A stretch of DNA of 64,000 bases from an uncultured Verrucomicrobiae bacterium. GTDB taxonomy: Bacteria; Verrucomicrobiota; Verrucomicrobiia; Limisphaerales; JAFGQR01. Shown in pieces: positions 1-64,000 of this stretch. A program made the translations under genes and the position numbers. A model generated the notes under the pieces. That model searched no databases. It was not told where the DNA came from and saw nothing but the letters and a program-made list of their open reading frames with translations. Where the stretch lies: contig CAWBHS010000011.1 of NCBI GenBank assembly GCA_963788655.1, forward strand, positions 62,120 to 126,119. Reading direction: 5' to 3'. Position 1 is the first letter of the stretch. Every line of letters begins with the position of its first letter.

Positions 1-418
1 GCCTGGCGGTCAACTGGTCGCCAGTGCTCAGATTTAGCGTGTGCGCATCGGCAAACTGAGCTTCCGCACGGAGGAAAGAGAATTGGCCGTTGGTCAGTTG
101 CCGGGATCGGTCGTCGGCAAATTCCTTGATCAATGCATTCTTGCGCGCCATCACCTGTCCAAAGTCGAAGCCGGCGGGTTGCGGTTGCAGGCCCCAGACG
201 GTGCTCTGGCGCGTCAAGTTCCGGACTTCCGCCGCGTAGAGCAAGGCTTTGGACGGCATGCAGCCGCGCAGGATGCACAAACCGCCCACGTCCTCACCGC
301 CTTCGATCACCGCCACCCGCAAGCCCGCAGCGGCGGCGGTGCGGGCCGCAGCATAACCGGCACTACCGCCCCCGATGATGACCACGTCGTACGGCGACGA
401 TTGCTCGTTTCTCTTCAT
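1..418 (-). CDS. Pyridine nucleotide-disulfide oxidoreductase (dihydrolipoamide dehydrogenase/mercuric reductase family), 5' part; runs off the window edge
   Basis: Manual translation from ATG at 418 gives MKRNEQSSPYDVVIIGGGSAGYAAA...GGLCILRGCMPSKALL, with the GxGxxG FAD motif and the CxxxxC redox disulfide. It is absent from the ORF track because no stop falls in the window. Confidence 0.85.
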   Translation of the reverse strand, partial: MKRNEQSSPYDVVIIGGGSAGYAAARTAAAAGLRVAVIEGGEDVGGLCILRGCMPSKALLYAAEVRNLTRQSTVWGLQPQPAGFDFGQVMARKNALIKEFADDRSRQLTNGQFSFLRAEAQFADAHTLNLSTGDQLTAR

Positions 419-516
419 GCCGCGATCATGGCTGGAGATGAATGGGCTTTGAAGCAAAACCATCGACTGGTTTCCTTGGATTGAATCCGGCAGGTGTTTG
501 CGTCTATGCTGGAGCA

Positions 517-1578
517 ATGTGGAAAAGTTTGAAGCAGCCCTGGTTGGCATTCGGATTCAGCCTCGTCTTTGGACCGGCGATCTTCTCCGGTTGTTGTTCT
601 CCGAAGGCCGGCCATTCCGACGAATCGCTGAACCGGTATGAGTTCACCGAACCGCAAATGGGCATGCCGTTCCGGATCGTGCTCTATGCTCCGGATCAAA
701 CCCAGGCCGCGGCGGCGGCTACGGCGGCCTTTCAACGCGTAACCCAACTGAATGCGGTCCTTAGCGATTACGACACCGACAGTGAATTGAGCCGCCTCTC
801 CCAAACGGCGGGCCAAGGCCAAACCGTGAAATTGAGCCCGGACTTGTGGTTTATCCTTGAACGCGCACAATCGCTGGCCCGCCGCACCCATGGCGCTTTC
901 GACGCAACCGCCGGCCCGTACATCAGCCTTTGGCGGAAGGCGCGCCGGACCAAGGAATTGCCTTCCGCCAGGTCATTGGCGCTCGCACGTGAGACGGTGG
1001 GGTACGGCAAATTGCGCCTAATTCCGCGCGACCATACCGCGCAACTCATGCTCACTTACATGCGGCTGGACTTGGGCGGCATCGCTAAAGGTTATGCGCT
1101 TGACGAAGCATTGAAGGTTCTCAAACAGCAAGGGATCACCCGCGCGCTGGTCACGGGCGGCGGCGACATGGCCGTCGGTGAACCGCCGCCGGGCAAGCCG
1201 GGTTGGCGAATTGAAATCGCGCCGTTGGATGTTACCAACGCGCCGCCCAAACGCTTTGTGTTGCTACGCAACGTCGGCCTCGCCACCTCCGGCGATCTGT
1301 TTCAACATGTCGAAATCAATGGTAAACGTTACTCGCACATTGTTGATCCGCGGACGGGCCTCGGCCTGACAGATCACAGCCTGGTGACCGTGATTGCTCC
1401 TACCGCCATCACCGCTGACAGCCTGGCCACCGCCGTCAGCGTGCTGGGACCAGTGGCCGGGCGAGAACTCATCGAGCAAACGCCCGGCGTGGCGGCCTAT
1501 ATGGTCCGTCAACCCGAAGATGAAATTGAGACCTTTGCGTCAAAGCGTCTGCCGAAGTATCTGGAGACGACCGAGTAA
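517..1578 (+). CDS. apbE: FAD:protein FMN transferase (ApbE family lipoprotein)
   Basis: Motifs FDATAGP, LDLGGIAKGYALD, ATSGD and YSHIVDPRTG; signal peptide with a Cys lipobox-like SGC. The ORF extends to 442; ATG at 517 is the likely start. Confidence 0.9.
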   Translation: MWKSLKQPWLAFGFSLVFGPAIFSGCCSPKAGHSDESLNRYEFTEPQMGMPFRIVLYAPDQTQAAAAATAAFQRVTQLNAVLSDYDTDSELSRLSQTAGQGQTVKLSPDLWFILERAQSLARRTHGAFDATAGPYISLWRKARRTKELPSARSLALARETVGYGKLRLIPRDHTAQLMLTYMRLDLGGIAKGYALDEALKVLKQQGITRALVTGGGDMAVGEPPPGKPGWRIEIAPLDVTNAPPKRFVLLRNVGLATSGDLFQHVEINGKRYSHIVDPRTGLGLTDHSLVTVIAPTAITADSLATAVSVLGPVAGRELIEQTPGVAAYMVRQPEDEIETFASKRLPKYLETTE

Positions 1579-1632
1579 TTCGGCCGTCATTTCCGGGCGG
1601 GGTTGCGTGATCAGGGCGAGGTCATTTGCGAG

Positions 1633-2980
1633 TCAGCGCTTTTGGCGCGCGTCCTGAAGGGCGGTGGCCGCATTGATGTCGTTCCCTTCCAAGTGGACGG
1701 TGCCCACTTTTTCTTCCAATACGATGCCAAACTCTTGCTTACGCTCACCGCCGGTGCGCGTGTCGCGAATGGTGTTATCCTTGAAAACCAGGTCGCGCGT
1801 TTCCCCCCGCACGCGGATACCCGCCACGGCGCGCTGGCGGCCATTGTTTTCAATGAGATTGTTTTCGACCCGGTTCCGGTGCCCGGCCATGCCTTCGGTT
1901 TCGTTGCGAAAGAAGATGCCGTCCTCGCTGTTGCCTTGAACCGTGTTGCCACGGATTAAATTGTCGGTGTCCTTGTGGCCGATGCTGATGCCGAACCGCC
2001 CGTTCCCCTCGAGGGTGTTCTCCTCGAAGCGACCGTTCTTGACCCGCCAGCACAGGAACAAACCGTCCTGGCCATTGCCCCGCGCCGTGCAGCCACGGAC
2101 CAGCGGACGCTGCGAGCCGCTGCCCGGATGAATGCCCAGTGCAGCGTTGTCTTCGCTCACACAATCAAGCACCTGCACGTCGTTGCACTGCTGGAAGCTG
2201 ATGCCGTCGCCGTGGTAATGGCGCACGGTGCAGCGAGAAATCACCGCGCCCGGACAGCGATAGAGAAAGATACCGCCGCCGCGGCAGCCGTTGAGCGATA
2301 CGTTCTCATCCTTGTTGCCCTCGATGGTGAGCCTTTCCACTCGCGAGCCCTCCACGTCGTAGCCGCTAATTATGGGAAAGACCGTCGCTGCTTGGGCGCC
2401 ATTTGCCACCATGCAATCGGCATTCAGCGGCAAGCTGATGGCAAACGTGTCTCCATTCCGGCCCGTGATGCGCGCAACGGTGGTATGAAATCCGCCGGCA
2501 TTCTTGTCCCATACTGCCACGCCATCGCCCACCGCAAAGCCCGCCGGAATTTGCAGCGTGATTTGTTCCTCGCCATAGTCGCCGTCGAGCGCGAGTGGCG
2601 ACGTGGCGGCCTTGGCTTTGCGCAGAACCGTCGTCTCTCCCTGTCCGCGCACCGTAACTCGCGACCGCAGGTGCAAGGAGTCGCGCATCAGGAACTCGCC
2701 CGGTCCAATTCGTAACCGTGCCGCCGCCCAGGCCGGCGACATAATCCACGGCGGCCTGGAGCGCTCGGTTGTCGCGGCCTATGATGTCTGCGTCGCGCAA
2801 GCCAACGGTGACGTGCGGTAGCACTGTCATCGCCCCGTGCATGGCGGTGGGAAGTTGGCGATACGGCGAAGGCGCGACCGGCGCGGCATTATCCGCGGCG
2901 GATGAATCTCGCGGAATGGTCAGACCCAGTGACAGAATGCCGGCAAGCAGGAGGGGCTCGAACACGCTGCGGTTTTTCAT
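1633..2980 (-). CDS. Secreted right-handed parallel beta-helix protein (pectin lyase fold), frameshifted near 2712
   Basis: The N-terminal part in ORF 2366..3112 (signal peptide, ALQAAVDYVAGLGGGTV) joins IGPGEFLMRDSLHL and repeated GNxxDGIF/NNxIENN units in ORF 1633..2742. Confidence 0.75.
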
Positions 2981-3081
2981 GGAAGGAACGCTATCAGCGG
3001 CCTCGGTGAATTGCACGCGGAAACCAGAGCGATTTCCCGTTCCGCCGTGCCGATCTCCGAGCTGAATCGAGGAGATACAGA

Positions 3082-4582
3082 TCAAGGGGAGCGCACCCGT
3101 GCGCGGGCACACTCCCGGCCTATTACAACGCCGGGAGCGGCACTCCTTGGTGGCAAGCTTCCTCGGTACAGTTTGGCCGCCCGTTGATCCTCACCCAGCA
3201 ACTTGCTGGTCCAATACTGTTCGACCACGGCGCTGGCGCTCAACGGATTCAGCTCGTATTCAAGGGCGTTCCGCAACCGAGCTGTTTCATTGGCTTTTAA
3301 TCGCTGGGCCACCACCGCTGCCTGCGCGGGATCGGTGGCGCGGAGGGCGGCCCATTCCTCAATGGTTACCCATCCCGCAAAGCGCTGGACGTTTTCCTTC
3401 TCCAAGGCGATTGCCTGCGCGACGTTTGGGTTCTGGCGAACCAACTCAGCCATTTGACCCCCACCTTCCAACAGCAGCAAGATCAAGTGTTGGGGTGAGA
3501 GGGCACGGCGGGTCTGACTCGCCAGTTCGGCGTAAGCCTTGTTTTGTCGGGCGAGTTCGGCACTGGCGCAACAATAGTGAGCGGAAAGCAATGCATAATG
3601 ACTGCCGGCATTGGGGTGGCTGGCATAAGCGGCCCGGGCTGCTTCGAGCAGTTGGCGTTCATCCACGGCGGCGCCATATTTGGCGGCGGCTTGCCGGTAG
3701 CCCAGCAGGCCCACGGTCACATAGTGGGCCGTCAAGGGATGGGCTTTCACCGGGCTGGAATTCAACAGACTTTCGAACGTGTGAATCCGCGTCGCCAAGC
3801 GTTCCTGGTATTCCTGGTCGTGCTCGCCCCGGTAGGCTTCCCGCGAGCGTTGGGTGATTTCCTGTAAATCAGGCGCCGCCACTTGAAACCGCTGGCGCAG
3901 TTTCTTCAATTCCTCCAAGTCCCGGAAGCCACCGTGGATTGCCAGAGCCAATTGGTACAAACTCAAATTCTTGGGCGCGAGCAACAGGGCCTTGTCCAGG
4001 TATCCCAATCCCTTCTGCATGCTGTCGCTGTTGCGGAGCTTGGTGAAGACCGTTTCGCGGGCCGCCTCATCGGAATAAAGCAACGCAAGCGACGACAACT
4101 CCGGCGCCTCGCCGACCGCTTCGGTGCGGATGGCGTCGCGCATGACATCCATCACCGCGCGCGAAATCAGACAATGCACCGTGTTGTTCAGGAGAATACT
4201 GTCGCTGGGATCCAGCGTGATCGCCTCCTCCAGCAACGCCAGACCCCGTTGGTGGTCGGCGGAGTGGCCGGTTGCCTCGAACAGATCGAAATAAACCAAA
4301 CCGCAATTGTTCAACGACGCGGCGGTCCGCGGCAACTTCTGATAACCATCGATCGCCAGGCGCAGATATTTGGCCGCCTCGGTTTTCTGGCCGGCCTGGA
4401 GCGCTTTCTCCCCGCGCGCTCCATTGAGTGAACACTGGGTCCACGCGCTGTCGGGATCGCCCTTTTCCAACCAGGCGATTTGGTCGTCGATGTCCTTTTG
4501 CGCGTGAGCCCGCAACGCAGGCTTCGGAGTGCAGGACGTAACGACCGCCACATTCTCCCCACCAATGCGGTTCCAGGTTCAT
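3082..4582 (-). CDS. Hypothetical TPR-like helical protein, possibly exported; both ends probably affected by indels
   Basis: 489-aa ORF 3082..4551 with TPR-like segments (GLALLEEAITLDPSDS, LDKALLLAPKNLSLY). An out-of-frame ATG at 4582 may be the real start. Confidence 0.55.
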
Positions 4583-4653
4583 AGCGTTGCGATTCAAACG
4601 CAAACTCACTACTCGATCGATCGGGATTTTCGCAATTTTCTTCACCGACAAGG

Positions 4654-4770
4654 GTAGGACAGGCGTCCCGTCTGTCTCGGATTCGCCAAGAACGTTCATC
4701 CCTTCTTAGAACGCCTGAAGGCCAACGAGCGCTCTTTGGCCATTCGGGATCGCCGGGACGGCTGTCCTAC
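4654..4770. repeat. GTAG-type REP doublet, family A (degenerate copy)
   Basis: GTAGGACAGGCGTCCCGTCTGTC ... GATCGCCGGGACGGCTGTCCTAC in inverted orientation. The terminal CTA supplies the coaX stop codon. Confidence 0.75.
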
Positions 4771-5525
4771 GGAAAATGCGCTGACCACTCGAGCCGCAAT
4801 CCCTCCAGCGTCAGCAGCGGTTCGACGGCTTTAATTTCCGGCAAACCTTCGGCCATGAGTTGCGCGTAACCCCCCGTGGCTACCAATGGCAATCGGCGGC
4901 AATCCAATGCTTGCCTCAATTCGCGAATCAATCCCCGCACCAATCCCCGGTAACCATGCATGGCCCCGATCAACATGGCTTCGGTCGTGCTCCGGCCAAT
5001 TACTTTGCTGATCTCCCGGATGCGAATACGCGGCAGCAAGGCGGTTTTTTCGTGCAAATAATCGGTCATGGCCGACAGCCCGGGAGCGATGATGCCACCC
5101 ACGTAATCGCCGTGCTGATCGATGACATCAAACGTAACCGCAGTGCCGAAGTCCACGGCCACGGCTGGCGCGCCAAAATGGTGCTTCACGGCCACGGCAT
5201 TGGCGAGCCGGTCCGGGCCGATGGTGCGCGGTTTTGGATAGTTCACGCCCACTCCCCTGACGGTGGCGGACGTGAGTTCCAATACGGGTTGCCGCCATTC
5301 CTGGCGTAGCCACCGGCGCGCAGCCACGGTTGCGTGCGGCACGACGCTGCACAACGCCGTTCCGGAAATCGCGGCGCTGCGCACAAACCGCTTGATGGCT
5401 CGTCCGCTGTCATGCGAGAGCCAACCCGCGGTCAGTATCTCAGTCTGCCGGACAATGCGCGTTTCATTCGCCAGTCCGAGATGCGTGTGGGTGTTGCCGA
5501 TGTCGAGCAGGAGCAGCATGCGCAC
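4767..5525 (-). CDS. coaX: Type III pantothenate kinase
   Basis: Motifs LLDIGNT, IGPDRLAN, VDFGTAVTFD, GGIIAPG, ATGG and LTLEGL. Confidence 0.95.
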   Translation of the reverse strand: MRMLLLLDIGNTHTHLGLANETRIVRQTEILTAGWLSHDSGRAIKRFVRSAAISGTALCSVVPHATVAARRWLRQEWRQPVLELTSATVRGVGVNYPKPRTIGPDRLANAVAVKHHFGAPAVAVDFGTAVTFDVIDQHGDYVGGIIAPGLSAMTDYLHEKTALLPRIRIREISKVIGRSTTEAMLIGAMHGYRGLVRGLIRELRQALDCRRLPLVATGGYAQLMAEGLPEIKAVEPLLTLEGLRLEWSAHFP

Positions 5526-6521
5526 TTACGTTTCCAAGGTGACATCCCCGCCCACAATCCGTTCCAAATGGCCGTGTGTCGTGCGTAGGAGCAGGGCGCC
5601 GGTTTCATCGAGCGCTTCCGCCTGGCCCTGCAGGACGGTGCCTCCCAAATTGATGCTCACGGTTTGGCCGAGGGTGGTGCAGCGAGCGGCCCATTCACTG
5701 GCAACTTGCGGGAATTGATTTTGGCAAACACGCGTGTAGTCTGCATCCAACTCCCGCAAAATCACTGCGGCGAGGTCTGCCCGGCGGAAATGGCGTCCGG
5801 CCTCGAGCTTCAAGGACGTCGCCAGCTTGCGCAATTCCGGGGGTAGATCGCTGCTGGTCAGATTCACGTCCACCCCAATGCCGAGGACCAGATACTTGAT
5901 GTGGTCCAGTTCCGCGCTCAGCTCGGTCAAAATTCCCGCCACCTTTTTTCCGTCAATCAAGATGTCATTGGGCCACTTGATCTGCGGTTCCAGGCTGGTT
6001 GCCAGTTGCAGGCTTCGCGCCAGCGCGTTGGCGGCGGCGACGGTGAGTTGCGTGGCGGCTTCCGGGCGCAAATCCGGGCGCAACACCACCGAGAACCACA
6101 GCCCCTTGTGCGCGGGGGAAATCCAGGTGCGTCCCAACCGGCCGCGGCCGCGCGACTGGGATTCGGCGAACACGACCACCCCCTCGGGCGCGCCGTCACG
6201 GGCCAGCTTCTCGGCCACGTCGTTGGTGGAATTGGTTTCTTGGAATACCCGGATGTCGCGGCCCACGACCCGATGGCCGTCCACCAGGGATAACAAGTCA
6301 TCGGCGTGCAGCACATCGGGTACGCTCACCAACCGGTACCCCTGGTGCGGGCTGGCCTCGATTTCGTATCCCAGCGAACGAAGTTCCTCGATCCGAGCCC
6401 AAATGGCCGCCCGCGAAATGCCCAGTTGCCGCGACAGTTCGGCGCCCGACACGGCGGGTTGATCCACCGCTCGCAGCGCCTTCAAGATTTGCGCGTCAAT
6501 GGTCATGATATGGGGCATCAC
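5526..6521 (-). CDS. birA: Bifunctional biotin--[acetyl-CoA carboxylase] ligase / repressor
   Basis: N-terminal HTH (SGAELSRQLGISRAAIW), STND, QSRGRGRLGRTW, IKWPNDILIDGKKVAGILTE and GIGVDVN. Confidence 0.95.
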   Translation of the reverse strand: MMPHIMTIDAQILKALRAVDQPAVSGAELSRQLGISRAAIWARIEELRSLGYEIEASPHQGYRLVSVPDVLHADDLLSLVDGHRVVGRDIRVFQETNSTNDVAEKLARDGAPEGVVVFAESQSRGRGRLGRTWISPAHKGLWFSVVLRPDLRPEAATQLTVAAANALARSLQLATSLEPQIKWPNDILIDGKKVAGILTELSAELDHIKYLVLGIGVDVNLTSSDLPPELRKLATSLKLEAGRHFRRADLAAVILRELDADYTRVCQNQFPQVASEWAARCTTLGQTVSINLGGTVLQGQAEALDETGALLLRTTHGHLERIVGGDVTLET

Positions 6522-6545
6522 GGAATCGAATTGGACACCATTGGA

Positions 6546-7400
6546 TCATGTTTGAAAATCCAAGGCAATATCCACGGCGCGCGCGGAATGGGTGAGCGCC
6601 CCGACCGAGATAAAGTCCACTCCCGTTTCGGCAATTGCGCGCGCGCGCTCGAGGGTGACGCCGCCACTAGCTTCCAATTTCGCCCGCCCGGCGGTCCGGT
6701 CCACCGCCTGGCGCATCTGGCTAAGTTCCATGTTGTCCAGCAGAATGATATCGGCGCCTGCCGCCAAAGCCTGATCCACCTGATCAAGGTTGTCCGCCTC
6801 GACCTCGACCTGGAGCTGGGGGAATCGAGTCCGAGCACGTTCCACTGCTGCGGCGATCGGATTGGGTTGGGCAGCCGTCAGTGCGGCGAGATGATTGTCT
6901 TTGATGAGCACCAGGTCAAAAAGTCCGAACCGGTGGTTGCGTCCGCCGCCGCAGTGGACGGCGTATTTCTCGAGACGCCGCCAACCCGGCGTGGTTTTGC
7001 GCGTGTCCAGGATTTGCGCCCCGGTCCCCGCGACCGCCTGCACGAATTGGGTCGTCAACGTGGCAATGCCGGACAGACGTTGGACAAAGTTCAGTGCCAC
7101 GCGCTCCGCGGTCAATAGGGCGCGCGCCGTTCCGGAGAGTTGCAGCAGAACGGCCCCCGTTTCGACTGCCTGGCCGTCTTGGGCGATGCGCTTGATTTGC
7201 ACGGTTGAGGCCAATGCCTTGAAGGTGGCTTCGGCCAGTCCGACTCCGGCCAGCACCAGGGGTTCGCGCGCCACCATTCGGGCAGCGGCGGACAACTCTT
7301 CCGGTACGGTCGCCAAGGTTGTGGCATCCCCGCTGCCGACGTCTTCGGCCAAGGCCGCCTTCACCACGCGCTGAATTTCCTCAGCCGACATGCATTCCAT
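6546..7400 (-). CDS. nadC: Nicotinate-nucleotide diphosphorylase (carboxylating)
   Basis: Motifs ERVALNFVQRLSGIAT, DTRKTTPG, NHRFGLFD, LIKDNH, ILLDNM, EASGG and ISVGALTHS. Start uncertain (ORF extends to 7439). Confidence 0.95.
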   Translation of the reverse strand: MECMSAEEIQRVVKAALAEDVGSGDATTLATVPEELSAAARMVAREPLVLAGVGLAEATFKALASTVQIKRIAQDGQAVETGAVLLQLSGTARALLTAERVALNFVQRLSGIATLTTQFVQAVAGTGAQILDTRKTTPGWRRLEKYAVHCGGGRNHRFGLFDLVLIKDNHLAALTAAQPNPIAAAVERARTRFPQLQVEVEADNLDQVDQALAAGADIILLDNMELSQMRQAVDRTAGRAKLEASGGVTLERARAIAETGVDFISVGALTHSARAVDIALDFQT

Positions 7401-7518
7401 GGCGAAAGACTGAACGAAGGGCGGCAGAGGATGAAGCAAAATGTTCGGCGTGACCGGAAGGAACGAGCAGGGAAATGAAATCCGAAGACCGGAAATCCGA
7501 GATCCGAAAGAAGTCCGA

Positions 7519-7712
7519 AGCCGTGACTATTCAGTTGCTGGAGCAGTGATAAGGCGATTCGGCGTGGTAGGACAGGCGTCTCGCCTGTCTCGAATAACCA
7601 AAGGCATTCTCACCTTTTGGTGACTTGGAGAGACTTCCGGCGCCGTTACAAGTCGATGGTTTGCAGTCGTTCGGGACAGGCGGGACGCCTGTCCTACTGA
7701 ATAGTCACAGTT
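7519..7712. mobile_element. MITE-like element, copy 1, containing a family A REP doublet
   Basis: Imperfect 19-bp terminal inverted repeats AGCCGTGACTATTCAGTTG / CTACTGAATAGTCACAGTT enclose GTAGGACAGGCGTCTCGCCTGTC...GACAGGCGGGACGCCTGTCCTAC. A colinear homolog lies at 34505-34700. Confidence 0.7.
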
Positions 7713-8104
7713 AAGTCGGATTTGCGCTCGTTGGCGATGGCGGAGCAAAAACTTGCGGGTTCTTGTTGAGTCTTGCGCACCAAGTATTAATAATTTGGTC
7801 GCACGGCGCTTCCTCGTGCAAATTGGGCGCATCCAGCCCGCGTGGCGCCGTCTTGCTCACTTTGGGTCGCACGGCAAAGGATTGCCGAACCTGCGTAAGG
7901 TTCAGTTCAAAGTCACGCAGCCTGACGATGGTTGTCACCAATCAGTGACTTTGTCGAAGTAGATGGATCGATGAAACAATGCACCAATCCACGATGGATC
8001 ATTGGGCCAAGCTCGGCAACGAGCCGGCCACCCAATGGGCCTGTTCGTGTGCCTACCCTCGGAGTGAGGAGCCGTAATCGTCGATAAACGCACTTTTCTG
8101 TTTT

Positions 8105-9547
8105 ATGTCTCACCCGGTTATTACAGTCGCCCAGATGCGCGAATGGGAAAAAGTCACCTGGGCTTCCGGTCAAGTGGAAGAAACCGTCATGCGCCAGGCT
8201 GGGCAGGCGGTGGCGCGGCAGGCGGAAAAAATGACCGCCGCCGGCGAACTCGTCTTCGTCGTGGCCGGTAAAGGTCATAATGGCGATGACGCGATGTTCG
8301 CCGCCGAATACCTGGCCGAACGCGAGGTGAAGAGCTTGCGGGTTGCGAACCCCGAGGCGGCGGCCAAAGAAATCGCGACGTTGCTGGAGCAACGTCCGGC
8401 CCTGATTGTGGACGGATTGTTTGGCATCGGGCTGAGCCGTTCGTTGTCCGAACCGTGGTTGCGGCTGGTGCAGGGGCTGAACCAAAGCAAGGTTCCCATA
8501 CTTTCGGTGGATGTGCCCTCGGGCTTGAACGCCGATACCGGGCTGCCGCTGGATAACGCCATTCGGGCCACCTGCACCCTCACCCTGGGAGCGGTCAAAG
8601 GCGGGCTGCTCAAGTCCACGGCGTGGCCTTTTATCGGACGGCTGGAAGTGGCCCCGGAGATTGGCTTGGTGCCTTATCCATTCGACACAGAAATCCGCAT
8701 GTCGGCGCCGCAGGATTTTGCGAATTTTCCCCCGCCACGTCCGCTGGAAGGCCACAAAGGCACCTTCGGTCACCTGGCCATTCTGGCGGGCAGTATTGGT
8801 TATCATGGCGCCGCGGTGCTGGCCTCGCGCGGCGCCCAACGGGCCCAACCGGGCTTGATCACTTTGTTCACCGAGGATCGCGTCTATGAACCGGTGGCCC
8901 GGCAGTTGCAGGCGGTCATGGTCCAGCCCACCTTGACCAATCCCCAACTGCCGGACACTTGCACGGCCATTCTGATCGGCCTGGGATTGGCCTCGCCTTA
9001 TTTGCCGGACTCGGTCAAACAGTTCTGTCGTGAAACCTGGCAGGAATCACCGCTGCCGGTCATTGTTGATGCCAGTGCGCTCGCCTGGCTGCCGACCGGG
9101 CCGTGTCTGGAGAATGCGTTGCGGGTGATCACGCCGCATCCCGGTGAAGCCGCCCGCATGCTGCAAACCACCGCGGCGGAAGTGCAATCGGATCGGGTCA
9201 AAGCCCTGCGGGATCTATCCCATCGTTACGGGAACTGTTGCGTGGTCTTGAAGGGACACCAAACCCTGATTGGCGCTTACCCGGAGGATCTGTGGGTCAA
9301 TTGCTCGGGCAATCCTCATCTCGCCCAGGGCGGCAGTGGTGATTTGCTGGCGGGCTTTATCGGCGGTTTGTTGGCGCAGCCGCCGCTCCAGAGCCATTCC
9401 TGCCGGACGATCAATTACGCCGTCTGGCAACATGGCGCCGCGGCGGATGCTCTTCAGCACAAGCAGCCGAATTGGACCATTGAAGATCTGGCAACCCTGC
9501 TGGGGGCAGTGACGGTGGAGCCGAATCCCCCGGTGCCCCCATCCTAG
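8105..9547 (+). CDS. nnr: Bifunctional NAD(P)H-hydrate epimerase/dehydratase
   Basis: YjeF_N motifs GKGHNGDD, IVDGLFGIG and VDVPSG; carbohydrate-kinase motifs HKGTFG, VITPHPGEAARM, VVLKG and LAQGGSGDLLAG. Confidence 0.92.
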   Translation: MSHPVITVAQMREWEKVTWASGQVEETVMRQAGQAVARQAEKMTAAGELVFVVAGKGHNGDDAMFAAEYLAEREVKSLRVANPEAAAKEIATLLEQRPALIVDGLFGIGLSRSLSEPWLRLVQGLNQSKVPILSVDVPSGLNADTGLPLDNAIRATCTLTLGAVKGGLLKSTAWPFIGRLEVAPEIGLVPYPFDTEIRMSAPQDFANFPPPRPLEGHKGTFGHLAILAGSIGYHGAAVLASRGAQRAQPGLITLFTEDRVYEPVARQLQAVMVQPTLTNPQLPDTCTAILIGLGLASPYLPDSVKQFCRETWQESPLPVIVDASALAWLPTGPCLENALRVITPHPGEAARMLQTTAAEVQSDRVKALRDLSHRYGNCCVVLKGHQTLIGAYPEDLWVNCSGNPHLAQGGSGDLLAGFIGGLLAQPPLQSHSCRTINYAVWQHGAAADALQHKQPNWTIEDLATLLGAVTVEPNPPVPPS

Positions 9548-9573
9548 TCAGAACCTGTTACCAGAATTCTACG

Positions 9574-10102
9574 ATGAGCACCATCCTGAATCGGTTGTTT
9601 CAATCAGCGATCTTGGTCACTAATGGCCGCCGGTTGCGCGACGTCTCACCCCAAACTCGTCACCGATCCGGTGGGCCCGATCACCGCCAGCAATGCCCGG
9701 TTTTCAGGACACCCGCAAGGAACGCTGATGGTTTATACCGCTACGGAAGACGTTGATGACGGTGGCATCATGTATTATCCGCACACGCCTTACTCCATTA
9801 CGACTCCCGACGGCAAACTGGTGAAAGCGGTGCGCAACCATGTTGGGGATACCGACCAAAGCCCCATGACGGTACCACTGAACGAAGGCGAATTTTTTGT
9901 CAACGCCCAGGCCGAAGGGAAAGGTTGGGTGACCGTGCCGGTGGTGATTTCGCGCGGCCGGTTGACGATGGTGAATCTTGAACTCAGAAAGTTGCCCGAG
10001 ATCGAATCGTTGCCTGAAACCGAACGCGTGCGATTGCCGGACGGACGGATCATTGGACGCCGGGCAACCCTCCCTGCGAAAGAAACGCAACCAGGCCAAT
10101 AA
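9574..10102 (+). CDS. Hypothetical lipoprotein, frameshifted near 9620
   Basis: MSTILNRLFQSAILVT (9574 frame) joins MAAGCATSH (9623 frame) to give a signal peptide with an AAGC lipobox. Confidence 0.55.
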
Positions 10103-10374
10103 CACTGCCCGAGCCGATCTGCGACGGCGAAGGAGCGTTGGGCAACTTCACAGTTCAAAGCGCAAACATCATTTGGGGAAGTCGCGTCACGGGACTTTCA
10201 GGAGACGACGGGCATCGTCTCACTTGTTGGGCGGATCGGGAAGCTGGAAACTCCTTCCTTCGTCTCCTGCGATGGTGCCCCTACGCATTTCCAATGCGGC
10301 TTCAAAAAAACTATCGAATCTACGTGGATTTCGGCATTCTGCGTGCGTACGCATGGCCATATTCGGGCTGAAAC

Positions 10375-13300
10375 ATGATTTGGATGAATGGAAAAATGAA
10401 GATTGCGATCATTGCCTTGCTCTCCTTGGGAATTGGATTTACGGCGACGACGGTATCCGGTTCCCTACGGGCGACCGACTTGCGCTGTGAATATCGTGAG
10501 AACCCGCTGGGGATTGATGCCACGGCGCCGCGGTTGCGTTGGGTCTTGGAGCCCAACAGTCGCCGGGCACGGAATCAAAGCCAGACTGCCTACCAAGTGC
10601 TTGTGGCCGGCACCCAGGATGACTTGGATAATGAACGGGCTGACTTGTGGGACAGCGGGAAGGTGGAATCCAACCAGTCCATTCACGTGCGCTATGCCGG
10701 CAAACCGCTTGAATCCCGGCAGGCGTGTTTTTGGAAGGTGCGCGTTTGGGACCAAGCGGGCGAGCCCTCGGCCTGGAGCAAACCCGCCCAGTGGACGATG
10801 GGCCTGCTTCAACCGGATGATTGGAAGGCCAAATGGATTGGGCTCGAGGGGATCCGCAAACAAAGCCTGCTCACCGGCACCCATTGGATATGGTTCGACG
10901 AAGGTCAACCAGACAAGAGCGCGTCGTTGGGGACCCGCTATTTTCGGCGCACCTTTGTGTTGCCAGAGAACCGCAAGGTCCAGTCAGCCCGGATGTTGAT
11001 CACGGCGGACAACGAGTATGTGTTGCTCATCAATGGCCGCCAAATGGGACAAGGCTTCGATTTCCACTCGGCGAATGAACACGACCTGACGTCCGTATTG
11101 AAACCCGGCACCAATTTGTTGGCGATTGCCGCCAAGAACTCCGGCGACAGCCCGAATCCCGCCGGACTGGTCGGGTTGTTGTGTATTGAATTTACCGAAG
11201 GCATACCGCTGTTGATTCCCACCGATGCAACATGGGAGGCTTCCGACCAAGCCGTGGATGAATGGGATAAGCTGGACAGGATGGACCCCGCTTGGCGAAA
11301 CGCGAAGAGCTTGGGGCCCGTCGGCATGGCACCGTGGGGAGAAGTCGCCGCGGGAGACAATCCCCAGTTGCCCGCTCGGATGTTGCGTCGCGAGTTCCAA
11401 GCCGAAGCCAAGGTTGAACGGGCGATGGTCTATTTCAGCGGCCTGGGACTGTCCGAGCTGTACCTGAATGGGAAGAAGGTGGGGGACGCGGTGTTGTCGC
11501 CCGGGCTCACGGACTACTCGAAACGCGTTTTTTATGTGAGTTATGACGTGACCAAATACCTCCGCAAGGGGGCTAACGCAATCGGCATCATTCTGGGCAA
11601 CGGCCGGTTTTTTGCGCCGCGCGACAAGGTGCCCACCGCCACGCGCACCTACGGATTTCCCAAGCTGCTCCTGCAATTGCGGATCGACTATACCGACGGA
11701 TCAGCGACCACCATTATCAGCGACGAAGCTTGGAAGGTGTTCACCGAGGGCCCCATCCGGGCCAACAACGAATATGACGGCGAGGATTACGACGCCCGCC
11801 GGGAACAGGACGACTGGGACCGACCGGGCTTTGATGATTCGCTTTGGCCGTCAGTCCAACTTGTGAAGGCGCCGGGGGGCATTCTGGCTGCCCAAATGAT
11901 TGAGCCGATCCGGGTCACCCAAAGGCTCAAACCGGTTGCGCTCACGGAACCCAGGCCCGGCGTCTATGTCTTCGACATGGGCCAGAACATGGTGGGTTGG
12001 TGCCGCTTGAAAGTGTCCGGGCCGGGCGGGACAGTGGTCACCTTGCGGCATGCCGAATTGTTGCGCGACGACGGCACGTTGTGCCTCGACAACCTCCGTT
12101 CCGCCAAAGTGACCGACACCTACACAATCAAGGGCAAATGGCGCGAAGTCTATGAGCCGCGGTTTACTTATCATGGGTTTCGTTACGTTGAACTGCGCGG
12201 TTATCCGGGCAAGCCCAGCCTGTCCACCCTCGAAGGGCAGGTGGTCAACGATGACGTGGCTGAGGCCGGCACGTTCGAGTGTTCCCAGCCTTGCTCAATC
12301 AGATTTACCATAACATCCGCTGGGGTGTGCGCGGCAATTATCGCAGCATCCCCACCGACTGCCCGCAACGGGACGAGCGCCAGGGCTGGCTGGGTGACCG
12401 TTCCATCGAATCCAAGGGCGAAGCGTTTCTCTTCGATATCGCCGGCTTGTATTCCAAATGGCTTCAAGACATGGCCGACGCCCAAACAGAAACCGGCAGC
12501 GTGCCGGATGTTTGCCCGCCTTATTGGCCGCTGTACAATGACAACGTCACTTGGCCCAGCAGCACGGTGATCATCCCCAATTCGTTGTACGAACAATACG
12601 GTGACCTCGAGATCATCTCCCGGCACTACGACAGTGCCAAGCAATGGATTGATTACATGACCCGGTTTCTCACCAACGGCATCATTGCTAAAGACAACTA
12701 CGGTGATTGGTGCGTGCCACCGGAGGATCCGAAACTCATACACTCGAACGATCCCAAACGCCAAACGTCCGGCGCGTTGCTGGCCACGGCGTATTTCTTC
12801 CATGATCTCCAACTCATGCAGCGTTACGCGAAGCTGCTGGGCCGGGATGACGACGAACAGCATTTTGGTCGCCTGGCGTTGGAAATCAATGCGGCATTCA
12901 ACACCAAGTTCCTGAACCGGACGGAAGGCTTCTACGACAACGGCACTCCGACCTCCTGCGTCTTGCCCTTGGCATTTGGATTGGTGCCGTCGGATTTCCA
13001 AGCACGAGTCTTTGGCCATTTGGTTGAGAATATCACCAACGTGACGGCCAGGCACATCGGCACCGGCTTGGTGGGCGGCCAATGGCTGAACCGCGTACTG
13101 GCGGATTTTGGTCGTTCGGATTTGGTTTACACCTTTGCCACGAACACCACTTACCCCAGTTGGGGTTATATGGTGGAACAGGGAGCCACCACCATCTGGG
13201 AACTGTGGAACGGCGATACCGCTGATCCCGCCATGAATTCCGGTAATCACGTCATGCTCGTTGGCGACCTGGTGCTCTGGTTATTCGAAGACCTCGCCGG

Positions 13301-13634
13301 GATCAAAGCCGATCCGGAACAGCCGGGCTACCAACACATCATCATGAAACCGCAGCCGGTTGGGAATGTGAGCTTTGTGAAGGCCAGTCATCGTTCGCCT
13401 TACGGCCTGATTGAAAGCCATTGGAGTCGAACGGATGAAGATTTTCTTTGGGACGTTACCATTCCGGCCAACACCAGTGCCACGCTTTACATCCCTGCGG
13501 CCAGCGAAGGCAGTGTGGCGGAGAGCGGCAAAACGGCAAGCCGGGCAGCGGGATTGCGCTTCTTGCGTCTCAAAGACGGTTGTGCGGTGTACCAAGCGGG
13601 TTCAGGCCGATATGCTTTCAGAAGCCGGCCATAG
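10375..13634 (+). CDS. Alpha-L-rhamnosidase (GH78), secreted, frameshifted near 12290
   Basis: LRCEYRENPLGID, LWDSGKV, DMGQNMVGW and PRFTYHGFRYV in ORF 10375..12570; IPTDCPQRDERQGWLGD, GATTIWELW and MNSGNH in ORF 12279..13634. Confidence 0.92.
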
Positions 13635-13750
13635 CTGACGCTTCCTCCGAGACCGGCAATGTCGGTCTTGATCAGCAACCTTTTCAGTAACATTGGCGAA
13701 CGGAGCTTTGGATTTCGGTGCCTCAATAAAGTCTCGGCAAGGTTGCTTCT

Positions 13751-13877
13751 TGGGTGCCAACGGACGTGAGCCCGCTCATTCTTTTCGCCTCTGAGAACGT
13801 TGGAGCAGACTTACGTCTGCTGCTACTGATCCGATGTGTTGGCCGCAATTCGCGATGGTTGTTTGAAAGTATCGCTG
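13751..13877. repeat. REP doublet family C with conserved flank, copy 1 (left arm partly deleted)
   Basis: CGGACGTGAGCCCGCTCA...AGCAGACTTACGTCTGCTGCTAC plus ~50 bp downstream aligns with 29946-30087. Confidence 0.7.
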
Positions 13878-13993
13878 CCGGAGTGCAGCGCAACTGTGGC
13901 GTCCACTTGCTTCCGCGGCTCTCCAAGTGAAAAGAAAAGACAGGCACTTGCGTGCCTGCCTTTATGTTAAATCCTGCTTCGCGAATTCGCCGG

Positions 13994-14575
13994 CTACTTG
14001 TCCTTCTTGCTCGGCTTCTTCTTGCTCGGCTTCTTCGGGGTCTTGACTTTCGGCGGCTTGGGCGGTTTGGGCGGTTTGAACTTCGAGGGTTTCTTCGAAG
14101 GTTTGTTCGGGGACAGCTTGCACGAGGCGATGCATGAGGTTCGGCTCGAAAACCCAAAGTCATCCACCAACAACATCCAACCTTTCCGGTCGAGCACCTC
14201 CTGATCCGGCAGCGCGATGCCTTCCCGCAGCAACAGCAGCACGTAATCCATCCCCTTCTTCGGTTTGCCCAGGTTGAAGAATTGCGCCAGCGATTCGGCT
14301 AAAACCTCTTTCGTCAACGCCGCATTCAGGTTCCAATGCTTTTGACTCTCCTTGGGGTCCATCTTTTGTTTCTTGGCCCACTTGACGTAGTCCTCGTCGG
14401 TCGAATTGGCGTTAAACAAACCGTCGTCGCCCGTCAATTGCGTCATCCATTTGATGTACTCTCTTTGGGTCATGGCCGGCAGCGACATGTCCGCATGCAC
14501 CTTGACTGGAGTCGCCAGGAAACTGAAACACACAAGAAGCCCACAACACAACGGCAGGGAAAGGTATCTCTTCAT
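13994..14575 (-). CDS. Hypothetical secreted protein with Lys/Pro-rich C-terminal tail
   Basis: Signal peptide MKRYLSLPLCCGLLVCFSFLATPVKVHA; tail KPSKKPSKFKPPKPPKPPKVKTPKKPSKKKPSKKDK. Confidence 0.7.
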   Translation of the reverse strand: MKRYLSLPLCCGLLVCFSFLATPVKVHADMSLPAMTQREYIKWMTQLTGDDGLFNANSTDEDYVKWAKKQKMDPKESQKHWNLNAALTKEVLAESLAQFFNLGKPKKGMDYVLLLLREGIALPDQEVLDRKGWMLLVDDFGFSSRTSCIASCKLSPNKPSKKPSKFKPPKPPKPPKVKTPKKPSKKKPSKKDK

Positions 14576-14863
14576 ACAACGTACTCGTCTTTTCGGGTTT
14601 ATCTGTAACTGATGCCCGAAACCTTCTCTCCCGCACGAAACGAAGTCAAGCAAAAAGGCGAATTTTTAATCTTACCGTATCTTTTACCCTGATTCGTTTC
14701 TGAAGCCGTCCTATTGGCATGCTTGGGAACAAGAGATTTCAGGTCACTAAAGAAGCTGACAATAAATTGGGAACCGCGTTCAACTGCAGTTCAAGAATTT
14801 TTAGATATGGATTCCAACGTCTTGTCCCCGTGGGTAATATAAAAGTTAATTGCACCATGGCCA

Positions 14864-17185
14864 TTAAGGCAACTGTTGCAATAATAATTGCGCGTCCGGG
14901 TATCCCGGTTGAATTTCCAAGGCCCGCTGAGCTGCCGAGCGCGCGGCCGCCACCTGGCCCAAGCGCGCATGGACGGTGGCCAGGGCGTAAGGAATTTGCG
15001 CCGAATTTGGCTCCAGTTGTTCCGCCTTGGAGAGCGCCTCCACGGCCCGCTCCGGCATATTCTGCGCCGAATAAGCCAGACCGAGATTGTACCAAGCGCG
15101 CGAATACTGAGGATTCAGATTCGTTGCTTCCTCAAGCGCGCTGGATGCTTCCGTGAGCTTGCCCACTTCATTCAAAGCCAGTCCCAGTTTGTAACGGTAT
15201 TCCGCCTCCCGCGGGGCTAAACGGCACGCGGCCTCGAGTTCGGTTACTGCTTTCGCTGATTCCCCGCGAATGCTATAGGCCACCGCCAGCGCCTGGCGCA
15301 ACGGAGCTGAGCCTGGGTCCCATTCCACGGCGCGCTTGAAATTCACTAGCGCGGCTTCCGGATTGCCGCGATCCAGGTTCCAAACACCTAATTGCATCAA
15401 CCCGGACGGGTGATCGCAGGTTTGTTCCAACGAGAGCAGTAAATCCTTTGCCGCCACGTTCGTTAGGTCAATGGACCGTCGCAGGGCCCAAGCCGCTCGC
15501 ACACGAACGGCCCGGCATGGATCATTCAGTAACTGCCGCAAGGTCCCTTCCGCTTCCGGGTACGTTTGCGGGGGGACGAATTCGAGTGATTGGGCGGCTA
15601 CTGACCGCACTAGGGGACTCTGATCCAGAGCGCACTTCACCAACGCGGCGGCGACATTGGTTTCTCCCGCCCAGAATTTCAGCAGTCCGGCCGCCACGGC
15701 GCGCCAGAGCGGAATATCCTCCTGTTCAATCATGGTGATCAAGTTCGCCTGGGCATTGGTAGTTCCCGCTCGTCCTTGTGCCACCCATTGCGCCCGGGTT
15801 CGTGTGTGGCGATTCATCTTATCGCCATACCACTTCTCGCAGTATTCCATGGACCAATCGACGGTTTTGTCTTGATGACAACGATTGCAGGCATTGGGGA
15901 TGTTGAATTGTTTGGTCAGCAGCGGATCGGGAATGGTGAATCCATGGTCGTGCCGCCAGTGGCGCGCCATATAAACCGTTTGCGGCATGTGGCAATCGGT
16001 GCAGAGATCACCGGCGGTGGTGGGCTTGTGGAAACTGTGCGTCGCGGGATCAATCGGTTTGGCCATCGGGAATTCCAGCGAGGGCTTTTCGTGGCACTGC
16101 ATGCACAGCGCGTTGCCGGCCAATAATCGTTTACCGGTGTGCGGATCGTGACAATTCATGCACGTGACTCCCGCCAGATGCATGCGACTGCCCAGAAACG
16201 CCGTGAACTCGAAATTTTCATCCCGCACCTGACCATCGGAATAATAGGTGTCCGTGTCGTCCGGGATCGTCAGCAAATAGTGGTCAAAGAAGCGTTGCCC
16301 TGGATGGAAATCGCCCGTCAGGTCATTCCGGCGCGCGTGGCAGGCGCCGCAGTATTCCATGGACAATTGCTTGTCCAGGCGGCGGATGGTGGGGTCGCCT
16401 TTCTTGTTGCCGCGGTGTTCTTGTTGCCAGGCGTTGTGATCGGCCATGGGGCCGTGACAGGATTCGCAACTGACGCCGTGCTCCTTATACGCCGTGTGAA
16501 ACGTGTCGCTGCCGAAGTCATAATTCTTGCGCACCCGGGTGTTATGGCAAAAGGCGCACATGGTGTTCCAAGTCATCCCCCGCCCGGTCCAATGGCCCCA
16601 TTCGCCGGGCTGCCGGTCTTCTTTGCCATATACGTCAAACCAGTCGTTGGTCCGGGAATCGGTGGCCAATTCCGTTACTTGAAACCGTCCGCGCGGTTCG
16701 GCGACCAAGAATTGGCGCAAGGGATCGACGCCAATGACCCGTTCAAGCGGAAAAGCCTGTTTGCCCTTCAGCCCCAAGGCCAGCAACTCGAACTGGCCGT
16801 TGGTGGCGAACGCTTCGGAATTCTGCTTGCCGTGACCAAACTCCTGAGGGGGGACAAACGACGGGCGATCCACGGCCGGCTCCACGAGTCGTTCTGCCAG
16901 CGCATGGTGCGAGTTGGTCCACGCGGTGTATTCCTTTTCGTGGCATTCCTGGCAACTGCGTGATCCGCCATAGGTGGCGAAAACGGTCGCATCCGGCTCG
17001 GTTTGATACGGGATGGGGTCCGCGGACTGTTGGGGTTGAGTTCGGACCTCGCGGGTTGACGCGACGTGCCACAGCCACCAGTTCAGCGTTATCAGTGCGA
17101 TGACCAAAAAGAAAATAAAGGTTCGGTAACCGCGGCCGGGCTGCCGGGCGGGGGCTTTGGAACTATGGTGGTTCTTCTTCAACAC
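14864..17185 (-). CDS. Octaheme cytochrome c family protein with HEAT-like and TPR C-terminus
   Basis: Eight CxxCH motifs (CQECH, CAFCH, CESCH, CGACH, CMNCH, CMQCH, CTDCH, CNRCH), an N-terminal TM helix and TPR repeats (AWYNLGLAY). Start uncertain (ORF extends to 17425). Confidence 0.85.
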   Translation of the reverse strand: MLKKNHHSSKAPARQPGRGYRTFIFFLVIALITLNWWLWHVASTREVRTQPQQSADPIPYQTEPDATVFATYGGSRSCQECHEKEYTAWTNSHHALAERLVEPAVDRPSFVPPQEFGHGKQNSEAFATNGQFELLALGLKGKQAFPLERVIGVDPLRQFLVAEPRGRFQVTELATDSRTNDWFDVYGKEDRQPGEWGHWTGRGMTWNTMCAFCHNTRVRKNYDFGSDTFHTAYKEHGVSCESCHGPMADHNAWQQEHRGNKKGDPTIRRLDKQLSMEYCGACHARRNDLTGDFHPGQRFFDHYLLTIPDDTDTYYSDGQVRDENFEFTAFLGSRMHLAGVTCMNCHDPHTGKRLLAGNALCMQCHEKPSLEFPMAKPIDPATHSFHKPTTAGDLCTDCHMPQTVYMARHWRHDHGFTIPDPLLTKQFNIPNACNRCHQDKTVDWSMEYCEKWYGDKMNRHTRTRAQWVAQGRAGTTNAQANLITMIEQEDIPLWRAVAAGLLKFWAGETNVAAALVKCALDQSPLVRSVAAQSLEFVPPQTYPEAEGTLRQLLNDPCRAVRVRAAWALRRSIDLTNVAAKDLLLSLEQTCDHPSGLMQLGVWNLDRGNPEAALVNFKRAVEWDPGSAPLRQALAVAYSIRGESAKAVTELEAACRLAPREAEYRYKLGLALNEVGKLTEASSALEEATNLNPQYSRAWYNLGLAYSAQNMPERAVEALSKAEQLEPNSAQIPYALATVHARLGQVAAARSAAQRALEIQPGYPDAQLLLQQLP

Positions 17186-17276
17186 AACTTGCCAGTGTTC
17201 GCCAAATATTTGAGCAGGAGTTGACGCGTAGGCAAAGGAGAAACGGCAGTGAGGAGGTGGATCACCGAAAACAGTC

Positions 17277-19301
17277 TTGCGCTTTGGGGAGGCTTCGCCG
17301 CCAATAGACCGAATCACGATGACCAACGCAGTGAACACAACCAATTCCGTGTCTTTGTCAACCAAGAGATCCAATTCACATGCTCCTGGGCACCTTGTCT
17401 GGATAGTAATTGCCGCCATCGCCAATGTGGGTATGGCTGCTGCCGCCGATTTTTATGTGGCTCCCCAGGGCAACGACGCCGGTCCCGGCACCCGCGACCT
17501 GCCCTTCGCCAGCCTCAGTCGGGCGTTGACCGCGACCCGCCAGTTGTCTGCCGACACGAAACCAAGAATCATCGTGCGGAGCGGCAGTTACTGGAATATC
17601 TCCCTCGTGCTCGGTCCACAAGACTCGGGATTGACGCTCGAAGCCGCGCCCGGCGAATCACCGATTCTCTACGGAGGACAATCCATCGCCGGATGGGAAA
17701 AAGCGGGCGAACATTTCTATGCCGCCCCGTTGCCGAAATTCCCAGTGGCCTCAGAAAAAGCTTCCGTCCTTCCCGATTGGGAAATCCGGGCACTCGAGGT
17801 AAATGGCCAGTTACGGTCGCGCGCACAGTATCCAGAAACAGGAGAATTACCGCACCTGACCTCGTTCGATGTCCCCTGGATGAGCAGCACCGGCGGCGGC
17901 TGGAAACGCAAGCCAACTCACGAAGAATTGACGACGCTGTGCTACCAACCGGGCCTGCTTCCGGCCGATCTTGAAGTGCGCAATGCCGAAGTGACCGTTT
18001 ATCACATGTGGGACGAATCGTGCGTTGGCGTGACGGCGCACGATCCGGTCAAAGGGATTCTGACCCTTGCGCCAGAAACGGGTCATCCGCCGGGAGCTTT
18101 TGGTGTGAAGAAATTTGTCATCTGGAACACGCGCGAGGGAATGACCCGGCCCGGTCAATGGTATCACGATCGCGTGCGGAACCGGATCGTTTATTGGCCG
18201 TTGCCGGGTGAAAACATGAATCGCGTGCCGGTGATCGCCCCGACGGTGACCACGATTTTGCGACTGGAAGGCCGCCGAAACGATCCGGTCAAACACGTCA
18301 CCGTGTGCGGCTTGACCTTTGCGGTCACGACAGTGCCGCTGGTCGCCGGCGGCTTTGCGGCGGCACGGTTCGATGGCGCGGTATCATTGGAACAAACCGA
18401 GGGCTGCACGTTCGCGCGGATCACTGTGCGCAACGTTGCCGGTCAAGGCATCAATGGCCGCCGCAATGTTACGGCCACCCGCATAATCGATTCGGAGATC
18501 GCCCATTGCGGCGCCGGCGGCATTTACGTGGGCGGCACCGGGTCGATGATCAGCAACAATCTGGTGCATGCCATCGGGCAGTCCTATCCGAGTGCCATCG
18601 GAATTTTTCGCGGCGGACGCGACTGCCGGGTCAGCCACAATGAAGTCCACGACTGCACCTATTCCGCGATCAACTACGGCGGCACCGGGAACGTGGTGGA
18701 ATACAACTTGATCTACGATTGCATGAAAGTACTGCACGACGGCGCGGCCATTTACATGTTCGCCGCCACCAACTGTGTCCTGCGCGGCAACGTGGCGCGG
18801 GACATCATCGATACCGGGGGTTATGGCGCCTCGGCGTATTACTTGGATGAACGCAGTTTCGATTGCGTCGTCGAAAAGAACCTTTCGCTACGGGTCTCCC
18901 GGCCGTTGCACAATCACATGGCCACGAACAATGTGATTCGCGACAATGTGTTCGTGGTGCCCGGCGACGCGCGCTTGACCTTCCCGCGGTCCACCGGGTT
19001 TACCATGGAACGAAACGTCCTCTACGCCACGGGCAAGATTCGAATCGAAGGCGTCAATGCCGTCACACGATGGTCGAAGAACCTGTTCTTCAGCGGTACC
19101 GGCAACATTGAATTGGTAAAATTGAATGGCTACCGCGGCGAGGGAACCGAAACAGGGGCGCCCGCAGACACGGTGGTGGCCGATCCCCGATTCCGCGATT
19201 GGCAGCACGGTGACTGTCGGTTTCAGCCAAGCTCGCCGGCAAACCAATTGGGGATCGAGCCGCTTGATGCCAGTAGGGCAGGGCGGGCGAAGGGGAAATA
19301 G
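17277..19301 (+). CDS. Secreted right-handed beta-helix protein (GH141-like / pectin lyase fold)
   Basis: Motifs FYVAPQGNDAGPGTRDLPFASL, PGQWYHD, LHDGAAIY and YYLDE. Start may lie further downstream. Confidence 0.75.
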   Translation: MRFGEASPPIDRITMTNAVNTTNSVSLSTKRSNSHAPGHLVWIVIAAIANVGMAAAADFYVAPQGNDAGPGTRDLPFASLSRALTATRQLSADTKPRIIVRSGSYWNISLVLGPQDSGLTLEAAPGESPILYGGQSIAGWEKAGEHFYAAPLPKFPVASEKASVLPDWEIRALEVNGQLRSRAQYPETGELPHLTSFDVPWMSSTGGGWKRKPTHEELTTLCYQPGLLPADLEVRNAEVTVYHMWDESCVGVTAHDPVKGILTLAPETGHPPGAFGVKKFVIWNTREGMTRPGQWYHDRVRNRIVYWPLPGENMNRVPVIAPTVTTILRLEGRRNDPVKHVTVCGLTFAVTTVPLVAGGFAAARFDGAVSLEQTEGCTFARITVRNVAGQGINGRRNVTATRIIDSEIAHCGAGGIYVGGTGSMISNNLVHAIGQSYPSAIGIFRGGRDCRVSHNEVHDCTYSAINYGGTGNVVEYNLIYDCMKVLHDGAAIYMFAATNCVLRGNVARDIIDTGGYGASAYYLDERSFDCVVEKNLSLRVSRPLHNHMATNNVIRDNVFVVPGDARLTFPRSTGFTMERNVLYATGKIRIEGVNAVTRWSKNLFFSGTGNIELVKLNGYRGEGTETGAPADTVVADPRFRDWQHGDCRFQPSSPANQLGIEPLDASRAGRAKGK

Positions 19302-19385
19302 CAATCACAGGACGGTCAGTGGTTGAAAAGTTAGGATGGCGGAGAACTTGTGCCAGTTGAGCAATTCTCAACCTGTGAATTCAGA

Positions 19386-19561
19386 CTGGTAGGGCGAGAC
19401 TCCGTCGAGCCCTGATTTCTCCTCAGTGCATTCAACAACCACGTGGTGAAGAAAGGGAAACCAGTGACGGTCGAAGCGCCGCAGGATTTCCGCGGTTTCG
19501 GATTATGGCATTTGGAAACGATGCGGAAAAATCAGGGCGCGACGGAGTCTCGCCCTACCAG
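19386..19561. repeat. GTAG-type REP doublet, family B
   Basis: 33-bp inverted arms CTGGTAGGGCGAGACTCCGTCGAGCCCTGATTT (19386-19418) and AAATCAGGGCGCGACGGAGTCTCGCCCTACCAG (19529-19561) with one mismatch. Confidence 0.85.
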
Positions 19562-19731
19562 GAGGTTGGTAACGCTCGCGCAAGCAACGCCCGCCACAGG
19601 CTGGACACAGTTCCGGCGAGCCGATACTCTCCGCTCATGCATTACCTCCCGCGACGTCTTCATTTTTTCCGGTGCGAATGTTTCCTCCCCTTGGCTGTGG
19701 ATGACCAATCCTTCCTACACGTTCGCCCAGC

Positions 19732-20958
19732 ATGAAATCCGGAGCTTCGACTTCGCCCCGGCAACTGGGATTGGTCAGCGCGGCGGCGCTGGTGGTGGCC
19801 AGCATGATCGGCACCGGCGTATTCACCACCAGCGGGTTTGCCTTGGCGGATCTCAAGTCACCCTGGATCGTGCTGGCGGTGTGGGTCGTGGGAGGCATCA
19901 TGGCATCCCTGGGAGCGCTGTGTTATGGCGCCCTGGCGCGACGCATTCCCGAATCAGGTGGCGAATACATTTTTCTTTCACGCACGTTGCATCCGCTGGC
20001 CGGACATCTGGCGGGATGGGTTTCCTTGCTGGTTGGTTTTTCCGCGCCGCTGGCGGCCGCCGCGATTGGCTTTGGTGAATATACGAAACTTTGGCTGCCG
20101 GGCTGGCCTCCGCAGTTGATTGGGACGCTCTTGATCCTGGTGTTTACGACGATCCATGCGCTTCATATCCAGCGGGGTGCCTGGCTGCAGAATGCGGCCG
20201 TGATTTTGAAGGTGGCACTCATTGTTGGTTTTGCCGGACTGGCTTTTGCCCGCTTGAATCCACCGGCGACGGAAGCATCGCCTGCTGTTTCCGCTACTAC
20301 ATTTGCCATGTCGCTGGTCTGGATTTCCTTCAGCTACTCCGGTTGGAATGCCGCGGTGTATATCGGTGGCGAAGTCCATAATCCCGAGCGCAATTTGCCC
20401 CGCGCCTTGTTGCTGGGTACCGGCCTGGTGACGTTGCTCTACCTTGCGTTGAATGCCATCTTCGTCTTTTCTGCGCCCGTCGAGCAATTGGCCGGCAAAT
20501 TGGAAATCGGCCAGATCGCCGCCGCCTCGCTGGGTGGTCCCGGCTGGGCCCATGCCGTCACGGCGGTGGTGGCGTTGGCGCTGATCACTTCGGTGTCCTC
20601 GATGGTGATGGCCGGGCCGCGGGTGTATGCCCGGATGGCGGCCGATGGGTATCTGCCCGGCTGGCTTTCGATGGGTGACGGCCCGCCGCGTGCCTCCATC
20701 ATTTTCCAATCCGTGATCGCCCTGATCATGCTCTGGACTGCAACGTACCAGACGTTGCTGACGTTCATTGGATTTACGCTCAGTTTGAGCACGGCGGCCG
20801 CGGTGATTGGTCTGGTCCGGCTGCGTTTGCGGGAAGGAAAACAGTTGCCAGTTCCGGGTTGGCCGTGGGTGCCGGGGCTCTTCCTGTTGGGCGTGCTGTT
20901 AATGGCGGCGCTGGCCGTTGTCCAAATCTCGCTGCCGGCCTGGAGGAAGCTTTTCTAG
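19732..20958 (+). CDS. Amino acid permease (APC family)
   Basis: Motifs SMIGTGVFTTSG, PESGGEYIFL, FSYSGWNAAVYIGGEVHNPERNLPRA and GPRVYARMA; many TM helices. Confidence 0.9.
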   Translation: MKSGASTSPRQLGLVSAAALVVASMIGTGVFTTSGFALADLKSPWIVLAVWVVGGIMASLGALCYGALARRIPESGGEYIFLSRTLHPLAGHLAGWVSLLVGFSAPLAAAAIGFGEYTKLWLPGWPPQLIGTLLILVFTTIHALHIQRGAWLQNAAVILKVALIVGFAGLAFARLNPPATEASPAVSATTFAMSLVWISFSYSGWNAAVYIGGEVHNPERNLPRALLLGTGLVTLLYLALNAIFVFSAPVEQLAGKLEIGQIAAASLGGPGWAHAVTAVVALALITSVSSMVMAGPRVYARMAADGYLPGWLSMGDGPPRASIIFQSVIALIMLWTATYQTLLTFIGFTLSLSTAAAVIGLVRLRLREGKQLPVPGWPWVPGLFLLGVLLMAALAVVQISLPAWRKLF

Positions 20959-21182
20959 CCGCGGGCTGGTTGAGCCCGGTGAGCCGGCAAGTCGATGAAT
21001 TTGGCCCGTTCCCGACTGCACAATCGATGAGAATATGTTTGTTAGCCCGATTGGTGCGGATGCTTGGCGCGGGCAGCTTCCGTCCGCTCTGCAAAAGCCT
21101 GCCAGCTTATCGTTCCTTGCTGAGGCGGCGGGTGTTTGGCTACACTCGAACCACTCGCTGAACAAAGAACGATGATACAACC

Positions 21183-23115
21183 ATGAAACCTAATTTGTTG
21201 AGACATGTCCTGGCCTTCGCCTTGGTCGCGCTGGGCAGCGCGCCCGCCGCAGAAGCCTTTACCCCGGTGAAGATCATCCTCGATGTGGACTTGGCGGAAG
21301 ACGTGGATGACGCTGGCGCGCTGGCCACGCTGCACGCGTTGGCCAACTGCGGCGAGGCGGAAATACTCGGGATCATGGTCTCCTCGAAAAACGAGTGGGT
21401 GGCCCCGTGCTTGGATGCCATCAACACCTGGTATGGCCGGCCCGACCTGCCGATCGGCTACCAGCGCGGCCACCAATACGGCTACCGCAATCCCAACGAT
21501 CCGGATCGCGAGACGTCCTCCAAATATGCTGAGAAGGTGGCCAGGACTTTTCCGCACGATCTCAAGCGGAGCAGCGATGCGCCGGACGCAGCCCTTCTGT
21601 GTCGTAAGCTCCTTGCTACGCAGCCCGATCAAAGTGTCACCATCGTCACCGTCGGCTTTCTCACCAACTTACGGAACCTCCTCGACTCACGTCCTGACGA
21701 TTACAGCCCACTTGATGGCGAAGCCCTCGTAAAACAGAAGGTGAAGCAATGGGTTTGTATGGGTGGCATTTTTCCCAGCGGCCGGTTCCCCAACGGTCAG
21801 GGCGAGTACAATCTCATGTGGGACACCGTCGCGTCGGTGCGCGCCATCAATGACTGGCCCACGCCGGTAGTCTTTAGCGGCTTCGCCATTGGCGCCGCCA
21901 TCAAGGTGGGAGCGCGCCTGCGCGAAACGCCGGAGGCCAATCCCGTGCGCGCCTGTTATCAGCTTTACAACGGTCTGAACAATCGTGAAGCCTGGGACCT
22001 GACGGCGGTGCTCTATGCGGTGCGCGGTGCGAGCAACTACTGGAAGCTTTCCGAGCCTGGCCTTTGCCTGATGCACGCCCGGGTTCCGCACGGCTACAAC
22101 GAATGGATTCCCACGCCGCACAAGCAGCATCGTTATCTGCTGGAGGCCATGCCCCCGAAGGAGGTCGGCAACATTATTGAAGACCTCATGATCGCGCCGC
22201 CGCACTCCGGCAATCCGATTCTCCAAGGGTGGTATGCTGATCCAGAGGTGGTGGTGTTCGGCGATCGTTACTGGATTTATCCGACCTACTCGGCTCCGTC
22301 CAGATCAACAGGTGTTCTTCGATGCCTTTTCCTCCCCGGATCTCGTGCATTGGACCAAGCATCCGCGAATTCTCGACACGAACGAAGTGCGGTGGGCCCG
22401 GCGCGCGCTTTGGGCGCCCGCGGCGGTCGAGCGCACGGGGAAATACTATCTGTTCTTCGGAGCCAACGACGTGCATCAAGGTGAGATCGGTGGCATCGGG
22501 GTGGCCGTGGCCGATCGGCCCGAAGGACCGTTCAAAGACCTGCTGGGCAAGCCGCTGGTTGGCGACATTGTCAACGGCGCCCAACCCATCGACCAATTCG
22601 TGTTCCGCGATCAAGACGGTCAGGATTATCTGATTTACGGCGGCTGGTCGCACTGCAACATCGCGCGGCTCAAACCTGACTTCACCGGACTGCTGCCGTT
22701 CCCGGATGGTTCCGTTTTTAAAGAGATTACTCCCGATCGGTACGTCGAAGGGCCCTGGATGTTCCTTCGCGGCGACAAGTATTATTTCATGTGGTCCGAA
22801 GGCGGATGGACTGGACCGAATTATTCTGTCGCCTACGCCATTGGGGATTCACCTCTTGGCCCGTTCCAGCGCATTGGCAAAATCCTTCAGCAGGATCGCT
22901 CGGTGGCCACCGGCGCCGGCCATCATTCCGTGCTGCACGTGCCCCGTTCTGACGACTGGTACATCGTCTACCACCGCCGTCCGCTATCGGAAAGGGATGC
23001 GAACCACCGGGTAACCTGCATTGATCGCATGGAATTCGATGAGCAGGGCCGCATCAAGCCGGTTCAGATCACGCGTGAAGGGGTGGAGCGCCGACCCTTG
23101 CCGGCGGTTCCCTGA
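21183..23115 (+). CDS. Secreted fusion of a nucleoside hydrolase-like domain and a GH43 domain, frameshifted near 22300
   Basis: Signal peptide and IILDVDLAEDVDDAGA (IU-NH-like). The same ORF continues into NPILQGWYADPEV (GH43 start). ORF 22234..23115 carries LWAP, PIDQF, VEGPW and GAGHHS. Confidence 0.8.
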
Positions 23116-23145
23116 AGACTAACCACTTTCCAGGTTGAACGTCGG

Positions 23146-24876
23146 TCAAACCGACATTCGCTTGCGCAGATCGGCATAAAAGATCCGGGCGCGCTGCAAT
23201 CGTTCGCGCACACCTTTGGCCCGGTCGTCGTTGTGGTTGGCCAATTCGGCTTCGATCTTCGCGATGCCGGCAAGTTGCTTGTCAATGATGCGCGGCCCGA
23301 GCTTCGCATTCCACGTTGGCTGGGCCTTCACCACCACATAAACCGGCGTGGTGTGGGCCAGCGCGCCATTATCGCAAACAACCCCGGCCATGAGCCACTG
23401 ACTGTCCTCGATGACGTGTTCGAGTTCGATCGCCAGTTCGCTTTGGCCTTGAGCGCTCTTGACTTCTTTCACCACCCCCGCAGCGCTTTCAACCCGCAGT
23501 GCGGTGGGTAGGCCGACGCGAGCATGTCCGCGGGCGCGGGCGCGAATTTTCAAACGCGCACCTGCGGTTCGAGTCAACTCGGTGCCCGGCAATTCATCAT
23601 CCACGGTGAACTCGAGCGCCGGCCCGTTGCTCACGAACGTATGACCGGCTTTGAGATTCCGAAACCAGGCGTCCACGTCAAACGTCGGCCCGGTATGCAC
23701 ATAAGTTCGCACCTCGCCAATTGTCGAACCCCAGGGCGTGTCACTGCCGGCCGCGGCGGTCAGCCGGAAGCCCAGGTTCAGGTAGTCGATGTAATCCAAC
23801 CGGTTGAGCAGGCCGAACTGCAGCAGTTCAACGAAGTCAAGCTCACCCGTGGTTACGTACCAGGGGAAACCGCGGGGGAGGTCGCATCCGTTCCAGGCGA
23901 AGTGTGCGAATCCGACCAACGCGTCTTTTTGAGCGTGGATGCCGCGAAAGGTGACGTCATAAAAATCGTACGTCGTGGTGTCGCGCACCATGGATTGGAG
24001 ATTCAATCCAATGATATGACCGAACGTGCTGCGGGGATCCTCCTGGCCGGCGACCAGGGCGAAGTTGCCTCGCTGCACCCGGAAGGGCTGGCCAAATCCG
24101 GCCTGTTTGAAGGCCGTGCCCGTGTGATCGCCCATCTCCAAAAGGTTGACCAGATGCACGTCTTCGGCCACCGCGTACTGAATCAGGAACTCGCGCTGGG
24201 CCGGATCGACCGAGGGGTGATGGACATGCACGTCTCCCGACCACCAACCCTGGGCCGGGAGATCAATCCACCGGCGAAGCGGCAGCGTTTTCTTCACCTC
24301 GCCCCGACCGTTTACTTCGAACTCGTCAGCCACCGGGACGTATTCCATTCCATGACTGGCCCGGATTCGCCATTGGCCCGCCGGCAGATCGATGAGGAAG
24401 TGGCCCGAGGTTTGATAGATGACCGGCTCAGGCCAATACGGGATGGAAGGCCGCTTTTCATACACGTAGCTGCGGTCGTTGTTGTCGCCCGTGCCCTGCA
24501 TTTTGCGCACCGGCCCAATCCAGTTTGGGTCGGAATTGAATTTCACGCCGGAAATAAACTCCTGGACGGTGGAAGGACGAGTGGCGATCCGGCCATCGGG
24601 AGGCAGGCGGACTTCACCGGAGTTGGCGTTCGTGATGCACACCATGGCGGGCGTGGGCTGGCCGGTTTGTGTATCCTCGAGCCGAAAGCGGACGCGGGTG
24701 GTGTTCGCGGGCCGGACCCTGGACTCGTCCGCGAGGGCTGCGCCGCACGCGGCAATAAAGGATGGACCGGTGAGGATAACCCCGGCGCCGGCCAGGAAGC
24801 GCCGGCGGGTGAGGGTGGCATTGTTCACGATGGGCCGGTTCAACTCGATCCGCCGATAGTTAGGTTGGTTCTTCAT
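23146..24876 (-). CDS. Tat-exported CehA/McbA-like (PHP-fold) metallohydrolase
   Basis: Twin-arginine signal TRRRFLAGAG; GWWSGDVHVHH, FGHI, FAHF, LNLGFRLTAAAGSD, RTYV and GHTFVSNGP. Confidence 0.75.
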   Translation of the reverse strand: MKNQPNYRRIELNRPIVNNATLTRRRFLAGAGVILTGPSFIAACGAALADESRVRPANTTRVRFRLEDTQTGQPTPAMVCITNANSGEVRLPPDGRIATRPSTVQEFISGVKFNSDPNWIGPVRKMQGTGDNNDRSYVYEKRPSIPYWPEPVIYQTSGHFLIDLPAGQWRIRASHGMEYVPVADEFEVNGRGEVKKTLPLRRWIDLPAQGWWSGDVHVHHPSVDPAQREFLIQYAVAEDVHLVNLLEMGDHTGTAFKQAGFGQPFRVQRGNFALVAGQEDPRSTFGHIIGLNLQSMVRDTTTYDFYDVTFRGIHAQKDALVGFAHFAWNGCDLPRGFPWYVTTGELDFVELLQFGLLNRLDYIDYLNLGFRLTAAAGSDTPWGSTIGEVRTYVHTGPTFDVDAWFRNLKAGHTFVSNGPALEFTVDDELPGTELTRTAGARLKIRARARGHARVGLPTALRVESAAGVVKEVKSAQGQSELAIELEHVIEDSQWLMAGVVCDNGALAHTTPVYVVVKAQPTWNAKLGPRIIDKQLAGIAKIEAELANHNDDRAKGVRERLQRARIFYADLRKRMSV

Positions 24877-25123
24877 TTTGTTTCCGCGCTGATTTGCTCT
24901 GCCAACACCAGATATTCTGCCCGGAGTACGTTTGCGAACGTACGCTGCACTGTGGAGCCGCTCGAATTGATCGCCGCCCGAGGCCGCGTTCAGTGAGCCG
25001 GGATCCATTCACCGGGCATTGACGGGAGATTAATTGCGGCGATTCCCGGACTCAACTCCGAATGCAAGATGCCGCCGGGGTCTCCGATAGTATTGGAGCC
25101 GCATCCGCATCAATTCAGTTGGA

Positions 25124-25268
25124 GTAGCTGCGTTCGTGAGAACGCGGCTAACTGAGCGCGGTGAAAGCTGCTCCAGGCAATCCGGTCACTTTCCAGTGAC
25201 CAATGGGACGCTGCCGTTCGGGCGGTGGTTCTCTTTAAAGTCAGCCGCGTTCTCACGAACGCAGCCTC
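25124..25268. repeat. GTAG-type REP doublet, family D
   Basis: GTAGCTGCGTTCGTGAGAACGCGGCT ... AGCCGCGTTCTCACGAACGCAGC inverted arms, each itself a hairpin. Confidence 0.8.
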
Positions 25269-25296
25269 CGTCATTGCATCCACGGCCTGGGCTTTA

Positions 25297-25614
25297 TCAG
25301 CGATTATCGTCCACGCCGTAATATCGCGTGAGCAAAACCCGCAACTGCTCGCGGTTGACCAGGAAAAAACGGACCGAACGCCGCAGGATCGATTGCAGTT
25401 GCGCCATGACTTCCGGCGGCGTGTCTTTGGCCACAGCGATCCAGAGCGTGGCGCCGTGCAAGCCGACGGGCATCGCTTCGAAGCGCCGCGCCACCGTGCC
25501 GGGCAGGCATTGCAGCAGGCCGGTCGTGATTTCGAATTCCGACAAGTCCGCTTCCGTGGGCTTGGGGTCGATTCGAACGGTGCCGGCCAAAGGCTTCTGC
25601 GGCTTAAACTTCAT
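25297..25614 (-). CDS. Small stand-alone GspE/PilB N-terminal-domain-like protein
   Basis: DLSEFEITTGLLQCLPGTVARRFEAMPV...LWIAVA...QLRVLLTRYYG resembles the T2SSE_N domain; there is no ATPase domain. Confidence 0.6.
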   Translation of the reverse strand: MKFKPQKPLAGTVRIDPKPTEADLSEFEITTGLLQCLPGTVARRFEAMPVGLHGATLWIAVAKDTPPEVMAQLQSILRRSVRFFLVNREQLRVLLTRYYGVDDNR

Positions 25615-25739
25615 TGCGGATAGCTCAAGCTACCTAACGCCACCCTGGGAAGACAAGTTTCAATGGGTTGCAGACCCAATTTTGGGCTTCCCACGCGCAT
25701 CAGTTTGCCGCAACTTCAAAGCCATCAATTTGATTAACT

Positions 25740-27372
25740 ATGAAGAAGCCGACAACTTTGAAACCGCGTCACGTTTATTTAATGTCCAACGGCGACCTGC
25801 GCCTTTCCGCCAATCAGGTGTGCTGGGCGGAGCAAGCCAAGATGGAAGCACTGTTGACCCAAGCCCTCAAAGCCGAGGGCTGGACAGTTGTTCGCGCCCA
25901 TTCGTACCGATAAAAAGAAAAAGCACGGTTTCATCGATTCGCAGAAAATGGGCATGGCGGTTTTTCGCACGCTCGATCCGGACGCGCCGTTGATCGTGGC
26001 CGAAAGCGTGTGGCAATACAGCCATCACCTGCTGCACGGTTTGTTCACGCATCGTGGGCCGATTCTCACCGTGGCCAATTGGAGCGGTACTTGGCCGGGT
26101 TTGGTGGGCATGTTGAACTTGAACGGTTCGATGACCAAGGCCGGCATTCGCTACAGCACGCTGTGGAGCGAAAAGTTCACTGATCCCTATTTCAAGAACG
26201 GACTGCGCCAGTGGCTCACCACCGGGACGGTCACCCACGATCAGAGCCATGTGAAGGATTTAGCGCTGCTCAAACTGCCGGCCGCGGATGAAGCCCTGGG
26301 CCGGGAGGCCGGCCAGGAACTCAAACAGCAGAAAGCCATCATGGGCGTGTTCGATGAAGGATGCATGGGCATGTTCAACGCCATTATTCCCGATGAACTG
26401 CTGCACCCAACGGGCGTGTTTAAGGAACGCCTGAGCCAGTCCAGCCTGTATGCGGCCATGCAACAGGTCACGGACGCCGAGGCGCGCGACGCGTTGAATT
26501 GGTTGCTCAAAAAGGGCATGACGTTCAAGTGGGGTGCCGAGGAAGAAACCGAGTTGACGGAAAAGCAGACCCTCCAGCAGTGCAAAATGTACATCGCTGC
26601 GTTGCGGATCGCCGATGACTTTGGCTGTTCGACCATTGGGATTCAATACCAGCAAGGACTCAAGGATCTCGCTCCGGCGAGTGATCTGGCCGAAGGACTG
26701 TTGAACAATGTCGATCGGCCGCCGGTGAAAGCGGCGAAGTCGGCGCGGGGGTTGTTCGCGGGCGAGGCGCTGCCGCATTTCAACGAAGTGGACGAGTGCG
26801 CCGGGCTGGACGGATTGGTGACATATCGACTTTGGCGCAAGCTTGGGTTTGCGCCTGAAAACACGCTGCACGACTTGCGCTGGGGTCAGGCGTATCGCGG
26901 CAACGGAGTGAATGACTACGTTTGGGTGTTCTTGATTTCAGGTGCCGCGCCGCCGACGCACCATGTCGGTGGTTATAAAGGCACGAGCAGCGAGCGACAG
27001 CCGCCAATGTACTTCCGCTTGGGCGGTGGCTCGGTGAAAGGCGTTGCCAAGCCCGGTTGGATCGTTTGGAGCCGGGTATTCACCATGGACGGCAAATTGC
27101 ACTGCGACTTGGGCGTGGGCGAAGTCGTGAAATTGCCGCCGAAGGAAACTGAACGCCGTTGGCGCGAAACCACGCCACAATGGCCGATCATGCACGCCGT
27201 GTTACAAAACATTAGTCGTGACCAGATGATGGCCCGGCACAAGTCCAATCACATTCAGGTGGTCTATGCCCCCAACGAAAAGCAGGCCCACCGCGCCTGC
27301 CGGATCAAGGCCGCGATGATGGCGGAACTGGGCCTCGAGGTGCATTTGTGCGGGAAGGTGGAACTGCAATAA
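25740..27372 (+). CDS. L-fucose isomerase-like protein, frameshifted near 25900
   Basis: MKKPTT...[14 protein letters not shown] joins [12 protein letters not shown]; also [37 protein letters not shown] and SNHIQV. Confidence 0.75.
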
Positions 27373-27393
27373 ACTGCATAAATTCAAAAGATG

Positions 27394-27547
27394 GTAGCGG
27401 CGGAATTGCCGTTCCGCCCCGCGCCTGAAGTGTATTCGCGCAAGCCGAACGTTAGCGAGCGGTTACCGAACAGCGAACGAAGAGCACCGGCGTTCGCGGC
27501 CCATAATTTCCTGAAGCCCCAGGGGGGGCGCAGCATCACCGCCCTGC
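27394..27547. repeat. Degenerate GTAG-type REP doublet, family E
   Basis: GTAGCGGCGGAATTGCCGTTCCGCC hairpin and a distal GGGCGCAGCATCACCGCCCTGC arm between convergent genes. Confidence 0.45.
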
Positions 27548-27566
27548 CTCGGTTGAACAGGTTTGG

Positions 27567-28021
27567 TTAAATCTGATCCTCCGTCGAAATCCTGGCCAGA
27601 TCGGCTGCATCTTGCGCACGGGCCGCAGCTTGTTTGTTGCGAATGAGCAGTTCCTTGCTGATAACCGGCACGGGCAGATCGTCGATAATGGCTTCGACCT
27701 TGCTGGCCCAGGCTTCGACAAACTCGACGCCATCGATGGAAGTCAGCAAGTCAATGCGATAGGGGGACGGCCCAATTGAACCACGATGCCCGCTTCCAGA
27801 AAATCCGACCCTTTAAGTCCGAGACTGCCAAAGCCGAATTGGTTCAAAACGTTGGTGAGCTTGGCGGCATTGTCGGGTGAGCGTTCGACAAAGAAATCGA
27901 TGTCACCCGTAAAACGGGGATAGCCGTGGTAAGCGACGGCATGTCCTCCAACGAGGACGCACTTAACTCCCGTGGAGTTTAGCAATGCGATAAACTCGCG
28001 CAAATCCTTGCTCAGCTTCAT
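27567..28021 (-). CDS. Predicted nucleotidyltransferase (DUF6036-like), frameshifted near 27755
   Basis: VLVGGHAVAYHGYPRFTGDIDFFV (GG...DxD motif), continuing into LLTSIDGVEF...LIRNKQAAARAQDAADL. Confidence 0.75.
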
Positions 28022-28151
28022 CAGTCTGCCCCTGCTTCAACAATTCAAAGAAGATTTCCATTCGCTGCTCGGGCGTCAGGGAAAGGTAATAGTCCTTTTC
28101 CGATTGCTCAGCTTCGGCATGCGAACGGAACTTTTGAACCACGATTTCCAC
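27963..28151 (-). CDS. Small hypothetical protein overlapping the nucleotidyltransferase start
   Basis: ~62 aa from GTG at 28151: EIVVQKFRSHAEAEQSEKDYYLSLTPEQRMEIFFELL...FARVYRIAKL. Confidence 0.65.
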   Translation of the reverse strand: MEIVVQKFRSHAEAEQSEKDYYLSLTPEQRMEIFFELLKQGQTDEAEQGFARVYRIAKLHGS

Positions 28152-28262
28152 ACACTCAGCATACCGATCACGGATGGGCTTCGCCAGTCCTATCGCCAGT
28201 TTGTTTGCTTGGCTTGCTGGCACCGTTGCGCTTCAATCGTGCCGCAAACACCAGTATTGATC

Positions 28263-29876
28263 ATGCCTGAAACCACTTTGCTGAACGCGAAACCGCCGCG
28301 ACGGATTCATGCCGTGGCCGAAGATCTGGGCTTGAACCCGGACACCATCCTCCCGCACGGCCATTACATCGCCAAGATTCCCATCGAGGAACTGACCGCG
28401 CGCCAGGATCAACCCGATGGCCGGTTGATCCTCGTGACGGCCATGAGCCCAACCCCGCAAGGGGAGGGTAAAACCACGACGACGATTGGCTTGGCGGATG
28501 CCTTGCGTCACTTGGGCAAGCGCACCATGTTCTGCGTGCGCGAACCGTCGTTGGGCCCCTACTTCGGCATCAAAGGCGGCGGCACCGGCGCCGGCAAAGC
28601 CCAGGTCGTACCCGCCGAAGACATCAACCTTCATTTCGTGGGTGACATGTATGCCGTGACCAAGGCCAACAATTTGCTGGCGGCTTTGGTGGACAATCAT
28701 CTGCAACACGGCAACGAACTGGGCATCGATCCTCGGCGAATCAAATTGCGGCGGGTGATCGATCTGAATGATCGCGCCTTGCGGGACATCATCATCGGAC
28801 TGGGCGGCGTCAAACACGGCGTGCCCCGTCCGGATGGATTCAACATCACGCCGGCTTCCGAAGTGATGGCGATCTTGTGCCTGGCGCGGGATTATGTGGA
28901 TCTCGGGAAACGAATGAGCAACATGGTGGCCGCGTTCACTTACAAGGGCGAACCGATCCATGCGCGCGACGTCGAAGCCGCCGGGGCCATGCAGGTCTTG
29001 ATGCGCGATGCCATTCACCCGAACCTGGTGCAATCGCTGGAAGGCACGCCCGCATTCGTTCATGGCGGACCGTTTGCAAACATTGCGCAGGGTACCAACA
29101 CGGCGGTTTCCACCCGTTTGGCGTTGAAGCTGGCGGATTACGTCGTCACCGAAGCCGGCTTTGCCACGGACCTGGGCGCGGAGAAGTTCTTCCACATCAA
29201 GTGCCGTTCGGCGGGCCTCAAGCCAGCGGCGGCAGTCATTGTGGCGACGGCCAAAGCGGTGGCGTACCACGGAGGATTCACTGCTCGTGGTGGTTTCGGG
29301 AACTTGGCCAAGCATATCGAAAACGTCCGGGCGTTCGGCATCGAACCCGTGGTGGCGTTGAACCATTTTGCGGAGGACAATCCGGCGGACTTGAAGCGGA
29401 TTATCCGGTTCTGCGCCCGCCAAAAGGTTGAAGCTGTGTTGGCGGATCACTTCTTCCGCGGTGGGTTGGGAGCGGTGGACCTGGCGGAGGCGGTCTTGCG
29501 CGCCATCGAGAAGAATCGCCGGCGCAAGTTCCGGTTCCTGTATGCGCTTGACGATTCCCTCCAATGCAAGATCGGTATCCTGGCGCGGCAGTTGTACGGC
29601 GCGGAGGGCGTGGATTACAACCGCACTGCCGAAACCGATTTGGACTTATTGAGCCGACACGGTTACGACAAAATGCCGGTGTGTATCGCCAAGACGCCGT
29701 TGTCGCTATCGGACACGCCGGGCTTGCGGGGGCGGCCGAAGGGTTTTCGGATTACCGTCAACGAATTGCGTGTCGCCGCGGGTGCCGGATTTGTCGTGGC
29801 CATCTGCGGGAACATTGTCACGATGCCGGGCCTGCCCAAAGTGCCGGCCGCCAGTAAATTCAAGCTGGTGGAGTGA
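28263..29876 (+). CDS. fhs: Formate--tetrahydrofolate ligase
   Basis: Motifs TPQGEGKTTTTIGL, REPSLGPYFGIKGG, HGGPFANIA, VTEAGF, CIAKTPLSLSD and TMPGLPKVPAA. Confidence 0.95.
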   Translation: MPETTLLNAKPPRRIHAVAEDLGLNPDTILPHGHYIAKIPIEELTARQDQPDGRLILVTAMSPTPQGEGKTTTTIGLADALRHLGKRTMFCVREPSLGPYFGIKGGGTGAGKAQVVPAEDINLHFVGDMYAVTKANNLLAALVDNHLQHGNELGIDPRRIKLRRVIDLNDRALRDIIIGLGGVKHGVPRPDGFNITPASEVMAILCLARDYVDLGKRMSNMVAAFTYKGEPIHARDVEAAGAMQVLMRDAIHPNLVQSLEGTPAFVHGGPFANIAQGTNTAVSTRLALKLADYVVTEAGFATDLGAEKFFHIKCRSAGLKPAAAVIVATAKAVAYHGGFTARGGFGNLAKHIENVRAFGIEPVVALNHFAEDNPADLKRIIRFCARQKVEAVLADHFFRGGLGAVDLAEAVLRAIEKNRRRKFRFLYALDDSLQCKIGILARQLYGAEGVDYNRTAETDLDLLSRHGYDKMPVCIAKTPLSLSDTPGLRGRPKGFRITVNELRVAAGAGFVVAICGNIVTMPGLPKVPAASKFKLVE

Positions 29877-29945
29877 GGCGCGTCGGCGGTGGGAATGGGT
29901 TGCCAAAGCATACCGATTTAGTTGCAAAAGGGAGCGCGCCCCCCC

Positions 29946-30087
29946 TGGGTGCCACCAACCTCGTAGCAGCGGAGGTGAGCCCGCTCACTCTTTTCACTTC
30001 GGAGAAAGTCAGAGCAGACTCACGTCTGCTGCTACGTGATCCGACGCTTTGACCGCAATGCGCGATAACTATCTGAAAGTGTCGCTG
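29946..30087. repeat. REP doublet family C with conserved flank, copy 2
   Basis: GTAGCAGCGGAGGTGAGCCCGCT ... AGCAGACTCACGTCTGCTGCTAC (29963-30035); homologous to 13751-13877. Confidence 0.75.
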
Positions 30088-30224
30088 TGATGTCAGCCGC
30101 GGTAGTGCGTGCGGATGAAGGCATCCGCGCTCCAGAAAACGGTGACTATGGCGCCAGCATCAATGATGCGATGTCGTCTACAGCCAGCCCTCCGGCCGAC
30201 CCCGTCGCCAAGGTTCCCCCCGCT

Positions 30225-32693
30225 TCAAAAAACCTGCTCGTGGCTGACGGTACGCAGAGTGTCTCCCACCTTGATTTTCGCGTCGCCAAAGCCATGGAAC
30301 ACCCGCACGCGCCCCGACTGATTCAGCGGTTTGCCATCCAGGCTTCGTAGCGTAAACAGAGCGGGCGACTTGTAATTCACGCCGTTCCACTGAGTGGCAT
30401 GGAAGGCCACAAACGTCGGCCCTTCAACCAAAAAACCGAACCGGGGCAGCGCCACTTCACCCCCCATCTTTGAGGTGTGGAATTGCTCGCGAATCCCGGT
30501 GTTGATGATCACTTCGACCCGATCAGTTCCCTGTCCAAACACGGTGCGCTGCACGTTGCGATCCGCCGTGAGAAACACGTGTTCGGTCATGGGCATCTGC
30601 GCTGTCAATTCATTCAGCGGTGAAAGGATCTCGTAGGTGTTCTTCACAAAACGATCCAGCGGATGCAGGCCTTCGGTCCAGCCATTGTCGCCGCGGGTGA
30701 ACAGTCCGGTATCCGAGTTTTGCTGGTCGGCGGGCTTCCGGGTTTGTTGCCAATAGAGGTGCGGCGGGATGCTGTGGTAATTGAGCGGCCGGCCAATGCT
30801 GAGGTGATGGAGCACATACTCGGTGGATTTCGTGATGTCGTAACCGTACTTGCCATACAGGGCGATGCTGTCGCGATAAACCAGTTCGAACAGGGGCACC
30901 ACCACGCCCCCCACGCTGGCCAACAGCGTTTTGTTGTGGTAGTAGCTGCCGCTGACCCCAGTCAGGCCCTCAAAGAAATCGCTGTGCGGAATGGCCCATT
31001 CGCGACCACACTCGCTGCCGAAGATGCCGAAAACATCACGCGCGTAATCGGAGAGGATCTGCTTCCAGTGCAGGTCATCGACGCGAGTCAGCGGATGTTC
31101 CTTGCTGAAACACTCGAACAACCCGGCTGCATACGTGGTGTCGATGAAATAGGCGTTAGCGTTGCAAAGCGTTTTGACCGCCGGCAGATTCTGCGGGCGG
31201 CGGGCCAGTTCGACCGCCTTTTGTGAGCAGGTAATGTAGGCGCGCCCGCCGGCCCAATGGCCGCCCGTTGTCAGCGTGCCGTCGGGATTGCGGTTGAGGA
31301 ACGATTCATCCCAGGACGGCGCATCGCGGTACATGTCCTGGTAATTGTCGTGCAGGCAAAAGAGGTAACCCAATCCCATGACCTGCCGGGCACAATCGGC
31401 AAAGGCCTGGTCGCCGCCGCACTCGGGCGCAGTAGGTAGAATGTCCGGGTGTTGATTGTCGTAGCCGCGGTGAATCCAGCCGCCCATGGTGAAGAGCACT
31501 TTGTCGAGTTTGAGATCGTGCTTGAGATGCTCGGCGATTTGCGCCGCTTCGGCGAACGTCCAGTTGACGCGCTTGCTGATTTCCTGCTGGCTGTCTTCGC
31601 TCATCCGGCGGCTGAGCAGGCTCCACAACTTGTAATTGATGGCGCCGAACAGTTTCGCGCGCGCGGGATTGGTTTTGAGCTTCTCCGACCAGGGCACATA
31701 CCATCCCCGGGCTTTGGCCACGGATTGATAGGCTTTGGCAATGGTCACATAATCGCCCTGGCCAAGGAACTGGAGACGAAATGAGTGGGCCGATTTGCGC
31801 AACACCAGCGACGTCGAAACTGCCTGCCGGCCCTTCAACCATGGAGCGGAAGTGACCATGCTTTTGATTTCAGCGGCGACATACGGATCGTTCCACGTGA
31901 CGAGGGCGGCAGCGCCGTTTTGAACGAGGCCGAGCATTTCCATGTGGCAACCTTCGTAGGCGTACGTGTCAAAACTGCGAGTGAAGCTGAGCCCGCTGTC
32001 GGCGGGAATCAACAGACCCAATCGCACCGGAACCACGACGTAACCTTTGGTATCATCGGTGACCCACACCGCATCATCCAGCAAACGAAGTTTCTCCACT
32101 GCCAGCGAGGGATCAGCGTCGTAGGTAAACTCCAAGGTCCGCTGATCTTCCAGCACTTGAATGCGGACCCGCAAACTCGCCGCCGGTTGGCTGGGCAAGG
32201 GTCGGAATGTGGCTTCCAGTTGGCCGGCAGTTTCCTTGATCTCGCACTTGGCCAGGGCGAGTGTCTTCGGCTGGCCGTTGAGTCTGACTGTCACGGCTCC
32301 GAACTGCGCTTGATAGGGATTGGAGCGCCAAGTCACATTCGCCTGTTTGTCCTGAATTTCGTAGCGACCGGTTTCGGGGGAGAGCGTCAACCGGAAGGAC
32401 GGAGTTTCCAAAATAGCCGCGAGCAGGCAGCCGGGCGAAAGCAGAACGAACAATCCCAGCAGCAAGAGCAGCAGCGCGCCGGAGCCGCCCACGAAGCGGC
32501 TGCGTTGATGCGGTTTACCCTCCTGGGCAAACCCTGGCCAATTGGTGGGGTGCGACTGTTTGCCCGCCGAAGCCAGCATCTCGATGAAATTGGCTCGCGG
32601 TTTTTTCGGGTTGGTTTCGCCGGGCTTTGCGTGAGAAACCTCGTGTTTCTCCAGAGTGCGGCGCTTATCCGTCCATTTTCGTGCAGAACTCAC
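30225..32693 (-). CDS. Putative secreted glycoside hydrolase (DUF5696/GH129-like TIM barrel)
   Basis: GGWIHRGYDNQHPDILP, LHDNYQDMYRDA, YFIDTT, FGSECG and VPLFELVY. A hydrophobic signal-like stretch after residue ~70 suggests a later start. Confidence 0.65.
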   Translation of the reverse strand: MSSARKWTDKRRTLEKHEVSHAKPGETNPKKPRANFIEMLASAGKQSHPTNWPGFAQEGKPHQRSRFVGGSGALLLLLLGLFVLLSPGCLLAAILETPSFRLTLSPETGRYEIQDKQANVTWRSNPYQAQFGAVTVRLNGQPKTLALAKCEIKETAGQLEATFRPLPSQPAASLRVRIQVLEDQRTLEFTYDADPSLAVEKLRLLDDAVWVTDDTKGYVVVPVRLGLLIPADSGLSFTRSFDTYAYEGCHMEMLGLVQNGAAALVTWNDPYVAAEIKSMVTSAPWLKGRQAVSTSLVLRKSAHSFRLQFLGQGDYVTIAKAYQSVAKARGWYVPWSEKLKTNPARAKLFGAINYKLWSLLSRRMSEDSQQEISKRVNWTFAEAAQIAEHLKHDLKLDKVLFTMGGWIHRGYDNQHPDILPTAPECGGDQAFADCARQVMGLGYLFCLHDNYQDMYRDAPSWDESFLNRNPDGTLTTGGHWAGGRAYITCSQKAVELARRPQNLPAVKTLCNANAYFIDTTYAAGLFECFSKEHPLTRVDDLHWKQILSDYARDVFGIFGSECGREWAIPHSDFFEGLTGVSGSYYHNKTLLASVGGVVVPLFELVYRDSIALYGKYGYDITKSTEYVLHHLSIGRPLNYHSIPPHLYWQQTRKPADQQNSDTGLFTRGDNGWTEGLHPLDRFVKNTYEILSPLNELTAQMPMTEHVFLTADRNVQRTVFGQGTDRVEVIINTGIREQFHTSKMGGEVALPRFGFLVEGPTFVAFHATQWNGVNYKSPALFTLRSLDGKPLNQSGRVRVFHGFGDAKIKVGDTLRTVSHEQVF

Positions 32694-32746
32694 GCGCGGA
32701 AGATTAGCACCCGCCCCGGGCCGGTCAATACCGCCGGTTCAGACAT

Positions 32747-32833
32747 TCTTGCGCTTGCTCTTGCGCTTGCTCTTGCGCTTGCTCCAGCTCTTGCTCCCCC
32801 ACTGTTTTGGCCAATCGGGGAGCAAGCGCAAGA
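32747..32833. repeat. 12-bp tandem repeat with inverted copy
   Basis: TCTTGCGCTTGC x3 (32747-32782), a degenerate unit, then the reverse complement GGGGAGCAAGCGCAAGA at 32817-32833. Confidence 0.8.
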
Positions 32834-32901
32834 AGATCGTCGAGGAATAGCGAGCTTGTTTACGTAAGCTGCTACCATCTTGTGACCGGCATCAAGCCAG
32901 A

Positions 32902-34392
32902 TCACCGGCGGCGGTATTGCAGGACGGCGGCCATTCCCACGTTGCCGCACTTGTCCACGGCTCGGAGCGCGATGAGGTCCGGCGGGGCTTGGCCCGCAAT
33001 CTCCCGGGAGAATTCGCGCCCCGTCAGAATCGAGGTGGTCCAGGCCCGGTCGGTTTTGCTCTGCAACAACCACAGCCAGGCGGGTTCCGTGCCGGTAGAT
33101 TGCCATGACAGCTTCACCCGTCCTGGCGTCTCGCTGGTCACGGCAAGTTGGGGGCGGCTCGGCGGTTGGTGATCCAACCAGGGGAACGCGGGAACCAGGG
33201 CTGGCTGGGTGTATATTTCTTTCTCCAAGCGGGTGGCAAAACCATTGCGATTTTCCATGAGCACTTTGGCGCTCCACAGAAGGTTGCCGTCGGCGCCGCT
33301 TTGTTTGCGGGTCAGCCGAATTTGGCTGGCCAATTCATACGGGCTGTGGCGGTAGGTGGAGATGCCCGGCCACAACTCGCGATGCTTGACGTTTTGCCCC
33401 GCCCACCATTGCAACAAGACCGGAAAACTTTGTGCCTGCGCGCCGATGGCCCAATAAAGTTGCGGCGCAAAATAGTCCAGCCAGCCTTGCTGTAACCATT
33501 CTCGGGCGTCGGCATACAGCAACGCGTAGGCGTCAAAGCCTTTGATCTGTGCCGGGACGCCGGGTCGCCAGATGCCGAACGGGCTGATGCCCACCTTGAC
33601 GGCGGGTTTCGCCGCCTTGACGGCTTGGTAGAGTTTCTGGATGAAGTTGTTTACGTTTTGCCGGCGCCAGGAATCGCGCTGCAACCGGCCGCCGCTGTCC
33701 AAGTAACGCTTCCTACTTGAGTAATCCGGGAACGCCAGCAAACCGCCCTTGGCATCGCGTTCCGGGTACGGGTAGAAATAGTCGTCCAGGTGAATGCCGT
33801 CGATATTGTAGCGTTTGACGACATCGAGAATGACCGCCTGGGAATGGCGTTGCACGTCCACTTCTCCCGGATCCAACCATTGCTCGCTGCCGTATTTCTT
33901 GACGAGGTACGGTTTGGTTCGGCTGATGTGGTTGGCGGCCACCGGGGATTTTGCGAGGGAATGCCGCGCGCGAAACGGATTGAACCACGCGTGCAGTTCC
34001 AAGCCGCGCTGGTGTGCTTCCTCGATGGCGAACGCCAGCGGATCGTAGAACGGCTTCGGCGCCTGCCCCATGCGGCCGGTGAGATATTCCGACCACGGCT
34101 CCAGCTTGGACGCATACAGCGCGTCGCACGCCGGGCGCACCTGGAGAATGATCGCGTTCAGTTTCAGTTGCACGGACCGGTCCAGGATTGCCCGGAGTTC
34201 CGCCTGTTGCTGGGCCGTGCTGAGTCCGGGTTTCGACGGCCAGTCGATGTTGTTGACCGTGGCGACCCACACGCCGCGAAATTCCCGAAGCGGCGCCGGC
34301 GGTATGGCCGTCGAGGTCACATAAGCCGCCCACAAGTTTCCGCTTGGCAATGCCGCCAACACGACCGCAGCAATGAAAGCAATTTGCTTCAT
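32902..34392 (-). CDS. Family 10-like glycosyl hydrolase (GHL10/DUF187, YddW-like)
   Basis: Motifs REFRGVWVATVNNIDWPS, QVRPACDALY, HAWFNPFR, DGIHLDDYFYPY, GISPFGIW and DYFAPQLYW. Confidence 0.9.
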   Translation of the reverse strand: MKQIAFIAAVVLAALPSGNLWAAYVTSTAIPPAPLREFRGVWVATVNNIDWPSKPGLSTAQQQAELRAILDRSVQLKLNAIILQVRPACDALYASKLEPWSEYLTGRMGQAPKPFYDPLAFAIEEAHQRGLELHAWFNPFRARHSLAKSPVAANHISRTKPYLVKKYGSEQWLDPGEVDVQRHSQAVILDVVKRYNIDGIHLDDYFYPYPERDAKGGLLAFPDYSSRKRYLDSGGRLQRDSWRRQNVNNFIQKLYQAVKAAKPAVKVGISPFGIWRPGVPAQIKGFDAYALLYADAREWLQQGWLDYFAPQLYWAIGAQAQSFPVLLQWWAGQNVKHRELWPGISTYRHSPYELASQIRLTRKQSGADGNLLWSAKVLMENRNGFATRLEKEIYTQPALVPAFPWLDHQPPSRPQLAVTSETPGRVKLSWQSTGTEPAWLWLLQSKTDRAWTTSILTGREFSREIAGQAPPDLIALRAVDKCGNVGMAAVLQYRRR

Positions 34393-34504
34393 GCAAGGCA
34401 GTTGACGGGAAGGAGGGGGCTGAATTCAAGCCTTGTCTTGGATCAATTCACCGGCAAGCAGGTGCAGTTGGCTCTCTCGCTGTAAACACCCGCGACCGCT
34501 GGTT

Positions 34505-34700
34505 AGCCGTATCCATTCAGTAGCTGGAGCAGCGATGATGCGATTCGGCGTGGTAGGACAGGCGTCTCGCCTGTCTCGAATAGCCAAGCACATCCTCACC
34601 TATAGGCGACTTGGAGGGACTTCCTACGACGCGGTGCCAATCGATGGTTTGCAGTTGTTCGAGACAGGCGGGACGCCTGTCCTACCGAATTGTCACGGTT
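34505..34700. mobile_element. MITE-like element, copy 2, containing a family A REP doublet
   Basis: Ends AGCCGTATCCATTCAGTAG / CTACCGAATTGTCACGGTT; the interior is colinear with 7519-7712. Confidence 0.7.
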
Positions 34701-35694
34701 TAGGGAAAGTTCAGTTTGAGCACGAAGGCCTCCCACGTTTTTTGGAAGGTGGCGAGGTCGTCGCTACCCAGAATCTTCTTGAGTGATTGGATGCCGTGCG
34801 GATCGTTTTTGGCCTGGGCAGTGAATTCACGATAGTATTTCACCAGGAGGTTGCGTTCCTGGAGATAATAGCAGAGATACCGGGCTTGCGCGTAGTGCTC
34901 ATTGTATTTGGCACCCACCGTTCGACCGTAAAACTCATGGTCACTCATGGACATCATCGTGGGGAATGACGGTAATGCGCCCGCCCGAATGGCGGCTTGA
35001 AGTCCGGCGAGCCGCCAGTTGGTATAACCCACGATGTGTCCGTTGCGTTCGCCGCTTTGCTCGAATAGCGAGCCCATGCCTTCGTTGAACCAGGCGGGGC
35101 ATTCCGGAAAGTTGGCCCGCATGAACGGATGCACAATTTCGTGGACCAGCGTGCCGCCGCCGGTGCTGATGTTCATGATCAACGCCCGATGGGCAGGGGA
35201 GTAATAACCGAAGGGCGTTGTCGGCGTCTCGCCAAACAAGCGTCGGCAATACTTTTCGTAACTGGCCTTGTCCTTGAAGAGCCAGATGTCAATGATCTCG
35301 CCCAGATCGCGCCGAAAGAAATCCTGTTGCAACAAGTCCACCGCCCATTTCACCGTGCCGCGGGCCCATTGGCGAACAGTAGTTCCTGGTTCGTCGCCAA
35401 TAACTACAAAGGGAGGCTGGACGATGACGGTAAAACCCGAGGGGACGCGTTTTTGAAGTTCCTGGACATGGTTGCTGAATTGAAGCGGCGTCGAAGTTGT
35501 GGTGGACACCGAGCGATCGCGCCGTTCGGCACCTGGGAGCAATACGCCGGCAAAAGCACCACCAAAAAAACGATTCGGGTAACAGACGCCAAGGAGGTGG
35601 GGGTTGGGGAAGCCCCGCTGAAGAAACGTTCTGCTACCCGAATCAAACTCTTCAATAATGATGTTCTTATACCATGGCTGATCCAGCGTCGCAC
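34700..35694 (-). CDS. Putative exported gluzincin-like metallopeptidase-domain protein, probable frameshift near 35510
   Basis: GTLVHEIVH followed by [10 protein letters not shown] signal-like N-terminus ([13 protein letters not shown]) lies in the alternative frame 35404..35694. Confidence 0.6.
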
Positions 35695-35720
35695 CTAGGA
35701 AATTCCTTGGCTCGGCCGGG

Positions 35721-36827
35721 TTACACTGCTGCGGCCACCAAGTCGCCGACTTCCGAAGTGCTGTGGCCCATTTTGCCGGCACCCAGGCTTTTGATCTTAT
35801 CACGTACCGTCTTGATGACCGCATCTTCGATGGCCTTCGCTGCTTCCATTTCGCCGAGGAACTCGAGCATCATCTGGCCGGCGCAGATCGCGGCGAGCGG
35901 ATTGATCACGTTTTTGCCCGTGTATTTCGGAGCACTGCCGCCAATCGGTTCGAACATGCTGGTGCCTTCGGGATTGATGTTGCCGCCCGCGGCGATGCCC
36001 ATGCCGCCCTGCAGCATGGCGCCGAGGTCGGTGATGATGTCGCCAAACATGTTGTCGGTGACAATCACGTCGAACCACTCCGGATTCTTGACGAACCACA
36101 TGGTCGTGGCATCCACGTGCGCGTAATCGCGTTTGATCTCCGGATAGTCTTTTTGCCCAATCTCATGGAAGGCGCGCTCCCAGAGGTCAAAGGCGTAGGT
36201 GAGCACATTGGTTTTGCCGGACAAGGTGAGTTGGGCCTTTTTGCCTTCGGCCACTGCCTCGGAACCGAGCCCTTTCCATGGTTGGCCACCGCGGCGTTTG
36301 CGCGCGTAGTCAAAGGCGTAACGCAGGCAACGCTCTACGCCCCGCCGGGTGTTCACGCTTTCCTGGATGGCCACTTCGTTCGCGGTGCCTTTGAACACGA
36401 AACCGCCGGCGCCGGTGTAAAGGCCTTCGTTGTTTTCGCGCACGACCACAAAATCAATATCTGCGGGCTTCTTGTCCTTCAACGGGCAGAAACGGTCATC
36501 GAACAGCTTGACCGGGCGCAGGTTGATGTATTGCTCCATTTCGAAGCGCAGGCGCAGTAAGATGCCCTTTTCCAGGATGCCGGGTTTGACGTTCGGATGC
36601 CCGATGGCTCCCAGCAAGATGGCCGGGAATTTGCGGAGTTCATCCGCTGCGCTGTCCGGCAACACTTCGTTGGTGCGGAGGTAGCGGTCGCCGCCGAAAT
36701 CGTAGTCGGTGTAGTCCAGTTTGAACTTGAATTTCCCGGCGGCCGCATCGAGGACTTTGACCGCTTCCCGGGTCACTTCCGGCCCGGTGCCGTCGCCGCC
36801 AATTACTGCAATATTGTAACTTTTCAT
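35721..36827 (-). CDS. leuB: 3-isopropylmalate dehydrogenase
   Basis: Motifs [44 protein letters not shown] and [10 protein letters not shown]. Confidence 0.9.
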
Positions 36828-36898
36828 TTGTAAAATAGTTGAATTCCGCCCGGCGGGCGGGAGTGCGGATGCTACGGGTTTCCCCCGCGCTGGCAAAG

Positions 36899-38380
36899 CT
36901 ATTTTGCAGGAATTTTTGGGTGGCAGCGCCGGGACTTTACGGGCGGAGCCAGCAACACGTTGTTTTCCGCGTCGCGCCATTCCGTTTGGCCGCCGGAATT
37001 GGTCTTCGTGGCCAGTTCCTGCAAATAGAACAACGTGGGTTCGGCGAGGTGCTGATTGTTCAGAAACGGCTCGGTGTATTGGATGTCGCCATATTTTTGT
37101 TGGTCGATGTGGTGCTTTTGGCTGACGTGATCATTCCAGTCCACGCCCTCGGTCAAGAAGCCATAAGGACCATGGTGATGTTTGGCAATCGCCCGCAGAA
37201 TGGTCAGACCAGCCAATTCAAATTCCCGACTGCGCTCGCGGTCGTGCGCCCGCGTATCGGCAGCGGCTTCGAAGTAGGCGAGCGCGGCTTCTGCATTCTC
37301 CCACAGGTAGGCAGTGTCCCAGGATTTTTCCATGTAGAGCAGCCCTTGGGTGGCCACATCATGGCGGTCTTCATGCATCCGGAACTGCTCCAATCCCGCC
37401 AGGCATTTATCGAAGGCGAACTGGCGGATGGCTGAATCATCGAGCACTCGTGAAACCAGCAGCAACGTCCGGAACGCCACCGAATAGGCCACGTTCTCGT
37501 GCGGATCGTAGGTGTCGTGATTAATGCTGCCAAAGATGCCACCGGCCCGCATGAACACGTCCGTCTTCACTCGCAACTCATCGCGGTAGTCCGCCAATTT
37601 TCGTTGGGTCAACGCCGCTTCGAGTTGGAGGATGAACAGCCCGTCGGCCGAGTTTTGCCAGAACTTGTCGTTCCCGCCGTCGGGTGATTTGCGATAAACC
37701 TTGCCGTCCGGCAGGGTGCGGCGGGGATACCAGCAATTGGGAACAGCTTCGACGTGGCGATGAATCCAATCAGCGCAGCGCACGGCCTGGGTGCGAAGCC
37801 GCTCGGCGCGGGGATCATTGCCGAGATCGTCGGCAAAAATCAGCAGTTGAAACGCGACCTTGGCCATTGACCCAGGACAGAACCAGTCCGAGTTGTGCTT
37901 GTAGTTCAAACAGAATTTGCCGGTGGTCGTTTCCCGATAGCCGCGAATGAAGCCGGTTTGCGGGTCCAGAAATCCAGCTTCGAGCACGTGATCCAGGATG
38001 GCCAGCGCGTTGGATTGCCAGGCAGGCTTTCCCAGAAATGTCCCCCAGCGGTAAATCTCCCAGGCACCGCCAACGGCATTGGCGGCCCAACCGGGACCTT
38101 CCAGATTGCCGAAATCGTGCCAGCCCATGACCTCGCCTTGCGGATTTACGAAACTGGAAATGGAAACCAAATGGCCTTGAGCGTCCGGCCGGAGGGTCTT
38201 GGTCAGCGTGAATCGGAGCGAATCCTTCACCGAATCGACGATGGTATAGTTCGGATTCTCAGGGACATAGAACGCCGGTTTGGAAGCAACCGGGTTGCTC
38301 TGGCTTAAACCAACCGTGGGAACGCCATAGGGCCAGAGCCAATCCAGCGTGGACAAGAATGCAATGCAGGTAAATGGCAT
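36899..38380 (-). CDS. Hypothetical protein, possibly an (alpha/alpha)6-barrel glycosidase-like fold
   Basis: Uninterrupted 493-aa ORF rich in W/Y/E/D helical segments; I recognised no diagnostic motif. Confidence 0.55.
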   Translation of the reverse strand: MPFTCIAFLSTLDWLWPYGVPTVGLSQSNPVASKPAFYVPENPNYTIVDSVKDSLRFTLTKTLRPDAQGHLVSISSFVNPQGEVMGWHDFGNLEGPGWAANAVGGAWEIYRWGTFLGKPAWQSNALAILDHVLEAGFLDPQTGFIRGYRETTTGKFCLNYKHNSDWFCPGSMAKVAFQLLIFADDLGNDPRAERLRTQAVRCADWIHRHVEAVPNCWYPRRTLPDGKVYRKSPDGGNDKFWQNSADGLFILQLEAALTQRKLADYRDELRVKTDVFMRAGGIFGSINHDTYDPHENVAYSVAFRTLLLVSRVLDDSAIRQFAFDKCLAGLEQFRMHEDRHDVATQGLLYMEKSWDTAYLWENAEAALAYFEAAADTRAHDRERSREFELAGLTILRAIAKHHHGPYGFLTEGVDWNDHVSQKHHIDQQKYGDIQYTEPFLNNQHLAEPTLFYLQELATKTNSGGQTEWRDAENNVLLAPPVKSRRCHPKIPAK

Positions 38381-38771
38381 GCGGTTTCATGGGAGGGATG
38401 TTTACCAAATCCGCCGTCGCTTGGGAAGCGCGAGTCACGAACGACTTTTTACGCGGCATGCGGCAACCGAAAGCAAGGCAGTCGCCCCGCGCCTGTGCCT
38501 CGGCGAAGATGCATCGCCGAACAAATACCTGCCTTCAGGCGGCTGGGTCGAATTGCCGTCCGGACGCAGGATTCTCCACCGGAGTCTCGGACAGGTGCTT
38601 CCCCCATTCGCCCTCTTCATGCTTCTGCGATAAGACGTTAAGGAAAGCTTCCGAGCGTCCGATGTAATGCCTGTAGGGATTACCCGCATAGGCGCCTGGC
38701 AATCTGCTGCCAGGTCGCTGCGGGCTGAGTGTGCAATCCCGGTCCATAATTGGAAAAACGGAACTATCGCT

Positions 38772-41700
38772 ATGAAGCCTAACAACATCCACGCGCTGTT
38801 TCTGCCTCAACCTTTGCGTTCTCCATTCGGTCAATACGTCTTGCGACTTGGTTTGATTCTGCTGGCTTTGCTCGGATCAACCGCTGCTTCCATGCGCGCC
38901 GCTTCCTTACCGTTTTTTGACAATTTCGAAAACGGCCTGAGCCAGTGGACCACAAACGGCGGTTGGGGATTGACGGCGGCCCGCGCCAATTCGCCCACCC
39001 GCAGCGTCACGGACAGTCCCGGCAGCTTCTACGCCAATGACACCGACGCTACCTTGACGCTCGGCACTTCCCTGGATTTGAGTAGCGCGACGCAACCGGT
39101 GGTGAGTTTTCATCACCAGCATTTGCTCGAGCCCGATTACGACTTCGGCTACGTGGAAGTGTCCAGCGACGGCGGCAATTCCTGGAACGCCACCCCGCTG
39201 GCCGGCTACACCGGTTCCAGCACGGCGATGTCGCGGGAACAACTGGACTTGTCGGCTTGGGCGGGGCAGTCCGATGTGCGAATCCGGTTCCGGTTGGTAA
39301 CGGATTTTTCGGTGGTGATGGATGGTTGGTATGTGGACGACGTGCGCGTCGCCGAAGCGCCGGTAGCCGTCACGCTTGAGGCGCCGGTGGCCGTCACGCC
39401 CAATTCGGTGCAATTGTCCTGGAGCGAATCGGCCGAGGCCGGTTTCGCGGCTTATCGGATTTACCGTTCGCAGTCCCCTGCGCTGGACTGGCACACAGCC
39501 CAAGTCGTGGCGCAGATTTCTGAGCGATCCACGACTACGGCTACGGACATCACCGTTGGGCCCAAATCCAGGTATTACTACCGCGTGAATGGTGCTCAGC
39601 ACGGATGACCTGCACTCGCTGAGCAACGAAATTCAGGCCAACACTCCCGCCGGGATGGACTATCCGTTTCTGGACAACGGCGAGGGTGGTTCCATGAATT
39701 GGGCGGCTGACGCGCCGTGGGCGATTGAGCGATGAGGCCGCCGCATCGCCGACTCACGCGTGGTCGGATTCGCCCGAGGCCAATTACGTGAACGGCATTC
39801 CTTCGCAGTCGCTGACTCTCGCGGCGCCGCTGCGGTTGGCCGGACAGGCGGTGGCGCCGGTGTTGTCCTTCCGTCACCAATACGATTTTGCGTCCGGCGA
39901 TTCCGGTAACGTCGAATTGTCGGTGAACAACGGGGCAGATTGGACGTCGCTGGCCACCTTTACCGGGCAATCCGGTGATTGGCGGCGCGGACGCATCAGC
40001 CTGGCCCCTTACACTGATGCGACGGCGGTCCTGGTGCGGTTCCGGCTTACCACCGATGCCTCCGGGCAAGCGGACGGTTGGCATGTTGATGACATTTCCG
40101 TGGCGGAATCGCCCACGGTCGTGCCGGCGCCCACGCTGGACCAGGTCACGTCGCACACGATCCGTTTGAACTGGGCGGCAAGCACCGATGCCCTGTTTTC
40201 GCATTACGCGATTTTTCGGTCCACCGCGTCGGGCGTGGGCATCAATGCGACGCTGGTGACCACGATTTCAAATCAGACCCTCACGACGTTTACGGATACT
40301 GGCTTGGCGTTGGACACGGTGTATTACTATCGCGTCTATGCCGTGAACCCTTACGGCACGTTCTCGCCGGATAGCGCCCTGGAGAGCACCATCCGCACGC
40401 TGAACAATCCCTTGCCCTTCGGTGATGACTTCGAAGCGACGCTGGACGAGTGGAACTTGACTGGCACGTGGGGAATCACCACCAACGAGGCCCACAGCGG
40501 CCGCGCCAGTCTGGCTGATTCGCCGGGAACCACTTACGGGAATTCATCCGATTCCTCCGCGCAAACGGCGGTGAACCTGGCAGGCACGAGTTGGCCGGTG
40601 TTGAAGTTTTGGGATCGTTTCAACGTGGCGGCGAATGATTGGGGCCGGGTGGAAGTCTCCACCGACGGCAATGCGTGGACGTACGTCTATGGGATTGCCG
40701 GCGCCCGCGATGAATGGGCCGAGCAGAGCATTGATTTGTCGCCGTGGAAGAACCAAGCCAACCTGCGCATCCGGTTCCATTTGTGGACCGACAGCAACAC
40801 GACGGAGGACGGTTGGTCGATTGACGATGTTCAGGTGGTCGAACACCCACCGGTTTCCGTGACCTTGCCGTTCGCGGAAGGTTTTGAAGGCAACCTGAGC
40901 AATTGGCTGCACTCCAGTTGGTTCATCGATACCAACGAAGCGTACGCCGGGCAGGGCGCGGCCAAAGATGCCCCGGGCGTGCGGATGGGGCCGGACGTGC
41001 AACATTGGCTGGTGTTAGGCGGTGAATTGACGTTGACCAATGTGGTTAATCCACAATTGGTGTTCTTCGTCAAGGGGCACCTGCATTACAAATCGTATTT
41101 TCGGGTGCAATATTCGAAGGATGGCGGTTTGACCTGGCCGGAATTGAGCGCGGCCAATCTCAACTACGACTCCAGTTGGGACTGGCAACGGATGCAGGTG
41201 TCGCTGGACCAGTTCGTCGGCCAGACCGTTCGCTTGCGTTTTGCGGTCAGTGACAACAGCAGTGCGCCGGATGTGGAGGTGCAGTTGGACAAGATTATCC
41301 TGGAGGAAATGCCCGCAGCCGTGACCTTGGAAACAACCGTGCCACATTTGCGGTCGGTGGACTTGACCTGGACGCCATCAATTCTGGGGGATGCCTTCCA
41401 ACGGTATGAGGTATATCAGGCGACGCACGCGAATGTTACTGTGAGCGACACACTGATTGGAACCTTCACCGACCCGAATATCACGACGCTGACCGACAGC
41501 GGACTGAGCATTGGTGCGACGTATTATTACAAGGTCTTCACGTTCGACACCAACGATGTCGCCGCGCCGTCTAATGAACGGTCCACCACCACGGTGCCAG
41601 TCACGCTGCCGCTGGTTGATGGGATGGATAATGCCGATCAATGGGTAACCACGGGCAGTTGGGGCATCGCCACGAACGGAACCCACAGCGGCAGCGGCTG

Positions 41701-44700
41701 TTTGGCCGATTCACCGGTGGGCGACTACGCCAACAGCACGGACACCTACGCGTTAACTGCGGTGAACATGTCGGGCAGCATCTGGCCGGTGTTGAAATTC
41801 TGGGACCGTTTCAGCCTGGCGGCGAATGATTGGGGGCGGGTGGAAGTCTCCACCGATGGGAACACGTGGACGTCGGTGTATGGGATTTCCGACACGCGCC
41901 ACGAATGGGCGGAACAGAGCATTGATCTGTCGCCGTGGAAAAACCAGGCCAACCTCCGCATTCGGTTCCATCTATGGACCGACGGCAACACCACTGACGA
42001 TGGCTGGCTGATCGATGATGTCCAGGTGCTTGAACACGTTCCCGTCACCATTAATGTTCCATTCGCCGAAGGGTTTGAAGGCGACCTGAGCCATTGGCTC
42101 CATTCGAGCTGGTTGATCGACACCAATGATGCGTACACCGGACAGGGCGCGGCGAAGGATGCGCCCGGCGTGCGAATGGGACCGGATGTGCAGCATTGGC
42201 TGGTGCTCGGCGGGGAATTGACGTTGACCAATGTGGTTAGTCCGCAGTTGGTGTTCTTCGTCAAGGGACACTTGCATTACAAGTCGTATTTCCGGGTGCA
42301 GTATTCGGCGGATGGCGGTTTAACCTGGCCGGACCTGAGCGCCGCCAACCTTAATTATGACGCCGATTGGGACTGGCGGCGGCTGCAGGTGTCGCTGGAA
42401 TCGTTGGTCGGCAAAACGGTCCGTTTGCGTTTCGCCGTGACAGACAACAATAGCGCACCGGACGTCGAAGTGTTGCTCGACCAAATCATTCTGGAAGAGA
42501 CGCCGGCAGTGGTCACGCTGGAAACGACAGTGCCGCATTTGCGCTCGGTGGACTTGACCTGGACGCCGTCGGGCCTGGGGGCGGCCTTCCAACGGTATGA
42601 GGTGTATCAGGCCACGCACGCCAACGTCACCATCGACGACACCCTGATTGGCACCTTTATCGAGCCGAATGACACGACGCAGACGGATACGGACTTGAGC
42701 ATTGGCACGACGTATTACTACAAGGTATTCACGGTCGATACCAACGATGTCTATGCGCCGTCGAATGAACGGTCCACTACCACGGTGCCGGTTACGCTGC
42801 CGCTGGTCGATGGGATGGAATCCACCGCCCAATGGGTGACGACGGGCGATTGGGGCATCGCCACCAACGGAACACACGGCGGCGACGGTTGCCTGGCGGA
42901 TTCGCCCGTAGGCGATTACGCCAACAGCACCGATACGTACGCGCTGACCGCGGTCAACCTGTCGGGCAGCACCTGGCCGGTATTGAAGTTTTGGGACCGT
43001 TTCAGTGTGGCGGCAAACGACTGGGGCCGGGTGGAAGTCTCCACCGACGGCAACACGTGGACAGCGTGTCTATGGCATTGTGGGCGCGCGCGCAGAATGG
43101 GCGGAGCAGAGCATCGACTTGTCGCCTTGGAAGAACCAGGCCAACCTTCGGATCCGGTTCCATTTCTGGACCGATACCACTACGACGGACGACGGTTGGC
43201 TGATCGACGAGGTCCAGGTGGTCGAACACACGCCGGTGGCAATTATCTTGCCCTTCAATGAAGATTTTGAAAGCGACTTGAGCCATTGGCTGCACTCGAG
43301 TTGGTTCATTGACACCAAGGACACTTACGCTGGCCAAGGTGCGGTTAAGGATGCGCCGGGCGTGCGAATGGGGCCGGATGTGCAGCATTGGCTGGTGCTG
43401 GGCAGCGAGGTAACGTTGACCAACGTGGTCAATCCGCAGTTGGTGTTCTTCGTCAAAGGACACCTGCGTTACAAATCGTATTTTCGGGTGCATTATTCGG
43501 CAAATGGCGGTTTGACTTGGGGGGAATTGAGTGCGGCCAACCTCAACTATGACGCTGATTGCGACTGGCAGCGTCTCCAAGTGTCGCTGCAACAATTCGT
43601 CGGCCAAACCATTCGCTTGCGCTTCAACGTGAATGATAACAGCAGCGCACCGGACGTCGAAGTGCGGCTGGACAAGATCACCCTGGAAGACGCGCCCACC
43701 GCCGTGACGTTGCAGCCTCCCGACTCCATTACCGTGTCCTCAATGCGATTGAACTGGACCGAGGCGACCGTGGCGAACTTCAAGGAATACCGCGTTTATC
43801 GCTCCGAGACCGCGACGGTGGATGAGGGTTCACAACTCGTGGCGACCATCAGCGACCGCCGCACCACGACGTTTACGGACACCGACCTGATGGCGCGCAA
43901 GACCTATTACTATCGCGTCTATCTTTACAACGAAAACGACACCGGCAACGGCTCCAATCAAGCCTCCGCCCTGACCGATGGCATGCCGGTGCCGTGGAAC
44001 GATTCCTTTGAGACGAGCCAGGCGGGTTGGACGTACACGGGCACTTGGACCACGGTGCCGGGTGCCGGGCGCGCTGGTTCGGGCGCGCTGGTCGATTCGC
44101 CGGGTGACTTTGCCACCAGTTCGGAAAGCTACGCCCAGTTCGCGGTGAACTTGAGCGGGATGACCTGGCCGGTGTTGAGGTTCTGGGATCGCCATGCTTT
44201 CGGTGATGCCGATTGGGGCCGGTTGTGGATTTCGTGGAACGGAGATGCAAACTGGCAACGGGTCTATGGCGTCTCCGGCGTGCGCACCAACTGGGTCGAG
44301 CAAAGCATCGATCTGTCCCCTTGGAAGAATCAATCGCAGGTCTGGGTTCGCTTTCAGGTGAACACCGGCGGGACGCCGAATGACGGTTGGTATATCGACG
44401 ACCTCAGCCTCGCGGACCAGGCCGTGGGCCAAGTCTATCCTTTCTACGACGACTTCGAACACGGCCTCACGAACTGGCTGCACGCCGCCTGGACGACCGA
44501 CGCCAACGAGCCTTGGTCCGGCAGCGCCGCGGCTCACGACACGGTGCCCACGCGCATTCCGCCCGACACGGTCTTGTGGCTGGTTTTGACGCGGGAATTG
44601 GATTTGCGCAGCGCGGTCAATCCGATGCTGACGTTTTGGATGAAGGGCCATCTTCAATACAAATCGTATTTCCGCGTCCAGCTATCGGCGGATGACGGCG

Positions 44701-45773
44701 TGAACTGGACGGATTTGCCCGGCGGCTTGAATTATGATTGGAACGCTGACTGGACGAAGCAATCCATTTCCCTGCAAGCCTACACGAATCAGGTCGTGCG
44801 CTTGCGCATTCAAACGTCAGGTAATTCCAGCGCGCCGGACGAAGACATTTACCTCGACAACTTGGGTATTGGCGAACCGCCGCCCGCCGCGCCGACACTG
44901 CAACGCGCCCGCGCCTTCGAGCATTGTCGAGGTGGTGCGGCCCACATTGGATCGTGAACAACGCCATTGATTTTCAAGGCGATCCCTTGACCTACCGGTT
45001 CGAAGTCTATGCCGATGCCGGACTGACCGACTTGGTGGCCCAGGTTCCCGCGGTGGCCAGCGGCGAGGGCACGAGTGCCTGGCCGGTGGATGTGAACTTG
45101 CAGAACAACGCCCAGTACCTGGTGGCGCAGCCAGGCCAGTGACGGCACCAATGTGGGCCCCTGGATGGCGACCGCCACGTTTTACGTGAACGAAGTGAAC
45201 AATCCACCGTTACCGGTGTTGATCGTTTCGCCCAATCATAGTGTGCTCTTTTCGAACCTGACCGAGTTGCTGGTATGGTATCCGACCGTGGACCCGGATG
45301 CGGGCGATACCATTGAGCAATATCACATCCAGATTGACTCGGCTTCGGCGTTTACCGCGCCGTTGATTGACGTGGACAACATCACCCTGGCCGAACCGCC
45401 CACGGAATCCTATTGGGCGGTGGCGGTGGCGCTCGAAGAACTTGCCGGGTCTGAGGAACTGGTGATTGGCACTCGCTACTATTGGCGGATTCGAGCCCAG
45501 GACAGCCGGTATGCCTGGTCGGACTGGAGCGAGGGCTTGCACTATTTCCGCTATGGCATCGTGCCACCCGTCTTGCAGGCTGCCCCGCTCCAACCGAATG
45601 GCGCCGTTTCCTTCCAATGGGAAGAAACCGACCTCGAGATTTACATCGAGTTTACGCCCACGCTCAATCCGCCGCACTGGATGACGATTGACGGGCCGAT
45701 TTACGGCACCAACTGGGTAGGCATGCCGGAACCCGGATCACCGACCGGATTCTATCGTTTGCGGATGGAATAG
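38772..45773 (+). CDS. Giant secreted repeat protein (~2300 aa) of jelly-roll (InhA/MAM/cleaved-adhesin-like) and fibronectin type III domains; about six frameshifts
   Basis: Signal peptide; recurring PFxDxFE...VEVSxDG..W...IDLSPW...RIRF...DGWxIDDV and FN3 (LxW...YxVY...TDxxL..GxTYYYKV) units continue across ORFs 38667..39608, 39725..43261, 43005..44957, 44924..45142 and 45153..45773. Confidence 0.8.
40400..44870 (+). repeat. Intragenic tandem repeat with a 1191-bp (397-aa) period, about 3.7 copies
   Basis: The anchor TGGCCGGT(G/A)TTGA occurs at 40592, 41783, 42974 and 44166. Confidence 0.9.
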
Positions 45774-45931
45774 GGCCCGAACCGCCAGCACTTATTCAAA
45801 CAACTGGCCGGTCCAGGTGTAAACCGTCTCGATTCTGCTTTCTTGAGGCGCGGGCCTTCGGTTACTGTCGGGCCGGCCACCCGCGGCGGGAATGGCCGTG
45901 AAGCAGGCCGTCAATCACAACCAGCAGGACC

Positions 45932-46426
45932 ATGAAAGCAAAAACCAAAACACCAAGTCGTCACCAGGTGGAACCCAGTTTTGCCCCGAAGAACATCAAG
46001 ATTATTCTGGTGCCGGTGGACTTCTCCGAGCCCTCACTCAAGGCGCTGCGCAGCGCGGCGGCGTTTGCCGAACATTTCAAGGCGCAGATCGTTCTGCTGC
46101 ACGTCGTCGAGCCGATTGCGACCCCGGACATGGAGTATTTGCCGATGGCGATGAATCCCGAACGCGTGATCGAAACCGCGAACCGCAAGCTCAAAGTGCT
46201 GAGCAAACCGCGCTCGAAAGGTCCGCGGCTCGTCGATCAAGCCCTGGTGCGCACCGGCAAGCCGTTCCGGGAAATCACCGACGTGGCTCGGGAGATGAAA
46301 ACGGACCTGATCATCATCGCCACCCACGGTTACACTGGGCTGGAACGAGCCTTGTTGGGCAGCACCGCGGAACGCGTCGTGCGGTATGCTCCTTGTCCGG
46401 TCATGGTCTTGCACGGGCAGGAATAG
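45932..46426 (+). CDS. Universal stress protein
   Basis: Motifs ILVPVDFSEPS, LLHVV and DLIIIATHGYTGLERALLGSTAERVVRYAPCPV. Confidence 0.92.
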   Translation: MKAKTKTPSRHQVEPSFAPKNIKIILVPVDFSEPSLKALRSAAAFAEHFKAQIVLLHVVEPIATPDMEYLPMAMNPERVIETANRKLKVLSKPRSKGPRLVDQALVRTGKPFREITDVAREMKTDLIIIATHGYTGLERALLGSTAERVVRYAPCPVMVLHGQE

Positions 46427-46603
46427 TCAGGTTGAGGAGTTAATGAATTGAAGCGGTGAATTGGAAAGGAATGGAGAAGTTGCACGGCTGGGGCAACTTC
46501 TGAAGGAACAGGCGCGTCGAGGTCAAGGGGTGCAACATCCGTGCGGTTCCTCAATCCCGGGTGATGCCTTGGCATTTGGAGTGGCATTGGTCATATTGCC
46601 CCC

Positions 46604-48194
46604 GTGCCTGCAAATGACACCATTCGACGCAAGCTCAGCGAGCTGCCGCACAAGCCGGGCGTTTACTTGATGAAGGACCGCTTCGGCACGGTGATCTATG
46701 TCGGCAAGGCGCGCGATTTGCGGAAACGGGTCAGCCAGTATTTTCATCCGTCGCGGCGGATGGGCTGGGATTTGAAGTTCCGGGCGCTGGTGGACGCCAT
46801 TCATGATCTGGACGTTCACGTGGTGCGAAGCGAGCCGGAAGCGCTGTTGCTCGAAGGCAAGTTGATCAAGGAATTCCATCCGCGTTACAACGTCAGCTTC
46901 CGCGACGACAAACGGTTTCTGTTGCTCAAGGTCAACCTCCACGATCCCATCCCGCGGTTCAGCCTGACCCGGCTGCGCACGGATGACGGAGCCCGTTATT
47001 TCGGCCCGTTCGCCAACTCCGGAGCGTTGCGGAACACGCTGAACCTGATTCGGCACGAATTCAACTTGCGCGGCTGCCGGCCCCTGACGCCGACCGAGAG
47101 CGATTACAAGCATTGTCTCTACGCCCACCTCAAGCATTGCACCGCCCCATGCATCGGCAATGTGACGCGGGAACAGTATCTGGAACAGGTCACGGCGGCC
47201 TGCGATTTCCTGGCCGGCCAGTGCGAGGAAATGGCCGGACAAATCGAAGCGGAGATGAAGAAAGCCGCCGCCGCGCAGGAATACGAGAAGGCGGCGGAAC
47301 TGCGGGACCTGTTGGGTGACGTGCGCAAAACCACCGCCAAGACGGCGCGGTTCGAGCGCGTGCCGTATTCGCTGCCCGTGGCGCTTGATCCGAGCAACGA
47401 CTTGCAGGAACTCGCCCGTGTGCTTGGGCTTCCGGCGCCACCCGAACGGATCGAAGGTTTCGATATTTCCAACATCAGCGGCACCTTTGCGGTGGCTTCG
47501 TTGGTGAGTTTCCGCAACGGCCGGCCGGAGCGCGCCAACTATCGGCGGTTCAAGATGAAAACCGTGGTCGGCCAGGATGATTTCGCCTGCATGGCCGAAA
47601 CCGTTCGCCGCCGCTATACCCGCGTGTTGCGGGAACAGCAAAGCGAACCGACGTCGGCGGAAGATGTCACTGGACAAACCGGCAGGTGAGGAATTGCGCG
47701 AGACTGGGCCGCCGCATCCTGAAGCTGCCAAGCAGGGGCCTGCCGGCAAGACCTCGTTGCCGGATTTGATTTTGATCGATGGCGGCAAAGGCCAACTGAA
47801 TGCCGCCTGTGAAGAGTTGGCCAAGCTGGGATTGGAGCGAATTCCAGTCATCGGCCTGGCGAAGGAGTTTGAAGAGATTTATCGTCCGGGTGAAGCTGAA
47901 CCGTTGCGCTTGAACCATCAGACCGGGGCGTTGAAATTGTTGCAACGCATCCGGGACGAATCACATCGGGTGGCCAATTCCTACAACGCCCAATTGCGGA
48001 TGAAACGCATCTCCGAAAGTGTGCTCGACGAATTCCCCGGCATCGGGGGGCACCGCAAGGCGGCACTGCTGAAAAAGTTCGGCTCCGTCCAACGGCTGCG
48101 TTTGGCCACGGTGGAACAGATCGCGGAAGTGCCCGGCTTTGGCGGCAAGGCGGCCGCGGAACTCAAGGCCTTCCTGGAGGCGAGGACGGTCTGA
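46604..48194 (+). CDS. uvrC: Excinuclease ABC subunit C, frameshifted near 47665
   Basis: GIY-YIG (PGVYLMKD, IYVGKA), UVR domain, IEGFDISN, PDLILIDGGKGQ, RIRDESHR and an HhH tail. Confidence 0.93.
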
Positions 48195-48428
48195 CTCGCT
48201 TGTCTGCCGGACGGATCCCTTGGTTGCTCGTCAGTTACAGATCCCCGTGATATGCTCCTTTCTCGCGGCTCGGCCGCCATCCGGCATCCGGCGCGCTTTC
48301 GTCTTAACTTGATTGCTCATGGGATTAAGCGTCCCCAGCCGTGGTTGTCTTGGTGACGCCACTGTTTCGTTGCGTCCTGGTTAAACGTGCCGGTGGTTTC
48401 GGCATGAGACGGAGTTTGGGCTTCCGCA

Positions 48429-50733
48429 TCAATTCCTCAGACCTTCCGTCGCCACGTTATCTGGAAATTGTTCCGCGACGGCGTCCGGTTGCCCCGTCAG
48501 CGACCAACCTGTCTTGAGGCCCAACACAAACCACCCGAGCACCACCACGCCGATGCCGAAAATGCTGTCACCAATCACCCGCATCCAGCGAAGTGTCTGC
48601 ATGAGGCCCTGCTGCATGAAGTCGGCGGAGCGTGCCCACCACATGCCCTCGTTGACGCTGGCCACGGTTTGCAGCAGACCGCGGGGCAGATCGGATAGCA
48701 GCACCATAAGCGCCAGGCCGATATTGATGGACCAGAAGGCGATGGCGAGCGGTGACGTGCGCCAGTGGCGGCGGACGGTGAGGCCTTTGAGGCAGAACAG
48801 CATTAAGCCAATGCCCAACATTCCGTAAACGCCGAACAAGGCCGTGTGCCCGTGAACGGCGGTGGTGTTGAGCCCCTGCATGTAATACAGGGCAATCGGT
48901 GGATTGATGAGAAAGCCAAACAGACCCGCGCCTACCAGATTCCAAAAGGCCACGGCGACAAAGCAATAGATCGGCCAGCGGTATGCTGACACCCACCGTC
49001 GCGCCCGGGAGAGCGTCAGATTCTCGTAGGCTTCGAAGCCGATCAACACCAGCGGCACGACCTCCAACGCGCTAAACACGGCTCCCAATGCCATCACCGC
49101 CGTGGGCGTCCCGCTGAAGTACAGATGATGGAAGGTGCCAATGATTCCGCCCGAAAGAAATATGGTTGTGGAAAACAGAACCGCCGCCGTGGCCGTCACC
49201 GTGCGTAACAAGCCCATGCGCGTGAAGAGAAAGGCAATGACCACGGTGGCGAAGACCTCGAAGAAACCTTCCACCCACAGATGCACCACCCACCAACGCC
49301 AATATTCCGCCAGGGCGTAATGGGTTTGCCGGCCCCACATCAGCCCAGCCCCGTAGAACAAGGCAATCGCGGTCGAGGCAATCAGGAACAGCGCCAGCAG
49401 ATGTCGATGCTCGCCCGGCTTCCGAATGGCCGGCCACATGGCCCGGCCCATGAGGAAGAGCCACACCCACAATCCCACGAAGAGGAAGATTTGCCAGAAG
49501 CGCCCGAGATCCACGTATTCGTAGCCTTGATGGCCAAACCAGAAAGTTCATAGCGTAGCCCATCCGCTGGCGCGTGCCGTACCAGGTGCCGAACATCGAA
49601 CCGACGACGATGATTAGCAGACAAACAAAGAGAAAGTTTACGCCGGCCCGCTGGAACTTGGGTTCGTGTCCGGACACGGCGGGCGCGATGAACAGGCCGG
49701 TTGCCAACCAGGCCGTGGCAATCCAGAACACCGCCAACTGCGTGTGCCAGGTGCGGGTGACCGAATAGGGCAACCACTCGGCCAATGGAATGCCGTAGAA
49801 TCCATTGCCTTCCACGCCATAGTGCGCCGTCACCACGCCCATGATCACCTGGGCCACGATCAACGCCGCCACCACCCAGAAATATTTCAACGTCGCCTGC
49901 ATTGATGGCGTCGGTTGCAGTCCGAGCAACGGATCTTTCTCCGGCAGTTCCGGCGGGGTTTCCTCCTGGTGTTTGAGCACGGCGTAATACCACGCCAGCG
50001 CGCCCACGCCCGCGAGCAGCAGCACGAAACTGACGACCGACCACAACACGCTGGAACCGGTCGGCACGTTGCCCACCAGCGACTCCGGCGGCCAGTTGTG
50101 GGTGTAACTGATCGTTTCCCCGGGCCGATCGGTTGCGCATGCCCAGGCGGCCCAGAAGAAGAAGCCGGTTAGTTTGTGCCGGCGCTGCGGGTCGCGCAAC
50201 ACATTGCCGGGAATCGCATAAGCTTCGCGTAATTTGGCCAACTCCGGCGCGTTACTGAACAGCGTTGCGTAATGCCCGGCCACCGCCTGGATCGCGTCGC
50301 CGCGATCCTTCGAAACCACCAGTTCGCCCGTGTCGGGATGGTAGGTGTTCGTGCGAATCTCTTCCCGCAGTTTCTCCCGCAACGCCGCCTGATCGGTCGC
50401 CGCCACCTCGACGTAGGGCTTTCCAAACTGCTGGTTGGCCCAATGGTCCAGCAGCCAGACCGACTCGCGGTGCAACCAGTCGGCCGACCAGTCCGGCGCC
50501 ACGTAGGCGCCGTGGCCCCACACGGAGCCCATCTGCTGCCCACCGGCGGATTGCCACACGTTCTGGCCATCGCGGATCTCCTGTCCGGTGTAGAGGACGG
50601 TGCCATCCGCCGTGACCACCTTGGACGGAATTGGCGGCATTTTATGGTACAGGTCGTTTCCGTAGTAAATCAGCACGGCAAACGACGCGACGATGACGAT
50701 GACCAGACTGGTCCAGAGTTTTCGATAGTTCAT
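48429..50733 (-). CDS. norB: Quinol-dependent nitric oxide reductase (qNOR), frameshifted near 49540
   Basis: GSVWGHGAYVAPDWSADWLHRE, SYTHNWP, RTWHTQ, WWVVHLWVEGFFEVF, GTFHHLY and VHGHTA. Confidence 0.95.
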
Positions 50734-50737
50734 CAGT

Positions 50738-51169
50738 TCAGATTCCCAAGGCAGTTCGCATCGCAGCCGGTCGTTTCATCAGATCGGCCAGCGAGTAATT
50801 ATCCAACACCGCAAAGAAAGCCGCCGCGGCTTCATCCAGCACGTCGCGCAAACGGCAGGCGGGAAAAAGGCGGCACTGGCGATTGGTGCGATCGGTGCAG
50901 TTGATCACCATTTCAGTCTCCTCACCCAATCGCACGATGTCGCCCAACCGGATCGAGTCCGCGGGACGGCCCAGCGTAAATCCGCCGCCAATCCCGCGTT
51001 GGGTTGCGAGAAACCCGTTCCGGCCCAGGTCATGCACGACCTTGACCAAGTGATGGCGCGAGATGCCAAACGTCTCGGCCACTTCGTCCACCGTGACTCG
51101 TTCGGGGCAGCGCAGCGCGGCGTGCATCAGCACTCGGAGCGAATAATCAGAGTAGGTGCTCAGTTGCAT
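50738..51169 (-). CDS. nsrR: Rrf2-family NO-sensing repressor
   Basis: MQLSTYSDYSLRVL, ISRHHLVKVV, RGIGGG and three C-terminal Cys (CTDRTNRQCRLFPAC); lies between norB and ric. Confidence 0.88.
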   Translation of the reverse strand: MQLSTYSDYSLRVLMHAALRCPERVTVDEVAETFGISRHHLVKVVHDLGRNGFLATQRGIGGGFTLGRPADSIRLGDIVRLGEETEMVINCTDRTNRQCRLFPACRLRDVLDEAAAAFFAVLDNYSLADLMKRPAAMRTALGI

Positions 51170-51210
51170 CGGGCGGCAAAATGACACCGAAAGAAAAGCC
51201 GATCAAGTAA

Positions 51211-51233
51211 AAAATGTATTTGTAATACATCTT
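51211..51233. promoter_or_regulatory. NsrR operator (11-1-11 inverted repeat)
   Basis: AAAATGTATTT-G-TAATACATCTT closely matches the known consensus AAGATGYATTT-N-AAATRCATCTT and lies in the divergent nsrR/ric intergenic region. Confidence 0.85.
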
Positions 51234-51334
51234 TAAGTTGGTTACTCTGTTGCGCAGTGAAATTTGGGCAGTTGTGGGATCAAATTCTTCGGTGCGGACC
51301 GGAGCGCAATCTGCCCCCCAAAAACATATAGCGC

Positions 51335-52045
51335 ATGAAAAACATAACCGTTGAAACCACTGTGGGAGAAATCGTCCGCGCCCAGCCGGGCCGGTCACGC
51401 GTGTTTGAAAACCTCGGCATTGACTATTGTTGCGGCGGCAAGAAGCCGCTGGCCGAAGCCTGTCAGAAAAAGGGGCTCGATGCGGCCACGGTGGTCGCCA
51501 TGTTGGCCGCGTTGGACGGAGCACCGGATCCTGCCTCGGTCAATCCGGACACGATGACGCTTTCAGCGCTCTGCGATCACATCGAGGCAGTCCATCACGG
51601 CTATCTGCGCGAGGAATTGCCGCGGCTGGATTTCATGACGCGCAAAGTGGCCGCGGTTCACGGCGAACACGAACCCCGCCTGCTCGAAGTGCGGCAAGTA
51701 TTCGAGACGTTCCAAGCGGACCTTGCCTCTCACACCCGGGAGGAGGACGAACAGGTTTTCCCGGCGATACGTCAATTGGAAGCCGCCAATGGCAACCGGG
51801 TGGCGGCGTCGGCCGCACTGAAAACGTCCTTCGGTAAATTGGAGTCCGAACACGACAGCGCCGGGGCGGCGCTGGCGCGTTTTACCGAGCTGACGGACCG
51901 TTACTCACCGCCAGACTGGGCCTGCAACACGTTCCGTGCGCTTTACGATGGTCTGGCGCAATTGGAAAAGAACATGCACCAGCACGTTCACAAGGAGAAC
52001 AACGTCCTGTTCCCGCGCGCGCTGGCCTTCGGAGCATCGGCATGA
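51335..52045 (+). CDS. ric: Iron-sulfur cluster repair di-iron protein (YtfE/ScdA)
   Basis: GIDYCCGG, HIEAVHHGYLREE, EHD and HQHVHKENNVLFP. Confidence 0.95.
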   Translation: MKNITVETTVGEIVRAQPGRSRVFENLGIDYCCGGKKPLAEACQKKGLDAATVVAMLAALDGAPDPASVNPDTMTLSALCDHIEAVHHGYLREELPRLDFMTRKVAAVHGEHEPRLLEVRQVFETFQADLASHTREEDEQVFPAIRQLEAANGNRVAASAALKTSFGKLESEHDSAGAALARFTELTDRYSPPDWACNTFRALYDGLAQLEKNMHQHVHKENNVLFPRALAFGASA

Positions 52046-52482
52046 GCCAAAAGGGCAAGTTGCCGTTGGTTTACTCCTGCTCCGGCGCGTCGAGCGCCGC
52101 GCAAATGGCCAATCACATTGCCGTCAAACTCGACCGGCTGAAGGTCGCCGAGATGTCCTGCATCGCGGGCGTGGGTGGCGACGTGAAACCGCTGGTGCGC
52201 ACGGCCAAATCCGGCCGGCCCATCATCGCGCTCGATGGTTGCCCGCTCCACTGCGCCGCGCAGATTCTCAAACGGCAGGGCCTCAAGGCGGACAAGCATT
52301 ACGATCTCAGCAAAATGGGCGTGAAGAAAAAATACCATGAGGATTTCGATCCGCAGGAAGCCGAAGCGTCGTTCAGAGCAGATTCGCCGACAACGCACGC
52401 GTCCCTTGTCCAACCACGCGGATGTGCCCGACGAGGTGGAAGAGGAATGGCCGCGAACCTTCCAGCCCGGTGTGTTACTTGA
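52042..52482 (+). CDS. DGC-domain putative zinc-binding protein; C-terminus uncertain
   Basis: LVYSCSGASSAAQMAN, EMSCIAGVGG and IIALDGCPLHCA. Confidence 0.8.
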   Translation: MSQKGKLPLVYSCSGASSAAQMANHIAVKLDRLKVAEMSCIAGVGGDVKPLVRTAKSGRPIIALDGCPLHCAAQILKRQGLKADKHYDLSKMGVKKKYHEDFDPQEAEASFRADSPTTHASLVQPRGCARRGGRGMAANLPARCVT

Positions 52483-52529
52483 AAGAAGTTCGAAGCGGTA
52501 GCGGCTGGATCGAACTGTCGTGCATTCAG

Positions 52530-52917
52530 ATGGAGCTTCGCATCAAACGCGCCTACGAACCCGCATTGCCGGAGGACGGCGCACGATTTCTGGTGGACCG
52601 ACTGTGGCCGCGCGGGGTGAAGAAGGAAACGCTGGCTCTCACCGCCTGGCTCAAAGACGTTGCTCCGAGCGACGCTTTACGCCGCTGGTTCGGACATGAC
52701 CCGGCGCGATGGACGGAATTTCGCCGCCGCTACCGGGCCGAATTGAAAGTCGCAACCGACGGCATTGCAGCCTCTGCGTGACGCGCTGACGCGCGGCGTC
52801 GGTAACACTGGTGTATTCCGCACACGACGAGGCGCACAATCAGGCGGTGGTGCTGCGTGAGTATCTCCTGGAGACGAAGTCCTCATCCCGCAAAGCCTCG
52901 CGACGGAAGCCGACGCC

Positions 52918-52921
<4 letters not shown>
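52530..52921 (+). CDS. DUF488 (YeaO-like) protein, frameshifted
   Basis: IKRAYEP, DGARFLVDRLWPRGVKK, APSDALRRWFGHDP; a shifted frame gives VTLVYSAHDEAHNQAVVL. Confidence 0.85.
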
Positions 52922-54071
<1,150 letters not shown>

Positions 54072-54101
54072 CGATGGAGAAATACGCAGCTGCCTAACCT
54101 T

Positions 54102-55923
54102 ATGGACAGAACCGATAACGCGCAGCGCGCCGCAGCGATGATTCTGGGCGAAGTGGCCTCTTCCGGGCTGGCCCGCGGGCGCGCCTTGTTGTGTGACTGC
54201 GCCAAACAGGTGGCCGTGCCGCGCCGACAAATAGACGAGACGGAGATCAATTCGGAAATCGAGCGATTCGATGAGGCGGTGACCGCCGTCGAACAGAAGT
54301 TGAAGGACGTGCAGGCAGGCGTCCGACGTGCACTGGGAAACACTGAAGCGGAAATTTTTGAAGCGCAAATCCTTCTCGCGCGCGACCCGGGACTGCGCAA
54401 GGCGGTCCGCGACAGTTGCGTCGCCAAGCGGGTCAATGTGGAGGCCACGCTCGAAGAAGCCATCCAGCGGCTGGCCGCAAAGTTCGAACAGCTTGAAGAT
54501 GCCTATTTTCGTGAGCGGGCCGTCGATCTGCGTGAAGTGGGAAAGCGCCTGCCTGAACCACCTGGCAAGCCAGTCGCTTTCAGACATTCCGGATGATCCT
54601 GAAGGATGCGTGCTGGTCACCAGCGAATTGTTCTCCTCGGCCGTGGCGCAGTTGGAAGGTCGTGGCGTGCGGGGGCTGATTGTAGAGCGCGGCGGTCTGA
54701 CGGCCCACGCCACGATCCTCGCCCGGGCCCTTGGTATCCCCATGCTCGTGAAAGTGCCGCAGGCCACGGAGAAAATTTCCGCAGGCGATCTGCTGATCGT
54801 AGATGCCCTGGCGGGCCGTGCCTTCATCAACCCGAAATCAGACATCCTGCACGCCTACGATCAATTGGACGCTGATCTGCAAGCCCACCAGAATGCCTTG
54901 AAGAACCTGGTGGACCTCCCGGCAATAACCGCGGATGGCGTCGAGATCAAGCTCTCGGCCAACATCGGTCAAACGGCTGATGCGGTAACTGCCGTGCGCG
55001 TCAAAGCCGATGGCGCCGGACTGTATCGCACGGAATTCGTTTTCCTCGCGCAGGATCATTTCCCTTCGGAAGCTGAACAATACCGCTTTTACCGGGCCAC
55101 GGCCGAGCACCTACAGCCAGGCGAGACGGTGATCCGCGTTCTGGACGCGGGCAGCGACAAACCGCTCGCCTATTTTCCATTGCCACGCGAAGCCAATCCC
55201 GCCCTCGGCTGTCGTGGCATCCGACTGCTGCTCGCGCACCCCGAAATACTCCACACCCAGTTGCGGGCCATTCTGCGACTGAGCGCGACGCATCCGGTTT
55301 CCATCCTGCTGCCCATGATCCGCGGCCTGGACGAATTGCGCGCAACCAAAGCCGCCATCGAAAGTGTAAAATTGGAACTCGCCGCGGCGGGAGAGTCGTT
55401 CAATCCAGATCTTCCGAGTGGGTGTCATGATCGAAACCCCGTCCGCTGCGGTCCTCATCGCGCCACTGGCTGACGAGGTGGACTTCCTTAGCGTCGGCAC
55501 CAACGACCTTGTGCAGTATCTGCTGGCCGCTGACCGAATCAGTGGCGAAGCGGATTCCGCCTACGAACCGCTGCATCCCGCAGTTCTGCAGATGCTCGCC
55601 TCGTTGGCGACGACCGCCCGAAGCAAAGACACACCCATTTCTCTTGTGTGGCGAAATCGCCAGTGACCCGGTTTACACCGCCTTGCTGCTGGGGTTGGGA
55701 TTTCGGCGCTTCAGTGTCAGCCCGGGGCGGCTGCTGGAGATTAAACACGCCATCCGTTCCATTGATTTGACCGCGGCCAGCGAGTTCGCTGCGAAATTCT
55801 GTCTTTGAGTTCCGAGCAAGACATCCGGGCACAGGTGCAGGAAGACTGGAGCCGCCGCCGACCCGTCTCGTCCCCGGACCTCCCTTCCGCGACGCCGCAA
55901 CCGAACCACGCCTCCTGTCGTGA
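54102..55923 (+). CDS. ptsI: Phosphoenolpyruvate--protein phosphotransferase (PTS enzyme I), several frameshifts
   Basis: YFRERAVDLREV, GGLTAHATILARALGIP (phospho-His), GLYRTEF, EANPALGCRGIR, MIETP, SVGTNDLVQY and LCGE. Confidence 0.88.
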
Positions 55924-56201
55924 CCCACAATGCAAATTCTCGGCGCTTTGAAACTCAGTCTGCCGACGCATCCTTGTCGTTTCTGAACTACACGATCGAG
56001 GGCGACCGCATCACCTTCGAGCACACGTTTGTCCCGGATAAACTTCGCGGAAAGGGCATCGCCGCGAACCTGGCTCGCGTCGCCTTGACCGAGGCGCGGC
56101 AGCGCCATTGGAAAGTCATCCCCCGCTGTTCGTATGTCGCCGGGTTCATCAAGCAATATCCCGAGTTTGCCGATTTGCTCGAACCGGAACTGCTGCCATG
56201 A
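55920..56201 (+). CDS. YjdJ-type GNAT N-acetyltransferase
   Basis: FEHTFVPDKLRGKGIA and KVIPRCSYV. Confidence 0.85.
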   Translation: MTHNANSRRFETQSADASLSFLNYTIEGDRITFEHTFVPDKLRGKGIAANLARVALTEARQRHWKVIPRCSYVAGFIKQYPEFADLLEPELLP

Positions 56202-57861
56202 TCGCTTTCGATGCCGCGCACCAGGCCGTTCACTATCCGCCGGATCGGCGGTTTCGCATTTGGGTGCGTCCTTCCATTCTGGTGGTGGCTGGCGTGGTGA
56301 TATTGAGTTTGATCGCGGCCGCGTGGACCGAGTTCGCCATAGTCGGCCTGCCACACATCGCCGTTCTGCCGGAAGCTGACAATCCCACAAGTCCGCACGG
56401 ATTTCCCCTCTGGCTGCGGCTCTGTCATTTTTTGAATTTTTTCTTTTTGATGCTGCTGATCCGCAGCGGCCTCTCGATTCTGATGGATCATCCGCGCCTT
56501 TATTTCAACGATCACTGCACGCCGGGAAGCGAATGGATTCGCCTCACGCCGCTCAAGGTGCCTCGTGACCGGCTCTGGACCGCAAAAGACGATGCCCGCT
56601 ACCTCACGCCACTGGTAAGCACACCCGGTTATCGTCACACCATTGGCATTGCGCGCGTCTGGCACTTCATCAACGTCCACGGGTTCATTCTCACGGGCGT
56701 TTTCTTTTTCGTCATGCTCTTCGTCAGCGAGCAATGGCGGCGGCTGATCCCGCATTCATCCGGAAATATTCGGCGCAGGCATGGACAACTGGGTGCATTA
56801 TGCCACGTTCCATTGCCGTCCGAGCCCAACGGGTTCTATGCTTACAACGCCCTGCAACAACTGTCTTATTTCATCGTGGTCTTCGGGTTTGGTCCTTTGG
56901 CCATTCTGACGGGCATTGCCATGTCGCCCGCAGTGGTGAACCGCTTTCCGTGGTATGCGCGCATCTTTTTGGAGGACGGCAGACGGCCCGTTCGATCCAC
57001 TTCCTCAACATGCTCGGCTTTGTGGGGTTTATCCTCGTGCATGTGGCTTTGGTCAGCATCACCGGTTTTGCCCGCAACATGAACCATATCGTGTGGGGCA
57101 CCGACGATCTTCACCCACGAGGAATCATCCTGGGACTTGTCGCCATCGGAGCGGTGGTCTTTTCCTGGTGGGTGGTGCATTACCTCTCCTGGCATCACCC
57201 ACGCAAGGTCCAGCACGCGTTGAAACTGGTCACCTATCCGATGCAGTTGCTCACCCTGAACCGGCTGGTTCCGCAGCAGCACTACACCTTGGATGACCTC
57301 TCCCCACATTTCTGGCCCAACGGGAAGATGCCGACCAGCGCCGAGTGGCGGCGGCTGGCGGAAAATGGTTTCCGGGATTACCGGCTGAAGGTTGGCGGAT
57401 TGGTCGAGAAGCCGGTTGAACTTTCACTAGCGGACATCGCCAGACTCGGAGAAACCGAGCAGATCACCATGCACCACTGCATTCAGGGCTGGAGTGGGAT
57501 AGCGCAGTGGGGCGGCGTTCCGATGAAGGCCATCATTGACCTGGTGCGTCCGAAACCCGAAGCCCGAACCGTGGTGTTTTATTCCTTCGGTGAAGCCCTT
57601 TATGGCGGCGCGTATTACGATACCCAGACCATCGAAAATACACTCAAGCCGCAATGCCTGATCGCTTCGCACATGAACGGACAGCCGCTGCCAGAGGTCT
57701 ATGGCGCGCCCCTGCGGTTACGCGTTGAAAACCAACTGGGCTACAAAATGGTCAAATGGATTGAACGGATCGAGTTTGTCGAGTCGGAGAAAACCGTGGG
57801 CCAGGGCGAAGGCGGAAAGAATGAAGACGACGAATACTTCGATCTGCTGCCCAACATCTGA
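56198..57861 (+). CDS. Cytochrome b domain fused to a sulfite-oxidase-family molybdopterin oxidoreductase, several frameshifts
   Basis: TM part with His ligands (RLCHFLN, RVWHF, YNALQQLSY, RSIHF, ILVHV); Mo domain HHCIQGWSG and YGAPLRLRVENQLGYKMVKWI. Confidence 0.85.
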
Positions 57862-57947
57862 CAAACCTGAACCGTGATGCAAAAACCAACCAAAGCCAGT
57901 GACGGCGTCGGGAAAACTTACCCGGCCGTTGCTTGCCGCTTTGAATT

Positions 57948-58429
57948 ATGAAAGCACGAATCGAATACCAGAAAATCGCGCCCGCCGCCTTCCAGGCGAT
58001 GTTGGCCTTTGAAACGTATGTCCGTAGTTGCGGTTTGGAACCGGCGCTGCTGGAACTGATCAAAATCCGCGCCTCGCAAATCAACGGCTGCGCTTACTGC
58101 CTGGACATGCACACCAAGGACGCGCGCGCCGCGGGCGAAAGCGAACAGCGCATCTACGCGCTGAACGCCTGGCGCGAGACGCCGTTCTTCACCGAACGGG
58201 AACGCGCCGCGCTGGCCTGGACCGAGAGCGGTCACGTTGGTGGCCGAACGCGCACGTGCCCGACGAGCGTCTACGAGCACGTGCGCCGGCATTTCTCCGA
58301 ACAGGAGCTGGTCGAATCTCACCGCTGCCGATCGTCGCCATCAACGGCTGGAACCGATTCGCCGTCAGCTTCCGTTCCGTGCCCGGCACCTATCAACCGC
58401 CGCAGCACCAGGCGCAAGTTTCCAAATGA
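57948..58429 (+). CDS. Carboxymuconolactone decarboxylase / AhpD-like protein, frameshifted
   Basis: ELIKIRASQINGCAYCLDMH and FTERERAALAWTE; a shifted frame gives AINGWNRF. Confidence 0.88.
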
Positions 58430-59403
58430 ACCCAACCGAGCAACGCGCCAAAGCCGCCGCCTTTCGCGATCTCCATCACGGGCCGAAAATTCTCGTGTTG
58501 CCCAATGCGTGGGATTGCGTGAGCGCCCGGCTCTTTGAGCAGGCGGGTTTTTCCGCCCTGGCCACGACGAGTGGGGGCATCGCCGCCGTGCTGGGTTATC
58601 CGGATGGGCAACACATTCGTCCACACGAAATGCTGGCGCTGGTGGGCCGAATCGCGGAAACGGTTTCGGTGCCGGTGACGGCGGATCTGGAAGCGGGTTA
58701 CGGCAAGACCGTCGCGGAAGTTGCGGAATTCATGCGACAAGCCATCAGCGCGGGCGTCGTGGGCGCGAATATCGAAGACAGCAGTGGCGCGGATCATCGG
58801 CTCGCCGATCTTGCGTATCAAGTTGAAGTCATCCAAGCGATTCGCCAGGTAGCGACGGACTGCGAAATTCCGTTTGTTGTGAACGCGCGCGTGGATGTTT
58901 ATTTGCATGGAGGGGGCGACGAACCGGATCGTTTCGCCCAAGTCGTTCAGCGCGCAAAGGCGTATCGCGACGCGGGAGCGGACTGTGTGTTTCCCATCGG
59001 ATTGAAAAATCGCGAAACCATCGCGCGCCTCGTTCCGGAAATCGGCTGTCCGCTAAACATCATGGCCGGGCCGGGTGCTCCGACGATTGCCGAACTGGAA
59101 CAACTTGGCGTCCGGCGGGTGACTTTTGGCACCGGTTTGATGCGCGCGACCTTGCCGCTGATCCGCCAAATGGCGCAGGAACTCCGCGCCTCCGGCGGTT
59201 GCGATTCCATGGCGCAAACTGAATTCACCCACGCCGTGGTGAACCAACTCTTCAAACCATCGAGGCTTCATCCCGGGTTGCTCCCAATTTCATCGGGCGA
59301 TGGACGATGCCATTTCACCGTCTTCGTTGATTCTGCAGCCGTCTCTGAACGGCCGCGTCTTTCCGGCGCCCTGCCAACCTTCGCCAATGACCGTATTCCC
59401 TAA
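58426..59403 (+). CDS. Isocitrate lyase / PEP mutase family protein; C-terminus uncertain
   Basis: [35 protein letters not shown] and AGADCVF. Confidence 0.85.
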
Positions 59404-60821
59404 AATTATCCAGGGCGGCATGGGTGTCGCGATCTCGAATTGGAAGCTCGCGCGGGCCGTGTCGCGTCTCGGGCAATTCGGCGTCGTGTCCGGCACGGGC
59501 ATCGAGACGATGCTCGCGCGACGCCTGCAACTGGGCGATCCCGCGCGGGGCGATTCGGCGGGCGCTTGGCGCATTTCCCGTTCCCCGCCATGGTCGAACG
59601 CGTGTTGGCGGATTATTTCATTGAAGGCGGCAAGGCCGAAAATGCGCCCTTTCGCCTCGTCCCGAAAGCCTCGCTGAAGCCCGGCCCGCGTTTTGTGGAG
59701 CCGGTTGTTCTCGGCGCTTTCGTCGAAGTGTTTCTCGCCAAAGAGGGGCACGATGGTGCGGTCGGCATCAATCTCCTTGAAAAAGTCCAGCTCCCCACTT
59801 TGCCGGCGCTGTTCGGCGCCATGCTCGCGGGCGTGACTTGCGTGCTCATGGGCGCGGGAATTCCGCGCGCCATTCCCGGCAGCGCTGGACCGGTTGGCCG
59901 CCGGCGAAACCGCCGAATTGAAGATCGATGTCGAAGGCGCTCTTCCCGGAGAGGAATTCGTCTCCACTTTCGATCCGCAGGCATTCTGCGATGGCAACGT
60001 GCCGACACTCAAACGGCCAAAGTTCTTCGCGGTGATTTCCTCAGCCACGCTGGCCATGACGCTGTCGCGCAAATCCAACGGCCGCGTGGACGGCTTCATC
60101 GTCGAAGGCGAAACCGCCGGAGGTCATAACGCGCCGCCGCGCGGCTCCATGCAGCTCAGTGCCAAGGGCGAACCGATCTATGGCTCGCGCGATGTCCCGG
60201 AGCTGGAGAAAATCCGCGCGCTGGGGCTGCCGTTCTGGCTGGCCGGTTCCTACGGGCAGCCGGGAAAACTTGAAGAAGCCCTGCGCCTCGGTGCCGCCGG
60301 CATCCAGGTCGGAACCGCCTTCGCATTCTGCGAGGAATCCGGCCTTCAACATGAACTCAAGCAGCAGGCCGATCGGACTTTCCCGCGCGGGCCGGGCGGA
60401 AATCTTCACCGATCCGCTGGCTTCGCCCACCGGCTTTCCTTTCAAGGTGGCGGCGATGCCGGGCACGCTTTCCGATCCGGAAATTTTTGCGGCCCGTGAA
60501 CGCATCTGCGACATCGGCGCGCTCCGGCGACCTTACCGCAAGGCGGACGGCACCGTCGGCTATCGCTGCCCCAGCGAGCCCGTTGAAGATTATGTGCGGA
60601 AAGGCGGACCCGCTGACGAAACCGAGGGGCGCAAATGTATCTGCAACGGGCTGATGGCCACCGCCGGCTTTGTGCAAGTGCGGTCCGAATCTGGAAATGA
60701 ACCCGCACTGGTGACGGCTGGCAATGACTTCGGCCGGATTGCGGAATTCCTCCCGGCAAAAAAGAATTCATACACCGCCGCCGATGCCGTTTGTTGCCTG
60801 CTCGGCACCGGAGCGACCTGA
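59387..60821 (+). CDS. Nitronate monooxygenase family flavoprotein, several frameshifts
   Basis: [38 protein letters not shown] and a Cys-rich tail (ICD, RCP, KCICNGL). Confidence 0.85.
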
Positions 60822-60840
60822 TTCTCCCAAAACAAAAATC

Positions 60841-61185
60841 ATGAAACACGATCAACTCTATCTCCTCAAACACAACTTCCAGGATCAGGGTAAAACCTAC
60901 TACTGCCCCGGCTGCGCCGAAATGATCGGCCTCCTCGAATTTTATCCCGCGCTCAAACCGGGCATTGAAATTCACTACGTGGATTTTGCGCGGCCGCGGC
61001 CGGAGCTGGTTTCACTGCTGGGCGAGGCCAATCAAGGTTGCCCGGTTCTGGTGCTCGCAACCGTGCCGCAAAATCCTCCCGCGCACCTCAAGGTGCAACA
61101 TGCCAACGGCCGCGCGTTCGTCGCGGACCCACGGGAGATCGGCGAATATCTCGCCCACGTCCACGGCATTGGGATTCCGCATTGA
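60841..61185 (+). CDS. DUF3088 family protein (CxxC, glutaredoxin-like)
   Basis: DQLYLLK, YYCPGC, VDFARPR, LLGEANQGCPVLVL and HGIGIPH. Confidence 0.8.
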   Translation: MKHDQLYLLKHNFQDQGKTYYCPGCAEMIGLLEFYPALKPGIEIHYVDFARPRPELVSLLGEANQGCPVLVLATVPQNPPAHLKVQHANGRAFVADPREIGEYLAHVHGIGIPH

Positions 61186-61295
61186 GGCACCGACGACAAG
61201 CAGGAAAGACCATGGCTAACGCGAATAGGCCGTCGCTATGAACTCATAGCCGGACCAACGCGTGCTGCGCACCACCTTGCGGCAAGAATGCTGTA

Positions 61296-63253
61296 ATGGC
61301 GCATCGAAGCTCGTCTATGATTTGTCGTATTCTCATCTTGTGGTTGTTCGCGACAGTGCTCGCGGTTTCCCTGGCTCGCGCCGAGACCGCATCGGTTCAA
61401 ACCGCCTGGCGGCTGCTCGACTATATCGCGGTTGATTATCCGGGGGCGGTTCATGATGGCGCGGTGATCAGCGAGGCAGAGTTTGCGGAGATGACCGAGT
61501 TCGCGGCGTCGGCTCACGAGCGGATCAATGAGTTGCCCCCGTCCAGCGCGCGCGCCGATCTGCAACACCGGGCGGTAGCGCTGCAAACCCTCATTGCCAA
61601 CAAAGCTCCCGCCACGACCGTCGCGGCGACGGCGCGCACGCTCGCGGCCGATCTCATCAAGGCCTATCCGATAACGCTCGCACCGGTGAAGCCGCTCGAT
61701 TTCGCACGCGGGCAGACGCTCTACACGCAGAACTGCCTGAGTTGCCACGGCGCGAACGGGGACGGTAATGGTCCGGCTGCCCTTGGGCTGGTCCCGCCGC
61801 CGATCGCGTTTACCGACAAACATCGCGCCCGCGAACGAAGCGTGTTCGCGCTTTATCAGGTGATCGAGCAGGGCATCCCCGGCACCAGCATGGCCAGCTT
61901 CGGCGTGTTGCCGCCCGAGGATCGGTGGGACCTGGCACTTTATGTCAGTGCCTTTGCGTTTCCCGAAAGCGCCGCGGACGAAGGCCGGCGAATCTGGCAG
62001 GAGAACGCGACGCTGCGCGCCGACATCAATCTGGAAAAACTGGTGGGCCTGACTCCGGCTTCGCTCGCGAACGAAATCGGCGAAACCAAGGCGGATGCCA
62101 TCACCGCCTATCTGCGTCGCCATCCGGCCGCCGTGCAGGAACCCGCAATCAACGACCGGTCCGCTCACGCTGGCCCGCACCCGCCTGGACGAGGCGTTGA
62201 CCGCCTACGCAACGAAGGTGCTCGCAAAGCCGCCGCCGACCTGGCGCTGTCGGCCTATCTCGACGGTTTTGAACCGGTCGAACCGATGCTAGCCGTGCGC
62301 GACAATGCGCTCAAGATTCGCATCGAAGGCGCGATGGGAACGTTGCGCGCCAACATTGCCAAAGGGCTGCCCCGGACGAAGTCCGTAAACAGGCGGCGGC
62401 GCTCAATACGCTGTTGCCCGAGGCGGAAGCCGCGCTCGCGCGCCACGAAGCGTCGGCCGGATCCAGCTTCTTCGGCGCGTTCACGATCCTGCTGCGCGAA
62501 GGGCTGGAAGCGCTTCTGATCGTCGTCGCGATGCTCGCCTTTCTGCGGAAGGTGGAGCGCGAAGGATGCGCTGCCTTACGTCCACGGCGGTTGGATCGCG
62601 GCGCTGGTGGCGGGTGGTTTGACATGGGGCGTCGGCACCTATCTCATCGGCATCAGCGGCGCCAGTCGGGAGTTGACGGAAGGTTTCGGCTCCGTCCTGG
62701 CCGGCGATTATCCTGCTCTGGGTGGGCGTGTGGATGCACGCGCAAGAGCAACGCCAGGCCTGGCAATGCTATGTGTCTGGATGAGCTGAATCACGCGCTC
62801 AAGCGCCGCTCCGCATGGTTCCTGTTCGGGTTGTCCTTCATCGTGGTCTATCGCGAAGTGTTCGAGACGATCCTGTTCTACGCCGCGATCTGGAATCAGG
62901 GAAATAGCGGCGCGGTGCTGGCGGGCGGAGCGACGGCGGTGCTTGCTCTGTTGGCGGTGGCTGCGGTGATGCTGCGCTACGGGCGCCTGCTGCCCATTGG
63001 CAAGTTCTTCGCCTACAGCTCGGTGCTGATCGCGCTGCTGGCCGTCGTGCTGACCGGCAAGGGCGTCGCAGCGTTGCAGGAAGCCGGCTATCTGCCGATC
63101 CATCCGCTGGCGAGTTTTCCGCGGATCGAGATTCTCGGAATGTTTCCGACGCGCGAGGGCATCATCGCTCCGCTGGCAATGGTGCTCTTCCTGGCAATCG
63201 GTTTCGGCTATAATCATCGTCTGGCGCAAAGGGCCGCTCCGCCAACGAATTGA
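61296..63253 (+). CDS. Cytochrome c / FTR1-family iron permease (PbrT-like), several frameshifts
   Basis: LLDYIAVDYPGAV, CLSCH heme motif, AYLDGFEPVE and two RExxE motifs (LLREGLE, YREVFE). Confidence 0.88.
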
Positions 63254-63575
63254 CCCATCGGCCCGGCCGGTGGGCGGATCAAAACATGAACTCAAATCAT
63301 GCGCTTTGAAGAACTGACCGAACAACGACTGCTCGATCTTTACCGGGCGCGTTTCGGGGAGCACGTGCCACTGCTGCTGCGGCAGGATGTGCGCGGCTTT
63401 CGCGTTCGTCGCCCGGTGTGACTCGGACGTGCGTTGCCGCCGGAGACATCTCGGATTCGGTTTTCAAAAAGCCAATCTCATTCCGTTTCAAACCGCATTC
63501 TGAAGTCGTCGCTGGAATTAATTGTTCCCCATTGCAAAACCGAACAAGTCAGCCGATAATGGACCATCAGTCACG

Positions 63576-63866
63576 ATGAAACCAACAACTCCAACCAAAT
63601 CCGATGGATTTTTTGGCAGTCAGTTCGAAAATGTCCTGGAACTTATCAGCTACCAGGACGGTGCCATTCCCAGCCGCGCTGGTCAGGAAGGCAACTGGTA
63701 ACGTCGCCCTGTTCGCCTGCGACGAAGGCCAGGGCTTGAAGCCGAGCACACCGCTCCCTTTGATGCGCTCGCGCAGGTGCTCGAAGGAGAGGCTGAAATC
63801 ACGATCTCCGGCCAGCCCCACCGGCTGCAAGGTGCCGAGATGATTCTCACGATGATTCGTTCCTGA
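63576..63866 (+). CDS. Cupin domain protein, frameshifted and possibly truncated
   Basis: Joined frames give ISYQDG..., GNVALFACDEGQGL and EHTAPFDALAQVLEGEAEITISG. Confidence 0.65.
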
Positions 63867-63892
63867 AACCACAACCAAAAAGCAATCAAACC

Positions 63893-64000
63893 ATGAAAAA
63901 CAACTTGAAAATCACCTTGGCTGCTGCGGCCATGCTGACCGCTGCGTTGCTCGCCTCTCAATCCGCACAAGCCCATTGCGACAGCCTCGATGGCCCGGTC
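63893..64000 (+). CDS. Secreted DUF6448-like protein, 5' end only
   Basis: MKNNLKITLAAAAMLTAALLASQSAQA followed by HCDSLDGPV. Confidence 0.65.
   Translation, partial: MKNNLKITLAAAAMLTAALLASQSAQAHCDSLDGPV

Follow-up and report, generated by a model that had tools for sequence, protein, structure and literature searches.

The window, as we call the whole 64,000-nucleotide stretch of DNA analysed here, comes from a verrucomicrobium of the class Verrucomicrobiia, near Limisphaerales-type MAGs, and carries a probable NsrR-type nitric-oxide stress locus. A regulator gene (nsrR) and a quinol nitric oxide reductase gene on the minus strand diverge from a ric-led array on the plus strand across one NsrR-type palindrome. 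The features of the locus are:

48429-50733, minus strand: qNOR/norB, quinol-type nitric oxide reductase, in two ORFs with one +1 frameshift near 49545
50738-51187 (likely ATG start 51169), minus strand: nsrR-like Rrf2 regulator, its stop 4 nt before the norB start
51211-51233, no strand assigned: NsrR-type 11-1-11 palindrome of 23 nt, putative operator, AAAATGTATTTGTAATACATCTT
51335-52045, plus strand: ric, YtfE/ScdA-type di-iron repair protein (ScdA_N + Hemerythrin), intact
52042-52500, plus strand: DGC-domain (PF08859) Cys-rich protein, Pfam DGC 118.8 bits, ATGA overlap with ric
52530-52921, plus strand: DUF488 protein, Pfam DUF488/DUF488-N3i, two +1 frameshifts (52752, 52789)
52918-54071, plus strand: Cys/Met-metabolism PLP enzyme (cystathionine gamma-lyase/synthase family), ATGA overlap with the DUF488 gene
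54102-56201, plus strand: fusion of Enzyme I (EI, PEP-protein phosphotransferase) with a small GNAT (Acetyltransf_CG) domain, seen as Pfam fragments
56198-57861, plus strand: fusion of a membrane cytochrome b561-like domain with a sulfite-oxidase-fold molybdopterin domain (cytb-Mo), Pfam Ni_hydr_CYTB and Oxidored_molyb
57895-57936, plus strand: stable hairpin, located in the 86 nt that separate the Mo-enzyme and CMD genes
57948-58429, plus strand: AhpD-like (CMD family) protein, Pfam CMD 83.4 bits, CAYC motif
58426-59403, plus strand: isocitrate-lyase/PEP-mutase (ICL/PEPM) superfamily protein, Pfam PEP_mutase 284.8 bits, intact, ATGA overlap with the CMD gene
59387-60821, plus strand: long (~480 aa) NMO/FabK-like FMN oxidoreductase, Pfam NMO partial, 40.6-59.9 bits
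60841-61185, plus strand: DUF3088 protein, 114 aa, intact, Pfam DUF3088 108 bits, CPGC motif
61296-63253, plus strand: fusion of cytochrome c with an FTR1/EfeU-type iron permease (cFTR1-like), Pfam Cytochrom_C and FTR1

Between the start of ric (51335) and the stop of FTR1 (63253) the array stays on the same strand without interruption, with corrected intergenic gaps of at most 110 nt over 11.9 kb. The first-pass annotation had placed 14 co-directional genes opposite nsrR-qNOR. The divergence across an NsrR box is as it described, but the count falls to 11 because three pairs are each one fused gene in relatives, where EI and GNAT form a single protein of 698 aa, the cytochrome b561-like and Mo domains one of 574 aa, and cytochrome c and FTR1 one of 656 aa. 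The families that it named are all present by Pfam. Four of its five 4-nt overlaps (52042, 52918, 56198 and 58426) are true gene junctions, while the fifth, the GTGA at 55920, is internal to the EI-GNAT fusion. The ATGA junctions at 52918 and 58426 are valid only once frames are corrected, and two extra ATGA junctions occur at 54068 and 59387. The array holds four to six ATGA overlaps, and start/stop overlaps or gaps of at most 30 nt link most of its genes.

A gap of 110 nt precedes the cytochrome c-FTR1 gene. The hairpin in the 86-nt gap has no clear U tract, and its surroundings (57850-57960) fold at -28.4 kcal/mol with a z of -2.43, a stability reached by 3 of 200 shuffles. It may mark the border of a sub-operon or act to stabilise RNA. 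Sites resembling terminators or promoters were not in excess. Two more genes continue the same-strand run beyond 63253, one cupin-like at 63577 and one from 63894, and the 320-nt gap after 63253 contains the sole plus-strand promoter-like site found, at 63532-63560.

The nsrR product scores 116.9 bits against Pfam Rrf2, which has a 30-bit cut-off. Its best NCBIfam match is NsrR (NF008240), a model built on proteobacterial NsrR, on which it reaches 118.5 of the 182 bits required; RirA is a close second at 106.6 bits. Of the PDB entries, S. coelicolor NsrR (5n07, E 5e-16) matches best. Residues C97, C105, C111 and the N-terminal D14 fall on its three C-terminal cysteines and N-terminal aspartate, which we take to be the cluster ligands of S. 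coelicolor NsrR. The protein is 84% identical to its orthologue. In the neighbouring norB, the upstream ORF (49072-50733) contains NorB_cytochrome_c-like (242 bits) and COX1 2-113, and the other ORF (48429-49514) contains COX1 119-435. Aligned with an intact orthologue (L002), norB is identical at 690 of 788 positions (87.6%), with one internal +1.

From the palindrome it is 42 nt to the ATG of nsrR and 102 nt to that of ric, and the divergent units on its two sides are separated by 147-165 nt. The palindrome has one mismatch to the NsrR consensus, is the sole match in 64 kb, and had no counterpart in 100 shuffles. On a matrix built from relatives it scores 38.3 bits, and no other box of at least 10 bits on this matrix was found in the window, including before any distal gene. 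It also agrees with the published NsrR core gATGyAT-N5-ATrCATc, as given in the portion of the source available to us (PMC1274295).

The ric product scores 239.7 bits against TIGR03652, above the 204.7-bit cut-off, and is 49-79% identical to 80 relatives. Six residues of the DGC protein (C13, C40, C67, C71, H86 and H99) do not vary across 26 sequences; the C-terminal third of its gene is frameshifted at ~52363 and ~52451, with the conserved tail EPSSPVCYLKE in another frame. "DGC" does not stand for diguanylate cyclase here, as PF08859 is a small Cys-rich domain. The DUF488 protein shares 94 of 130 residues with its orthologue (L008). The Cys/Met PLP gene shows Pfam Cys_Met_Meta_PP in two fragments and has three frameshifts (53636, 53842, 53957), and its frame-corrected product is identical to an orthologue at 329 of 396 positions. 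Profile positions 1-380 of 381 are covered by the L017 orthologue.

The EI-GNAT gene has five frameshifts (54552, 55417, 55640, 55797, 55901), and the reading frame of its linker goes from 0 to 2 and back to 0. Despite these, the window copy retains all EI domains, and compared with its closest intact relative (P0029, 698 aa) it is identical at 624 of 693 positions (90%) with no gap and no stop. The 698-aa orthologue in L014 scores 494 bits against TIGR01417, which has a cut-off of 341.7; its N-terminal, mobile His and PEP-binding domains are present, and its phospho-His and active-site Cys align with those of solved EI. One further protein (P0020) carries DUF488, EI and GNAT in one chain. The cytb-Mo gene has three frameshifts (56759, 56814, 56963), and its orthologue in L016 is one ORF of 574 aa, identical at 471 of 570 positions. 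The Mo enzyme was tried as an MsrP equivalog and rejected, with 58.2 bits against NCBIfam NF003767 and its cut-off of 207.

For the CMD gene, three frameshifts were called at strict penalty and six at lax penalty, and the CAYC (CxxC) motif is present in both the window protein and that of L016. The ICL/PEP-mutase-family protein is identical to its L016 counterpart at 243 of 278 positions, with no frameshift. It falls under every NCBIfam equivalog cut-off, and its best PDB match is 2ze3 (DFA0005, E 2e-51). The NMO-like gene has four internal frameshifts (59546, 59565, 59881, 60371) and is identical to the L014 orthologue at 407 of 484 positions. It had been proposed as a nitronate monooxygenase acting in nitroalkane turnover, an assignment that we do not retain: the protein is only distantly NMO/FabK-like, with Pfam NMO covering 143-243 of 331 positions at 59.9 bits, FabK as its only NCBIfam match at 41.8 bits against a cut-off of 453, and FabK as its best PDB match, itself weak (E 2e-10). 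The DUF3088 protein is predicted to have a thioredoxin-like fold. C22 and C25 of its CPGC motif are invariant in 11 sequences, and its structural model (pLDDT 90) gave weak Foldseek matches to GST-omega, CLIC and thioredoxins (E 3e-3 to 0.09, TM 0.4-0.58). The cytochrome c-FTR1 gene contains six frameshifts, from 62148 to 62782; its L038 orthologue is one ORF of 656 aa with a CMSCH haem motif, and 507 of 650 positions are identical.

The locus was compared with the 80 most RIC-similar ric loci from other species, counting families within 10 kb of ric. Sequence of 8 kb or more downstream of ric was present in only 49 of these loci, some genomes give two or three paralogous ric loci, and gene calling in the loci was crude. 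Near ric, DGC was present in 26 of the 80 loci, DUF488 in 19, the Cys/Met PLP enzyme and DUF3088 in 12 each, EI, GNAT and NMO-like proteins in 11 each, cytochrome c in 7, FTR1 and CMD in 6 each, PEP-mutase-like proteins in 3, cytb in 2 and Mo in 1. Ten of 13 accessory domain families therefore fall in 6-26 of the loci, compared with 0-1 for genes that flank the locus in the window (usp 1, uvrC 0, the end ORF 1). At least one accessory family occurs in 49 loci and none in 31, and the most found in any one relative is 7 of 13. The DGC gene is co-directional with ric and at most 200 nt after it in 15 of the 26 loci that have it (15 of all 80).

Orientation is strongly biased, as 82 accessory hits in box-bearing loci point away from the box and 5 towards it. 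Gene order varies widely; EI, for example, is preceded by DUF488, nsrR/box, CysMet, DGC, GNAT or ric, depending on the locus. On the RIC tree, family presence is nearly as scattered as shuffled labels (6 changes versus 7.8 for EI, 17 versus 20.5 for DGC). Matrix matches of at least 10 bits numbered 48 in 1.23 Mb of related loci versus 2 in shuffles, and were found in 41 of the 80 loci. Of the 46 boxes scoring 14 bits or more, 30 have nsrR as their first gene on the left, 22-76 nt away. The first labelled gene on the other side is ric at 32, EI at 3, cytochrome c-FTR1 at 2 and a hemerythrin at 2, with CMD (2) and IlvD (1) the first divergent gene at others. NsrR boxes thus stand directly before EI-GNAT in three loci, cytochrome c-FTR1 in two Chthoniobacterales-type loci and CMD in two.

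Given this recurrence, the orientation bias and the boxes before accessory genes, the modular NsrR-linked neighbourhood is real, with a co-localisation that is conserved but shuffled. The expectation that the gene set would be found with nsrR/nor elsewhere is borne out, as all accessory families recur beside ric/nsrR in Verrucomicrobiota, in shuffled orders. Further neighbours in relatives (IlvD, NadA, SufB/C, hemerythrins, NnrS, a nirK-like multicopper oxidase, P450) fit the theme of NO damage. The neighbourhood is not tied to NsrR alone, because a different Rrf2 regulator is found at ten ric loci and a Crp-type regulator at ten. Our literature search found no published description of this gene set, in agreement with the first-pass annotation, which did not recognise the combination as a described regulon.

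We lean towards reading the locus as an NsrR-type NO locus with one box, a ric-led array of independently attached modules, and frameshifts that are errors of the record. A [4Fe-4S] Rrf2 repressor, whose identity as the binder we infer, would bind the single palindrome at 51211-51233 between the divergent units. By analogy with established NsrR biochemistry, NO would destroy the cluster and release the repressor. Leftward, release would permit nsrR-norB transcription and the removal of NO by reduction to N2O; rightward, it would permit transcription of the ric-led array. The array would be the union of modules that became attached independently to ric/nsrR in related species. The first, ric with the DGC protein (putatively metal-binding), the DUF488 protein and the Cys/Met PLP enzyme, may serve iron-centre repair and sulfur/homocysteine chemistry. 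The second, the Enzyme I-GNAT fusion, could be a regulator or enzyme combining PEP-driven phosphotransfer and acetyl transfer. A third module would consist of the membrane cytochrome b-molybdoenzyme, the AhpD-like protein and the ICL/PEP-mutase-family enzyme, a fourth of the NMO/FabK-like flavoenzyme and the CPGC protein (DUF3088) with its predicted thioredoxin fold, and a fifth of the cytochrome c-FTR1 protein as a probable iron importer. The distal modules would be controlled by read-through from one promoter region, and since the heads of the EI-GNAT and cytochrome c-FTR1 units in relatives carry their own box, this read-through would need to span 10-12 kb.

A different reading is one that we consider possible but rather unlikely. 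The locus may be a stress island of several independent units, with NsrR controlling only nsrR-norB and the proximal ric-DGC(-DUF488-CysMet) genes. EI-GNAT, cytb-Mo, CMD-PEPM, NMO-DUF3088 and cFTR1 would then be under their own promoters and other regulators, and their proximity would come from clustering of related functions or joint movement of modules. The single box, with no internal box of at least 10 bits, fits such an arrangement, as do the hairpin, the gaps of 86 and 110 nt, and the own boxes at unit heads in relatives, although the same families being directly box-proximal in other species also counts against it. A second Rrf2 family, Crp-type and TetR regulators are common in the same neighbourhoods, and the NMO-like genes of Opitutales-type loci come after a Crp-type gene and sometimes face ric. 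However, the overlaps and short gaps link most of the genes here, and the sole plus-strand promoter-like site comes after the array.

The second part of the reading that we favour concerns the frameshifts, which the first-pass annotation had missed. Frameshift-aware alignment to intact orthologues gives 27 internal events between 52363 and 62782 at strict penalty and ~31 at lax penalty. Beginning with the 3′ portion of the DGC gene, nearly all genes are broken; nsrR, ric, the PEPM-family gene and the DUF3088 gene are intact. In a control of 15 intact orthologue pairs, no event lay more than 43 residues from a protein end. Indels that entered the sequence record by error, and not biology, are the most likely source of these events in the 3′ 11.6 kb of the window, although such an error model leaves unaccounted for a local rate (52.36-62.8 kb) that is ~18x that of 1-48.4 kb.

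That excess, 27-31 frameshifts in ~10.4 kb versus at most ~7 candidates in 48.4 kb elsewhere, would suit a distal locus whose frameshifts are real, an array of genes that were recently inactivated in this strain and turned into pseudogenes. We judge this improbable. No in-frame stops or nonsense codons were found in the corrected frames and there are no large deletions; all genes keep their full length and are collinear with intact relatives, to which they are 72-90% identical. The corrected proteins are 72-88% identical to orthologues, comparable to the intact ric (79%) and nsrR (84%). The break in norB could be counted towards inactivation, but unrelated genes elsewhere in the window, uvrC and a rhamnosidase, are likewise split, which points to record quality. 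No enrichment of frameshift sites at homopolymers or GATC was found; the lack at homopolymers, to which many platform errors would be linked, can be read in favour of real frameshifts. Bacterial gene decay is deletion-biased, whereas the events here are mostly +1, and 22 of the 27 strict-penalty ones are insertions and 5 are deletions.

Chance juxtaposition of unrelated co-directional genes after an ordinary nsrR-norB/ric pair is very improbable, since the scarcity of cytb, Mo and PEP-mutase-like homologues near ric (1-3 of 80 loci) and the 31 loci with none of the set are outweighed by the recurrence of the other ten families, their shuffled orders, the 82 to 5 orientation bias and the boxes that other species have immediately in front of EI-GNAT, cFTR1 and CMD.

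An NsrR-type array of attached modules has partial parallels in known systems. In Proteobacteria, Bacillus and Streptomyces, NsrR regulons include norB and dnrN/ytfE (ric) among their targets, and their content is plastic between taxa, according to the part of Rodionov et al. 2005 available to us (PMC1274295). For Streptomyces the comparison is with S. coelicolor NsrR (PMC4432287). The locus resembles them in having an Rrf2 repressor gene adjoining NO-detoxifying genes and the core ATGyAT-N5-ATrCAT. It differs in its phylum (Verrucomicrobiota), in being without hmp or hcp, and in a regulator that scores under the cut-off of the NCBI NsrR equivalog, a proteobacterial model. The members listed in the same part of PMC1274295 do not include EI-GNAT, the Cys/Met PLP enzyme, DGC, DUF488, DUF3088, the NMO/FabK-like protein, CMD with ICL/PEPM, cytb-Mo or cytochrome c-FTR1.

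The RIC/YtfE/ScdA protein has the same ScdA_N and hemerythrin architecture as its known counterparts and, as in enterobacteria, is encoded by the first gene after the NsrR site. Here, however, ric is directly trailed by the gene for a DGC-domain Cys/His-rich protein, with a 4-nt overlap, a partner of RIC for which our literature search found no mention. The cytb-Mo protein is like MsrPQ (YedYZ, the periplasmic methionine sulfoxide reductase) in coupling a sulfite-oxidase-fold Mo domain to a membrane b-type cytochrome. In cytb-Mo both parts are in one chain and the membrane part is Ni_hydr_CYTB-like, presumably not of the MsrQ family, and the likeness is an analogy only.

The EI-GNAT orthologue shares the full EI architecture, phospho-His and active-site Cys with PTS Enzyme I and EI-Ntr (PtsP). 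PtsP has an N-terminal GAF, and the window-type EI has a C-terminal Acetyltransf_CG GNAT instead. No HPr/NPr or EIIA gene was found in the locus, and EI-GNAT, annotated in the sources solely as PtsI, also differs from PTS Enzyme I in its placement behind NsrR boxes. Finally, cFTR1, a name used in 10.1101/2021.11.08.467730, is reportedly the cytochrome c-FTR1 fusion permease of cyanobacteria. Our protein shares with it the domain arrangement, in which an FTR1/EfeU permease is joined to a CxxCH-bearing cytochrome c domain. A difference is that in two Chthoniobacterales-type loci the gene adjoins nsrR and is preceded by an NsrR box of its own.

The window's nitrosative-stress region has a G+C content of about 60% and is built around a divergent spacer, with nsrR and norB on the minus strand and an array that runs from ric (51335) to the FTR1 stop (63253) on the plus strand. 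A Pfam scan of the 48.4-64 kb stretch (34 ORFs) bore out the families named in the first-pass annotation. The plus strand begins with ric, DGC (PF08859), DUF488, a Cys/Met PLP enzyme (CysMet), Enzyme I (EI) pieces and a small GNAT acetyltransferase. It continues with a cytochrome b561-like membrane domain (cytb), a molybdopterin oxidoreductase (Mo) domain, a CMD/AhpD-like protein and a PEP-mutase/isocitrate-lyase family protein (PEPM), and closes with NMO-like pieces, DUF3088, cytochrome c and the FTR1 permease.

Features of the divergent unit and array (position, strand, feature)
48429-49514, minus, ORF for the C-terminal part of a quinol-type NO reductase (COX1 positions 119-435), overlapping the next
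49072-50733, minus, ORF for the N-terminal part of the same (NorB cytochrome c-like domain and COX1 positions 2-113)
50738-51187, minus, Rrf2 regulator, stop 4 nt before the norB start
51211-51233, NsrR-type palindrome in the divergent spacer
52042, plus, ATGA junction of ric and DGC
52918, plus, ATGA junction of DUF488 and CysMet, with an equal -4 overlap in L002, L006 and L007
54068 and 59387, plus, further ATGA sites
56198, plus, ATGA junction of the GNAT end and cytb start (MIAFDA agrees with L016)
58426, plus, ATGA junction of CMD and PEPM

The palindrome, AAAATGTATTTGTAATACATCTT, was found with an NsrR consensus, from which it differs by one mismatch; it is the sole match in 64 kb, and 100 shuffles gave none. 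It includes the NsrR core gATGyAT-N5-ATrCATc printed in the part of Rodionov et al. (2005, PMC1274295) that we consulted. On a symmetrised matrix built from sites in relatives it scores 38.3 bits, and no secondary box reaches 10 bits elsewhere in the 64-kb window. The NsrR box previously placed between the divergent units corresponds to this unique strong palindrome. The regulator's top NCBIfam match is NsrR (118.5 bits, under the 182-bit equivalog cut-off), with RirA near at 106.6, and its best solved relative is Streptomyces coelicolor NsrR (5n07, E 5e-16). Three cysteines and an N-terminal aspartate align with 5n07 positions that we take to be cluster ligands. As the 5n07 alignment begins at residue 7, the likely nsrR start is the ATG at 51169, 42 nt from the box.

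The array had been described as 14 genes. The locus is real, but comparison with orthologues reduces the count to 11, because ric-bearing loci of other species (L001-L080) carry three of the pairs as single proteins: EI with GNAT (698 aa in L014 and L001), cytb with Mo (574 aa in L016), and cytochrome c with FTR1 (656 aa in L038; separate genes in L018). Three segments make up the EI-GNAT linker of the window, IKHAIRS... and VVTHNAN...FETQ (both frame 0) with QEDWSRRRPVSSPD (frame 2) between them, and each agrees with L014 and L001. This places the GTGA at 55920 inside EI-GNAT, so that one proposed 4-nt overlap is spurious, while those at 52042, 52918, 56198 and 58426 are genuine. The other gaps measure about 30 nt 5′ of DUF488, at most 30 nt 5′ of EI, 86 nt 5′ of CMD, 19 nt 5′ of DUF3088 (ATG 60841) and 110 nt 5′ of cytochrome c.

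The 86-nt gap between the Mo-enzyme gene and CMD holds a hairpin (57895-57936) with a 13-bp stem (z -2.43; 3 of 200 shuffles fold equally well), no clear U tract and no Rfam match; an Rfam search of 48000-64000 gave nothing at the gathering threshold. Promoter and terminator scans returned counts at shuffle expectation (3 vs 3.5 and 17 vs 18.1) and were uninformative. After the FTR1 stop come 320 gene-free nucleotides, with the sole plus-strand promoter-like site there at 63532-63560. Beyond this gap lie a plus-strand cupin-like gene (63577-63862), 38% identical to a cupin in L010, and a signal-peptide protein gene that begins at 63894; cupins recur near ric in relatives. The minus-strand ORF at the window's end (63683-64000), used below as a control, is probably no gene, as the plus strand there encodes the cupin-like protein.

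For several families the match was spread over two or three neighbouring ORFs that lie in different frames. Related loci supplied intact orthologues, which were aligned to the window by a frameshift-aware dynamic programme with strict and lax penalties.

Frameshifts under the strict penalty
norB, +1 at 49545
DGC, +1 at 52363
DUF488, +1 at 52752 and 52789
CysMet, -1 at 53636; +1 at 53842 and 53957
EI-GNAT, +1 at 54552, 55417, 55640 and 55901; -1 at 55797
cytb-Mo, +1 at 56759; -1 at 56814; +2 at 56963
CMD, +1 at 58314 and 58330; -1 at 58403
PEPM-family gene, none
NMO-like, +1 at 59546, 59565, 59881 and 60371
cytochrome c-FTR1, +1 at 62148, 62561, 62703 and 62782; +2 at 62212; -1 at 62370

Between 52363 and 62782 there are 27 events, 22 insertions and 5 deletions, leaving out of the counts events a few residues from a protein end (50740, 56176, 60819 and 52930). 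Under the lax penalty CMD gains three more +1 events and DGC a second one, and three-frame reading backs both additions. A control of 15 pairs of intact orthologue protein and intact locus gave no event more than 43 residues from the protein end. The corrected frames contain no in-frame stops, and the corrected proteins are 72-88% identical to their orthologues, comparable to the intact ric (79%) and nsrR (84%). A search of a protein collection with a clean 288-aa fragment of EI-GNAT found P0029 as the closest full-length protein (698 aa, 95% identity to the fragment). It gives the same five frameshifts, with 624 of 693 residues identical, no gap and no stop, and all six segments between shifts are 81-98% identical.

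Proximity to GATC (5 of 29 sites within 10 nt vs 3.8 expected, P 0.32) and homopolymer runs (mean 2.38 at the sites vs 2.45 at random sites) do not explain the events. Natural gene decay is deletion-biased, and insertion-type errors are typical of certain long-read data. The random, insertion-dominated indels, the lack of nonsense codons, the full collinearity and the broken housekeeping genes elsewhere argue for indel errors in the record over natural decay. Outside the locus, uvrC is split once and a GH78 rhamnosidase once (-1 near 12289), so the whole record seems indel-prone, at a far lower rate than 52.4-64 kb. Split-gene stretches with overlapping same-strand ORFs lie at 46565-48191, 10372-13631, 21162-23112 and 39698-45770. 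A nucleoside hydrolase/GH43 pair and large MAM-domain proteins may be broken too. Only five overlapping same-strand ORF pairs occur in 1-48.4 kb, and stop-free frames of at least 400 aa number 20 there vs 3 in 52.4-63.3 kb. The cupin-like gene is read in frames 0, 1 and 0, so the poor stretch extends to the window end. The frameshift excess is about 18-fold in 52.36-62.8 kb relative to 1-48.4 kb; our guess is a low-coverage patch or gap filling with raw long reads. A locus that looks gene-rich can thus be poor sequence, and gene-level annotation of 52.4-64 kb needs frame correction.

A conserved, modular neighbourhood centred on NsrR and ric exists in Verrucomicrobiota. A contig search with the RIC protein gave 415 stretches and 340 relatives, of which the top 80 were used here, each with at most 10 kb on either side (1.23 Mb in total; 49-79% identical in RIC). 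Most titles among L001-L065 are Verrucomicrobiota (Limisphaerales, Chthoniobacterales and Opitutales among them), and L066-L080 belong to other phyla. Pieces of the window's ORFs were compared with these loci by tblastn (E <= 1e-8).

Families near ric (loci among the best 80 of 340 relatives; sequence downstream of ric reaches 8 kb or more in only 49 of the 80)
nsrR, 38
DGC, 26
DUF488, 19
norB, 16
CysMet and DUF3088, 12 each
EI, GNAT and NMO-like, 11 each
cytochrome c, 7
FTR1 and CMD, 6 each
PEPM-like, 3
cytb, 2
Mo, 1
controls: usp 1, uvrC 0, end ORF 1

The co-localization check across relatives thus supports the grouping, as accessory families (the 13 array families other than ric) recur near ric and controls occur in 0-1 of 80 loci. 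At least one accessory family is present in 49 loci and none in 31. Outside the 65 Verrucomicrobiota-like loci, DGC (1 of 15) and DUF488 (4 of 15) are the only accessory families that occur. The richest relative, L008, reaches 7 of the window's 13 domain families, which makes the window the largest union seen and the largest assembly among the 81 loci compared.

Gene order in selected relatives
L006 and L007: nsrR, box, EI-GNAT, ric, DUF488, CysMet
L008: ric, racemase, DGC, DUF488, EI, CMD, PEPM, CysMet, GNAT
L016: ric ... DUF488 ... GNAT, cytb-Mo, CMD, PEPM
L025: ric, DGC, CysMet, GNAT, NadA, NMO, DUF3088
L038 and L026: nsrR, box, cytochrome c-FTR1, then ric
L005, L006, L007 and L034: norB, then DUF3088

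A quick maximum-likelihood tree was built from 75 RIC sequences. On it, the minimum presence changes were 17 for DGC, 6 for EI and 9 for NMO (vs 20.5, 7.8 and 10.4 with shuffled labels), counts that contig truncation and RIC paralogues raise. These values lie near those of shuffled labels, so the association is no single inherited block. Other neighbours that recur in relatives (Pfam on cluster representatives) are IlvD, NadA, SufB/SufC, several hemerythrins, NnrS, a nirK-like multicopper oxidase, P450, PDH E1/E2, HemN-like radical SAM, NrdD, a methyltransferase, and Crp-type, TetR and second-family Rrf2 regulators. Many are Fe-S enzymes, Fe-S assembly or NO-metabolism proteins. Such enzymes are NO targets, and their recurrence fits a theme of damage replacement. 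Fe-S genes lie inside the ric-led arrays of some relatives (IlvD in L001, L010 and L033; NadA in L014, L025 and L040; SufB/SufC in L040 and L045), and may be extra copies expressed under NO stress. Several MAG records with Verrucomicrobial-looking ric loci (L002, L004, L034, L015, L019 and L031) are titled Bifidobacteriaceae, Hyphomicrobiales, Acidobacteria or Nitrospirota, which, with EI-GNAT under Accumulibacter titles, suggests mis-binning, mislabelling or horizontal transfer.

The operator recurs as well. The consensus pattern with up to 3 mismatches gave 37 sites in 35 of 80 loci, and the matrix at 10 bits or more gave 48 sites in 41 loci, vs 2 in shuffled loci. In box-bearing loci, 82 accessory-family matches lie downstream of a box in their own orientation vs 5 against. 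Forty-six boxes score 14 bits or more; for these the first labelled gene on each side was tallied.

First labelled gene at the box
plus-strand side: ric 32, EI 3 (L006, L007, L040), cytochrome c-FTR1 2 (L026, L038), hemerythrin 2, none 7
minus-strand side: nsrR 30, hemerythrin 4, CMD 2 (L026, L030), IlvD 1 (first divergent gene in L033), none 9

In 10 loci without an NsrR-type box (L010, L025, L035, L036, L039, L042, L049, L074, L077 and L079), ric adjoins an Rrf2 regulator of a second, separate family, whose identity to the window's NsrR is about 28% where measured. The neighbourhood is probably served by another operator in these loci.

RIC scores above the TIGR03652 cut-off. The name of its frequent neighbour DGC does not stand for diguanylate cyclase, and in the Atlas these clusters are called "putative zinc-binding protein". 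All of 26 sequences keep C13, C40, C67 (in the DGC motif), C71, H86 and H99, and many share the tail SPxCYLxEF. Its model (pLDDT 81) found no PDB match better than E 0.022, and in the Atlas only other PF08859 clusters. In 15 of 26 loci the DGC gene comes no more than 200 nt after ric; in 4 more a single racemase gene stands between the two. An apparent ric-DGC fusion in L005 was rejected as chance read-through of a long open frame in another frame.

The EI orthologue can be aligned over its whole length with solved EI 2hro (E 3e-116), GGxTxH and CGE included, and its tail is similar to the minimal acetyltransferase At1g77540. PtsI is the only annotation given to EI-GNAT proteins, which occur in many clusters, including records titled Accumulibacter. 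One predicted protein of 814 aa, P0020, joins DUF488 (3-126), Enzyme I (133-668) and GNAT (729-806). It could be a Rosetta-stone-type link between three genes of the window, which adjoin one another in several loci, or could reflect a stop codon lost in that assembly. In the parts of the literature searched, DUF488 occurs only as a fusion partner of ParB-CTPase-fold proteins, with no function given.

DUF3088 has an invariant CPGC, a model of pLDDT 90 and weak thioredoxin-fold matches; CMD has CAYC. The PEPM-family protein is nearest to 2ze3 (DFA0005), a member without an assigned function. The proposed Mo enzyme is a distant member of the sulfite-oxidase fold but not an MsrP equivalog, and the proposed enzyme of nitroalkane turnover proved to be a distant FabK/NMO relative. 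In the part of PMC3032703 consulted, a 2-nitropropane-dioxygenase-like gene of N. gonorrhoeae is induced anaerobically and is listed under MtrR, not NsrR. Elsewhere in the window (442-2778 and 14867-19298) are genes for ApbE, two NosD-like beta-helix proteins and an 862-aa multihaem cytochrome with TPR repeats, which may be respiratory or N-oxide related.

The first-pass interpretation is borne out in part. That the single box governs the distal genes is our inference, as are most of the biochemical roles. Our joint reading, held tentatively, is of a modular Verrucomicrobiota NsrR regulon that reaches beyond NO removal and is absent from the papers searched. The NO sensor might directly control EI-GNAT (sometimes with DUF488), a cytochrome c-FTR1 iron importer and DUF3088, a CPGC protein of predicted thioredoxin fold. 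It might likewise control the AhpD-like/ICL-PEPM pair and DGC, as a metal-binding partner of RIC, with the window as the fullest form, one NO-induced supra-operon. If true, this would point to concrete further needs of a soil or freshwater bacterium exposed to NO that can be put to the test: re-supply of iron and sulfur, thiol repair and re-wired PEP-linked signalling. It would also give DGC, DUF488, DUF3088 and the EI-GNAT fusion their first functional setting.

The combination had been put forward as possibly undescribed, and the portions of the literature covered by our full-text searches held no matching paper and no description of a Verrucomicrobial NsrR regulon or of the present gene set. 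Mapping of NsrR regulons has concentrated on Proteobacteria and Firmicutes, where they centre on hmp, hcp, ytfE and nor; the Verrucomicrobiota neighbourhood of NsrR and ric appears to be new to the literature.
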